The notes below the pieces were generated by a model that did no database searches, was not told the origin of the DNA, and saw only the letters and a program-made list of their open reading frames with translations. From Auanema rhodensis (Eukaryota > Animalia > Nematoda): a DNA stretch of 64,000 nt. Below are positions 1-64,000 of this stretch, one piece after another. The stretch spans positions 10,292,001-10,356,000 of the forward strand of contig OZ059897.1 of NCBI GenBank assembly GCA_964057225.1. The letters run 5' to 3'. The position numbers and the translations under genes were made by a program. Positions within the stretch are counted from its first letter, which is position 1, and every line of letters begins with the position of its first letter.

Positions 1-1
1 C

Positions 2-3000
2 ACAATAGTACCTTTAGCACAAGACTACGCGCCATGGACTGAGAACCACACGATAGCACACGTCGTAAGCCTGGAAACTAAACAGTTCTACCCAGGAGAA
101 ACCAGATCGCTTACATTGGAAGTAGACGATCCCGCCTCTTACGAACAAGCTTTCATTAGAAGCTCACAGCGGACAGGAAAAATGAGTTTCGCCCCTACTA
201 CTTTCACCCCAACGGGATATGGAGTTCAGATATTTGCTACAAATATCTCTCCAGACACAATTGTAGTACAGACAAATCAAGGCATTGGAACAGCTTACGC
301 TATCCCGAAAAACACGGAGGAGCAAAAAGGACAATATGTGCCACCAGAAGCAAGATGGGAAGATCAACTACCATACTTCCCAGAGGACTTTATAAAAGAC
401 CTCGATGTAACAAACACCATCTTTACTCAGCTAGAGAGACAACAGTTAAAGAAAATAGTGCTCAGAAACAAGGAAGCTTTCTTAAACGAGGATCGCAATA
501 TTGGACTTTTCAAAGGACCAGTGGAACATAGCATCCCGATCATCGAAGGAAAAGTTCCATCTTTCAAGATCACGTACAGAATACCTCTATCACAACAAGA
601 AGAAGTAGAAAAACAAGTGGAGGAAATGTTAGAACAAGGAATAATTGAGCCATCTTTTTCTATGACTACCAGTCCCGTAATATTGGTCAAGAAAAAGGAT
701 AAAACGTACAGATTTGTGACTGATTTTCGAGCACTCAACGCAATAACGCAAAAACAAATCTACGTTATATCTAACATTCAAGACATCTTGGACCTAGCAG
801 CCGGAGCGCGTATCTTCAGTAACTTTGATCTAGTATCTGGATTCTTTCAAATCCCTCTTAGATCAGAAGATAGACACCTCACCGCATTCACTACTACGAG
901 CGGAACTTATCAATACTGCAGAATGCCGATGGGACTCTGCGGAGCTCCACACACATTCCAAAATGCTGTACGATATTTACAACAACACGTACGATGCAAG
1001 CTCTTCGTCTATCTCGACGATCTACTTCTCATATCGGAATCAACGACGAAACATTTACAAGATATCGACGAAGTACTGAACGCATCAGCAGAGCTAGGAT
1101 TAAAAATCAAGCTTAAGAAATGTACCTTCGGACAACAAGAAGTCAAATTCCTAGGATTCATTGTTGGACACGAAGGAATAAAACCAGACCCTCAGAAAGT
1201 AAAAGCAATCCAAGATTATCCAAGACCGAAATCAATAACAGGAGTTCGAGCATTTATGGGAGTTGTGAACTACTTTCGCAGATTTATTAGAAATGCCGCA
1301 GGCATTGCGTCACCACTTTATGAGCTCACGAAAAAGGATACAGCTTTCAAATGGGGAGATGCAGAAGAACAAGCATTTCAACAACTTAAACAGATACTCT
1401 GTCAAGCTCCTGTACTACAAGCACCTATAGCAAAACGACCTTACGTCATTGAAAGCGATGGAAGTATAATTGCAGTTGGCGCAGTACTATTACAGGCTAA
1501 AGACGACAAGGAACCACTTCACCCAATTGCATTTGCCAGCCGAAAACTGAACAAAGCCGAACGGAATTACCCGCCAATTGAAATCGAAGCCCTAGCACTC
1601 ACTTTCGCAGTACATCAATTTCGGACTTACATACTAGGCACACCAATAAGAATCATTACCGATCACAGGCCTCTTACTAGCCTCATGACAAGAAAAGATC
1701 TTATTGGCAGGCTAGCAAAATTTCAAATCGTATTACAAGAATACGACATCGAGATAGTGTATCGCCCAGGACGTCTTAACGGCGTCTGTGATGCACTTTC
1801 ACGATATTTTGAAGACGAAGTCAACGAAGCCAAGGAAAGAAAGAAGAAACCAAAAGAAACTCCTACACACAAAATCTCGACTATTTCAACTATTACGGAC
1901 CTTCGGACCATTCAAGGCAATACAGAATGGATCATGGAAACAAAAGAAAAGATTCGGAACAAAACAGCAGGAAGGCAACTAATGGATCGATATATCGTTG
2001 TGAACGACGCTCTGTATGCAAAACCCAAAACAGCTTTACAAACTCCGCGAGCCATTCTACCAAACGATCCAGCAATCACAATACCAATTATAGAAAAATT
2101 TCATAAAGACCCAATTCTCGGAGCACATCTTGGAATCAATAAGACTCAAGACTCCATTTTGCGACGGTACACTTGGACAGGAATACAGGATGATATCACA
2201 AGATATGTGAACAGATGTCTCGACTGTGCAAAGAGGAAAAATAACCCACATGAAGCCACAGTTGAACCAATGAGAAACTTCCCAACAGTGACACATCCAT
2301 GGGAACGAGTTCACATGGACATACTAGGACCATTACCTAGAACTGCAAAGGATAATAGATACATTTTATCTATACAGGACGCATTTTCCAAATGGATTAT
2401 AGCGATACCATTAATTCGTCAGACATCAGAAGAAATAGTATCAGCTATTATGACACACTTATTCTATGTCTTCGGACCCCCAAAGAAAATCATCACAGAC
2501 AATGGATCAAACTTTGTCTCACACGAATTCAAAAGCATGTGCGATAATCTTGGATCGGAACATCACACAACTATGCCATACTACAAAAACGCAAATGGTC
2601 AAGTGGAACGGCTACACAGAACACTGGAAGAAGCATTAACTTCCTACGTTAATGACGATCAAGACAATTGGGATATTATTCTACCAAAAATTGTTTTTAC
2701 GATGAATCGACTACCAAACGCTACTACTCGCACACCACCCTACGACTGTCTGTTTGGACAAACAGCTCGGTTACCAATAGATAAGGACTTAGAAACTCCA
2801 GGAGCCACAATCAAGAACGCCCCGGACTTACACGAGAAGATTCATGAAAGGATAGAGTTGAATAATGAAAGAATGAAGAAGAAATACGACGAAAATCACA
2901 GGACGCAGGAAAGAGAGATCTTCGTGGAAAATAGAGCACTCGTCAAGCGAGCAAAGCCAGCAAATAAATTACAAACAACAAGCGATGGACCATATATAAT

Positions 3001-3715
3001 CAAGGAAATAAAAGGAAATAACGTAATATTAGCAGATAGCGAAGGGAATACGATTATAGCTCACAAGAATAATATAAGATACTTTCCACCCGACGATAAC
3101 AACGTCGAAGAAAGCGAGCACAACAGAAACGACTCCGCACCCGCCATTTATAGCGACGGCTCACAGCAGGATACGGAAAATACGCGCGCTAAAAATAGCA
3201 CGCCCACCGCAACATCAATCTCTGATTCAGAAAGCGACAACGAGGACGAATTCTACGAACAAAGCCGACCTTCAATAACACCACAAGAAACAATAGCACC
3301 ACAGGAAATTACGCGGGAAACACAACAGGACAATTATCAAGCAGAAACCGGACCGAATACGGCAGACAAGTCAGCTACGGACAAGGACGAAAACAACTTA
3401 TTTCAACAACTTGTCGATAAAATTGGAGAAGAAACAAGGCAAGAGCTCTATGAAGAAAGACGTAAAGAGATACCCACAACCAAAAGATGGAGCTCAGCCC
3501 TCAAGTTGGCACTTGGAATAGAAGACAAAAATCCTATAACCGCTCCAAAACCATTCCACGTACCAATAAGGTACAACAGCGTGATACCCACCTTAGAGTC
3601 TAAAAACAGGCTCACACGCTCTCAGATACCTGATGCTCATTTCAATTCTCCAAAAACACCGGTTGTACGAAAGAAACGACCTTCAACAGTGATTGGAGCA
3701 ACAACAACCATTTAA
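2..3715 (+). CDS. Pol part of polyprotein (post-protease spacer, RT, RNase H, integrase, acidic tail); 5'-truncated by window edge
   Basis: Frame is open from base 2 (the track start at 116 is an internal TTG). RT motifs SPVILVKKKD..RFVTDFRALN, MPMGL, YLDD; RNase H ESDGS and TDHRPL; IN HHCC (H..HLG..C..C), MDILGP, ITDNG, NGQVERLH, GPY. Highly similar to element D. Confidence 0.95.
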   Translation, partial: TIVPLAQDYAPWTENHTIAHVVSLETKQFYPGETRSLTLEVDDPASYEQAFIRSSQRTGKMSFAPTTFTPTGYGVQIFATNISPDTIVVQTNQGIGTAYAIPKNTEEQKGQYVPPEARWEDQLPYFPEDFIKDLDVTNTIFTQLERQQLKKIVLRNKEAFLNEDRNIGLFKGPVEHSIPIIEGKVPSFKITYRIPLSQQEEVEKQVEEMLEQGIIEPSFSMTTSPVILVKKKDKTYRFVTDFRALNAITQKQIYVISNIQDILDLAAGARIFSNFDLVSGFFQIPLRSEDRHLTAFTTTSGTYQYCRMPMGLCGAPHTFQNAVRYLQQHVRCKLFVYLDDLLLISESTTKHLQDIDEVLNASAELGLKIKLKKCTFGQQEVKFLGFIVGHEGIKPDPQKVKAIQDYPRPKSITGVRAFMGVVNYFRRFIRNAAGIASPLYELTKKDTAFKWGDAEEQAFQQLKQILCQAPVLQAPIAKRPYVIESDGSIIAVGAVLLQAKDDKEPLHPIAFASRKLNKAERNYPPIEIEALALTFAVHQFRTYILGTPIRIITDHRPLTSLMTRKDLIGRLAKFQIVLQEYDIEIVYRPGRLNGVCDALSRYFEDEVNEAKERKKKPKETPTHKISTISTITDLRTIQGNTEWIMETKEKIRNKTAGRQLMDRYIVVNDALYAKPKTALQTPRAILPNDPAITIPIIEKFHKDPILGAHLGINKTQDSILRRYTWTGIQDDITRYVNRCLDCAKRKNNPHEATVEPMRNFPTVTHPWERVHMDILGPLPRTAKDNRYILSIQDAFSKWIIAIPLIRQTSEEIVSAIMTHLFYVFGPPKKIITDNGSNFVSHEFKSMCDNLGSEHHTTMPYYKNANGQVERLHRTLEEALTSYVNDDQDNWDIILPKIVFTMNRLPNATTRTPPYDCLFGQTARLPIDKDLETPGATIKNAPDLHEKIHERIELNNERMKKKYDENHRTQEREIFVENRALVKRAKPANKLQTTSDGPYIIKEIKGNNVILADSEGNTIIAHKNNIRYFPPDDNNVEESEHNRNDSAPAIYSDGSQQDTENTRAKNSTPTATSISDSESDNEDEFYEQSRPSITPQETIAPQEITRETQQDNYQAETGPNTADKSATDKDENNLFQQLVDKIGEETRQELYEERRKEIPTTKRWSSALKLALGIEDKNPITAPKPFHVPIRYNSVIPTLESKNRLTRSQIPDAHFNSPKTPVVRKKRPSTVIGATTTI

Positions 3716-3885
3716 TCAAAAATAGAAACTTTTCGGGAAAATAACTTTATTCATTAATTTTTTTTTTATTAATTTATAATAATTCATTCTATCTGCTACC
3801 CAAACAACAAAAACAATGTTTTCCCCAATCATCAATCTTAATATCTATGTATCACAAAATATATACTTACCTATTTTTTTCACCC

Positions 3886-3892
3886 TATATAA
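3886..3892 (+). promoter_or_regulatory. Putative TATA box for accessory ORF of element A
   Basis: TATATAA 51 nt before ATG 3937; element D has the same arrangement. Confidence 0.45.
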
Positions 3893-3936
3893 GCTCAAAA
3901 TTCACCTCAAGCAGAAAAACTCCCAGCACCACAAGA

Positions 3937-4572
3937 ATGGCACTCGTCTTCCCTCCACCAGCCTGCGAGACACCTATCGCGATGATCAAGGAAAAGTGGA
4001 TCAAGATTCATTCGCTCCAGATAGAACTACAACAACTGGAGACAACAAACAACAGGACTAAAAAGATAAAAATCCTCCAATCATTTTCGGAGAATTTAGC
4101 CAGAGTTACTCTATTAATAGAGACTCTGGAAAGGTTACAATGTTCATGTAACAATGATGAAGAAGAGATGGCCAAAATGGCGCAAAACTGGTCCGAGGCC
4201 ACTGCCCGCACCAAGGCCACCATCAACAAACTACGCGAAGATCTAGGCTATCCAGCCTCCGAAAATGTAGCTAGCGCGGATCTCATCCCAAGATGGGCCG
4301 CGGAAGATATCCACAAGAGCTGGACAGAAGAAAGTATGATGGAATCGACTAACCAGTCGATTAGGAAGGCGGGAGACCTGATCAGCCAGGCCTTAAGGAT
4401 ACTAATGGCGACGCGCGCCACCACTCCGGACCAGAAAAGAAAGAAAATGATAATAGCAGGCCAGGCGACGGAACTGCTGACAGACGTCAGCCTGTTCCAC
4501 ATATGGACGGTCGCCGACCGGCAACCCGCGACCGACTTCCAGCTGGGACAAATCGAGGAGGAAGAAGGATAA
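3937..4572 (+). CDS. Accessory ORF2 of element A, ~211 aa, predicted helical, unknown function
   Basis: More GC-rich ORF between pol and 3' LTR. Aligns by eye with element D ORF2 (IKEKWI/IEQEWI, NWSE/KWTE, LGYPA/LGQPA, IPRW/MPTW). ATG 3937 preferred over 3847. Confidence 0.75.
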   Translation: MALVFPPPACETPIAMIKEKWIKIHSLQIELQQLETTNNRTKKIKILQSFSENLARVTLLIETLERLQCSCNNDEEEMAKMAQNWSEATARTKATINKLREDLGYPASENVASADLIPRWAAEDIHKSWTEESMMESTNQSIRKAGDLISQALRILMATRATTPDQKRKKMIIAGQATELLTDVSLFHIWTVADRQPATDFQLGQIEEEEG

Positions 4573-4605
4573 CAGCTGCACGAGGTGAATTCATAGTTTT
4601 TCTTC

Positions 4606-4637
<32 letters not shown>

Positions 4638-4801
4638 ATATTGTTTTCATTTTTTTTTAATATTATTCCTATTACACTATTATTCCTATTCTAGTATTCT
4701 AATTCTAATTCATTTATATATATATTTTTCTCTTTTGTTTCTTTTCCTTAAAAGGTCTAATTTCTTATAGCTGAGGTCAGCTACTTTTTCAATATAAGGC
4801 A

Positions 4802-5140
4802 TGTTCCATACGTGTCTTATAAAGAAGGCGGTTGACAACGTCAACCGACTTTTGGTTAATAGAATTCAATAAGAAACTAGACCTGAACTACTTTTTGTAT
4901 AAATTCAATTATATTTGTAATTAATATTTTGCTATATAAACCCCTGAGAAAGCAACTAGGTTGGCTTTCTCATAACATGTAGTTTCATTTATTTGATTAT
5001 TGTATTTTTGCTTTTATAATAGTATTTCCATATTCTGAATAAACTTCTTTTTCTCTACTCTCTGTTATTTTACAATGGCATTCACACTATTAAAGTCCAT
5101 ATGGTTACCTAGCCGGAACCCTAGGAACCAATATGGAACG
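4802..5140 (+). repeat. 3' LTR of element A (339 bp, TG...CG)
   Basis: Terminal inverted repeat TGTTCCATA...TATGGAACG, TATATAAA ~4933, AATAAA ~5038, preceded by hairpin 4768-4783 and AATATAAGGCA. Partner LTR not in window. Confidence 0.8.
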
Positions 5141-7555
5141 GCAGGATGCAATTGGTTTTGGTGTTATTTTACTCGAAAGGATAAGCGCTGATTGTGTACT
5201 TGGAATCAAAATAGTTTCTTTGCTTATTATAGCATCGTAGTAATGCATATCGATATAATTACAACGGGAATCCGATGTTTGGGGATCCCATATAATTATT
5301 GATGTGTTTGATTTGCAATTACCATGATGAGCACTACAACCTTCAGTGTTTAGTATTAAATTGGATAATATTGTATCATCGGGCATGCGGGTCATGACTC
5401 CGCGCTCTAGTACTAAACGCGGCCGCTCCTCGCACTCGTCGCGGCTAAACGCGCGCGCCGGATCATAGGAGGGCTCTGGGGTTGCTTGTGCTATACTATC
5501 GATTCTCTCCAGCTCCATGTTATTCCATTTGCGATCGCGAATCGCCTGCCTGCACTCGTGCGCCGCTATAGGCTGCACCCTATCGATTGTTCTGTTTGTG
5601 TCGCGGAGGAATAACAAATCGCGTACACACAGCTTGTGTACTTCCTTCGAGCAGCGCCACGCGTCCCACTCGTGTGCCGTGTGGTTTCGCGTGTATAGAT
5701 GGATTTGTGTACGTAGCACATGATTTGTTTCTGTTAATTTACATTTCTTTACTACTGGTGGAACTAATAAGGCTCCTCCAGTTGCTTTTGTGCAAATTTG
5801 ATATGAAGTTACACATGGCAGGAAAATTGCTACTGTGATTGCCATTACAACCGTTAGTGATAACGGTGAAAGGGTCACAGAGTTAATTCGTGGTGTGCTT
5901 CTATCTCGTCCTCTTGATTGATCTCTTTGATTGTTAAAATGGACTCTTCTTTGTCCGTTATGTTCATTAGTCCTTCCTCTTCTACTATTGTTTGAAGGAT
6001 TAAAATTGTTTGAATGCCAGTTGTTATTAAATCGTCCCGAATTTCGTTCATAATTATTGTTACGGCGATAAGTAGCAAAAGAGCCGTTACGATTTTGGTT
6101 GTTATTATATTTTGAAAAGTTTTTATTTTTCTGATAATTTTGATAATTATGATAATTTTTATTGTTTTGGTTATCACGTGGATAATTACGATCGAAATTT
6201 CGGTTATCTCGTCTCTCGTTTGTGCGCGCGAAAGGAGCTAGTGCTTTGTTTACAGCATTGACTAGCATGGACTGCGTGTCTGTTGTCTGGTTCATTATCG
6301 ATTCTTCCCAGCGAGCGGCCTCAATCGCATCCGTGAAGGATTTTGGCTTCGCTCGAATCACAGCTGGTTTCAGAGTATTTTTTAGTCCTCTGAGGAAAGT
6401 TGATCTTAATATGTGATCTTTGTGAGGGTCATCCGTGGCAAAAGCGCTTAGTGCAATCGTTCTCAGTGATTGAGCGTAAGCGTCAATTGTCAGATCCCCT
6501 TGGGTTGTATTTTGGAGATTGATCAGCGCGGGGTCCTGATTATATTCAGGACACAGCTTAGATGTTAAAGCTCTTAACAGGTCATTCCATGAACCGGTGG
6601 TTTTTAATTGTTCAGGTACTTGCCTGTACGCTTCTTCCGCTGCTTCGTTTTTAAGAAGCAAAGGTAGAAGGGCTAATCTCTCCGGGATTACCAGACCTAC
6701 AGCGTTGGCAAATAGGTTGAATTTAGCCGTGAAATCTCGAAAGTTGCGACTGCCATCATAAGTTGGGCAGTAGGGTGATAACAAGGCTTGCGCTATGGTA
6801 GTTTTCCCTGCCCCAGGTAAAGAAGGTTCAGTTGCCATATTACTTGTACGGGCAGATGGCATTTTTATCACTCTGCCTGTTGTTAATGAGTTCTCAGACA
6901 CAGGGGTTGTGTGTACTGAGCGGCTGGGTTGGTTTGGTGCTTTTGAACTTCCTGTTTTTGTATTTGATAAAATTGGGGTTGAAGTTTGGTTATCAGTAAT
7001 AGCAAGATGTGTATGTTCGGGTGGTTGTATGGGAGATAAATTAATGTTTGGAACCGACGAGTATCTGTTCGTGTGGCTGGTGTTCAAGTTTCGATCTTTT
7101 GGTGAACGATTGAAGAGATCAGAAACTATGTTTTTAAAAGTTTGTAAACCGCCTGCACTAGTAGTCGCTACTGAAGGTGAAACTGTTGGTTCAGGGATGG
7201 ACAGAGAGAGAGATGCGTCCGATTTGCTTGAGTTTTTATTTTTATTTTTCTTATTTTTATTTGAATTAGAGGAGCGTACCTTTTTAGCAGTAACTGGTGT
7301 TTGTTCTTCCACTATGATGGATGTTTCTTCTCCTCCTGGTGGTACGTAATCCTCGTCGCTTAATCGTTCGGTAGGTGAATAAGTGCCTGCACGAGGAGTA
7401 AAGAATTTGTCGGTTTTGTGCTCGGCTTTCTGCTCGTCTTCGATTATAGCGATGCTCTGTGCGCGAGCTCGGCTTCTGGTGAGTGGAGCTGAGTCTCGCA
7501 GATCAAAATCAGTTTGTGTACTGAGAGGTACAGCTGATCGGAATCGCTTATCCAC
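5141..7555 (-). pseudogene. Gag + signal peptide + N-terminal part of envelope-like glycoprotein, truncated by insertion of element A
   Basis: Capsid-like CPTYDGSRNF...QGDLTIDAY...FLRGL; N/R-rich region; hydrophobic LSLTVVMAITVAIFLPCVTS then YQIC..GG..PP..C, WDAWRC. The last residues (RSILVPRVPAR) are read from the element A LTR. Confidence 0.85.
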
Positions 7556-8949
7556 TTTGGTAGCGCTCTTGGTTTGAAAAAACCTTGAGTGTTTAGTAAC
7601 GTGGGGGATTTTGAGACGTTAATGAGTGTTATGGATAAGGAGTTTTGGAAAAGGGGTGAGAAAGCTGTGAGTAACTGGTTTGTATAGTCGGCGTTAAGGA
7701 ATGAATCTAAGTTGTGGCCATCAACAGAGATCCGCCTACTACCGTATGAAAATTTGGACTTTGTTCGCTTTCCAATTTAATATTCTTAAATGTATATAAT
7801 TCAACCAGTTTGTATATGTTCAAAAATGTTCAGTGCTCACTTGATTGATGCCTGAGCAATCTCATTAGTCCTTAATCCCATTTTTTTTTCTTTTTCTGAC
7901 TATTCTGATCTTCTTGGACTCACGAGTGATCGAAAATGCCACGAAAATGGACTTTGGTAAATGTTCAAAGGATTTTAGCGGTTTTCATAATGTACATTCG
8001 TAATAGCATTACTCTTTTAAGGAAGCAATTTGGAAAACGAATGAGTACCGTAGTCCCATCATGATCAGAAATCTAGTTTTAAAATTATGGTTAGGAATAG
8101 ATGACTAAAGATTACAATAACTATATTTAAAGAATTATGGTGTTTAGGAATGAGTCTTATGCTTCAAAACAACAATAACGGTATGAGGAAGGTGACATAT
8201 AGTAAGGGGAGAAAATCCAAACTGATATGCTTAAGCCAACACGACCTGATAGACAATCACTAATAATAATTCAGTTCGTAAAATTGTACAGGATTTTTCG
8301 GACTATAGCGATCTTAAAATTCACTTTTCATAATATTCCTCCCATTTAGGTGAGGTTTCCCGTGTAAATTCAATGCGTTATCAAAATATTTTTGGATGTT
8401 AATGGCAAAAAGTTGTCTGAACAGAAATGTAACGCAAAATAAAATAGTCCTGATCGCAAAATATGAAATAATCTCAATTTGGTGCGCAAAATTGTTTCAT
8501 CCACAAAAATAAAGAAATAACCGTGGCTATTCTTTCCTCGAAGCCAAAATCAATCCTTAAAAGGAGAAAGTGTGGGCATAAATCTCAATAAAAATTATCC
8601 TTGGGTGAATTTGTTCACTAATTCATCCTAGGGTCCTCAAAAATGCTTCGAGTTCGGGTAACAGAGTATTCGATGTTAACAGCAAGGGTATAAAAATTGT
8701 TGGGTTCAGACAGACAGAAAATTGTGAACAAACGGGAAAATATAACTTCAGTTTCAAAAAATATAAAATATCCATCTCCAAAAGGAGTGGTCCTTGCATC
8801 TGTTCCCTTTTAAACGTTGTTGGCCCCACCGTATTGTGTTAAGACATGGAGTAGATGGTTTAGAGATATAAGAGAATTCAGATTCAATGAAATATTGAAA
8901 ATAACGAAATATAAGAGAAAATAGTCAAGAATCAAGATAAAATGTTCGA

Positions 8950-8962
8950 GGTGGAACCTCCA
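8950..8962 (-). other. Primer binding site complementary to tRNA-Gln 3' end
   Basis: TGGAGGTTCCACC directly abutting the LTR; matches ...GGUGGAACCU-CCA of eukaryotic tRNA-Gln. Confidence 0.8.
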
Positions 8963-9299
8963 CGTTCCGTTATGCTCTCACGTCGATCCTATAGACCAAT
9001 AAAGCCTACAAGATGAGTGTGATAGTATTCCAGATGTAGCGGTAGATAAAGAGCATAATGGATAAACATAAGACTCGAGAAAGAAAGGTTTATTATGTCT
9101 ACATGATTACAATAAGTTATATAAGTCTACATAAAGATATAAAGTGAAAGAGAGCTAAGAAAGGAAGACCAACCATCCATAGTCATTCCATAAGGCAAAG
9201 CTGAAGTCTGTGTTCCATATGAAGGGCGTGTCGTCCTCTCTCAGCCTCATGTCGTCTGATTCTAACCCGCCTGCTACGTATTGATTTCCGAATGGAACG
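8963..9299 (-). repeat. 5' LTR of element B (337 bp)
   Basis: Lies between PBS and array; terminal inverted repeat CGTTCC...GGAACG; minus-strand AATAAA ~9089-9094; length close to LTR A. Confidence 0.7.
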
Positions 9300-9374
9300 T
9301 CACACAGGAAATGAAGAATCTTAGTTCATTTCAGTAACAATGAACACAATAATTTGGTTTAGTTTGTAATACCG

Positions 9375-9446
9375 GCCCAAGTAGTATAGTGGTTAGTACT
9401 CCACGTTGTGGCCGTGGCGACACAGGTTCGATTCCTGTCTTGGGCA
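9375..9446 (+). tRNA. trnH-GUG: tRNA-His(GUG), first copy; representative of 81 copies
   Basis: Cloverleaf: acceptor GCCCAAG/CTTGGGC + A, anticodon stem CCACG/CGTGG with loop TTGTGGC, T arm ACAGG-TTCGATT-CCTGT. A and B boxes intact; G at -1 (9374); T6 terminator follows. Confidence 0.97.
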
Positions 9447-9452
9447 TTTTTT
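9447..9452 (+). terminator. Pol III oligo-T terminator (repeated after most tRNA copies)
   Basis: TTTTTT immediately after the discriminator A, followed by GTTTT. Confidence 0.85.
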
Positions 9453-12400
9453 GTTTTGAAATTAAAATGCTATAAAATTATTGCTTGCTTGTCATGTTAG
9501 ATTTGTTTAATTCAAATACTTATTTAAGTTCTAACAATTTTTGATTAAATCACGTTCATTAAACTGTATTGTTTTCAAAAATAAAGACATCTTTCAATTT
9601 CTGGTCATTGAATTAGAATTTTCATGTTGTCACACAGAAATTGAAGAATCTTAGTTCATTTCAGTAACAATGAACACACTAACTTTGTTAAGTTGTTGTA
9701 ATATCGGCCCAAGTAGTATAGTGGTTAGTACTCCACGTTGTGGCCGTGGCGACACAGGTTCGATTCTTGTCTTGGGCATTTTTTGTTTTGAAATTAAAAT
9801 GCTATAAACATATTGCTTGCTTGTCATGTTAGATTTGTTTAATTTAAATACTTATTTAAGTTCTAACAATTTTTGATTTAATCACGTTCAATTAACTGTA
9901 TTGTTTTCAAAAATAAAGACATCTTTCAATTTCTGGTCATTGAATTAGAATTTTCATGTTGTCACACAGGAAATGAAGAATCTTAGTTCATTTCAGTAAC
10001 AATGAACACACTAACTTTGTTAAGTTGTTGTAATATCGGCCCAAGTAGTATAGTGGTTAGTACTCCACGTTGTGGCCGTGGCGACACAGGTTCGATTCTT
10101 GTCTTGGGCATTTTTTGTTTTGAAATTTAAATGCTATAAAATTATTGCTTGCTTGTCATGTTAGATTTGTTTAATTTAAATACTTATTTAAGTTCCAACA
10201 ATTTTCGATTAAATCACATTCAATTAACTGTATTGTTTTCAAAAATAAAGACATCTTTCAATTTCTGGTCATTGAATTAGAATTTTCATGTTGTCACACA
10301 GGAAATGAAGAATCTTAGTTCATTTCAGTAACAATGAACACAATAATTTGGTTTAGTTTGTAATACCGGCCCAAGTAGTATAGTGGTTAGTACTCCACGT
10401 TGTGGCCGTGGCGACACAGGTTCGATTCCTGTCTTGGGCATTTTTTGTTTTGAAATTAAAATGCTATAAAATTATTGCTTGCTTGTCATGTTAGATTTGT
10501 TTAATTCAAATACTTATTTAAGTTCTAACAATTTTTGATTAAATCACGTTCATTAAACTGTATTGTTTTCAAAAATAAAGACATCTTTCAATTTCTGGTC
10601 ATTGAATTAGAATTTTCATGTTGTCACACAGAAATTGAAGAATCTTAGTTCATTTCAGTAACAATGAACACACTAACTTTGTTAAGTTGTTGTAATATCG
10701 GCCCAAGTAGTATAGTGGTTAGTACTCCACGTTGTGGCCGTGGCGACACAGGTTCGATTCTTGTCTTGGGCATTTTTTGTTTTGAAATTAAAATGCTATA
10801 AACATATTGCTTGCTTGTCATGTTAGATTTGTTTAATTTAAATACTTATTTAAGTTCTAACAATTTTTGATTTAATCACGTTCAATTAACTGTATTGTTT
10901 TCAAAAATAAAGACATCTTTCAATTTCTGGTCATTGAATTAGAATTTTCATGTTGTCACACAGGAAATGAAGAATCTTAGTTCATTTCAGTAACAATGAA
11001 CACACTAACTTTGTTAAGTTGTTGTAATATCGGCCCAAGTAGTATAGTGGTTAGTACTCCACGTTGTGGCCGTGGCGACACAGGTTCGATTCTTGTCTTG
11101 GGCATTTTTTGTTTTGAAATTAGAATGCTATAAACATATTGCTTGCTTGTCATGTAAGATTTGTTTAATTTAAATACTTATTTAAGTTCTAACAATTTTT
11201 GATTTAATCACGTTCAATTAACTGTATTGTTTTCAAAAATAAAGACATCTTTCAATTTCTGGTCATTGAATTAGAATTTTCATGTTGTCACACAGGAAAT
11301 GAAGAATCTTAGTTCATTTCAGTAACAATGAACACACTAACTTTGTTAAGTTGTTGTAATATCGGCCCAAGTAGTATAGTGGTTAGTACTCCACGTTGTG
11401 GCCGTGGCGACACAGGTTCGATTCCTGTCTTGGGCATTTTTTGTTTTGAAATTTAAATGCTATAAAATTTTTGCTTGCTTGTCATGTTAGATTTGTTTAA
11501 TTTAAATACTTATTTAAGTTCCAACAATTTTCGATTAAATCACATTCAATTAACTGTATTGTTTTCAAAAATAAAGACATCTTTCAATTTCTGGTCATTG
11601 AATTAGAATTTTCATGTTGTCACACAGGAAATGAAGAATCTTAGTTCATTTCAGTAACAATGAACACACTAACTTTGTTAAGTTGTTGTAATATCGGCCC
11701 AAGTAGTATAGTGGTTAGTACTCCACGTTGTGGCCGTGGCGACATAGGTTCGATTCCTGTCTTGGGCATCTTTTGTTTTGAAATTAAAATGCTATAAAAT
11801 TATTGCTTGCTTGTCATGTTAGATTTGTTTAATTCAAATACTTATTTAAGTTCTAACAATTTTTGATTAAATCACGTTCATTAAACTGTATTGTTTTCAA
11901 AAATAAAGACATCTTTCAATTTCTGGTCATTGAATTAGAATTTTCATGTTGTCACACAGAAATTGAAGAATCTTAGTTCATTTCAGTAACAATGAACACA
12001 CTAACTTTGTTAAGTTGTTGTAATATCGGCCCAAGTAGTATAGTGGTTAGTACTCCACGTTGTGGCCGTGGCGACACAGGTTCGATTCCTGTCTTGGGCA
12101 TTTTTTGTTTTGAAATTTAAATGCTATAAAATTTTTGCTTGCTTGTCATGTTAGATTTGTTTAATTTAAATACTTATTTAAGTTCCAACAATTTTCGATT
12201 AAATCACATTCAATTAACTGTATTGTTTTCAAAAATAAAGACATCTTTCAATTTCTGGTCATTGAATTAGAATTTTCATGTTGTCACACAGGAAATGAAG
12301 AATCTTAGTTCATTTCAGTAACAATGAACACACTAACTTTGTTAAGTTGTTGTAATATCGGCCCAAGTAGTATAGTGGTTAGTACTCCACGTTGTGGCCG

Positions 12401-15400
12401 TGGCGACACAGGTTCGATTCTTGTCTTGGGCATATTCTGTTTTGAAATTAAAATGCTATAAACATATTGCTTGCTTGTCATGTTAGATTTGTTTAATTTA
12501 AATACTTATTTAAGTTCTAACAATTTTTGATTTAATCACGTTCAATTAACTGTATTGTTTTCAAAAATAAAGACATCTTTCAATTTCTGGTCATTGAATT
12601 AGAATTTTCATGTTGTCACACAGGAAATGAAGAATCTTAGTTCATTTCAGTAACAATGAACACAATAATTTTGTTTAGTTTGTAATACCGGCCCAAGTAG
12701 TATAGTGGTTAGTACTCCACGTTGTGGCCGTGGCGACACAGGTTCGATTCCTGTCTTGGGCATTTTTTGTTTTGAAATTAAAATGCTATAAAATTATTGC
12801 TTGCTTGTCATGTTAGATTTGTTTAATTCAAATACTTATTTAAGTTCTAACAATTTTTGATTAAATCACGTTCATTAAACTGTATTGTTTTCAAAAATAA
12901 AGACATCTTTCAATTTCTGGTCATTGAATTAGAATTTTCATGTTGTCACACAGAAATTGAAGAATCTTAGTTCATTTCAGTAACAATGAACACACTAACT
13001 TTGTTAAGTTGTTGTAATATCGGCCCAAGTAGTATAGTGGTTAGTACTCCACGTTGTGGCCGTGGCGACACAGGTTCGATTCTTGTCTTGGGCATTTTTT
13101 GTTTTGAAATTAAAATGCTATAAACATATTGCTTGCTTGTCATGTTAGATTTGTTTAATTCAAATACTTATTTAAGTTCTAACAATTTTTGATTTAATCA
13201 CGTTCAATTAACTGTATTGTTTTCAAAAATAAAGACATCTTTCAATTTCTGGTCATTGAATTAGAATTTTCATGTTGTCACACAGGAAATGAAGAATCTT
13301 AGTTCATTTCAGTAACAATGAACACAATAATTTTGTTTAGTTTGTAATACCGGCCCAAGTAGTATAGTGGTTAGTACTCCACGTTGTGGCCGTGGCGACA
13401 CAGGTTCGATTCCTGTCTTGGGCATTTTTTGTTTTGAAATTTAAATGCTATAAAATTTTTGCTTGCTTGTCATGTTAGATTTGTTTAATTTAAATACTTA
13501 TTTAAGTTCCAACAATTTTCGATTAAATCACATCTAATTAACTGTATTGTTTTCAAAAATAAAGACAAAATTCAACTTCTGTTCATTGAATTAGTATTTT
13601 CATGTTGTCACACAGAAATTGAAGAATCTTAGTTCATTTCAGTAACAATGAACACACTAACTTTGTTAAGTTGTTGTAATATCGGCCCAAGTAGTATAGT
13701 GGTTAGTACTCCACGTTGTGGCCGTGGCGACACAGGTTCGATTCCTGTCTTGGGCATTTTTTGTTTTGAAATTAAAATGCTATAAAATTATTGCTTGCTT
13801 GTCATGTTAGATTTGTTTAATTCAAATACTTATTTAAGTTCTAACAATTTTTGATTAAATCACGTTCATTAAACTGTATTGTTTTCAAAAATAAAGACAT
13901 CTTTCAATTTCTGGTCATTGAATTAGAATTTTCATGTTGTCACACAGAAATTGAAGAATCTTAGTTCATTTCAGTAACAATGAACACACTAACTTTGTTA
14001 AGTTGTTGTAATATCGGCCCAAGTAGTATAGTGGTTAGTACTCCACGTTGTGGCCGTGGCGACACAGGTTCGATTCTTGTCTTGGGCATTTTTTGTTTTG
14101 AAATTAAAATGCTATAAACATATTGCTTGCTTGTCATGTTAGATTTGTTTAATTTAAATACTTATTTAAGTTCTAACAATTTTTGATTTAATCACGTTCA
14201 ATTAACTGTATTGTTTTCAAAAATAAAGACATCTTTCAATTTCTGTTCATTGAATTAGTATTTTCATGTTGTCACACAGAAATTGAAGAATCTTAGTTCA
14301 TTTCAGTAACAATGAACACACTAACTTTGTTAAGTTGTTGTAATATCGGCCCAAGTAGTATAGTGGTTAGTACTCCACGTTGTGGCCGTGGCGACACAGG
14401 TTCGATTCCTGTCTTGGGCATTTTTTGTTTTGAAATTTAAATGCTATAAAATTTTTGCTTGCTTGTCATGTTAGATTTGTTTAATTTAAATACTTATTTA
14501 AGTTCCAACAATTTTCGATTAAATCACATTCAATTAACTGTATTGTTTTCAAAAATAAAGACATCTTTCAATTTCTGGTCATTGAATTAGAATTTTCATG
14601 TTGTCACACAGGAAATGAAGAATCTTAGTTCATTTCAGTAACAATGAACACACTAACTTTGTTAAGTTGTTGTAATATCGGCCCAAGTAGTATAGTGGTT
14701 AGTACTCCACGTTGTGGCCGTGGCGACATAGGTTCGATTCCTGTCTTGGGCATCTTTTGTTTTGAAATTAAAATGCTATAAAATTATTGCTTGCTTGTCA
14801 TGTTAGATTTGTTTAATTCAAATACTTATTTAAGTTCTAACAATTTTTGATTAAATCACGTTCATTAAACTGTATTGTTTTCAAAAATAAAGACATCTTT
14901 CAATTTCTGGTCATTGAATTAGAATTTTCATGTTGTCACACAGAAATTGAAGAATCTTAGTTCATTTCAGTAACAATGAACACACTAACTTTGTTAAGTT
15001 GTTGTAATATCGGCCCAAGTAGTATAGTGGTTAGTACTCCACGTTGTGGCCGTGGCGACACAGGTTCGATTCTTGTCTTGGGCATTTTTTGTTTTGAAAT
15101 TAAAATGCTATAAACATATTGCTTGCTTGTCATGTTAGATTTGTTTAATTTAAATACTTATTTAAGTTCTAACAATTTTTGATTTAATCACGTTCAATTA
15201 ACTGTATTGTTTTCAAAAATAAAGACATCTTTCAATTTCTGTTCATTGAATTAGTATTTTCATGTTGTCACACAGAAATTGAAGAATCTTAGTTCATTTC
15301 AGTAACAATGAACACACTAACTTTGTTAAGTTGTTGTAATATCGGCCCAAGTAGTATAGTGGTTAGTACTCCACGTTGTGGCCGTGGCGACACAGGTTCG

Positions 15401-15679
15401 ATTCCTGTCTTGGGCATTTTTTGTTTTGAAATTTAAATGCTATAAAATTTTTGCTTGCTTGTCATGTTAGATTTGTTTAATTTAAATACTTATTTAAGTT
15501 CCAACAATTTTCGATTAAATCACATTCAATTAACTGTATTGTTTTCAAAAATAAAGACATCTTTCAATTTCTGGTCATTGAATTAGAATTTTCATGTTGT
15601 CACACAGGAAATGAAGAATCTTAGTTCATTTCAGTAACAATGAACACACTAACTTTGTTAAGTTGTTGTAATATCGGCC

Positions 15680-16121
15680 TGTCGGCAAATGCCTGACTAT
15701 TAACAAAATATAATGATTTACAATATAAACATAACTCTTCTGAAATACTAAACCATTATCTATTAACCGAATAATTGTATCATTAACCTATTGCGCAACA
15801 TTCTCAAAGGATGTTGAACTTTTATCACCTCTATAGTTTACATTAACGTGACCTTTCTATTCAAATATCAAATATCACCCTTAAGCTAAATCATATATAA
15901 ACCCAAGAAAACCTTCACTTTCGAATCTAACTTTTCTACCACTGTACCATCTTTATTTAATAAACCTTTTAAACCCAAATCTGCGAAGTTCAACCCTGAT
16001 AATATTCTCTTCGAGTATCAGCCTTCGTTAATACTCCTAAACGGTATTAACTCCTGTATCACGTCGAACGAGTAATACTACAGCTATTCCCCTGGAATAA
16101 CTCTTGGATACATAGTCCAAA
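15680..16121 (+). repeat. 5' LTR of BEL element
   Basis: TGTCGGCAAA...GTCCAAA, direct repeat of 23586-24027; TATATAAA ~15894, AATAAA ~15959. Confidence 0.95.
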
Positions 16122-16122
16122 T

Positions 16123-16132
16123 TGGTGCATCG
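16123..16132 (+). other. Primer binding site complementary to tRNA-Gly 3' end
   Basis: TGGTGCATCG 1 nt after the LTR; matches ...CGAUGCA-CCA of tRNA-Gly(GCC). Confidence 0.7.
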
Positions 16133-16384
16133 TCCAAATCAGGTATCAATTGTTAGAAACCTTTTTGTATTATTTTCTATTCTCACTTTTTATTTCTCAG
16201 TTCCTTTGTTTACTTTTCTTCATCATCACATTCTTTAAACTTCTTTGCTTCATCTCATCTCATCTGAATCTTTATCTCTATCTCAATCTCAAAATCAAAA
16301 AAGTTACCAACACATTTTGCAACAATTCAACTAAGAAATTCAAAAGTCATACATTTTGCATCAAAAAATCAAAAAACGGTAGCA

Positions 16385-19300
16385 ATGGACCGTACTGAAG
16401 AAGTTTTCAATGAAAAACTCCACAATTTCGCAGACAAATTTGAGCAACTAGCCAAACTACTCATAAAAACTAAAACCGAGAACCAAGAAAACATTTCGCT
16501 TCTACGCCTACACACATCTCTCACACAACTTAGGTCTGAAGAATCATCTCTCGCTACTCTTGCTTCTCTTCTCCCCGAACCTACGTTTTCTGAATTGAAC
16601 AGAAGAATAAACGAGGTAACCACGCTTCATGCTGACACAGTAACAAGAGCGAACATCCTGATTTTGGAACTAGAAACCAAAACAGCTAAAAAACAACCCC
16701 TCCCCGATTCCGAAGACGACCAAGAGTCGGATCGGAATAAAAGACCAACGCGAACTAGCTTTGGTCTCTCCGTTAAAACACCTCAACTTTCGATTCCCAC
16801 ATTTAACGGAGACTCCTTAACATTTCCACTCTTTTGGAACCAATTCAAAACCCTCATTCACAATGAACCTAGCCTAAATATACAACAGAAAAACATTTTT
16901 TTGGCAGAAGCCCTACAAGGACCTGCCAGGGTTCATCTCGAGAATAAGCCTTTAAACGGCGAATTTTATCACCAAATAATCGAAACCTTACAAAACACAT
17001 ATCAACCGATATTAGCGGTTGACTTTCGCATATACCGTAATATCAGGAGATTACCTGTCGCAAAATCCGACCCCACCTCTTTGAGATCCCGAGTTAATGA
17101 GATTCGAGCTTTGCTCGACCAACTCGACAGAGCAAGATCTCAATATATATACAATACTGAAGACCCAGCTTGGGTCACAGAGATATCTGAGAAATTTCCT
17201 GAAGAAATTATAGATATGCGCTGTTGGCGATCGCCCGGCGAAAATACTATAAGTCAAATTCTGAAGGACATAGAGGGTATAGCATACTCAAAGGAAACCT
17301 CGGCTTATTTAAGACGAGAACGATCCGAACCTCAGTATCGAGACCAAACTCAGCCTTTTTTCTCAAAACCCATCAAATCCTCAGAAAAATCAGAACGACC
17401 CTGCGTTTTTTGCGATAAGCAGGGTCATCGCCCTACAAAATGCCCCACGATAACCACCCCCCAAGAACGAAGAGAGATTATAAAGAGAAAAAATAGGTGT
17501 TGGATTTGCTTTAGTCCAACACACTCAAGCAGTAAGTGCAAATTCGAAAGTTGCCGAAACTGCAAAAAAGAGCATAATTATACTTTATGCCTACCTAAGC
17601 CAACCATCAAAATTACTAAACCGTCCATGAATTGCACCACTATATCTAAATCTTTCCATCCTTCTCCCGCTTACCTCATGACTTCTCAAATCTCTCTCTT
17701 AAATCCTTTAACAAACACTTATCATACTAAAACCATATTTCTTGACCCCGGAGCAACTCAAAGCTTCATCCATCAAAAGACAGCTGAGACATGCAACTTG
17801 AATACCTTAGCAACACAAAACATTACAGCAACCGGATTTTCGGGCAATAAAGAAACTTTTGAAACAAAAACAGTCGAAGCTATTTTGCAAACCCCATATG
17901 GAAAAATAATTAAACTAATTTTGCTAACATCCCCAAAACCACTCACCGGAAATCTAAAATGCTGTTCTCTACAAGTCCGGGATAGAGAATTTCTTGAAAA
18001 AACCAAAATTTCCGTCACCAATCAATTCATTAATGGGGAAACATTCTCACCCGACATTTTGTTAGGTATGGATTGGTATGATTCAGTAATAACTGAAGAG
18101 CCATCCATTTCATTACCATCGGGTCTAAAAATTAAACACACCCACTTTGGTCCCTGTATTTATGGAAAAACAAATAATACCCATGAATCCATAGCCGTCC
18201 ATTCCTTAATCATAAACCCTCAAATACCGGAGGAAGTTATGATTAAACAATTATTCGAAATAGATAGTTTGGGCATTGCTCCACATGAAGGAGCTTTGAA
18301 CAAATCAGAACTATTCTATAACGAATATTCTACCTTACTTACGTTTGATAACGGCTACATAACCGCCCCTCTCCCACTAAAGAAAAACGCCATAAATATT
18401 CAATCTAACCGTAATCTTGCTTTGGCAACACTTAATCGTCTTCAAATATCCTTACAAAAAGACCCCAATCAACAAAAATACTATCAAGAAACGTTCTCAC
18501 AATATTTAAAAGAAAACGTAATAGAGTTAGTCCCGGCAGATGTTGAGGCGACCAGAACTTATTATATGCCACATCGCGGTGTGTGGAAACCCCAAAAAAC
18601 CAAGCCTCTTCGCATAGTCTTTAACGCATCTGCTAAACAAAAAGGACAACTCTCTTTAAATGACATCACCTCAACAGGTGAGAGCTTCACCAACAAAATT
18701 CTCGATATCTTGATAGGTATTCGTACCAAATCGTATTTTCTGATGTGTGATATTGAAGGTGCTTTCACACAAATACGCATAGCTAATGATTGTAAAGATC
18801 TCTGTCGCTTTCTTTGGTTGAAAGATGTCAATAAGCCGCCTACACCAAACAATATAATAGAATTTCGATTTAATAGGTTAGCTTTTGGCATTACGGCAAG
18901 CCCCGCTGTATTAAACATGTCGTTACACGCGTATTTGAATAGCCACACCTCACCATTTGTAGAAAAAACCCTAAGATATCTTTATGTAGATAATATTTTT
19001 TATACAACCAATGATCAAAAAGAACTAACCGATTTATATAAAGATTCAAAGAAAATATTCTCTCAAATTTCGATGAATGTTAGAGAATACTTTAGTAACT
19101 CATCCCATTTTAACAACGAAATTCCGGCGATAGATCACCACCCAGATAAAAATCCCAAAATACTAGGTGTACTATATAACGCCAGTAAAGATTCGTTTGT
19201 ATTAACAGGACAAATGCGTATGCAACAGTCTTTTACTAAACGAGATATGCTGAGTAGTTTACACAGCATATATGACCCCATAGGACTAGCGGCACCGCTC

Positions 19301-22300
19301 CTACTTCCATATAAAATTATTTTAAGACAAGTAATGAACAGCAATGTCGATTGGAAGGAGCAAGTCCCCGAGGATCTCGTCGCCGATTGGAACAAAGCCA
19401 GCACAAAGATAGGGCCGTTCAACATTGAAGTTCCGCGGGAATTATCTAGCAAAAGAGACAAGAAAGAACTGTGGGTTTTTGTAGACGCAAGCACAAAAGC
19501 TATTGCAGCATGCGCCTATTTAACTACCAGCACAGAAAGAGCTCCAATCATAATGGGGAAAGTAAAATTAGCCCCCAAAAATAGGACTTTGACCATCCCG
19601 CGCTTAGAACTATCCGCAATTTTTATGGGAATGAAAATCGCGGAAACAATATACAATAATTTGAACGAGCCGAATCTGGCAATTAACATTGCGTCAGATA
19701 GCCAAATAGCTCTATCTTGGCTTATAACGAAAAAAAGTGTCCCCGTTTTTATCAGTAATATGCGGCAAAACATTGAAGAAATAGGAAGAAGGTTGGAAGC
19801 TCAAAAAGCTTCACTACACTTCCACTATGTTGATACCGACCATAATCCAGCAGACATTGGAACTAGAGGGACAACAGACCAAAATCTGTTAAAGGAACGC
19901 TGGTTGTTTTCTCCACCATGGCTATCACAAATGGACAACAGACCAATAAAGGAACTCACCGCTCCAATAGACGAAGACGAACCCCCCATGCTCATTCTAC
20001 CCGTATCTAGTGATATTCAATCATACGAGTCAATAATACAACCAGGAAGATTTAATTCGTACTCCAAACTACAACGGACCACAGGTTTGGTATTTAAAGC
20101 CGCGCTAGTACTATTGCAGAAAATAAACAAAACCCCAACATCAACCATGCTACAACGAGCGCAAAAGGAAAAGCAGCAATCCCAAACCGCAGATCTCTTT
20201 CTTATACAAGAGGCCCAGAAAAAATTAAAACAATCGGAAATAAAGCAATTTCGCACCACCAAGGATAACAACGGATTACGTATAATTCAAACACGTTTGC
20301 TTAACGCCAAATTGCCTGCATCCACAAAGTACCCCTTTTTACTACCCAAAAAATCTGATTTAGGTAAACTAATTTTGCTTTCCATACATAAAGAAAATGC
20401 ACACCTGGGAACTACACATCTGATCAGCCTATTTCTTCAAAAGTTCTTCATGGCAGGAACAAGGCAGGTATGCAAATCAATTATAAAAAAGTGCGTCCCG
20501 TGTCAAAAAATACTCAGTCGCCCATTCACCACAGATTTTCTGGCACCTCTGCCAGAAGATCGAATTACAAAAGCTATGCCATTTAAGCATACGGGGCTAG
20601 ACTGTATCGGACCCATTAAATATAGAAAAAGTGAACAAATATATATAGTAATCTTTACATGTCTAACGGTTCGAGCAGTTCACCTCGAACCAATTAACGA
20701 CATGACCTCTAATACATTCCTCAATGCATTTATAAGATTCGTAGCTCGCAGAGGATTACCGGACGTTATCCGTTCGGACAATGGGAGCAATTTTGTTCAC
20801 TCGGCTAAGATACTTAACATGTTAGAAACTTATGATAGTGAACATAGAACAAGTTTCACAAAATTTTTACAAAAACACCACATTACATGGATTTTTAACA
20901 CTCCCAGTGCCCCATGGACTGGAGGAGTATGGGAGCGACTGGTTGCGATAGTAAAAACTTCACTCTACAAATCATTGCAGCTTAAATTGGTCAACAAAGA
21001 CCAACTAACGACGGCAATTATAAAGATCGAAGGAATAATAAATTCCAGACCGATCACCTATACAAATTCAGATAATGTAGACGACCGACCCCTGACACCA
21101 GCAGATTTCTTGAATAACGGCAGCCCCGTTCTCGTACCAGGAGGTAACGTAGAACAATTGGGACAAGCCTTGGATGAACCAAACCCAATACAAACGAATA
21201 AAGAAGCATTTGAAAATCTGCAGAAAGTGGAAATTATAGCGGAATCATTCTGGGATCGGTGGTCCAAGGAATATCTTCTATGTCTCCGTAATGCCCACGC
21301 ATCCACAAAACAAACGCACAGAAGTTCTAACCACCCAACGCTAAATGAGGTGGTCCTTGTGGAAGAAGATAACCTGAACAGATGCAACTGGCAAATGGCG
21401 CGCATTACTGCCCTACTACCGTCTTCGGATAACATATTCAGATCCGCAAGAATTAAATTAGGAAACGGCAAAGAACTCACGAAACCAGTTGAAAAACTCT
21501 ACCCACTCGAGCTCAAGGACAATTTCGACAAAGGAAGAGAATCACAGGAAATAACTGTCAATCATCTTTCACACACACCAACCAATCCGAACCGGCTAAG
21601 GAACATTTTTCGTTTTCTGATGCTAATACAAATATTTTCAGTTGCTATGACCCAACCGATAATCAGGTGTTCAACATCACAAGTGGTATTTCCAGCACAA
21701 CCAAACCACTCAACAATATGCATCGACTCCAGCTGCCATAATCTCTCTGCACACCAATCCGAAATAATCCCACTACCTATTTCAGTTTTACCAAAAACAG
21801 CATCCGTTTCACGCTTCAACTTGGAGTCAACTCAGAATCAAACATGCAAACTTCCTCACCCATGTGACTTCCCACCGCCATTCATCCTACATATCATAGG
21901 CAATCCTCACTGTAATCCAATCTTAGCTATTCTTATAGTACTTACGCCATTAATTGGCTGCGCTCTTTTATTCATTAGCTGTGGTCTAATCTACAGAAGA
22001 CTAAAAACATACCGCCGACAGAACGAGCCCACCATTTCGTACATCCCTTCCCTCCTATTCACACTCTTTTTTCTCATATGCCATGCGCAAGCTTGTGGAT
22101 CCCCCAACGCTCATAAAAACATAGAAATCTTTTGCGACGATATACAAAACTGCACCAAAATAACCAACGAAGAAATTTCATTCAATCCCTTGCAAAACTC
22201 TCTCTGCTCTTACATCAAATATCAAAACTCCACTATAGGAAAACTAGAAATTCAATTAATTCAACATAAATTTTCATGCCAAAAAGTTTCGCAAGGATTC

Positions 22301-23602
22301 ACTAGAATAACTAACCTAACCATTCACTCCTCTCATAGATGCGCCGGTACAACTCATTGCCCCTGGGGCACCGGATGCGATGATATTCGACAGGATACAT
22401 TTGTATCCGAACTATATTCTGCATACGAAAATCCTGGAAGAACCTACTGCACCAGAGCCGGAGGAGGACTATTCAACAGCTGTGGACTTCCTATAGAAGG
22501 ATGCATTTTATTTAGACCAACTTATCAACCAGAGAACAAAGAAGTATACGAAGAGATCAAATGCATACAATGGAAGCAAGAAGTGCAAGCAAAATTGACG
22601 ATCATATACCTCAACAACACTCAAAAATACGACATTTTGCTACAGCCCTACCGAAAATACGAGTTTCACGGAATATCATTACAGATTTCGTCAGTCACAG
22701 CAAAAGCAACAACGGAACTGTACAACAAAATTTTTTTAACATCTGAGACAAACAACTACATGATAACGGAGCAAATAAAACCAGCTGTTATATGCAGCAA
22801 TGCAAGAATGGCGGCAGATAAGTTTAATGCATGCCACATAAGAAAGCCTTGCCCATGTTTGGGGGCCGCAGCACAGCTCTCTTGCAATTGCGATTCAGCG
22901 ACGCAAAGAGAACTGAAAAAATATGAGCTTCCAAAAATTAATACGAATTATAGGATAACAAAAGAAGCAGGAACTATAACAGTTCTATCAAAAATGGAAG
23001 AATCAACGCTCACAATGCAAAACCCGCAATTTAGCATCGAAAGTCTATACACTAATAGACATCCTTGTTTTTCAGATTTTCAAATGATAACAGGATGTTA
23101 TAAATGCAGAGAAGGAACAACGCTAAACATGACATGTGAAACAAAGGACGAGTTAAATGCAATACTGAACTGCGATTCCTTTTCAACTATAATTCGATGC
23201 TCCGACAAAAATCCCGCCACAACGATAAAACTATACTTCAATGAACCCAAAGTACAAGAAAATTGTACTCTAACATGCGGAAGAGCAACAAAGCAATTTA
23301 TCCAGCTAAGTACCAGATTACACTACATAAGTGACACTACAATTTCAGAAGAACTGATCAAACTACATAATGGAACATCTGGACTCTCTTGGAATCTCCC
23401 CAACTTGGAACCTCTAATAGAAGTGATCCAGAATAATTGGAAATGGATCGTACCCGTCGTAGCTGCAGTCACAGCATGTTCATATATCTTATACACAGCC
23501 CTCTCCTTTCTCGCTCCTTTCCTTCTACCAGCTATCCTCTCTTATTGCTGTTTGAAAAATTCAAATCGCAACCCTCGCCCGGCAATGTCGGCAAATGCCT
23601 GA
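16385..23602 (+). CDS. BEL/Pao Gag-PR-RT-RNaseH-IN-Env polyprotein (2405 aa)
   Basis: Gag IPTFNGD..F..FW..F and three Cys/His knuckles (CVFC..H..C, CWIC..H..C, CRNC..H..LC); protease FLDPGA; RT RIVFNAS, RLAFG, YVDN; RNase H FVDAS, TIPRLEL, NPADIGTRG; IN GLDCIGP, RSDNG, GGVWERLV; C-terminal Gn/Gc-like Cys-rich ectodomains with TM segments. Stop codon lies inside the 3' LTR. Confidence 0.96.
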   Translation: MDRTEEVFNEKLHNFADKFEQLAKLLIKTKTENQENISLLRLHTSLTQLRSEESSLATLASLLPEPTFSELNRRINEVTTLHADTVTRANILILELETKTAKKQPLPDSEDDQESDRNKRPTRTSFGLSVKTPQLSIPTFNGDSLTFPLFWNQFKTLIHNEPSLNIQQKNIFLAEALQGPARVHLENKPLNGEFYHQIIETLQNTYQPILAVDFRIYRNIRRLPVAKSDPTSLRSRVNEIRALLDQLDRARSQYIYNTEDPAWVTEISEKFPEEIIDMRCWRSPGENTISQILKDIEGIAYSKETSAYLRRERSEPQYRDQTQPFFSKPIKSSEKSERPCVFCDKQGHRPTKCPTITTPQERREIIKRKNRCWICFSPTHSSSKCKFESCRNCKKEHNYTLCLPKPTIKITKPSMNCTTISKSFHPSPAYLMTSQISLLNPLTNTYHTKTIFLDPGATQSFIHQKTAETCNLNTLATQNITATGFSGNKETFETKTVEAILQTPYGKIIKLILLTSPKPLTGNLKCCSLQVRDREFLEKTKISVTNQFINGETFSPDILLGMDWYDSVITEEPSISLPSGLKIKHTHFGPCIYGKTNNTHESIAVHSLIINPQIPEEVMIKQLFEIDSLGIAPHEGALNKSELFYNEYSTLLTFDNGYITAPLPLKKNAINIQSNRNLALATLNRLQISLQKDPNQQKYYQETFSQYLKENVIELVPADVEATRTYYMPHRGVWKPQKTKPLRIVFNASAKQKGQLSLNDITSTGESFTNKILDILIGIRTKSYFLMCDIEGAFTQIRIANDCKDLCRFLWLKDVNKPPTPNNIIEFRFNRLAFGITASPAVLNMSLHAYLNSHTSPFVEKTLRYLYVDNIFYTTNDQKELTDLYKDSKKIFSQISMNVREYFSNSSHFNNEIPAIDHHPDKNPKILGVLYNASKDSFVLTGQMRMQQSFTKRDMLSSLHSIYDPIGLAAPLLLPYKIILRQVMNSNVDWKEQVPEDLVADWNKASTKIGPFNIEVPRELSSKRDKKELWVFVDASTKAIAACAYLTTSTERAPIIMGKVKLAPKNRTLTIPRLELSAIFMGMKIAETIYNNLNEPNLAINIASDSQIALSWLITKKSVPVFISNMRQNIEEIGRRLEAQKASLHFHYVDTDHNPADIGTRGTTDQNLLKERWLFSPPWLSQMDNRPIKELTAPIDEDEPPMLILPVSSDIQSYESIIQPGRFNSYSKLQRTTGLVFKAALVLLQKINKTPTSTMLQRAQKEKQQSQTADLFLIQEAQKKLKQSEIKQFRTTKDNNGLRIIQTRLLNAKLPASTKYPFLLPKKSDLGKLILLSIHKENAHLGTTHLISLFLQKFFMAGTRQVCKSIIKKCVPCQKILSRPFTTDFLAPLPEDRITKAMPFKHTGLDCIGPIKYRKSEQIYIVIFTCLTVRAVHLEPINDMTSNTFLNAFIRFVARRGLPDVIRSDNGSNFVHSAKILNMLETYDSEHRTSFTKFLQKHHITWIFNTPSAPWTGGVWERLVAIVKTSLYKSLQLKLVNKDQLTTAIIKIEGIINSRPITYTNSDNVDDRPLTPADFLNNGSPVLVPGGNVEQLGQALDEPNPIQTNKEAFENLQKVEIIAESFWDRWSKEYLLCLRNAHASTKQTHRSSNHPTLNEVVLVEEDNLNRCNWQMARITALLPSSDNIFRSARIKLGNGKELTKPVEKLYPLELKDNFDKGRESQEITVNHLSHTPTNPNRLRNIFRFLMLIQIFSVAMTQPIIRCSTSQVVFPAQPNHSTICIDSSCHNLSAHQSEIIPLPISVLPKTASVSRFNLESTQNQTCKLPHPCDFPPPFILHIIGNPHCNPILAILIVLTPLIGCALLFISCGLIYRRLKTYRRQNEPTISYIPSLLFTLFFLICHAQACGSPNAHKNIEIFCDDIQNCTKITNEEISFNPLQNSLCSYIKYQNSTIGKLEIQLIQHKFSCQKVSQGFTRITNLTIHSSHRCAGTTHCPWGTGCDDIRQDTFVSELYSAYENPGRTYCTRAGGGLFNSCGLPIEGCILFRPTYQPENKEVYEEIKCIQWKQEVQAKLTIIYLNNTQKYDILLQPYRKYEFHGISLQISSVTAKATTELYNKIFLTSETNNYMITEQIKPAVICSNARMAADKFNACHIRKPCPCLGAAAQLSCNCDSATQRELKKYELPKINTNYRITKEAGTITVLSKMEESTLTMQNPQFSIESLYTNRHPCFSDFQMITGCYKCREGTTLNMTCETKDELNAILNCDSFSTIIRCSDKNPATTIKLYFNEPKVQENCTLTCGRATKQFIQLSTRLHYISDTTISEELIKLHNGTSGLSWNLPNLEPLIEVIQNNWKWIVPVVAAVTACSYILYTALSFLAPFLLPAILSYCCLKNSNRNPRPAMSANA
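22094..23602 (+). other. Phlebovirus Gc-like (class II fusogen) domain of BEL env
   Basis: After hydrophobic signal LLFTLFFLICHAQA: HRCAG..C..C, NPGRTYC..GG...CG....GCILFR fusion-loop region, C..W, CPC..CNC, GCYKC..G, C..TCG, TM. Same pattern as nematode Cer7/Cer13/Atlas-type env. Confidence 0.85.
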
Positions 23603-24027
23603 CTATTAACAAAATATAATGATTTACAATATAAACATAACTCTTCTGAAATACTAAACCATTATCTATTAACCGAATAATTGTATCATTAACCTATTGC
23701 GCAACATTCTCAAAGGATGTTGAACTTTTATCACCTCTATAGTTTACATTAACGTGACCTTTCTATTCAAATATCAAATATCACCCTTAAGCTAAATCAT
23801 ATATAAACCCAAGAAAACCTTCACTTTCGAATCTAACTTTTCTACCACTGTACCATCTTTATTTAATAAACCTTTTAAACCCAAATCTGCGAAGTTCAAC
23901 CCTGATAATATTCTCTTCGAGTATCAGCCTTCGTTAATACTCCTAAACGGTATTAACTCCTGTATCACGTCGAACGAGTAATACTACAGCTATTCCCCTG
24001 GAATAACTCTTGGATACATAGTCCAAA
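23586..24027 (+). repeat. 3' LTR of BEL element
   Basis: Identical by eye to 15680-16121. Confidence 0.95.
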
Positions 24028-24029
24028 CG

Positions 24030-24101
24030 GCCCAAGTAGTATAGTGGTTAGTACTCCACGTTGTGGCCGTGGCGACATAGGTTCGATTCCTGTCTTGGGC
24101 A
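24030..24101 (+). tRNA. trnH-GUG: tRNA-His(GUG) copy left intact by the BEL target-site duplication
   Basis: Full 72-nt gene plus G-1 directly after the 3' LTR; C50T variant. Confidence 0.93.
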
Positions 24102-27100
24102 TCTTTTGTTTTGAAATTAAAATGCTATAAAATTATTGCTTGCTTGTCATGTTAGATTTGTTTAATTCAAATACTTATTTAAGTTCTAACAATTTTTGAT
24201 TAAATCACGTTCATTAAACTGTATTGTTTTCAAAAATAAAGACATCTTTCAATTTCTGGTCATTGAATTAGAATTTTCATGTTGTCACACAGAAATTGAA
24301 GAATCTTAGTTCATTTCAGTAACAATGAACACACTAACTTTGTTAAGTTGTTGTAATATCGGCCCAAGTAGTATAGTGGTTAGTACTCCACGTTGTGGCC
24401 GTGGCGACACAGGTTCGATTCCTGTCTTGGGCATTTTTTGTTTTGAAATTAAAATGCTATAAAATTATTGCTTGCTTGTCATGTTAGATTTGTTTAATTC
24501 AAATACTTATTTAAGTTCTAACAATTTTTGATTAAATCACGTTCATTAAACTGTATTGTTTTCAAAAATAAAGACATCTTTCAATTTCTGGTCATTGAAT
24601 TAGAATTTTCATGTTGTCACACAGAAATTGAAGAATCTTAGTTCATTTCAGTAACAATGAACACACTAACTTTGTTAAGTTGTTGTAATATCGGCCCAAG
24701 TAGTATAGTGGTTAGTACTCCACGTTGTGGCCGTGGCGACACAGGTTCGATTCTTGTCTTGGGCATTTTTTGTTTTGAAATTAAAATGCTATAAACATAT
24801 TGCTTGCTTGTCATGTTAGATTTGTTTAATTTAAATACTTATTTAAGTTCTAACAATTTTTGATTTAATCACGTTCAATTAACTGTATTGTTTTCAAAAA
24901 TAAAGACATCTTTCAATTTCTGTTCATTGAATTAGTATTTTCATGTTGTCACACAGAAATTGAAGAATCTTAGTTCATTTCAGTAACAATGAACACACTA
25001 ACTTTGTTAAGTTGTTGTAATATCGGCCCAAGTAGTATAGTGGTTAGTACTCCACGTTGTGGCCGTGGCGACACAGGTTCGATTCCTGTCTTGGGCATTT
25101 TTTGTTTTGAAATTTAAATGCTATAAAATTTTTGCTTGCTTGTCATGTTAGATTTGTTTAATTTAAATACTTATTTAAGTTCCAACAATTTTCGATTAAA
25201 TCACATTCAATTAACTGTATTGTTTTCAAAAATAAAGACATCTTTCAATTTCTGGTCATTGAATTAGAATTTTCATGTTGTCACACAGGAAATGAAGAAT
25301 CTTAGTTCATTTCAGTAACAATGAACACACTAACTTTGTTAAGTTGTTGTAATATCGGCCCAAGTAGTATAGTGGTTAGTACTCCACGTTGTGGCCGTGG
25401 CGACATAGGTTCGATTCCTGTCTTGGGCATCTTTTGTTTTGAAATTAAAATGCTATAAAATTATTGCTTGCTTGTCATGTTAGATTTGTTTAATTCAAAT
25501 ACTTATTTAAGTTCTAACAATTTTTGATTAAATCACGTTCATTAAACTGTATTGTTTTCAAAAATAAAGACATCTTTCAATTTCTGGTCATTGAATTAGA
25601 ATTTTCATGTTGTCACACAGAAATTGAAGAATCTTAGTTCATTTCAGTAACAATGAACACACTAACTTTGTTAAGTTGTTGTAATATCGGCCCAAGTAGT
25701 ATAGTGGTTAGTACTCCACGTTGTGGCCGTGGCGACACAGGTTCGATTCTTGTCTTGGGCATTTTTTGTTTTGAAATTAAAATGCTATAAACATATTGCT
25801 TGCTTGTCATGTTAGATTTGTTTAATTCAAATACTTATTTAAGTTCTAACAATTTTTGATTAAATCACGTTCATTAAACTGTATTGTTTTCAAAAATAAA
25901 GACATCTTTCAATTTCTGGTCATTGAATTAGAATTTTCATGTTGTCACACAGAAATTGAAGAATCTTAGTTCATTTCAGTAACAATGAACACACTAACTT
26001 TGTTAAGTTGTTGTAATATCGGCCCAAGTAGTATAGTGGTTAGTACTCCACGTTGTGGCCGTGGCGACACAGGTTCGATTCTTGTCTTGGGCATTTTTTG
26101 TTTTGAAATTAAAATGCTATAAACATATTGCTTGCTTGTCATGTTAGATTTGTTTAATTCAAATACTTATTTAAGTTCTAACAATTTTTGATTAAATCAC
26201 GTTCATTAAACTGTATTGTTTTCAAAAATAAAGACATCTTTCAATTTCTGGTCATTGAATTAGAATTTTCATGTTGTCACACAGAAATTGAAGAATCTTA
26301 GTTCATTTCAGTAACAATGAACACAAATAATACCGGCCCAAGTAGTATAGTGGTTAGTACTCCACGTTGTGGCCGTGGCGACACAGGTTCGATTCTTGTC
26401 TTGGGCATTTTTTGTTTTGAAATTAAAATGCTATAAAATTATTGCTTGCTTGTCATGTTAGATTTGTTTAATTCAAATACTTATTTAAGTTCTAACAATT
26501 TTTGATTAAATCACGTTCATTAAACTGTATTGTTTTCAAAAATAAAGACATCTTTCAATTTCTGGTCATTGAATTAGAATTTTCATGTTGTCACACAGGA
26601 AATGAAGAATCTTAGTTCATTTCAGTAACAATGAACACAATAATTTTGTTTAGTTTGTAATACCGGCCCAAGTAGTATAGTGGTTAGTACTCCACGTTGT
26701 GGCCGTGGCGACACAGGTTCGATTCCTGTCTTGGGCATTTTTTGTTTTGAAATTAAAATGCTATAAAATTATTGCTTGCTTGTCATGTTAGATTTGTTTA
26801 ATTCAAATACTTATTTAAGTTCTAACAATTTTTGATTTAATCACGTTCAATTAACTGTATTGTTTTCAAAAATAAAGACATCTTTCAATTTCTGGTCATT
26901 GAATTAGAATTTTCATGTTGTCACACAGGAAATGAAGAATCTTAGTTCATTTCAGTAACAATGAACACACTAACTTTGTTAAGTTGTTGTAATATCGGCC
27001 CAAGTAGTATAGTGGTTAGTACTCCACGTTGTGGCCGTGGCGACACAGGTTCGATTCTTGTCTTGGGCATATTCTGTTTTGAAATTAAAATGCTATAAAC

Positions 27101-30100
27101 ATATTGCTTGCTTGTCATGTTAGATTTGTTTAATTTAAATACTTATTTAAGTTCTAACAATTTTTGATTTAATCACGTTCAATTAACTGTATTGTTTTCA
27201 AAAATAAAGACATCTTTCAATTTCTGGTCATTGAATTAGAATTTTCATGTTGTCACACAGGAAATGAAGAATCTTAGTTCATTTCAGTAACAATGAACAC
27301 ACTAACTTTGTTAAGTTGTTGTAATATCGGCCCAAGTAGTATAGTGGTTAGTACTCCACGTTGTGGCCGTGGCGACACAGGTTCGATTCTTGTCTTGGGC
27401 ATATTCTGTTTTGAAATTAAAATGCTATAAACATATTGCTTGCTTGTCATGTTAGATTTGTTTAATTTAAATACTTATTTAAGTTCTAACAATTTTTGAT
27501 TAAATCACGTTCATTAAACTGTATTGTTTTCAAAAATAAAGACATCTTTCAATTTCTGGTCATTGAATTAGAATTTTCATGTTGTCACACAGAAATTGAA
27601 GAATCTTAGTTCATTTCAGTAACAATGAACACACTAACTTTGTTAAGTTGTTGTAATATCGGCCCAAGTAGTATAGTGGTTAGTACTCCACGTTGTGGCC
27701 GTGGCGACACAGGTTCGATTCTTGTCTTGGGCATTTTTTGTTTTGAAATTAAAATGCTATAAACATATTGCTTGCTTGTCATGTTAGATTTGTTTAATTT
27801 AAATACTTATTTAAGTTCTAACAATTTTTGATTTAATCACGTTCAATTAACTGTATTGTTTTCAAAAATAAAGACATCTTTCAATTTCTGTTCATTGAAT
27901 TAGTATTTTCATGTTGTCACACAGAAATTGAAGAATCTTAGTTCATTTCAGTAACAATGAACACACTAACTTTGTTAAGTTGTTGTAATATCGGCCCAAG
28001 TAGTATAGTGGTTAGTACTCCACGTTGTGGCCGTGGCGACACAGGTTCGATTCCTGTCTTGGGCATTTTTTGTTTTGAAATTTAAATGCTATAAAATTTT
28101 TGCTTGCTTGTCATGTTAGATTTGTTTAATTTAAATACTTATTTAAGTTCCAACAATTTTCGATTAAATCACATTCAATTAACTGTATTGTTTTCAAAAA
28201 TAAAGACATCTTTCAATTTCTGGTCATTGAATTAGAATTTTCATGTTGTCACACAGAAATTGAAGAATCTTAGTTCATTTCAGTAACAATGAACACACTA
28301 ACTTTGTTAAGTTGTTGTAATATCGGCCCAAGTAGTATAGTGGTTAGTACTCCACGTTGTGGCCGTGGCGACACAGGTTCGATTCTTGTCTTGGGCATTT
28401 TTTGTTTTGAAATTAAAATGCTATAAACATATTGCTTGCTTGTCATGTTAGATTTGTTTAATTTAAATACTTATTTAAGTTCTAACAATTTTTGATTAAA
28501 TCACGTTCATTAAACTGTATTGTTTTCAAAAATAAAGACATCTTTCAATTTCTGGTCATTGAATTAGAATTTTCATGTTGTCACACAGAAATTGAAGAAT
28601 CTTAGTTCATTTCAGTAACAATGAACACACTAACTTTGTTAAGTTGTTGTAATATCGGCCCAAGTAGTATAGTGGTTAGTACTCCACGTTGTGGCCGTGG
28701 CGACACAGGTTCGATTCTTGTCTTGGGCATTTTTTGTTTTGAAATTAAAATGCTATAAACATATTGCTTGCTTGTCATGTTAGATTTGTTTAATTCAAAT
28801 ACTTATTTAAGTTCTAACAATTTTTGATTAAATCACGTTCATTAAACTGTATTGTTTTCAAAAATAAAGACATCTTTCAATTTCTGGTCATTGAATTAGA
28901 ATTTTCATGTTGTCACACAGAAATTGAAGAATCTTAGTTCATTTCAGTAACAATGAACACACTAACTTTGTTAAGTTGTTGTAATATCGGCCCAAGTAGT
29001 ATAGTGGTTAGTACTCCACGTTGTGGCCGTGGCGACACAGGTTCGATTCTTGTCTTGGGCATTTTTTGTTTTGAAATTAAAATGCTATAAACATATTGCT
29101 TGCTTGTCATGTTAGATTTGTTTAATTCAAATACTTATTTAAGTTCTAACAATTTTTGATTAAATCACGTTCATTAAACTGTATTGTTTTCAAAAATAAA
29201 GACATCTTTCAATTTCTGGTCATTGAATTAGAATTTTCATGTTGTCACACAGAAATTGAAGAATCTTAGTTCATTTCAGTAACAATGAACACAAATAATA
29301 CCGGCCCAAGTAGTATAGTGGTTAGTACTCCACGTTGTGGCCGTGGCGACACAGGTTCGATTCTTGTCTTGGGCATTTTTTGTTTTGAAATTAAAATGCT
29401 ATAAAATTATTGCTTGCTTGTCATGTTAGATTTGTTTAATTCAAATACTTATTTAAGTTCTAACAATTTTTGATTAAATCACGTTCATTAAACTGTATTG
29501 TTTTCAAAAATAAAGACATCTTTCAATTTCTGGTCATTGAATTAGAATTTTCATGTTGTCACACAGGAAATGAAGAATCTTAGTTCATTTCAGTAACAAT
29601 GAACACAATAATTTTGTTTAGTTTGTAATACCGGCCCAAGTAGTATAGTGGTTAGTACTCCACGTTGTGGCCGTGGCGACACAGGTTCGATTCCTGTCTT
29701 GGGCATTTTTTGTTTTGAAATTAAAATGCTATAAAATTATTGCTTGCTTGTCATGTTAGATTTGTTTAATTCAAATACTTATTTAAGTTCTAACAATTTT
29801 TGATTTAATCACGTTCAATTAACTGTATTGTTTTCAAAAATAAAGACATCTTTCAATTTCTGGTCATTGAATTAGAATTTTCATGTTGTCACACAGGAAA
29901 TGAAGAATCTTAGTTCATTTCAGTAACAATGAACACACTAACTTTGTTAAGTTGTTGTAATATCGGCCCAAGTAGTATAGTGGTTAGTACTCCACGTTGT
30001 GGCCGTGGCGACACAGGTTCGATTCTTGTCTTGGGCATATTCTGTTTTGAAATTAAAATGCTATAAACATATTGCTTGCTTGTCATGTTAGATTTGTTTA

Positions 30101-33100
30101 ATTTAAATACTTATTTAAGTTCTAACAATTTTTGATTTAATCACGTTCAATTAACTGTATTGTTTTCAAAAATAAAGACATCTTTCAATTTCTGGTCATT
30201 GAATTAGAATTTTCATGTTGTCACACAGGAAATGAAGAATCTTAGTTCATTTCAGTAACAATGAACACAATAATTTGGTTTAGTTTGTAATACCGGCCCA
30301 AGTAGTATAGTGGTTAGTACTCCACGTTGTGGCCGTGGCGACACAGGTTCGATTCCTGTCTTGGGCATTTTTTGTTTTGAAATTTAAATGCTATAAAATT
30401 ATTGCTTGCTTGTCATGTTAGATTTGTTTAATTTAAATACTTATTTAAGTTCTAACAATTTTTGATTTAATCACGTTCAATTAACTGTATTGTTTTCAAA
30501 AATAAAGACATCTTTCAATTTCTGGTCATTGAATTAGAATTTTCATGTTGTCACACAGGAAATGAAGAATCTTAGTTCATTTCAGTAACAATGAACACAA
30601 TAATTTTGTTTAGTTTGTAATACCGGCCCAAGTAGTATAGTGGTTAGTACTCCACGTTGTGGCCGTGGCGACACAGGTTCGATTCCTGTCTTGGGCATTT
30701 TTTGTTTTGAAATTTAAATGCTATAAAATTATTGCTTGCTTGTCATGTTAGATTTGTTTAATTTAAATACTTATTTAAGTTCCAACAATTTTCGATTAAA
30801 TCACATTCAATTAACTGTATTGTTTTCAAAAATAAAGACATCTTTCAATTTCTGGTCATTGAATTAGAATTTTCATGTTGTCACACAGGAAATGAAGAAT
30901 CTTAGTTCATTTCAGTAACAATGAACACAATAATTTGGTTTAGTTTGTAATACCGGCCCAAGTAGTATAGTGGTTAGTACTCCACGTTGTGGCCGTGGCG
31001 ACACAGGTTCGATTCCTGTCTTGGGCATTTTTTGTTTTGAAATTAAAATGCTATAAAATTATTGCTTGCTTGTCATGTTAGATTTGTTCAATTCAAATAC
31101 TTATTTAAGTTCTAACAATTTTTGATTAAATCACGTTCATTAAACTGTATTGTTTTCAAAAATAAAGACATCTTTCAATTTCTGGTCATTGAATTAGAAT
31201 TTTCATGTTGTCACACAGAAATTGAAGAATCTTAGTTCATTTCAGTAACAATGAACACACTAACTTTGTTAAGTTGTTGTAATATCGGCCCAAGTAGTAT
31301 AGTGGTTAGTACTCCACGTTGTGGCCGTGGCGACACAGGTTCGATTCTTGTCTTGGGCATTTTTTGTTTTGAAATTAAAATGCTATAAACATATTGCTTG
31401 CTTGTCATGTTAGATTTGTTTAATTCAAATACTTATTTAAGTTCTAACAATTTTTGATTAAATCACGTTCATTAAACTGTATTGTTTTCAAAAATAAAGA
31501 CATCTTTCAATTTCTGGTCATTGAATTAGAATTTTCATGTTGTCACACAGAAATTGAAGAATCTTAGTTCATTTCAGTAACAATGAACACACTAACTTTG
31601 TTAAGTTGTTGTAATATCGGCCCAAGTAGTATAGTGGTTAGTACTCCACGTTGTGGCCGTGGCGACACAGGTTCGATTCTTGTCTTGGGCATTTTTTGTT
31701 TTGAAATTAAAATGCTATGAACATATTGCTTGCTTGTCATGTTAGATTTGTTTAATTTAAATACTTATTTAAGTTCTAACAATTTTTGATTTAATCACGT
31801 TCAATTAACTGTATTGTTTTCAAAAATAAAGACATCTTTCAATTTCTGGTCATTGAATTAGAATTTTCATGTTGTCACACAGGAAATGAAGAATCTTAGT
31901 TCATTTCAGTAACAATGAACACACTAACTTTGTTAAGTTGTTGTAATATCGGCCCAAGTAGTATAGTGGTTAGTACTCCACGTTGTGGCCGTGGCGACAC
32001 AGGTTCGATTCCTGTCTTGGGCATTTTTTGTTTTGAAATTTAAATGCTATAAAATTTTTGCTTGCTTGTCATGTTAGATTTGTTTAATTTAAATACTTAT
32101 TTAAGTTCCAACAATTTTCGATTAAATCACATCTAATTAACTGTATTGTTTTCAAAAATAAAGACAAAATTCAACTTCTGTTCATTGAATTAGTATTTTC
32201 ATGTTGTCACACAGAAATTGAAGAATCTTAGTTCATTTCAGTAACAATGAACACACTAACTTTGTTAAGTTGTTGTAATATCGGCCCAAGTAGTATAGTG
32301 GTTAGTACTCCACGTTGTGGCCGTGGCGACACAGGTTCGATTCCTGTCTTGGGCATTTTTTGTTTTGAAATTAAAATGCTATAAAATTATTGCTTGCTTG
32401 TCATGTTAGATTTGTTTAATTCAAATACTTATTTAAGTTCTAACAATTTTTGATTAAATCACGTTCATTAAACTGTATTGTTTTCAAAAATAAAGACATC
32501 TTTCAATTTCTGGTCATTGAATTAGAATTTTCATGTTGTCACACAGAAATTGAAGAATCTTAGTTCATTTCAGTAACAATGAACACACTAACTTTGTTAA
32601 GTTGTTGTAATATCGGCCCAAGTAGTATAGTGGTTAGTACTCCACGTTGTGGCCGTGGCGACACAGGTTCGATTCTTGTCTTGGGCATTTTTTGTTTTGA
32701 AATTAAAATGCTATAAACATATTGCTTGCTTGTCATGTTAGATTTGTTTAATTCAAATACTTATTTAAGTTCTAACAATTTTTGATTAAATCACGTTCAT
32801 TAAACTGTATTGTTTTCAAAAATAAAGACATCTTTCAATTTCTGGTCATTGAATTAGAATTTTCATGTTGTCACACAGGAAATGAAGAATCTTAGTTCAT
32901 TTCAGTAACAATGAACACAATAATTTGGTTTAGTTTGTAATACCGGCCCAAGTAGTATAGTGGTTAGTACTCCACGTTGTGGCCGTGGCGACACAGGTTC
33001 GATTCTTGTCTTGGGCATTTTTTGTTTTGAAATTAAAATGCTATAAAATTATTGCTTGCTTGTCATGTTAGATTTGTTTAATTCAAATACTTATTTAAGT

Positions 33101-36100
33101 TCTAACAATTTTTGATTAAATCACGTTCATTAAACTGTATTGTTTTCAAAAATAAAGACATCTTTCAATTTCTGGTCATTGAATTAGAATTTTCATGTTG
33201 TCACACAGGAAATGAAGAATCTTAGTTCATTTCAGTAACAATGAACACAATAATTTTGTTTAGTTTGTAATACCGGCCCAAGTAGTATAGTGGTTAGTAC
33301 TCCACGTTGTGGCCGTGGCGACACAGGTTCGATTCCTGTCTTGGGCATTTTTTGTTTTGAAATTAAAATGCTATAAAATTATTGCTTGCTTGTCATGTTA
33401 GATTTGTTTAATTCAAATACTTATTTAAGTTCTAACAATTTTTGATTTAATCACGTTCAATTAACTGTATTGTTTTCAAAAATAAAGACATCTTTCAATT
33501 TCTGGTCATTGAATTAGAATTTTCATGTTGTCACACAGGAAATGAAGAATCTTAGTTCATTTCAGTAACAATGAACACAATAATTTTGTTTAGTTTGTAA
33601 TACCGGCCCAAGTAGTATAGTGGTTAGTACTCCACGTTGTGGCCGTGGCGACACAGGTTCGATTCCTGTCTTGGGCATTTTTTGTTTTGAAATTTAAATG
33701 CTATAAAATTTTTGCTTGCTTGTCATGTTAGATTTGTTTAATTTAAATACTTATTTAAGTTCCAACAATTTTCGATTAAATCACATCTAATTAACTGTAT
33801 TGTTTTCAAAAATAAAGACAAAATTCAACTTCTGTTCATTGAATTAGTATTTTCATGTTGTCACACAGAAATTGAAGAATCTTAGTTCATTTCAGTAACA
33901 ATGAACACACTAACTTTGTTAAGTTGTTGTAATATCGGCCCAAGTAGTATAGTGGTTAGTACTCCACGTTGTGGCCGTGGCGACACAGGTTCGATTCCTG
34001 TCTTGGGCATTTTTTGTTTTGAAATTTAAATGCTATAAAATTTTTGCTTGCTTGTCATGTTAGATTTGTTTAATTTAAATACTTATTTAAGTTCCAACAA
34101 TTTTCGATTAAATCACATCTAATTAACTGTATTGTTTTCAAAAATAAAGACAAAATTCAACTTCTGTTCATTGAATTAGTATTTTCATGTTGTCACACAG
34201 AAATTGAAGAATCTTAGTTCATTTCAGTAACAATGAACACACTAACTTTGTTAAGTTGTTGTAATATCGGCCCAAGTAGTATAGTAGTTAGTACTCCACG
34301 TTGTGGCCGTGGCGACACAGGTTCGATTCCTGTCTTGGGCATTTTTTGTTTTGAAATTTAAATGCTATAAAATTTTTGCTTGCTTGTCATGTTAGATTTG
34401 TTTAATTTAAATACTTATTTAAGTTCCAACAATTTTCGATTAAATCACATCTAATTAACTGTATTGTTTTCAAAAATAAAGACAAAATTCAACTTCTGTT
34501 CATTGAATTAGTATTTTCATGTTGTCACACAGAAATTGAAGAATCTTAGTTCATTTCAGTAACAATGAACACACTAACTTTGTTAAGTTGTTGTAATATC
34601 GGCCCAAGTAGTATAGTGGTTAGTACTCCACGTTGTGGCCGTGGCGACACAGGTTCGATTCCTGTCTTGGGCATTTTTTGTTTTGAAATTTAAATGCTAT
34701 AAAATTATTGCTTGCTTGTCATGTTAGATTTGTTTAATTCAAATACTTATTTAAGTTCTAACAATTTTTGATTTAATCACGTTCAATTAACTGTATTGTT
34801 TTCAAAAATAAAGACATCTTTCAATTTCTGGTCATTGAATTAGAATTTTCATGTTGTCACACAGGAAATGAAGAATCTTAGTTCATTTCAGTAACAATGA
34901 ACACAATAATTTTGTATAGTTTGTAATACCGGCCCAAGTAGTATAGTGGTTAGTACTCCACGTTGTGGCCGTGGCGACACAGGTTCGATTCCTGTCTTGG
35001 GCATTTTTTGTTTTGAAATTAAAAAGCTATAAACATATTGCTTGCTTGTCATGTTAGATTTGTTTAATTTAAATACTTATTTAAGTTCTAACAATTTTTG
35101 ATTTAATCACGTTCAATTAACTGTATTGTTTTCAAAAATAAAGACATCCTTCAATTTCTGGTCATTGAATTAGAATTTTCATGTTGTCACACAGGAAATG
35201 AAGAATCTTAGTTCATTTCAGTAACAATGAACACACTATTTTTGTTAAGTTGTTGTAATATCGGCCCAAGTAGTATAGTGGTTAGTACTCCACGTTGTGG
35301 CCGTGGCGACACAGGTTCGATTCCTGTCTTGGGCATTTTTTGTTTTGAAATTTAAATGCTATGAAATTATTGCTTGCTTGTCATGTTAGATTTGTTTAAT
35401 TTAAATACTTATTTAAGTTCCAACAATTTTCGATTAAATCACGTTCAATTAACTGTATTGTTTTCAAAAATAAAGACATCTTTCAATTTCTGGTCATTGA
35501 ATTAGAATTTTCATGTTGTCACACAGGAAATGAAGAATCTTAGTTCATTTCAGTAACAATGAACACAATAATTTTGTTTAGTTTGTAATGCCGGCCCAAG
35601 TAGTATAGTGGTTAGTACTCCACGTTGTGGCCGTGGCGACACAGGTTCGATTCCTGTCTTGGGCATTTTTTGTTTTGAAATTAAAATGCTATAAAATTAT
35701 TGCTTGCTTGTCATGTTAGATTTGTTTAATTTAAATACTTATTTAAGTTCCAACAATTTTCGATTAAATCACATTCAATTAACTGTATTGTTTTCAAAAA
35801 TAAAGACATCTTTCAATTTCTGGTCATTGAATTAGAATTTTCATGTTGTCACACAGGAAATGAAGAATCTTAGTTCATTTCAGTAACAATGAACACAATA
35901 ATTTGGTTTAGTTTGTAATACCGGCCCAAGTAGTATAGTGGTTAGTACTCCACGTTGTGGCCGTGGCGACACAGGTTCGATTCCTGTCTTGGGCATTTTT
36001 TGTTTTGAAATTAAAATGCTATAAAATTATTGCTTGCTTGTCATGTTAGATTTGTTTAATTCAAATACTTATTTAAGTTCTAACAATTTTTGATTAAATC

Positions 36101-39100
36101 ACGTTCATTAAACTGTATTGTTTTCAAAAATAAAGACATCTTTCAATTTCTGGTCATTGAATTAGAATTTTCATGTTGTCACACAGAAATTGAAGAATCT
36201 TAGTTCATTTCAGTAACAATGAACACACTAACTTTGTTAAGTTGTTGTAATATCGGCCCAAGTAGTATAGTGGTTAGTACTCCACGTTGTGGCCGTGGCG
36301 ACACAGGTTCGATTCCTGTCTTGGGCATTTTTTGTTTTGAAATTAAAAAGCTATAAACATATTGCTTGCTTGTCATGTTAGATTTGTTTAATTTAAATAC
36401 TTATTTAAGTTCCAACAATTTTCGATTAAATCACATTCAATTAACTGTATTGTTTTCAAAAATAAAGACATCTTTCAATTTCTGGTCATTGAATTAGAAT
36501 TTTCATGTTGTCACACAGGAAATGAAGAATCTTAGTTCATTTCAGTAACAATGAACACAATAATTTTGTTTAGTTTGTAATACCGGCCCAAGTAGTATAG
36601 TGGTTAGTACTCCACGTTGTGGCCGTGGCGACACAGGTTCGATTCCTGTCTTGGGCATTTTTTGTTTTGAAATTTAAATGCTAAAAAATTTTTGCTTGCT
36701 TGTCATGTTAGATTTGTTTAATTTAAATACTTATTTAAGTTCCAACAATTTTCGATTAAATCACATCTAATTAACTGTATTGTTTTCAAAAATAAAGACA
36801 AAATTCAACTTCTGTTCATTGAATTAGTATTTTCATGTTGTCACACAGAAATTGAAGAATCTTAGTTCATTTCAGTAACAATGAACACACTAACTTTGTT
36901 AAGTTGTTGTAATATCGGCCCAAGTAGTATAGTGGTTAGTACTCCACGTTGTGGCCGTGGCGACACAGGTTCGATTCCTGTCTTGGGCATTTTTTGTTTT
37001 GAAATTTAAATGCTATAAAATTATTGCTTGCTTGTCATGTTAGATTTGTTTAATTCAAATACTTATTTAAGTTCTAACAATTTTTGATTTAATCACGTTC
37101 AATTAACTGTATTGTTTTCAAAAATAAAGACATCTTTCAATTTCTGGTCATTGAATTAGAATTTTCATGTTGTCACACAGGAAATGAAGAATCTTAGTTC
37201 ATTTCAGTAACAATGAACACAATAATTTTGTATAGTTTGTAATACCGGCCCAAGTAGTATAGTGGTTAGTACTCCACGTTGTGGCCGTGGCGACACAGGT
37301 TCGATTCCTGTCTTGGGCATTTTTTGTTTTGAAATTAAAAAGCTATAAACATATTGCTTGCTTGTCATGTTAGATTTGTTTAATTTAAATACTTATTTAA
37401 GTTCTAACAATTTTTGATTTAATCACGTTCAATTAACTGTATTGTTTTCAAAAATAAAGACATCCTTCAATTTCTGGTCATTGAATTAGAATTTTCATGT
37501 TGTCACACAGGAAAAGAAGAATCTTAGTTCATTTCAGTAACAATGAACACACTATTTTTGTTAAGTTGTTGTAATATCGGCCCAAGTAGTATAGTGGTTA
37601 GTACTCCACGTTGTGGCCGTGGCGACACAGGTTCGATTCCTGTCTTGGGCATTTTTTGTTTTGAAATTTAAATGCTATGAAATTATTGCTTGCTTGTCAT
37701 GTTAGATTTGTTTAATTTAAATACTTATTTAAGTTCCAACAATTTTCGATTAAATCACGTTCAATTAACTGTATTGTTTTCAAAAATAAAGACATCTTTC
37801 AATTTCTGGTCATTGAATTAGAATTTTCATGTTGTCACACAGGAAATGAAGAATCTTAGTTCATTTCAGTAACAATGAACACAATAATTTTGTTTAGTTT
37901 GTAATGCCGGCCCAAGTAGTATAGTGGTTAGTACTCCACGTTGTGGCCGTGGCGACACAGGTTCGATTCCTGTCTTGGGCATTTTTTGTTTTGAAATTAA
38001 AAAGCTATAAACATATTGCTTGCTTGTCATGTTAGATTTGTTTAATTTAAATACTTATTTAAGTTCTAACAATTTTTGATTTAATCACGTTCAATTAACT
38101 GTATTGTTTTCAAAAATAAAGACATCCTTCAATTTCTGGTCATTGAATTAGAATTTTCATGTTGTCACACAGGAAATGAAGAATCTTAGTTCATTTCAGT
38201 AACAATGAACACACTATTTTTGTTAAGTTGTTGTAATATCGGCCCAAGTAGTATAGTGGTTAGTACTCCACGTTGTGGCCGTGGCGACACAGGTTCGATT
38301 CCTGCCTTGGGCATTTTTTGTTTTGAAATTAAAATGCTATAAAATTATTGCTTGCTTGTCATGTTAGATTTGTTTAATTCAAATACTTATTTAAGTTCTA
38401 ACAATTTTTGATTAAATCACGTTCATTAAACTGTATTGTTTTCAAAAATAAAGACATCTTTCAATTTCTGGTCATTGAATTAGAATTTTCATGTTGTCAC
38501 ACAGAAATTGAAGAATCTTAGTTCATTTCAGTAACAATGAACACACTAACTTTGTTAAGTTGTTGTAATATCGGCCCAAGTAGTATAGTGGTTAGTACTC
38601 CACGTTGTGGCCGTGGCGACACAGGTTCGATTCCTGTCTTGGGCATTTTTTGTTTTGAAATTAAAATGCTATAAAATTATTGCTTGCTTGTCATGTTAGA
38701 TTTGTTTAATTTAAATACTTATTTAAGTTCCAACAATTTTCGATTTAATCACGTTCAATTAACTGTATTGTTTTCAAAAATAAAGACATCTTTCAATTTC
38801 TGGTCATTGAATTAGAATTTTCATGTTGTCACACAGGAAATGAAGAATCTTAGTTCATTTCAGTAACAATGAACACAATAATTTGGTTTAGTTTGTAATA
38901 CCGGCCCAAGTAGTATAGTGGTTAGTACTCCACGTTGTGGCCGTGGCGACACAGGTTCGATTCCTGTCTTGGGCATTTTTTGTTTTGAAATTAAAATGCT
39001 ATAAAATTATTGCTTGCTTGTCATGTTAGATTTGTTTAATTCAAATACTTATTTAAGTTCTAACAATTTTTGATTAAATCACGTTCATTAAACTGTATTG

Positions 39101-42100
39101 TTTTCAAAAATAAAGACATCTTTCAATTTCTGGTCATTGAATTAGAATTTTCATGTTGTCACACAGAAATTGAAGAATCTTAGTTCATTTCAGTAACAAT
39201 GAACACACTAACTTTGTTAAGTTGTTGTAATATCGGCCCAAGTAGTATAGTGGTTAGTACTCCACGTTGTGGCCGTGGCGACACAGGTTCGATTCCTGTC
39301 TTGGGCATTTTTTGTTTTGAAATTAAAATGCTATAAAATTATTGCTTGCTTGTCATGTTAGATTTGTTTAATTTAAATACTTATTTAAGTTCCAACAATT
39401 TTCGATTAAATCACATTCAATTAACTGTATTGTTTTCAAAAATAAAGACATCTTTCAATTTCTGGTCATTGAATTAGAATTTTCATGTTGTCACACAGGA
39501 AATGAAGAATCTTAGTTCATTTCAGTAACAATGAACACAATAATTTGGTTTAGTTTGTAATACCGGCCCAAGTAGTATAGTGGTTAGTACTCCACGTTGT
39601 GGCCGTGGCGACACAGGTTCGATTCCTGCCTTGGGCATTTTTTGTTTTGAAATTAAAATGCTATAAAATTATTGCTTGCTTGTCATGTTAGATTTGTTTA
39701 ATTCAAATACTTATTTAAGTTCTAACAATTTTTGATTAAATCACGTTCATTAAACTGTATTGTTTTCAAAAATAAAGACATCTTTCAATTTCTGGTCATT
39801 GAATTAGAATTTTCATGTTGTCACACAGAAATTGAAGAATCTTAGTTCATTTCAGTAACAATGAACACAATAATTTGGTTTAGTTTGTAATACCGGCCCA
39901 AGTAGTATAGTGGTTAGTACTCCACGTTGTGGCCGTGGCGACACAGGTTCGATTCCTGCCTTGGGCATTTTTTGTTTTGAAATTAAAATGCTATAAAATT
40001 ATTGCTTGCTTGTCATGTTAGATTTGTTTAATTTAAATACTTATTTAAGTTCCAACAATTTTTGATTTAATCACGTTCAATTAACTGTATTGTTTTCAAA
40101 AATAAAGACATCTTTCAATTTCTGGTCATTGAATTAGAATTTTCATGTTGTCACACAGAAATTGAAGAATCTTAGTTCATTTCAGTAACAATGAACACAC
40201 TAACTTTGTTAAGTTGTTGTAATATCGGCCCAAGTAGTATAGTGGTTAGTACTCCACGTTGTGGCCGTGGCGACACAGGTTCGATTCCTGTCTTGGGCAT
40301 TTTTTGTTTTGAAATTTAAATGCTATAAAATTATTGCTTGCTTGTCATGTTAGATTTGTTTAATTCAAATACTTATTAAAGTTCCAACAATTTTCGATTA
40401 AATCACATTCAATTAACTGTATTGTTTTCAAAAATAAAGACATCTTTCAATTTCTGGTCATTGAATTAGAATTTTCATGTTGTCACACAGAAATTGAAGA
40501 TTCTTAGTTCATTTCAGTAACAATGAACACACTAACTTTGTTAAGTTGTTGTAATATCGGCCCAAGTAGTATAGTGGTTAGTACTCCACGTTGTGGCCGT
40601 GGCGACACAGGTTCGATTCCTGTCTTGGGCATTTTTTGTTTTGAAATTTAAATGCTATAAAATTATTGCTTGCTTGTCATGTTAGATTTGTTTAATTCAA
40701 ATACTTATTTAAGTTCTAACAATTTTTGATTTAATTACGTTCAATTAACTGTATTGTTTTCAAAAATAAAGACATCTTTCAATTTCTGGTCATTGAATTA
40801 GAATTTTCATGTTGTCACACAGAAATTGAAGAATCTTAGTTCATTTCAGTAACAATGAACACACTAACTTTGTTAAGTTGTTGTAATATCGGCCCAAGTA
40901 GTATAGTGGTTAGTACTCCACGTTGTGGCCGTGGCGACACAGGTTCGATTCCTGTCTTGGGCATTTTTTGTTTTGAAATTTAAATGCTATAAAATTATTG
41001 CTTGCTTGTCATGTTAGATTTGTTTAATTCAAATACTTATTTAAGTTCTAACAATTTTCGATTAAATCACATTCAATGAACTGTATTGTTTTCAAAAATA
41101 AAGACATCTTTCAATTTCTGGTCATTGAATTAGAATTTTCATGTTGTCACACAGGAAATGAAGAATCTTAGTTCATTTCAGTAACAATGAACACAATAAT
41201 TTGGTTTAGTTTGTAATACCGGCCCAAGTAGTATAGTGGTTAGTACTCCACGTTGTGGCCGTGGCGACACAGGTTCGATTCCTGTCTTGGGCATTTTTTG
41301 TTTTGAAATTTAAATGCTATAAAATTATTGCTTGCTTGTCATGTTAGATTTGTTTAATTTAAATACTTATTTAAGTTCCAACAATTTTCGATCAAATCAC
41401 GTTCATTAAACTGTATTGTTTTCAAAAATAAAGACATCTTTCAATTTCTGGTCATTGAATTAGAATTTTCATGTTGTCACACAGAAATTGAAGAATCTTA
41501 GTTCATTTCAGTAACAATGAACACACTAACTTTGTTAAGTTGTTGTAATATCGGCCCAAGTAGTATAGTGGTTAGTACTCCACGTTGTGGCCGTGGCGAC
41601 ACAGGTTCGATTCCTGTCTTGGGCATTTTTTGTTTTGAAATTTAAATGCTATAAAATTATTGCTTGCTTGTCATGTTAGATTTGTTTAATTCAAATACTT
41701 ATTTAAGTTCTAACAATTTTCGATTAAATCACATTCAATGAACTGTATTGTTTTCAAAAATAAAGACATCTTTCAATTTCTGGTCATTGAATTAGAATTT
41801 TCATGTTGTCACACAGGAAATGAAGAATCTTAGTTCATTTCAGTAACAATGAACACAATAATTTGGTTTAGTTTGTAATACCGGCCCAAGTAGTATAGTG
41901 GTTAGTACTCCACGTTGTGGCCGTGGCGACACAGGTTCGATTCCTGTCTTGGGCATTTTTTGTTTTGAAATTTAAATGCTATAAAATTATTGCTTGCTTG
42001 TCATGTTAGATTTGTTTAATTTAAATACTTATTTAAGTTCCAACAATTTTCGATCAAATCACGTTCATTAAACTGTATTGTTTTCAAAAATAAAGACATC

Positions 42101-42545
42101 TTTCAATTTCTGGTCATTGAATTAGAATTTTCATGTTGTCACACAGAAATTGAAGAATCTTAGTTCATTTCAGTAACAATGAACACACTAACTTTGTTAA
42201 GTTGTTGTAATATCGGCCCAAGTAGTATAGTGGTTAGTACTCCACGTTGTGGCCGTGGCGACACAGGTTCGATTCCTGTCTTGGGCATTTTTTGTTTTGA
42301 AATTTAAATGCTGTAAAATTATTGCTTGCTTGTCATGTTAGATTTGTTTAATTCAAATACTTATTTAAGTTCTAACAATTTTTGATTTAATCACGTTCAA
42401 TTAACTGTATTGTTTTCAAAAATAAAGACATCTTTCAATTTCTGGTCATTGAATTAGAATTTTCATGTTGTCACACAGGAAATGAACAATCTTAGTTCAT
42501 TTCAGTAACAATGAACACAATAATTTTGTATAGTTTGTAATACCG

Positions 42546-42617
42546 GCCCAAGTAGTATAGTGGTTAGTACTCCACGTTGTGGCCGTGGCGACACAGGTTC
42601 GATTCCTGTCTTGGGCA
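42546..42617 (+). tRNA. trnH-GUG: tRNA-His(GUG), last copy of segment 2
   Basis: Same 72-nt cloverleaf. Confidence 0.95.
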
Positions 42618-42762
42618 TTTTTTGTTTTGAAATTAAAAAGCTATAAACATATTGCTTGCTTGTCATGTTAGATTTGTTTAATTTAAATACTTATTTAAGT
42701 TTTAACAATTTTTGATTTAATCACGTTCAATTAACTGTATTGTTTTCAAAAATAAAGACATC

Positions 42763-43144
42763 TGTCACATCTGCAAGCACATGGTAAACATGTGCGCGCT
42801 ATTCAAATAGCGGGAGCCTGAACAAGCCCCGCCCACAACATGGGACACACATGGCACTCTTGCTTCTGGCCTAACCCAGATAGGTTGTCTTATAGCCATG
42901 TGAGTCTCATCTCTATATCATCTATATATATACTCTATTTAATACTTTATTATATCTCTTTATATTCTTTCTTAATGTAATTCTTATATTGTATTTTCTT
43001 GTTATCTGATAATGAATCCTTTTCTCTTTGAGTATTTGTCTTAATAAGGAAATCGGGGCGTTCGGGTCTGCCTACCTAAGGAACAAGGTAGAAGTACATA
43101 TATCTTCCGACCATGAAAAGAACGGGAAGAAACAATATGTAACG
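42763..43144 (+). repeat. 5' LTR of element C (TG...CG)
   Basis: TGTCACAT...ATGTAACG, direct repeat of 51204-51585. Confidence 0.95.
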
Positions 43145-43157
43145 TGGAGGTTCCACC
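43145..43157 (+). other. Primer binding site, tRNA-Gln
   Basis: TGGAGGTTCCACC abutting the LTR with no spacer. Confidence 0.8.
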
Positions 43158-44354
43158 TTGCTTACTTTACTGTTAATTTATTGACAGCAAGTTTACGAGA
43201 CTTTTGGACTTAATTACCCAACAGTGAGGAGTAACCGAGCCGTGCACCATGATTTCCCCAAAAATTATTTTGGCTACCACTTCTCCTCCGCTCAACGAAA
43301 ACTGGGAGGTGTCTGAGACGTTTGGGGAAACTATCAGACAATAGTTTTGACGAGCGTTACCTTTTTGTTATGCACGCGCGTGCTATTTTGATTCATTACT
43401 TTATGATGTGAATGTCCAGTGTGGCAACAGAGCTCACTTTTTAGCTGAGTTGTTTGGAAGCTGGAGGCTGTTGGGATAATTTTATTTACGATTTTTTGAT
43501 TTTGATTCACATCCAAGGGTTCATCAGGATTCTACTCCTGTTAACTCTTTTCTTATTAGTTCAGAGATAATAAGAATATTTAAATTCCTACCCACCCAAG
43601 TCCACTCTACGTCTGCCAACGTTTCCTTTTTCCTATATTATTGACAGATTACTGAATTTAAATTCCTATATCAATCTTAAATTACCTTCTAAATCTTTTG
43701 AAATTAAATTAAAAATTATCTTAATTAAGATTTATTTTGAAATTCTTTCTACAAATCTTAATAAACTTTATAAAATTGAACTTAATATACGAGATGAGAC
43801 ATTTTTGTTTACTTTAAGCTTACTCACATTCAAATAGTTGGCCCACGCGTACCAGCTGTTCGATATGTGTAGTCAATAACAGCTGTTAAAATTCAAAAGT
43901 TTTCAAACAGGCTTAAGGCACCATCTGTGATTCCTTATTTGTCTCTAAGCTGACATAAGTGATTATAATATTCAAATATCACGACAGACGGTCAATGGTT
44001 GTTTACCATAAGCGCTAACATCTGGTGTCGTGACACATGGCTGGAGACGGAGCTTGAAGCTTCAACGATCCTCCTTCATCGGACGCCATTGTCACAAACG
44101 TTTTTACTGGAGTCTAGTTGCTTCCAGTACGCGCTTTTATATTCATCTAACTGTATTCACCAGCCACCCTGTCGGACTCGGACATCAGCGACGAAAACAA
44201 AGATCAGGAACAAGGATCACCAGAGGTACGCCAAGTTTTTGAATTTAATTCTAAAAACTTAAATACTCCATCCACCTACCTCTCTCCTTTTGAATTTTTG
44301 AGAGAAGAAGGTGATTCCTCTTCTTCTTCTCACTCTTCTTCTCTAACAATTAGA

Positions 44355-45638
44355 ATGAGAAGTAAAAGCAGAAAGGCCATCACTGAGGAAACACCTCGGG
44401 CACCTACTACAGTACGAAATAGATCACCAAGTCGGTGGGCCGCTGCTATAACTAAAGCTTTTGAAAGAAAAATGACTCCTACCTCTCCATCTCCTAATTC
44501 TAATGTTGCTCCACCCTCTAGAAATATGGCAACTATTTTAAATTGCCATCTCTGTCCCAGGTATGACGGCTCTCGTAGCTTTCGTTCTTTTGTTGAATCT
44601 TTAAATAGATTTTTTAATGTTATGAATCTAAGCTTACCTGAGAGACTATTAATTTTGCCTCTTCTTTTGGAATCAAATGAAACAGCTCTCTCCTTGTATA
44701 ATAGTATTCCTAGTGGCATAAGAACTAATGGCCCATGGATTGTTTTGATGGATCAGCTCACTGAGCTTTTAGCGCCTAAAACAGATAAAAATTTCACCAT
44801 AGCGCTTATTCATCGAGTACAACAAGGAGATAAATCTGTTCTTGATTTTAGTATGGAATTAGAGAGAATGGCAAGCACCATAATGTCACCAATGGATCCC
44901 GAGCGGGAACCAATGTTGAAAACGGCATTTTTAAATGGTTTAAAAGAGGAACTGGGTATTGCGGTTTTAACTAAAAACCCCGCCACTTATGAACAAGCTA
45001 AGAAATTAGCTAGGTTTGAAGAAGGCGTTCGTAATAGCTTCATGAAAAGAAATGAAGACACCAGCACCTTGAAGGAGCTCATAAATGCTTTACAGCATAA
45101 ATTAAGCTTTAGTGAAGAAAGAGAAAGAAGTAGGAATAATAATAATAATAAAAATTATAAAAATAATAAAAATAATAAAAAAAATAATAACTGGACTCAG
45201 CACAATAATGGCTCTAATGATTATGAGCGAGAGAGAGAGCGACCTTCTGCCGTACGTTATAATAATAATAACTCGCAGAACGGGAATATGAATAGGCGTC
45301 CTAACTCGGGAAACCGCCCATTTGCCAATGGCAGAAATGCCAATAGCTCGTCTTGGAACCCTAGGCCTAGTTCCCCAAGAAGACAAAGACCATCAGCCAA
45401 TGGGAATGGTAACTCAAGGGTATACAGCGTAGCGACCCCATTCATGCCACCGGTCACGTTGTGCCTGACTTTATTGGCACTCTCATGCCTTCCCTTTGGG
45501 TCGGCAAAATATCAGATTTGCGCTCAATCTGAAGGGGGTATATTAGTAACACCTCCTGTGGTCACAGGCTGCCATAAGGCAGAAATTGAAAAGGCTCACA
45601 GTGTTGAGATGAAATATATCTACCAAAGGCTGAGATAG
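44355..45638 (+). CDS. Gag + signal peptide + start of glycoprotein of element C (frameshifted near 45615-45635)
   Basis: CPRYDGSRSF, QGDKSVLDF, FLNGL; N/R-rich region; hydrophobic VTLCLTLLALSCLPFGSA; KYQIC..GG..PP..C. Homology continues in another frame (IESWEAWKCYVKK). First ATG is 44355. Confidence 0.85.
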   Translation: MRSKSRKAITEETPRAPTTVRNRSPSRWAAAITKAFERKMTPTSPSPNSNVAPPSRNMATILNCHLCPRYDGSRSFRSFVESLNRFFNVMNLSLPERLLILPLLLESNETALSLYNSIPSGIRTNGPWIVLMDQLTELLAPKTDKNFTIALIHRVQQGDKSVLDFSMELERMASTIMSPMDPEREPMLKTAFLNGLKEELGIAVLTKNPATYEQAKKLARFEEGVRNSFMKRNEDTSTLKELINALQHKLSFSEERERSRNNNNNKNYKNNKNNKKNNNWTQHNNGSNDYERERERPSAVRYNNNNSQNGNMNRRPNSGNRPFANGRNANSSSWNPRPSSPRRQRPSANGNGNSRVYSVATPFMPPVTLCLTLLALSCLPFGSAKYQICAQSEGGILVTPPVVTGCHKAEIEKAHSVEMKYIYQRLR

Positions 45639-48214
45639 AGTCATGGGAAGCATGGAAATGCTATGTGAAAAAGTATAAAAGCTGTGTGAGAGATTTCATG
45701 TTTTTGAGAGATCGTAACACCACATTCTCTCATATTGAAACAGTAGATAAGAAAGATTGTGTTCGAGCACATAGAAATCGTATGTGGAATGATAAAATCA
45801 TGAATGCCCAACAGCATTCAGTTTTTGAAACACCATTAAACGAGCATAATCCAACTCGCTCTTGGTCCACCGAAGAATGTGTAGAAATTGAACAATTTGT
45901 ATTGAAGCGAGGGATAATAACTAGATTGAAAGAAGATCACATTGTATCAGACTTATTTATAAATACTGATAATTGTAAAGGAAATGAAGGGTTTTGTGCA
46001 ACTGGTGAAAGTGCAGTTATCTGGCAACCACCTATCCCATCAGTTGTCTGTCACTATCAAAAACTTGGCCCCTTCTCCGCCATGTTGGGTGATCATATTC
46101 TTCTAGTTCACTCTATTGAAAGCGCTTTTGTTCTCCAAAATCATTCCACATCCGCTCACGTTCAATCTTGTTTCGAATTCGCTGTTTTTGAATCATCCTC
46201 TGAGGCAATTATCCGATTCACAGCATATCCCCGTGTTTATAATTTGCTTGATCTTTCCAATACTTTGCTTAATGCTGATAGACGCAGAAATAAACGTAAT
46301 GCATTACCTCAAAAACAGCGCTCTTTCAGTGATGATTATCTTTTTGTTAATGCGAAATCCCAACCATATGCGTTTCCATTTCTAAGACCTACTTTCATTT
46401 TTGGATCTGCATCTATCACTAAGTTTTACGCAAAATATATGAGATATGCAGCTACATCATCTTATGAGAGTTTGCTCCAATTCGCGATAGATAATCCACT
46501 GTTCATTGACACAATTGTTAGTTTAGGATTGACAAAAGATCACATAACTAACTGGGCAAAGTCTAATAATTTCAAAGATCCCAATCTTTTGATTTTACAA
46601 TGTATGGGTATAGAGGAAATTAAACTGGCTACTAGACAGGTGATTAATAGCATGAAATTGGATGATCTTATCACTCAAGTAGCTCGTCGTATAGAAGTTC
46701 CTCGGTTAAAAAGATCGTTGATGAAATCTACAACATCCATAGAAGACTTCTTTCGAGGAATGGCTCACGCAGTAGTATATCAAGCCACAATTCTTGATGG
46801 TACACAAACAGTTCCATCAATCGAACAGTTGGCCAGAGCCTTATATCCATCTATATTAGCACGCAGTGGAAATATGAATCAATCTGAAATTATTGCAACT
46901 GCTCAAGGCATGTTATTCATGATCCAACAACAATCGGGAAAAGAACAAATATCTCGTGACATGCAAGTCAGTCGACAACAAAAAGCTGATGCTACTGTTA
47001 GAAACAACCAAGAGCAAGATTTAGCAATTATATCCAAGCTGCCTGACTATCACAACCTTTATACAAAGAATAGTACAGCATATTATGGATTTCCTCCACA
47101 GTCCATCGAATACCCACAGGAAAATCCTAAATTCAATAAAACAGAAGTTTTAGAATTCATAAGTTGGGTTAAAACTCAAATCACAACTGATAAAAATATG
47201 GTACAGCATACTACTGTAACCCCAATAACTGCCACCAAAACTACAATTCGTAGTTTAACAACTCCTACCCCTAATGCGTACGAGAGAGGTCGAGAGTTGT
47301 ATGTAGCAGAAGTATATGACAATGTTCTCCACAAATCAGAGCATAAAACTAAAACGATAATAGATAATAAGTTGAATTATGGGTTTGAGAAAGCGCGTCT
47401 CTCCATAATTGACGAATTTCATCAACAGTTTCATACCATCTGTAAATCTCAAATGGAAACTGTAAAAAGCTGGCAAGCTATATTACGTATACATCCTACA
47501 ATAGGAGTAAGAGCTATGCTTCAGCGGGATGATATCGTTGCCCGATTTGTTGGAAGAAATGTTTTAAAAATAACAACTTGTCAGGAAATAGAACCACATT
47601 TCATTTATCGTAATCATTCTTACAATGATAAATGTTATGCAGAGACCCCTGTTTTAACACACGATAAACAATTATTCTTTGCTCCTATCGATAGCTACGA
47701 TTTGAGCACTGAAGGACATGAGATCAATTGTGAACACAAAGAGACAGAGATTTGGTATGAAAATGGAACATGGAGAGATTATAAAGGTGACACACATAAA
47801 GTAGATAGTATTCATTCAGAAAAACATGATCATTATGCTGAATTGAGTAAACTTCGATTCACAGGGCGGAATTTGTTTGAAAATTCGACTGAAAAATCCT
47901 TAGCCCTATCTATTGGATTAACTTATGGTTATAGTTTATCTACTTCACCTCACCATGATCTTCTCCGCGTAATTTCTCGTTCACGTGATTGGCCTCAAAT
48001 TTCCTCTTTCATCTTCAAAGGAAGTAAACTTATAAGAGATGCCAGGAAAATTGTTTTCTCCAATTGGGATCTGTTCATTGACTTTTGTATAGGTTCAATT
48101 GAACGAACACTCATTACCATCGGTTGTATAACTCTGATATTATGTCTAATGATAGCATTATATTTCACTTTCAAGATAATTCTTTCCGGTTCGTTACTGA
48201 CTTTAGAGCATTGA
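45635..48214 (+). pseudogene. Envelope-like glycoprotein (gB/chuvirus class III-like) of element C
   Basis: Cys pattern shared with B and D; basic site RRRNKR; ICKSQ..W..IL.I.PT.G.R.ML.R.DI.ARF; CYAETPV; C-terminal TM. Lacks an in-frame start because of the upstream frameshift. Confidence 0.8.
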
Positions 48215-50624
48215 ATAGTGTTACTAAGAAACAAACATACAGCATCCCACACATTCCTGATATCATAGACTTAGCGGCTGGAGCTCAGTTCTTTTCGAAT
48301 TTTGATCTCATTTCTGGTTTCTTCCAAATACCGTTGAAACACTCAGATAGATACCTAACTGCTTTTACCACTCCATCAGGTACCTATCAGTATTGCCGAA
48401 TGCCTATGGGATTGTGTGGAGCGCCACACACTTTTCAATCCGCAGTACGATACTTGCAATCTCTTGTTAGATACAAACTGTTTGTATATCTAGATGATTT
48501 GCTAATAATTTCGAACTCAGCTGAAGAACATTTAAAAGATATACAAGAAGTGCTGAAAAAGCCACTGAAGTAAAGTTTTTGGGTTTTGTAATAGGTAGAA
48601 ATGGTGTTAAACCAGATCCTGCTAAAATACAGGCTGTTTCCGAATTTCCAAATCCAAGCACAGTTACGGCTGTCAGATCCTTTCTAGGTATGACTAACTA
48701 TTTTCGACGGTTTATTCAAAATTATGCCGGAATAGCTGAGCCATTGTATAAGTTAACACATAAGGATACTCCTTTTGAGTGGAAATCGGAACATGCAGAC
48801 GCATTTAAAACTTTAAAAACATTACTGTGTACTGCCCCTGTACTGAAACCTCCTAAAGCAGACCAACCTTTTGTTATAGAAAGTGATGGCAGTATGATCG
48901 CTGTGGGAGCAGTTTTATTGCAATCAGCAGAGAAAAATTCTCCATTACACCCGATTGCGTTCGCTAGTAGAAAGTTGACTCCAGCGGAACGGAAATATCC
49001 TCCTATTGAAGTTGAAGCACTCGGTTTAGTCTTTGCTCTTCAACAATTCCGTACCTATGTATTAGGAGTACCTACCACAGTTATCACAGATCACCGACCA
49101 TTAACCAGTTTAATGTCGCGTAAAGATCTCATAGGTAGATTAGCCAAGTATCAACTAATGACACAAGATTTCAACATAAAGATTGAATATCGTCCTGGCA
49201 AATTAAACAGTGTCTGTGATGCTCTCTCCAAGTATATAGAAAACGAAGCAAATGACAGTCGTCCTACTAAACCAAAGGACAAAGTAAAACCTGTTGATGC
49301 TTTTATTGCTCATATTACAACTATTTCTTCTATTGACCAACTAAATTGTGAAGAAATACGGAAAGTTCAAGCTGGAGTTCCCTGGATTCGCGAAGCACTT
49401 TCTCAAATTAATAATGATAACTGTCCGGCTAATATATCAGACCGGTATGAAGAACGAGAAGGCATATTACATGCAAAACAAGCGAAAAATTATTTAAAAC
49501 CATCTATTATTTTGCCTCGAAACGACAAAATAACTGATGTTGTTATCAAGTTTTTCCATGAAGATTCCAAAATTGGTGCACACCTAGGTATAAATAAAAC
49601 TACTGATGCGATTCGACGACGATTCTTTTGGACTAATATGGTTCCACAAATAACTGAATTTATTAATCGTTGTACAAAATGTGCAAGTAGGAAATCTAAC
49701 CCACACCAATCGTATATTCAACCTATGGGAAGATTTGTTATACCCGAAAAGCCATTTGATCGTATTCATGTAGATATACTAGGTCCTTTACCTCGCACTA
49801 ATGATGGACATCGATACATCTTGAGTATTCAAGACGCTTTTAGTAAATGGGGAACAACTTGCCCATTAATAACACAAACGGCTACTGAAATCACAAAAGC
49901 GTTTGTAATTAGATTTGTTTTCATATATGGACCACCAATGAGTATGATAACCGATAATGGTAGTAGCTTTTTGTCATCTGAATTTCAAGCTATGTGTAAA
50001 CAATTTGGAATTAAACACACTACTACGCTACCATATCATAAAAATGCTAATGGACAAGTTGAGAGACTTCATAGAACTTTGGAAGAAGCTCTCTCTTCAT
50101 TCGTGAATGAACAACAAACTAACTGGGATATACACCTACCCAAAGTTATGTTTGCGATCAATACGTTACCAAACTCATCAACATCTATTAGTCCATATGT
50201 TGTATTATTTGGTCGGGATGCAAGACTTCCTATTGACCATCAATTGCCTGGAAACAATCTTCAAACTGAAGAACCAGCCAATCCTACAGAAGATTTTGTC
50301 AATAGATCGCTAATACAAAATGAAAGCACATCTAATATAGTAAAAGATAGAATTGAAACATGCACAAAGAAGAATGAACAACGGTACAATACACGAAATA
50401 GAACACAAAATAAAGAAATTCAGGTTGATGACTTAGTTATGATAAAAGTGAATTCTACTCGAAACAAACTAACACCTTCATTCGAAGGGCCTTATTTAGT
50501 TACAGCACTTCAAAGATCTTTCGTCGTGGTTCAAACAGATAAAGGAAAAAGCAGAAGAGTACACAAGGACTTCGTCAAACCTTACCAACGGACCACATCT
50601 ATTCCGGTTATCACAATTTCTTGA
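48173..50624 (+). pseudogene. Pol remnant of element C: RT fragment, RNase H, integrase; protease and RT N-terminus deleted
   Basis: RFVTDFRALN...YLDD (48173-48573); small deletion/frameshift ~48555; then TEVKFLG, ESDGS, HHCC, DDE core, GPY to stop at 50624. Confidence 0.92.
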
Positions 50625-51191
50625 AGGTAGTTTTTTTTTTTAACTAAATCAAACTGTTGAAATTTTTTTTTATTTTGTGCCATTTCTGATTGTAACACTT
50701 CTTTGTTGTTGATTGATTTTCTCTGAAAAGTCTGCTATTGTTTTACAAGGTTTTGTTTTATTACTCCAACTCTCATTGAGTAGATTTTTCAACATTCTCT
50801 TGTGAATCTTGCTATTTTTTTATGCATAATCATTACTTGTATTCACCTTATGGACATTAGTCATACGGGTTAAACGAGTTTTCATTTTTTTGTACAGAAC
50901 GGGCTCGACCTATTCTCAGGGTAACACCGTACCTGTACAACTCGAGAAAATGAACGACTATATCACAGTCGAATGGTTTAGAAGCAAAGCTCTCGTTTGC
51001 AAGTGAATGGAATAGAATCTACTCGATACTACATTTCGAATTCAACAAACTTGAAGAGACAATAGCTAAACTTTCAAATCGTATTGTATACATTTTTTTA
51101 TCCACTACACCATGATTTTTTTTCCAACATCCAACTATCTTAAAAATTGAATTAATTTATTTTGTTTTTGAACGAGGACGTTCAACTTTTT

Positions 51192-51203
51192 AAGGTGGGG
51201 GGA
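51192..51203 (+). other. Polypurine tract of element C
   Basis: AAGGTGGGGGGA directly before the 3' LTR. Confidence 0.85.
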
Positions 51204-51585
51204 TGTCACATCTGCAAGCACATGGTAAACATGTGCGCGCTATTCAAATAGCGGGAGCCTGAACAAGCCCCGCCCACAACATGGGACACACATGGCACTC
51301 TTGCTTCTGGCCTAACCCAGATAGGTTGTCTTATAGCCATGTGAGTCTCATCTCTATATCATCTATATATATACTCTATTTAATACTTTATTATATCTCT
51401 TTATATTCTTTCTTAATGTAATTCTTATATTGTATTTTCTTGTTATCTGATAATGAATCCTTTTCTCTTTGAGTATTTGTCTTAATAAGGAAATCGGGGC
51501 GTTCGGGTCTGCCTACCTAAGGAACAAGGTAGAAGTACATATATCTTCCGACCATGAAAAGAACGGGAAGAAACAATATGTAACG
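51204..51585 (+). repeat. 3' LTR of element C
   Basis: Identical by eye to 42763-43144. Confidence 0.95.
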
Positions 51586-53156
51586 CATCCTTCAATTTCT
51601 GGTCATTGAATTAGAATTTTCATGTTGTCACACAGGAAATGAAGAATCTTAGTTCAATTCAGTAACACTGAACACACTAACTTTGTTAAGTTGTTGTAAT
51701 ATCGGCCCAAGTAGTATAGTGGTTAGTACTCCACGTTGTGGCCGTGGCGACACAGGTTCGATTCCTGTCTTGGGCATTTTTTGTTTTGAAATTTAAATGC
51801 TATGAAATTATTGCTTGCTTGTCATGTTAGATTTGTTTAATTTAAATACTTATTTAAGTTCCAACAATTTTCGATTAAATCACGTTCAATTAACTGTATT
51901 GTTTTTAAAAATAAAGACAAAATTCAATTTCTGGTCATTGAATTAGAATTTTCATGTTGTCACACAGAAATTGAAGAATCTTAGTTCATTTCAGTAACAA
52001 TGAACACACTAACTTTGTTAAGTTGTTGTAATATCGGCCCAAGTAGTATAGTGGTTAGTACTCCACGTTGTGGCCGTGGCGACACAGGTTCGATTCCTGT
52101 CTTGGGCATTTTTTGTTTTGAAATTTAAATGCTATAAAATTATTGCTTGCTTGTCATGTTAGATTTGTTTAATTCAAATACTTATTTAAGTTCTAACAAT
52201 TTCTGATTTAATCACGTTCAATTAACTGTATTGTTTTCAAAAATAAAGACAAAATTCAATTTCTGTTCATTGAATTAGAATTTTTATGTTGTCACACAGG
52301 AAATGAAGAATCTTAGTTCATTTCAGTAACAATGAACACACTAATTTTGTTAAGTTGTTGTAATATCGGCTCAAGTAGTATAGTGGTTAGTACTCCACGT
52401 TGTGGCCGTGGCGACACAGGTTCGATTCCTGTCTTGGGCAATTTTTGTTTTGAAATTAAAATGCTATAAAATTATTGCTTGCTTGTCATGTTAGATTTGT
52501 TTAATTTAAATACTTATTAAAGTTCCAACAATTTTCGATTAAATCACATTCAATTAACTGTATTGTTTTCAAAAATAAAGACAAAATTCAATTTCTGTTC
52601 ATTGAATTAGAATTTTTATGTTGTCACACAGGAAATGAAGAATCTTAGTTCATTTCAGTAACAATGAACACAATAATTTTGTATAGTTTGTAATACCGGC
52701 CCAAGTAGTATAGTGGTTAGTACTCCACGTTGTGGCCGTGGCGACACAGGTTCGATTCCTGTCTTGGGCATTTTTTGTTTTGAAATTAAAAAGCTATAAA
52801 CATATTGCTTGCTTGTCATGTTAGATTTGTTTAATTTAAATACTTATTTAAGTTCTAACAATTTTTGATTTAATCACGTTCAATTAACTGTATTGTTTTC
52901 AAAAATAAAGACATCCTTCAATTTCTGGTCATTGAATTAGAATTTTCATGTTGTCACACAGGAAATGAAGAATCTTAGTTCATTTCAGTAACAATGAACA
53001 CACTATTTTTGTTAAGTTGTTGTAATATCGGCCCAAGTAGTATAGTGGTTAGTACTCCACGTTGTGGCCGTGGCGACACAGGTTCGATTCCTGTCTTGGG
53101 CATTTTTTGTTTTGAAATTTAAATGCTATAAAATTATTGCTTGCTTGTCATGTTAG
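51586..53156 (+). repeat. tRNA-His tandem array segment 3: 5 tRNA copies
   Basis: tRNA +1 at 51705, 52037, 52369, 52699, 53031. Confidence 0.96.
53031..53102 (+). tRNA. trnH-GUG: tRNA-His(GUG), last copy in window
   Basis: Same 72-nt cloverleaf and T6 terminator. Confidence 0.95.
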
Positions 53157-53573
53157 CGTTCCATTTAGATTCTCAATGGTTCCAAGTTGAGAGATCCAAA
53201 CAGACTATGAGAAGATGAGTATGATTTTAAATATATGTGTGTAATGTAAGGTGAAATAAGAAACAAGAGATGAAATATATAAAGGTTTATTGTTCGCATT
53301 ATAATATAATTATACAAAGATTAAAGCTAGAGTTAAGAAAGAGAATATAAAGAAGATAAAGAGAAAGTAAGATAATGAGATAATGAGATGCCTGAGTCTT
53401 GAGGACTCAGGTTTATATATCCATACAACTCCTACTCAGTTTACACAAATTGTTACAAAGCTTATAAAAAGTGCATCTAGAATATTCTCAGAATTGCTTA
53501 AAAACTATCTGCATTAGTTTAATAATAGCAGCTGCCATGGTCAGCTGCTTTCCTTTGAGATATGTATGTAACA
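53157..53573 (-). repeat. 3' LTR of element D (417 bp, TG...CG)
   Basis: Minus strand TGTTACAT...ATGGAACG; TATATAAA ~53412-53419; AATAAA ~53286-53291; preceded by TTGGGGCA and the conserved hairpin. Confidence 0.8.
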
Positions 53574-53773
53574 TGCCCCAACGGATACAAGTCAGCTGAC
53601 CTCAGCTGTTATATGCAAATAATAATTAAGAGAGAAAAATAAAAAAATAAAATGGCATGAGATAAAGCAAAAATTTTTTTTTTTTTTTTTTTTTTTTTTC
53701 AACAAACTATTGATAAAGAGAAAAATTTTAAGAGATAGAATTTTATAAATGATTTAAACCTTTCCTCTCTTCT

Positions 53774-54418
53774 TTAATCCGCCAGTTGGTCAATTTCCTG
53801 GATCATTTCCGTCATTGATGCTAGTCCAAGCAGCTCCATTGTTCTGATGGTTTGGCTAACTGCTTTTGCCTTACTTTTTGATGCGGACGTGTTGGTAGTC
53901 CTTTTTGTCAGTAGTTTTTCGATTACTACTGATAGGTCTTGCCCTATCTCTATCCACGATGCCTCTTCTTCGGTTCCGCTATTTCCTACAGCTTGTTGTG
54001 TCATCTGTGTTGTCCACGTCGGCATTGCTTTGTAGATGTCAGCTGTGGTCTGCGTTCTGGCGGGTTGTCCCAGCATTATGTGTCGGATTCTGTTCTCTTT
54101 CTGGCTGAGAGAACATCCTTCTGTCCATTTCTTTTGATGCTGGCGAAGCTCCTTCAGATCGTTTTCCTTATAGTTTTTGGTTTTCTCCTCCAATAGTTCC
54201 ATCATAAATAGGATGTGCTGTGTCTTCTTTTCCAATTTGCTCGTTTGGAGGCTTATTATTGGTCCTAAGTTGGGCTTCATGCAGTTGATAGGTAGAAGAC
54301 CTTCACGAAGGTTTTCTACCTCTATCCATTCTTGTTCAATAGTGGTCGCTAGAGGGACCAGTGGTGTTGGAGTTGCGAGGAATGTAGAGAGTGTGACGTT
54401 GGCGAGAGAGGAGGTCAT
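53774..54418 (-). CDS. Accessory ORF2 of element D, ~214 aa, homolog of 3937-4572
   Basis: Same position and orientation as in element A, alignable motifs. ATG at 54418 (the track start 54457 is TTG). Confidence 0.75.
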   Translation of the reverse strand: MTSSLANVTLSTFLATPTPLVPLATTIEQEWIEVENLREGLLPINCMKPNLGPIISLQTSKLEKKTQHILFMMELLEEKTKNYKENDLKELRQHQKKWTEGCSLSQKENRIRHIMLGQPARTQTTADIYKAMPTWTTQMTQQAVGNSGTEEEASWIEIGQDLSVVIEKLLTKRTTNTSASKSKAKAVSQTIRTMELLGLASMTEMIQEIDQLAD

Positions 54419-54466
54419 TTTGAGTAAGAAAAGTGTTATTGAATTTTTCTCTATCAAAATTTTCTC

Positions 54467-54474
54467 TTTATATA
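54467..54474 (-). promoter_or_regulatory. Putative TATA box for accessory ORF of element D
   Basis: TATATAAA 56 nt before ATG 54418. Confidence 0.45.
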
Positions 54475-54621
54475 GTTTGTTTTTCAGTGATTGTTACAAT
54501 TTGTTAAAATTAAAGGATAGAAATTAGAATTTCGGTGGTTTTTGATCTATGTCTTATGTTTAATGTACTATACGAAAGAAAGAAAAATTATTTTTACAAT
54601 TCTACGATTTTTGTTAGTTAA

Positions 54622-56289
54622 TTAAAAGTTTCGTACTTGTTCTCCTTTGTTTTGCGATGGAGATTTATTCTGCTGCTTTTTGCTTTGATCCGCTTTTCCA
54701 TGTAGTTCCAATTCTCCATTACTTCTGATTTCTTCGTCTTGTGTTTTTCTTTTGGGTTGTAGTTTAACATGATACGGGCGTGAGTTTTCATTTCCTATTC
54801 CTAGTGCTGCGGCAAGTGTAGTGTTCCAATTTTTGATTGCTGGTGAGTTTTTGTTTCTGTCCTCAAATAGCTCCTTTCTGTTTTCATTCTTGAATTGATC
54901 TCGTAGCTTTTCGTATGTTTTTGCGTTATTATCTTCTATATCGTTTTGATTAGGACCTTCTTCTTGAGAGAAAGGTGTCAGCTGTCTGAGGTCCTCTTGA
55001 ATTCTGTCGATTGTTGTTGATTCATTTTCTAATTGTATATTAGAATTTGTTATTCTTCTTGCTGTAGCAAGGTCGTCAGGTGTTTCTGAATTATGTTCAA
55101 TTTCTTCTTCGTTTACTCCTCTGTTATTCCCTGTGATAGGTAACAGTTGCGCGAGAGTATCTGGACTGCCTGTTGTGTAACAGTTGTTGTTATTTTCCGT
55201 ATTATTGGTTTGTTCCCATTCATCCAGATTATTCCAACTTGTTTCTTCTTCTTCTTCTTCTTCGTTTGCTATGTCTTGGTCCTCTTCTTCCTCTTCTTCA
55301 TTATTTCTTGTTGATATAAGATTATCGTCTGGTGGAAAATAACGTATGTTATTTTTGTGAGCTTTTATAATATTTCCCTCTTGGTCCGTTATGCTGATGT
55401 TGTTTCCTTCAATTGTCACTATCCGGTAAGGTCCATCTCTTCGTATTTGTAATTTGTTGCTTGGGTTCGCTCTTTGTACAAATACTCGATCTCCTATATC
55501 CAATATTCTTTCTTTTGTCCTATGTGCTTGATCGTATTTCTGCTTCATTCTTTCTTCATTGGTGGCAATCTTTTCCTTGACTTTTTCTTGAATATCTCTT
55601 AAGTTTTTGAGCTGATCCGTGATATTTTGTTCTTCCGGTGTTTCCAAGTTTTTGTCAATGGGTAGACGTGCTACTTGTCCAAACAAACATTCGTATGGTG
55701 ATGTTTTAGTGGTGGCGTTTGGTAATCTGTTGAGTGTAAAAATAATCTTCGGAAGTATCTTATCCCAATCGTTTTGTTCGTCATTAACGTAGGCTGTTAA
55801 TGCTTCTTCGATCGTCCGATGTAATCTTTCTACTTGTCCGTTAGCGTTTTTGTAATACGGCATAGTAGTGTGGTGTGTAGTTCCAAAATTACTGCACATA
55901 GTAGTGAAATCGTTTGAAATAAAATTAGATCCATTGTCTGTGATGATAGTAACAGGTGGTCCAAAAACATAAAAGAGATATTTTTCGATAGCTGATATAA
56001 TTTCTTCTGATGTTTGTCTGATTAGCGGAATTGCGATTATCCATTTTGAAAAAGAATCTTGAATTGAAAGAACATATCTGTTTTCTTGTTCTGTCCTAGG
56101 TAATGGTCCGAGTATATCCATGTGTACTCTTTGCCATGGTTTTGTTGATGTTGGAAAATTTTTCATTGGTTCCACCGTTGCTTCGTGAGGATTGTTCTTT
56201 CTTTTTGCACAAGCAAGACATCTGTTGATGTAGTTTGTAATGTCTTCTTGCATTCCAGTCCATGTAAATCGTCTTGATATTGAGTCCAT
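54622..56289 (-). CDS. Integrase core, GPY motif and acidic tail of element D (continuation of polyprotein after a 1-nt frameshift)
   Basis: C..C, MDILGP, ITDNG, NGQVERLH, GPY; colinear with the element A integrase. Confidence 0.9.
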   Translation of the reverse strand: MDSISRRFTWTGMQEDITNYINRCLACAKRKNNPHEATVEPMKNFPTSTKPWQRVHMDILGPLPRTEQENRYVLSIQDSFSKWIIAIPLIRQTSEEIISAIEKYLFYVFGPPVTIITDNGSNFISNDFTTMCSNFGTTHHTTMPYYKNANGQVERLHRTIEEALTAYVNDEQNDWDKILPKIIFTLNRLPNATTKTSPYECLFGQVARLPIDKNLETPEEQNITDQLKNLRDIQEKVKEKIATNEERMKQKYDQAHRTKERILDIGDRVFVQRANPSNKLQIRRDGPYRIVTIEGNNISITDQEGNIIKAHKNNIRYFPPDDNLISTRNNEEEEEEDQDIANEEEEEEETSWNNLDEWEQTNNTENNNNCYTTGSPDTLAQLLPITGNNRGVNEEEIEHNSETPDDLATARRITNSNIQLENESTTIDRIQEDLRQLTPFSQEEGPNQNDIEDNNAKTYEKLRDQFKNENRKELFEDRNKNSPAIKNWNTTLAAALGIGNENSRPYHVKLQPKRKTQDEEIRSNGELELHGKADQSKKQQNKSPSQNKGEQVRNF

Positions 56290-59200
56290 TGTTTTGTTAT
56301 TCCTAGATGAGCTCCGAGTGTCGGATCTTCATGAAATTTCTTCATAATTGGATTAATTATGTGCTCTTCTCGTGGTAAAATTGTTCGTGGTACTTGTAGG
56401 GTTCTTTTTGGTTTTGAGTATAGTACATCGTTGTACACAATATATCTGTCCGTCAGTTGTCGTCCAGCTGTATTATTCTTTATTTTATCCATAGTTTCTT
56501 TTATCCAATTTGATTGATTCTGCACTGATCGAATATCTGCTATCGTGAAGGTGTTTATCTGATGAATAGTATCTTCCGTCGTTTTTCTTTCGTTTTTCTT
56601 CTTTGCTGGTGGTTTTGCTTCGTTGATTTCATCTTCAAAATATCGTGATAATGCGTCACATACACTATTTAATTTTCCTGGTCTGTAGATAATTTCAATA
56701 TCGTATTCTTGTAAAACAATTTGAAATTTTGCTAAACGACCTATTAAATCTTTTCTAGTCATTAAACTAGTAAGTGGTCTATGATCCGTGATAATTTTGG
56801 TTGCTGTTCCTAGTATGTAGGTGCGAAATTGTTTAACGGCGAATGTAAGAGCTAATGCTTCTACTTCTATTGGTGGATAATTCCTTTCAGCTTTGTTGAG
56901 TTTCCGACTAGCAAAAGCTATGGGGTGTAATGGTTCTTGATCGTCTTTCGCTTGAAGTAGTACAGCGCCAACTGCTATCATACTTCCATCACTTTCAATA
57001 ACATATGGTCGTTTCGGGATTGGTGCTTGTAACACAGGTGCTTGAGTCAATGTTTTCTTCAAAGTATTAAAAGCAATTTCTTCTTCTTCTGTCCATTTGA
57101 ACGGAGTGTCTTTCCGAGTGAGGTTGTAGAGTGGTGTTGCTATTCCTGCAGCGTTCTTTATGAACCTTCTGAAGTAGTTTACTACTCCCATGAAAGCTCT
57201 TACTCCTGTTGTTGATTTTGGTTGGGGATAATCTTGTATTGCCTTAATTTTATGTGGGTCCGGTTTAATTCCTTCTTGTCCAACTATGTATCCTAGAAAT
57301 TTTACTTCCTTTCTTGCGAATGCGCATTTCTTCAGTTTTATTTTGAATCCTATTTGAGTTACTGCTTCCAAGACTTCTTCAATATCTTTTAAATGTGCTG
57401 TCGTAGATTCAGAGATTAACAGTAAATCATCTAGATATACGAATAGCTTGCATTTAACCATTGATTGCAGGTATCGTACTGCGTTTTGAAAAGTATGGGG
57501 TGATCCACATAATCCCATCGGCATTCGACAATATTGATAAGTTCCACTTGTTGTTGTGAAAGCTGTAAGATGACGATCTTCTTTCTTAAGAGGTATTTGG
57601 AAAAATCCAGATACTAAATCAAAGTTGCTGAAGATCCTTGCTCCAGCGGCCAAATCTAGGATGTCCTGTATGTTTGATATGACATATACTTGTTTCTGAG
57701 TGATTGCATTCAGAGCTCGAAAGTCCGTTACAAATCTGTAAGTTTTGTCTTTCTTCTTCACCAAAATTACTGGACTAGTTGTCATTGAGTTTGATGGTTC
57801 AATGATTCTTTGTTGTAGCATTTCTTCTATTTGTTTCTCCACTTCTTCTTGTTGGGAGAGTGGTATACGATAAGTAATTTTGAATGATGGTGTTTTTCCT
57901 GGCATGATTGGAATGGAGTGTTCAATTGGTCCTAGGAAGAGTCCGATATTTCTATCTTCGTTGAGAAACGCTTGTTTATGTAGTAAAATTATTTCTTTCA
58001 GTTGCTGTTGTTCGATTTGCGAGAAGCAGGCTTCTGAGAGGTCAAGCTCATTGATGAAATTGTCTGGGAAATATGGCAGTTGTTCTTCCCATCGAGCTTC
58101 TGGAGGTATGTATTGTCCTTCGTATTTTTCTTGGTTGTCCTTTGGTATCGCTTCTGCTATCCCTATTTCTTGATTCATTTGAATTTCGAGTGGCTGTTTG
58201 CATATGTTCGTCGCGTAAATTTGTACTCCGTATCCAGTTGGCGTAAATATAGTAGGCGTGAAAGAGAGTTTGTTGCCTGGTTTCTTACAATCTAGAAACG
58301 CCTGTTCATAGCTTTCTGGATCGTGTACTTCTAGCGTGAGCGTTCTTGTTTCTCCTGGTCTTAGCGTTTTGTTTTCTAAGCTAACCACATATGCTTTCGT
58401 GGTCTGGTGTTCCCACGGAGATGTTTCTCGTGCTAGTGGAACATGTGTTGTGCCGATAACAATTGTTTTATCCAGCGGTCGAAGTGAGGTGTAAATTCCT
58501 TGTTGATGTAATGCTTCCATGAAGTCTATTCCAAGTAACACTGGTGCTGGACAGTAGTTATCTTCTGCTACATAAAATTTGTGTTCTGTTTCTGTTGTTC
58601 CTATTGTTATGAGGATCCTTGTGTATCCCATAAATGAGAATTTAGATTTATTCGCGACTATCGCTGTTGTTTGTTTTAGTACCATCGTTGCAGCGGGCAG
58701 TTGTTTGAAGGTGGATTCTCGCATGTATGATGCTGATGCTCCCGTGTCCCATAGTGCCTTAAAGATGTGATTGTGGATTGAAATTGGGACAAACGGTAAT
58801 TGTGATCCTCCTATGTAGTTTATGTTTTCTTTCTTCATGCTTGTAGGGAAATAAGCTTCATAAATGTGTTCAGGAATTGGTGCTGAAGGATCATACAATG
58901 TGAGTTGACAGCTGTTGTGATGGTTGTCGACGTATGGAGCGGACGGAGAAGGATGAGATGTTTCTGTTCTTGTGTTCTCAGTTGATAGTGGTTGTAAGTA
59001 TTCTGCTTCCCATTTGACATTGTTGATGGGTATCCTTGAACTACATGCGTATATTTTTATTATCCAGGTGGCGAGTGTGATTATGCCAATTGTTATGATG
59101 ATTGATCCAATGATAGCAAGTACGCGTAGTGTCCAGGTTTGAATCTTTTCCCATATTGGTGACAGAAAGTCAAACATTTTCCAGGTTATAGCTTCTTTTG

Positions 59201-62200
59201 TATGTTCGTAGCTGAGTAGTAAGCTGCTGGCTGCTCCTGCTGTTAGGGTAACAGGGTTCATGTTAGGAATTAATCTTTGTTTGATTACAGGTTTTATTCT
59301 TCCTGGTAAAGTAGCTTGTAGCGTTGCTAAGCTGGATCCATATGATATTGCTAGTGCCATAGGAAACGTTGATTCTGTTAGATTGTTGAAAATGTTGCTT
59401 CCATTAAACTTGATATGTTCTAGGTTGATTGATCCTAACTCGTCGATGTATGCTGGTGATGTTACATTTATTGATTGGTTATTATTAGTCCATTGATCGT
59501 TTTCTTTCCAGGGATCCTTGATTGTGAATCCGCATGGTATGGCATGTGCCATCGGTGTGAGGTCTCTTGTACCTGGTAGGATGAACAGTTGGCCGTGATG
59601 TTCCGTTTCGACTGGGGTTTCCAGAAAACACGTGCTGTTGACTTTGTGATCACGGTATGTTTTTGTAATTTGAATTGGTGTGCATGGCATTACATAAATT
59701 AGTTTATCATTTATGAATCTTGCAGATATATCCTGTCGTCGTAGCATTGTACGCATCCCTATAGTAGGATTTATTTGAAGAATAGCCCACCAGGTAAGTA
59801 GTTGTTTATTTTGTACGTGGCAGATGTTGTTTCTGTTTGTTGTGAACGTACGTATGATATCATCTTCCAGATTGGTAGTGGCATATTGTAGATGAGATTG
59901 CGTTTCTTGTTGATGAAGATGTTCATTCCATTTTTGGACGATATCGTTCTTAGCTTTAAGGTAGTCTACGTGAGCTTTCTTACCAATATGTGATGATATT
60001 TCTTCAGGTGTGCTGCGAGTGGTAGTGATAGATCTTTTTGTAGTTCTTGGAGGCGGTGACTTGGTGAGTGATTCTTTCCTATTGTATTCCTGGCTTGAGG
60101 TGATTGTGATTGGGTTTGTAGTAATATTGAATGTAGATTGGGGGGTGGAGAATGATTGTGTTGGTCGATGAGTGGTGAATATAGTTGTGGTTGTTGTAGG
60201 TGTTGTGGTTGTTGTTGATCTGAGTCTAGCAGTAGTAGAAGTAGTAGTAGTAGTAGTGGTAGTAGTAGTAGTAGTTGATGAAGACGTGGGTATTGTTGGT
60301 TTGGGTCTAGTTGTTGTGGATATATGTGTTTTGGGTGTGATTGTTGAAGTGATGACGTTCCTTATGGTTGTAGGCTTAGGGGTCGTGGTAGTGGTTGTAG
60401 TAGTAGTTTGTAGGGGGGTCGAAGTGCTTCTAATTGTGGTTGCAAAAGGTCGTGTTCCGGGAGTACTGATAAGGGGTAGATAATGATTATAAAATTTTTC
60501 ACTATCCTCTTGTGTAATGCTATAATTTGTAGGATTTCTTTTCCGGAAGCCGTAGAATATATCGTCGCCATCGAAGATAACTGTGTAGTTTGGCAGTTGT
60601 AATGGTGGTAAGTTCAGTTCTTTTTCATATTTGATCCATTTCTTCATTTCTGCTTCGTATTCTTCTTTTGAATGTAGCTTCTTCGGATTATTTATTGCGT
60701 TCAGGATAATTTTTGCTTGTGCTAGTTGTTCGTACAGTTCTAAATCGTTTCGTGTCTTGGTGAGTCTTGGTTTTCTTGGTGGCATGAGTTGATATAAGTA
60801 TTCTTCTAAAGATGGTGTTGTTTCTCCTGTAGCTAACGTAGTAGGTATTTCCGCAAGTGAGTAAGCAATTTCTTTCGCGATTTCATAGTAGTCTCCTGTT
60901 TTGGTTGGTAGTATCTTCTTAAAATCCTTAATTGTGATCCGTTTGCTAAGTTTATGCGTAAGTTCCTTATACGATAGATTATCGATCGCGATTTTTGTTG
61001 CTTCTCTTATTTCTGCTTCTCCTAGGGCGTGTAGAATGGCTATGTTGACGTCTTCATATTTGTGCCATATAAGACGATTTTTGATAACATCAAAATTTAT
61101 ACCTAGGTATTTGAAGATTGCGATATACTTAGGTAACATATTTGTTATGTTATTGAGATTGTAATGGATGTCAAGTCTTTTCCGTTGAATATAGGTTGTA
61201 TATAGTAGAATAGTTCCGGTTTTGCTGGCTGAATATCTTAGCGAGGGGTATTGATGAACTGTCAAGAATCCTTTAGGGTATTCCGTGATTGCGTGTCTTC
61301 TTGATCGTCCTAAGCTTGAGGTTGAGTTGAAGGAGATTAGAGTTCCACTATTTGTAGTAAATATATCTTTTTGTAAGCATGAGGAGGCTTCTTTTTCCGG
61401 TGTTTTATTGTTTAGAATAAAAGCACTTTGAATTCCGGGAATCAATATGGTGTCTTCTGATATAAAAACTTCGTGAGAGCCTAATGAAGTGTACGAGCAA
61501 CTATGTTTTTCTGATGGTGGGGTCCATATGATGAGAGCGTTGTTGGTTAGGCATTGTCCTTTGTCACTGGTGCATCCGTTGTCGTTTATGAATATATCTG
61601 AGAGTACTGTATTGTCTTGTAGGCTGGTCATGTGTCCTCGTTCAGCTATGAATCTGGTACGTTGTTCGCATTCCTGTTTCCATATACCATTAGTAATGGT
61701 TGTCTCTGGGAATGGAGTTCCATAGAGTCCTGGTGCTTCTCTTTGAAGGTTGGTACCGTTGAATATTCTTTCTTTAATAGCTGACGAACATTCTTGCAGT
61801 GTTGTTGGTGAAACTTTTGCTAGTGAGACATTAGTTTCTCTGATGAAGAAAACGTCGTGAATGCAGAGTTGGTAAGTTTCAATTGCACATTTCCATGCTT
61901 CCCATTCTTTTGGTTGTAGGTTTTGGATGAACAATTCTGCTGTTGTCTTCTGGATATGGTTATTAGTTGGTGCGATGGATCGGCAAGCTGTTGGAGATGG
62001 CGGCTCGACATATATTCCTCCTCTGTTTCCTGTGCATAACTGGTACGTTGTTTCTGCACTGCATGTGTTTATAATGAGTGCGATAATTGTGATAAAGAGG
62101 GGTAGGAATGGTGTTGATTTTCTTTTGTTGTTCGGTACTTCGTTTTCCGTGACGTTGTTGACTTGAAAACGTACTCCTGGGCTCTGTGTGCGTTCTCTAT

Positions 62201-63821
62201 ACCGTTCCGGTCCATTGGAGGTGCTGCGCGGGCGACTTCTATAATTGTTGTATTGGCTTCGATTGTATTGAGAGGGGTATTGTTCGTGATTATTTGATTG
62301 TCGCCGGTTGTTGTGTCCGCTATAGTTTTGGTCGCGGTTTCGATAGTATGGTCTTTCTTGGCTTCTGTTCCGTGATCTGTCGAAGTAGTTTTGTCTTGAT
62401 CCCTTATTTTGAGAGAATCGTGAGTTATGGTTCCTGTATTGGTGTTGATGAGGCCGATATTGGTTGTTGTATCTGTCCGGATATCGGTTGTGTGGTTTGC
62501 CATTGCCATTATACATCGGTTTGGTTCCTTTGAATTCCTTAGATTCGTTTCTCTGGTATTGATTGTTGTCCTTTGAGTCTCGAATGTTGAGGTTGTTGAA
62601 CGACTTCTCCATATTGTTGACGAACGATGGTGGTCTATTTTGTATAAAGAGTTCTTCTCGTAAGGCCATTTCGTAAGCTTCCTCAAAGTTTGGTGGGTCT
62701 AGACGGCTAACGTGTTCGCTTATTTCGGGTCTTAGTCCCCAGGTGAAGGTGGATCGGAGCATGTTAAGCTCACTTTCGTTGTTCATGTCCATAGCCGAGT
62801 AGGCTTCGTTAGAACATCTTGTTGCAAAGCTTTGTACCGATTCCGTTGGTAACTGTTTCAAGCCATGTAGGCGGTGCATTGCTCGTTCTCTCTGTTTTTT
62901 CGGTGTGATCATTTCTGAGAGTCGCTTCTTGACATGGTCCCATCCGAGTCGCTTATCTTCGGTTGTGAGTTTTCTGTACGCTTCTCTTGCTCGATCATCT
63001 TCTAGCAATAATTGTATGCTTTGAAGACGTTCGGGCATAGTTGTTCTTGTAGCGTTGAAGTGTTCATCTAGGTATAGTAGATAGCGGTTGAATGGTGTTT
63101 TTCCATCGTAGCGTGGAGCTTTTATATCGCGTATGGCGGACGGAATCGCTGCTGGTTGAGGGATGATTGTAGGTGTTGGAACAGGTGCCCTTCCCGAGGT
63201 TTGCGTAAGTGGTGCGCCTTCGTCCATTGGGTCCATTCTTGGGTTAATTCTCTTGTTTTCTGCAACAAAAGTATTTGCTTGATTAGTTTGCGATGGAAGA
63301 GACGGAGATAGAGAATGCCCGGATGTAGAATGATCAATGGATGAAGGTGAGTTTCGTAGAGGTGGGGATGAGCTTACTGCGGGTGTGGTTGAAGAAAGTG
63401 CGGGCGTAGGTGATTTTTGTGTGGTTGGTGTATTGCTTCTTCTAGGGGTGGCTATTAAAGGATTGATTGGGTTGATTGTATTTGGTATGGTGTTGGTTGG
63501 GGGGTTTTGAGGGTTCCCTTTGCTTGCTATGTTTTTAGGAATAGGTTTAATGTTTGGGATAATTTTCTTTTCTAAGGTGTTTCTTTCGACTATGTCTGTT
63601 TTTTGTTTCTTCGTTTTTTCATGTGATTTGGGATTGGTGAATTGTTTTTGAATGCCGCGATGTCTTGGGGTATGTATTACCATTGACTTTGTTTTAATGC
63701 TTAACTTCGCTTGTTTTGCAGAGGGGGGAGAATATGTTGCGGGCGGTTGTCTTTTTCTTCTTATAATATTTGAAGTGGCAGCAGGGTCCAGCGGAGGTTT
63801 TGGACCAGTATTGGGCAGCAT
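56290..63821 (-). CDS. Gag-Env-PR-RT-RNaseH-IN(N-term) polyprotein of element D
   Basis: Single frame: P/S/T-rich N-terminus, capsid-like PRYDG..F..GLRPEI, N/Q/R/Y-rich region, signal peptide (~62055-62110), Cys-rich ectodomain with RSRR and Thr-rich region, TM (~59045-59136), ALWDTGAS protease (~58745), YLDD RT, RNase H, HLG. First ATG is 63821. Confidence 0.93.
59040..62110 (-). other. Envelope-like type I glycoprotein embedded between Gag and protease (~1020 aa)
   Basis: Signal peptide, conserved Cys, several N-x-S/T sequons, furin-type site, mucin-like tract, ICHVQN..INPT.G.R..L.R.DI.ARF, CFLETPV..LPGT..IPC, TM anchor. Confidence 0.8.
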
Positions 63822-64000
63822 CGTTGGTATCCTGTAAGGAAATTTGTTATATCCAACGTGTGCCAAAATAATTTTATATATAGAAAAACGTAAAGAATAA
63901 TGTTGGGTTTGTGTGCGCGATTCTTATGAAGGTAGCTAGTCTTGCAAGTAATCTCTTTACCAATATAGCTCGTCCGGGTCTAACACAGGTTTGAAACTAG

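What the first reader, a model, noticed from the sequence alone, without database searches (positions are those of the whole stretch)
56290..63821. Gypsy elements with Env inside the polyprotein, between Gag and protease (gag-env-pro-RT-RH-IN in one frame)
Seen: element D has one reading frame running Gag, hydrophobic signal, ~1000-aa Cys-rich glycoprotein, TM, DTG protease, RT, RNase H, IN. Elements B and C, which have different LTRs and diverged proteins, show the same Gag-signal-YQ[IL]C junction and Cys pattern, and C shows the TM followed by pol. Known: retroviruses, insect errantiviruses and BEL elements place env after pol. The C..Q...NPT...R..L.R.DI.AR...C and C[YF]..PV....F..P.....C motifs resemble class III (herpes gB / chuvirus G) envelopes captured by retroelements such as Ascaris Tas. 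Inference: the polyprotein is threaded through the ER like an alpha/flavivirus structural polyprotein (Gag cytosolic, Env luminal, Pol cytosolic and membrane-tethered until cleaved). That gives 1:1:1 stoichiometry with no frameshift or env splice, i.e. a candidate infectious endogenous virus lineage. I cannot exclude that this layout has already been reported in nematodes.
Basis: partly seen in the sequence, partly recalled or inferred. Interest (0 to 1): 0.92.

Follow-up and report, generated by a model that had tools for sequence, protein, structure and literature searches.

The report
Nematode gypsy retrovirus, envelope before pol
The window holds copies of a nematode endogenous retrovirus family whose viral fusion glycoprotein is encoded in frame between gag and protease-pol; the layout is real and conserved, but it was published in 2022 and again in 2023/2026, so these are new members of a known kind.

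Summary
On the minus strand, element D has one uninterrupted reading frame covering Gag, an internal signal-like segment, a ~970-aa ectodomain, one transmembrane helix, DTG protease, RT, RNase H and the start of integrase. The integrase core lies in another frame (one frameshift), so "IN in frame" is not correct.

Elements B and C, at 25-35% identity in gag and env, show the same gag-signal-env junction in frame.

The envelope is a class III fusogen:
- Its C-terminal part passes the Pfam cut-off for PF24664 Monjiviricetes_fusion.
- A family profile hits solved herpesvirus gB structures at E 8e-18.
- An AlphaFold model hits gB and nyavirus, chu-like and rhabdo-like glycoproteins in Foldseek.

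The layout is common in nematodes. 24 of the 28 nearest pol relatives carry the env domain in the same protein, and the pattern of two hydrophobic segments is conserved.

The layout is not new. Chary & Hayashi (eLife 2026; bioRxiv 2023) describe GAG-ENV-POL gB-type elements in Nematoda and credit Sacco et al. 2022 (J Gen Virol) with the first report.

Lineage-specific extras are an orphan helical domain plus a mucin-like run inside the ectodomain, P[TS]AP motifs in the Env tail, and a small ORF after pol.

The parts
54622..63866 (-). Element D: the gag-env-pro-pol coding region taken as one gene. It is stop-free from gag through RNase H into the start of IN. It is broken once, by a frameshift within integrase.
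62118..63866 (-). D Gag part (aa 1-583). It has a P/S/T-rich N-terminus and a capsid-like domain (PF03732, aa 290-379 = 62730-62999). A basic N/R/Q/Y-rich tail follows, with no CCHC knuckle (one Cys in the whole part).
62049..62117 (-). D internal signal-like hydrophobic segment (aa 584-606). Small residues sit at -3/-1 just before the conserved YQLC motif.
59145..62048 (-). D Env ectodomain (aa 607-1574), with 14 Cys and 13 N-x-S/T sequons. The AlphaFold model shows a beta-rich N part, a helical insert, a disordered mucin-like run, then a long central helix and a beta crown.
61329..62048 (-). Beta-rich N-terminal part of the ectodomain (aa 607-846; 10 Cys; model pLDDT mostly 80-97).
60618..61214 (-). 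All-helical insert (about aa 885-1083). It lies just downstream of a polybasic R-x-R-R motif. It has no fold match in the PDB and matches only Auanema proteins by sequence.
59997..60476 (-). Thr/Pro-rich mucin-like run (about aa 1131-1290; S+T+P 52-58%; model pLDDT about 30).
59448..59903 (-). Core of the class III fusogen (aa 1322-1473). PF24664 Monjiviricetes_fusion scores 46.9 bits against a cut-off of 27. PF00606 herpes gB scores 27 bits, below its cut-off of 43. The region contains the C[YF]..PV motif and the two Cys that are invariant in the 47-sequence alignment A1.
59040..59144 (-). D transmembrane (stop-transfer) segment, aa 1575-1609.
58800..59039 (-). Cytoplasmic tail and linker between the TM and protease (aa 1610-1689). 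It carries two PSAP motifs.
58506..58799 (-). Aspartyl protease (DTG), aa 1690-1787.
57282..57761 (-). Reverse transcriptase (RVT_1), aa 2036-2195.
56703..57095 (-). RNase H (RT_RNaseH / RT_RNaseH_2), aa 2258-2388.
54622..56354 (-). Integrase (H2C2 zinc-binding domain, rve core, long C-terminal extension). Broken by one frameshift.
53774..54418 (-). Small accessory ORF (214 aa from its ATG) between pol and the 3' LTR. It has no Pfam hit. It is weakly similar to the ORF in the same position in element A.
53151..53573 (-). D 3' LTR (about 423 bp, TGT...ACA), abutting the tRNA-His array. The 5' LTR is beyond the window end.
42763..51585 (+). Element C, a second lineage with the same gag-signal-env-TM-pol order. 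Its 382-bp LTRs (42763-43144 and 51204-51585) are 100% identical and the target-site duplication is CATC. The coding region (44298-50624) has two frameshifts and one deletion that removes the protease and the N-terminal part of RT.
5105..7555 (-). Element B, a third lineage. Gag, the signal-like segment, YQIC and the first ~250 aa of the env ectodomain sit in one frame. It is cut off where element A begins.
1..4572 (+). Element A, cut by the window start. It has RT-RH-IN in one ORF, with RT and RH 86-87% identical to D, followed by a 241-aa accessory ORF (3847-4572).

Best explanation
Element D, with B, C and probably A, is a copy of the nematode Ty3/gypsy endogenous retrovirus group that carries a class III fusion glycoprotein in frame between gag and pro-pol. 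This is the group reported by Sacco et al. 2022 and called GAG-ENV-POL HSV/gB-type errantiviruses by Chary & Hayashi.

Shown here:
- the domain order and reading-frame continuity;
- the class III nature of the env;
- conservation of the layout, and of exactly one signal-like and one stop-transfer segment flanking the ectodomain.

Inferred mechanism:
1. The genomic RNA is translated as one polyprotein.
2. Gag emerges in the cytosol.
3. The internal signal segment targets the ribosome to the ER, and the ectodomain is translocated and glycosylated.
4. The TM helix stops transfer, so protease-RT-RNase H-IN are made on the cytosolic side, tethered to the membrane.
5. Signal peptidase cuts at the small -3/-1 residues before YQ[IL]C. 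A furin-like protease may cut at the polybasic motif after the beta-rich N part.
6. The element's own protease releases Pol, and probably trims Gag off its signal anchor.
7. P[TS]AP motifs in the Env tail of this sub-lineage suggest ESCRT-assisted budding.

Copy D cannot supply integrase as it stands. Copy C is defective despite identical LTRs.

The confidence of 0.85 is for identity and layout. For the inferred polyprotein-threading mechanism alone I would give about 0.6.
For: Layout and frame.

Same junction in B and C.

Full gag-signal-env-TM-PR-RT-RH-IN in single proteins elsewhere:
- P0002;
- Caenorhabditis auriculariae P0155, C. remanei P0158 and Meloidogyne hapla P0184.

Distribution:
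- An exhaustive search with C's env found 234 representative proteins at E<=1e-3.
- Of the 151 sequences held, 52 have env followed by PR/RT/RH/IN and 13 have gag in front.
- 24 of the 28 best pol relatives covering >=90% of the query carry PF24664 and/or PF00606. All the named ones are nematodes.

Topology:
- In 48 env-pol fusion proteins there is almost always one hydrophobic segment between env and PR/RT, and never one inside env. Where the N-terminal part is present there is usually one before env.
- 20 of 21 proteins with the anchor motif have a hydrophobic stretch directly upstream. 18 have a -3/-1 small-residue arrangement, and 17 have more than 300 residues in front.

Class III identity:
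- PF24664 scores 46.9 bits, above its cut-off of 27.
- 42 of 47 family members match PF24664.
- A family profile hits solved gB structures at E 8e-18, and rhabdovirus-type glycoprotein chains at E about 3e-4.
- Foldseek probability is 1.00 against gB (E 2e-10). It is also 1.00 against rhabdo-like, nyavirus and chu-related glycoproteins (best E 2.7e-16).

Polybasic motif: R-x-[KR]-R is 7.5-fold enriched in the linker after the N part and present in 47 of 94 proteins.

Literature: PMC13524379.
Against: - No RNA or protein data exist for these elements, so translation as a single chain, the cleavage sites and the ER topology are all inferred.
- No dedicated signal-peptide or TM predictor was available. 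I used hydropathy and the -3/-1 rule only.
- Foldseek TM-scores are low (0.15-0.25). The model's domains are not arranged as in the solved trimers, so fold similarity is at domain level.
- The Sacco et al. paper could not be read here.
- D has a broken integrase and its 5' LTR is not in the window.
- The host species was not identified. The nearest relative is from Auanema, at 63% identity in pol.
Confidence: 0.85

Rival explanations
1. The open frame is real, but the polyprotein is not the main product. Cis- or trans-splicing yields a Gag-Pol message without env and/or a separate env message. Stoichiometry would then be set at RNA level, as in retroviruses.
For: - Nothing in the sequence analysis excludes it, and nematodes splice and trans-splice extensively.
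- Many database env proteins stand alone (41 with both env parts only and 36 with only the C-terminal env part). Many of these come from short contigs or from gene models.
- Chary & Hayashi had to allow gaps between ENV and POL when searching.
Against: - Frame continuity gag->env->pro is kept in lineages only 25-35% identical. That is unnecessary if env were removed or expressed separately.
- The signal segment lies at the exact gag/env boundary, with no ATG-initiated env start required.
- Single-ORF Gag-Pol-Env polyproteins are documented for nematode Atlas viruses (PMC9094657).
Confidence: 0.2
2. The env segment in D is a one-off artefact, for example a nested insertion, a recombinant or an assembly chimera, and not a family feature.
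For: The region is repeat-rich, with nested elements (A within B) and a long tRNA array. That makes misassembly conceivable.
Against: - Three diverged elements in the window share the order.
- Dozens of independent proteins from at least 12 nematode species share it too.
- The layout is published.
Confidence: 0.02
3. The copies in this window are inert relics. The long open frame reflects young age, not present function.
For: - D has a frameshift in integrase.
- C has two frameshifts and lacks the protease and part of RT.
- B is truncated by A.
Against: - At family level the frame and the Cys/topology pattern are kept across deep divergence, which argues for selection on the coding capacity.
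- C's LTRs are 100% identical with an intact 4-bp duplication. Something therefore mobilised a defective genome recently, which implies functional copies elsewhere in the genome.
Confidence: 0.3
4. The glycoprotein is a host gene domesticated from a virus, a cellular fusogen that merely lies beside retroelement sequences.
For: Viral fusogens have been domesticated in other animals (general knowledge).
Against: - It is in frame with gag and pol inside LTR-bounded units, present in several copies and lineages, and embedded in a repeat array.
- There is no separate promoter or start.
Confidence: 0.02

Closest known systems
Nematode endogenous retroviruses with env between gag and pro-pol (Sacco, Lau, Godinez-Vidal & Kaloshian 2022, J Gen Virol 103:1739). 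These are the GAG-ENV-POL HSV/gB-type 'errantiviruses' of Nematoda in Chary & Hayashi, eLife 2026 (PMC13524379).
   Same: - Ty3/gypsy-type pol.
- Class III (gB / Monjiviricetes-type) env placed between gag and pol.
- Nematode relatives.
- Ectodomain flanked by a signal and a TM.
- From my own recollection of the 2022 abstract (not verifiable here): one continuous gag-env-pro-pol ORF, and an extra small ORF or a Upf1-like helicase ORF. One env-family protein held here does carry AAA_11/AAA_12 helicase domains.
   Different: - The elements here are only 47-63% identical to the nearest database relative (Auanema sp. JU1783).
- Between the beta-rich N part and the central helix they carry 370-450 aa, against a family median of 79 aa. 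This stretch is an orphan helical domain plus, in D, a ~160-aa mucin-like run (C has only a short Thr-rich stretch).
- I could not check whether that insert or the P[TS]AP tail motifs were described.
Ascaris Tas and other BEL/Pao elements with a gB-like env after pol
   Same: The env family is the same. Eleven of the 151 env-family sequences held place it after IN, and five of these also match a BEL-type RT.
   Different: D, B and C have a Ty3/gypsy-type pol with no similarity to the BEL element in the same window. Their env lies before pol, not after.
Atlas virus / Cer13-type nematode belpaoviruses (PMC9094657)
   Same: Nematode endogenous viruses translated as one Gag-Pol-Env polyprotein with a captured RNA-virus fusogen. 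An Atlas-like element sits in this very window (15680-24027).
   Different: Atlas has a BEL/Pao pol and a class II (phlebovirus Gc) env at the C-terminus. Pol therefore does not have to be made downstream of a membrane-spanning segment.
Insect errantiviruses (gypsy, ZAM, Idefix)
   Same: Ty3/gypsy backbone plus an acquired envelope gene.
   Different: The order is gag-pol-env, env comes from a spliced subgenomic RNA, and in Drosophila it is an F-type (class I-like) env.
Flavivirus / alphavirus structural polyproteins (functional analogy only)
   Same: A basic nucleic-acid-binding capsid part is followed directly by an internal signal sequence. The downstream glycoprotein is translocated, and a TM segment returns the chain to the cytosolic side.
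   Different: They are unrelated in sequence, are RNA viruses, and have class II fusogens. The analogy is inferred, not tested.

Membership tests
Ty3/gypsy (Metaviridae) LTR retroelement | pol order PR-RT-RNase H-IN with Ty3/gypsy-type domains | tested here: met
   Pfam finds gag-asp_proteas, RVT_1, RT_RNaseH_2/RT_RNaseH, Integrase_H2C2 and rve in that order. There is no similarity to the BEL/Pao pol in the window.
Ty3/gypsy (Metaviridae) LTR retroelement | Two LTRs and a target-site duplication | tested here: inconclusive
   Met for C: 382-bp LTRs 100% identical and a CATC duplication. For D only the 3' LTR (53151-53573) is inside the window.
Nematode GAG-ENV-POL gB-type elements (Sacco 2022; Chary & Hayashi 2026) | env located between gag and pro-pol | tested here: met
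   for D; for B and C.
Nematode GAG-ENV-POL gB-type elements (Sacco 2022; Chary & Hayashi 2026) | env of the HSV gB / Monjiviricetes class III type | tested here: met
   PF24664 scores 46.9 bits against a cut-off of 27. The family profile hits solved gB at E 8e-18.
Nematode GAG-ENV-POL gB-type elements (Sacco 2022; Chary & Hayashi 2026) | pol groups with the other nematode elements of this layout | tested here: inconclusive
   24 of the 28 nearest pol relatives are env-bearing, and all the named ones are nematode proteins. No formal phylogeny against the published sets was made.
Nematode GAG-ENV-POL gB-type elements (Sacco 2022; Chary & Hayashi 2026) | Nematode host | tested here: inconclusive
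   The host of the window was not identified (one search found nothing). All named close relatives are nematodes: Auanema, Caenorhabditis, Diploscapter, Meloidogyne, Acrobeloides, Aphelenchoides and Oesophagostomum.
Class III viral fusion glycoprotein | Fold: beta-rich fusion/PH-type domains, long central helix, beta crown, single C-terminal TM | tested here: met
   The AlphaFold model has strands in residues 1-240, a 69-residue helix at 691-759, a beta domain at 774-855 and a TM helix. Foldseek probability is 1.00 against gB and Monjiviricetes glycoproteins. TM-scores are low (0.15-0.25), so the match is at domain level.
Class III viral fusion glycoprotein | Hydrophobic fusion loops and trimeric assembly | not tested
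   Only a monomer model was made, and the loops were not mapped.
Herpesvirus glycoprotein B (Pfam PF00606) | Score above the Pfam gathering cut-off (43 bits) | tested here: not met
   D and C score 22-27 bits. They are related at superfamily level, not members of the herpesvirus family model.
Monjiviricetes fusion glycoprotein (Pfam PF24664) | Score above the Pfam gathering cut-off (27 bits) | tested here: met
   D's env C part scores 46.9 bits, and 42 of 47 family members match. C's env ORF did not reach the reporting threshold for this model. Only profile positions ~311-456 of 653 are matched.
BEL/Pao (Belpaoviridae), Tas-like | Pao-type peptidase A17 and BEL-type RT/IN | tested here: not met
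   There are no Peptidase_A17 or DUF5641 hits in D, A or C. The BEL element at 15680-24027 has both.
Insect errantivirus | gag-pol-env order with env as the third ORF | tested here: not met
   env precedes pol.

The most novel reading that the evidence does not exclude
The whole Gag-Env-Pol chain is made as one ER-threaded polyprotein, leaving both Gag (through its C-terminal signal anchor) and Pol (through the Env TM) tethered to the same membrane. In this Auanema-related sub-lineage, the short Env tail upstream of protease, with its P[TS]AP motifs, would do the job of a retroviral p6 late domain. The lineage-specific helical and mucin-like modules in the ectodomain would add a receptor-binding or shielding function. 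None of this has been shown for any element of the group, as far as the literature I could read goes.
Probability: 0.35. Interest if true: 0.55.

Novelty: new member of a known kind. Interest (0 to 1): 0.3.

Why it matters
The layout is an unusual solution to expressing an envelope protein from a retroelement. It needs no splice and no frameshift, and puts a membrane protein in the middle of Gag-Pol.

It also records capture of an RNA-virus-type class III fusogen by a Ty3/gypsy element. That is already in the literature, so this window adds members rather than a concept.

Two things are still open, and these sequences help to frame them:
- How the polyprotein is actually processed and where particles assemble.
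- What the lineage-specific ectodomain modules and the tail motifs do.

The window is also a compact natural comparison. It holds several gypsy elements with a class III env and one BEL/Pao lineage with a class II env, all in one tRNA-His array and some with identical LTRs.

Tried and rejected
- **First homologue search.** Searching the whole env region was swamped by words from the Thr-rich run and returned only two hits. I replaced it with an exhaustive search using C's env ORF and a pol-region search.
- **Single-sequence search against solved structures.** It found nothing. Only the family profile did.
- **Pfam on the whole polyprotein.** It missed PF24664. The hit appeared only when the env C part was scanned alone.
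- **N-terminal 524 aa of the ectodomain.** No Pfam hit at E<=1.
- **Helical insert.** I modelled it alone (pLDDT 76, pTM 0.73). It has no PDB fold match (best E 2.1).
- **LTR comparison.** D's 3' LTR region has no nucleotide similarity to A/B, to C or to the last 300 bases of the window.
- **Host identification.** Exact look-up of the BEL ORF failed.
- **Sacco et al. 2022.** The paper is not held, and no other held paper quotes its title.
- **eLife supplements.** Not held.
- **tRNA targeting by the gypsy elements.** Rejected. Their ends lie 48 to about 145 bp from the nearest tRNA at no fixed position, and the array fills about half the window anyway.
- **PPxY and YPxL late-domain motifs.** At most one or two occurrences among the 48 tails.

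2. The script built an unused throw-away variable that joined two stretches of each relative's protein with XXXX. It was never used, printed or saved.

Full report
**1. What is there**

The finding lies on the minus strand. The ORF listing gives one 2567-codon stop-free frame there.

Its translation and Pfam scan give the following order:

| Feature | Residues |
|---|---|
| Retrotrans_gag capsid-like domain | 290-379 |
| Weak herpes gB ectodomain hit | 1323-1401 |
| Aspartyl protease with DTG | 1690-1787 |
| RVT_1 | 2036-2195 |
| RT_RNaseH_2 / RT_RNaseH | 2258-2388 |
| Start of the integrase zinc-binding domain | after RNase H |

- The integrase core and the rest of IN are in a different frame. 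Comparison with element A's pol gives two pieces in two frames, which means one frameshift.
- A Kyte-Doolittle scan finds exactly two strongly hydrophobic segments in the whole chain. One is aa 584-606, ending just before YQLC. The other is aa 1575-1609.
- Between them lie 14 Cys (10 in the first ~230 residues), 13 N-x-S/T sequons and a ~160-aa Thr/Pro-rich run.
- The Gag part has one Cys, so it has no CCHC knuckle. It ends in a basic N/R/Q/Y-rich stretch that abuts the signal-like segment.
- Downstream of pol lies a 214-aa ORF without Pfam hits, then a ~423-bp LTR (TGT...ACA) that abuts the tRNA array.
- The 5' LTR lies beyond the window end.

**2. The other copies in the window**

tblastn with D's domains gave these identities:

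| Element | Position and strand | Similarity to D |
|---|---|---|
| B | 5105-7555, minus | gag 28%, N part of env 35%, all in one frame; ends where element A begins |
| C | 42763-51585, plus | gag 27%, env 25-33%, RT/RH 66-68%; no protease |
| A | window start to ~4600, plus | RT/RH 86-87% |

- B and C both read Gag, then a hydrophobic segment, then YQIC in a single frame.
- C's env-bearing ORF ends in a TM helix.
- C has 382-bp LTRs that are 100% identical and a CATC target duplication. Yet its coding region has two frameshifts and a deletion of the protease and the N-terminal part of RT.
The only error is that IN is not wholly in frame in D.

**3. What the insert is**

- Scanned alone, D's env C part matches PF24664 Monjiviricetes_fusion ("viral fusion glycoprotein") at 46.9 bits, above the curated cut-off of 27. 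It matches PF00606 herpes gB at 27 bits, below that model's cut-off of 43.
- Of 47 aligned family members, 42 match PF24664 and 28 match PF00606 at E<=1e-3.
- A profile of that alignment hits solved herpesvirus gB chains, best 7kdd_A at E 8e-18. It hits rhabdovirus-type "Glycoprotein" chains more weakly, at E about 3e-4.
- An AlphaFold2 model of D's aa 607-1650 has mean pLDDT 67 and is confident outside the disordered runs. It shows:
  - a beta-rich N part;
  - an all-helical module;
  - the disordered mucin-like run;
  - a 69-residue central helix followed by a beta domain;
  - the TM helix.
- Foldseek puts herpesvirus gB first in the PDB (E 2e-10, probability 1.00).
- In BFVD, Foldseek puts glycoproteins of rhabdo-like, nya-, chu-related and herpes viruses first (best E 2.7e-16).
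- TM-scores are low (0.15-0.25), so the similarity is at domain level.
By Pfam the closest family model is the Monjiviricetes one, not herpes gB.

**4. Is the layout a family trait?**

- An exhaustive phmmer search with C's env ORF found 234 representative proteins at E<=1e-3, of which 103 were at <=1e-10.
- I placed D's and the BEL element's domains on the 151 sequences held:
  - 52 have env followed by PR/RT/RH/IN in the same protein, with a gypsy-type RT where RT is present;
  - 13 have gag in front of env;
  - 11 have env after IN, five of them also matching a BEL-type RT (the Tas-like order).
- Searching with D's PR-RT-RH region, 24 of the 28 best hits that cover >=90% of the query carry PF24664 and/or PF00606.
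- The named species among these are Auanema sp. JU1783, Caenorhabditis auriculariae, C. nigoni, C. brenneri, C. remanei, C. japonica, Diploscapter pachys, Aphelenchoides avenae, Meloidogyne enterolobii, M. hapla, Acrobeloides nanus and Oesophagostomum dentatum.
- Pfam scans of three of them show gag, fusion glycoprotein, PR, RT, RH and IN in that order in one protein. P0002 shows the same order by eye.

**5. Topology and processing (inference)**

- In 48 env-pol fusion proteins there is almost always one hydrophobic segment between env and PR/RT, and never one inside env. Where the N-terminal part is present there is usually one before env.
- Of 21 proteins with the conserved C-x(4-6)-GG anchor motif:
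  - 20 have a strongly hydrophobic stretch in the 35 residues upstream;
  - 18 have small residues in a -3/-1 arrangement;
  - in 17 the segment is internal, with more than 300 residues in front.
- A polybasic R-x-[KR]-R motif is 7.5-fold enriched in the linker after the beta-rich N part and is present in 47 of 94 proteins. D and C each have one.
- These points fit a polyprotein cut by signal peptidase, possibly by a furin-like enzyme, and by the element's protease. None of it has been observed.
- Single-chain Gag-Pol-Env expression has a precedent in nematode Atlas viruses (PMC9094657).

**6. Comparison with what is known**

- Chary & Hayashi (eLife 2026, PMC13524379; bioRxiv October 2023) state that errantiviruses of Nematoda, Bryozoa and Platyhelminthes carry only HSV/gB-type ENV, with ORFs arranged GAG-ENV-POL.
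- They also state that Sacco et al. [quoted passage not shown] It is not held here.
- From my own recollection of its abstract, it reports a continuous gag-env-pro-pol ORF, env resembling Nyamiviridae/Chuviridae glycoproteins, restriction to Chromadoria, and extra ORFs (a small protein or a Upf1-like helicase). This is unverified.
- That recollection agrees with three results here: the PF24664 and nyavirus hits, the small ORF after pol, and one family member with AAA_11/AAA_12 helicase domains.
- The eLife text does not contain the words polyprotein or frameshift. I could not find the processing model discussed there.
- Verdict: the finding rediscovers a published layout, and the elements here are new members.

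**7. What may be particular to these copies**

- The stretch between the beta-rich N part and the central helix is 450 aa in D and 369 aa in C, against a family median of 79 aa.
- It holds a ~200-aa helical module plus, in D, a long mucin-like run (C has only a short Thr-rich stretch):
  - it is confidently modelled;
  - it has no PDB fold match;
  - it matches only Auanema proteins by sequence.
- P[TS]AP occurs in the ~60-aa tail between TM and PR in D, P0001 and seven further relatives of the 48 (a second copy in D's tail is seen). That is far above chance for such short stretches, and it suggests a late-domain role.
- The post-pol ORFs of D and A are weakly alike (25% identity, E 1e-3 pairwise), although the RT and RNase H regions of A and D are 86-87% identical.

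**8. Limits**

- There is no expression data.
- No dedicated signal/TM predictor was available.
- No formal phylogeny was made.
- The host is not identified.
- D's 5' end is outside the window.

Noticed in passing
window 15680-24027 (+): This is a BEL/Pao element with 442-bp LTRs that are 100% identical. It has one 2405-aa ORF (16385-23602) running gag, Pao peptidase, RT, IN and DUF5641, then Phlebovirus_G2 with its C-terminal domain. That makes it an Atlas-virus / Cer13-like Gag-Pol-Env polyprotein with a class II fusogen. No break was seen in the ORF.
   Followed up: partly
window 15675-15679 and 24028-24032: The BEL/Pao element's 5-bp target duplication (CGGCC) covers the base before and the first four bases of a tRNA-His gene. 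The element therefore sits exactly at the 5' end of a Pol III gene, a Ty3-like position. This is a single event, so no claim of targeting can be made.
   Followed up: partly
window 9299-15679, 24028-42767, 51591-53156: There is a tandem array of a 332/330-bp unit, each unit with a tRNA-His(GTG) gene. At least 79 copies lie in the window at ~95% identity, interrupted by LTR elements of at least four lineages. The gypsy elements' ends lie at no fixed distance from the tRNAs.
   Followed up: partly
window 42763-51585: Element C has 100% identical LTRs and an intact 4-bp duplication, but a defective interior (two frameshifts, protease and part of RT deleted). This suggests a recent copy of an already defective genome made with proteins supplied by another copy, or else an assembly effect.
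   Followed up: partly
window 58800-59039 (-): There are two PSAP motifs in D's Env cytoplasmic tail upstream of the protease. P[TS]AP recurs in the same short tail in 8 of the other 47 env-pol fusion proteins compared, including the Auanema relative. It resembles a late domain.
   Followed up: partly
window 60618-61214 (-) and 59997-60476 (-): D's ectodomain holds an extra ~200-aa all-helical module and a ~160-aa Thr/Pro-rich run. Most family members lack both. The helical module has no fold match in the PDB.
   Followed up: yes
window 53774-54418 (-) and 3847-4572 (+): Small ORFs (214 and 241 aa) lie between pol and the 3' LTR in D and A. They have no Pfam hits and are 25% identical to each other, far more diverged than the neighbouring pol.
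   Followed up: partly
window 1-7555: This is a nested arrangement. Element A (plus strand) appears to have inserted into the env of element B (minus strand), and the rest of B would lie beyond the window start.
   Followed up: no
window 54622-55850 (-): The integrases of D and A have ~380-400 residues after the rve core, a long C-terminal extension without Pfam hits.
   Followed up: no
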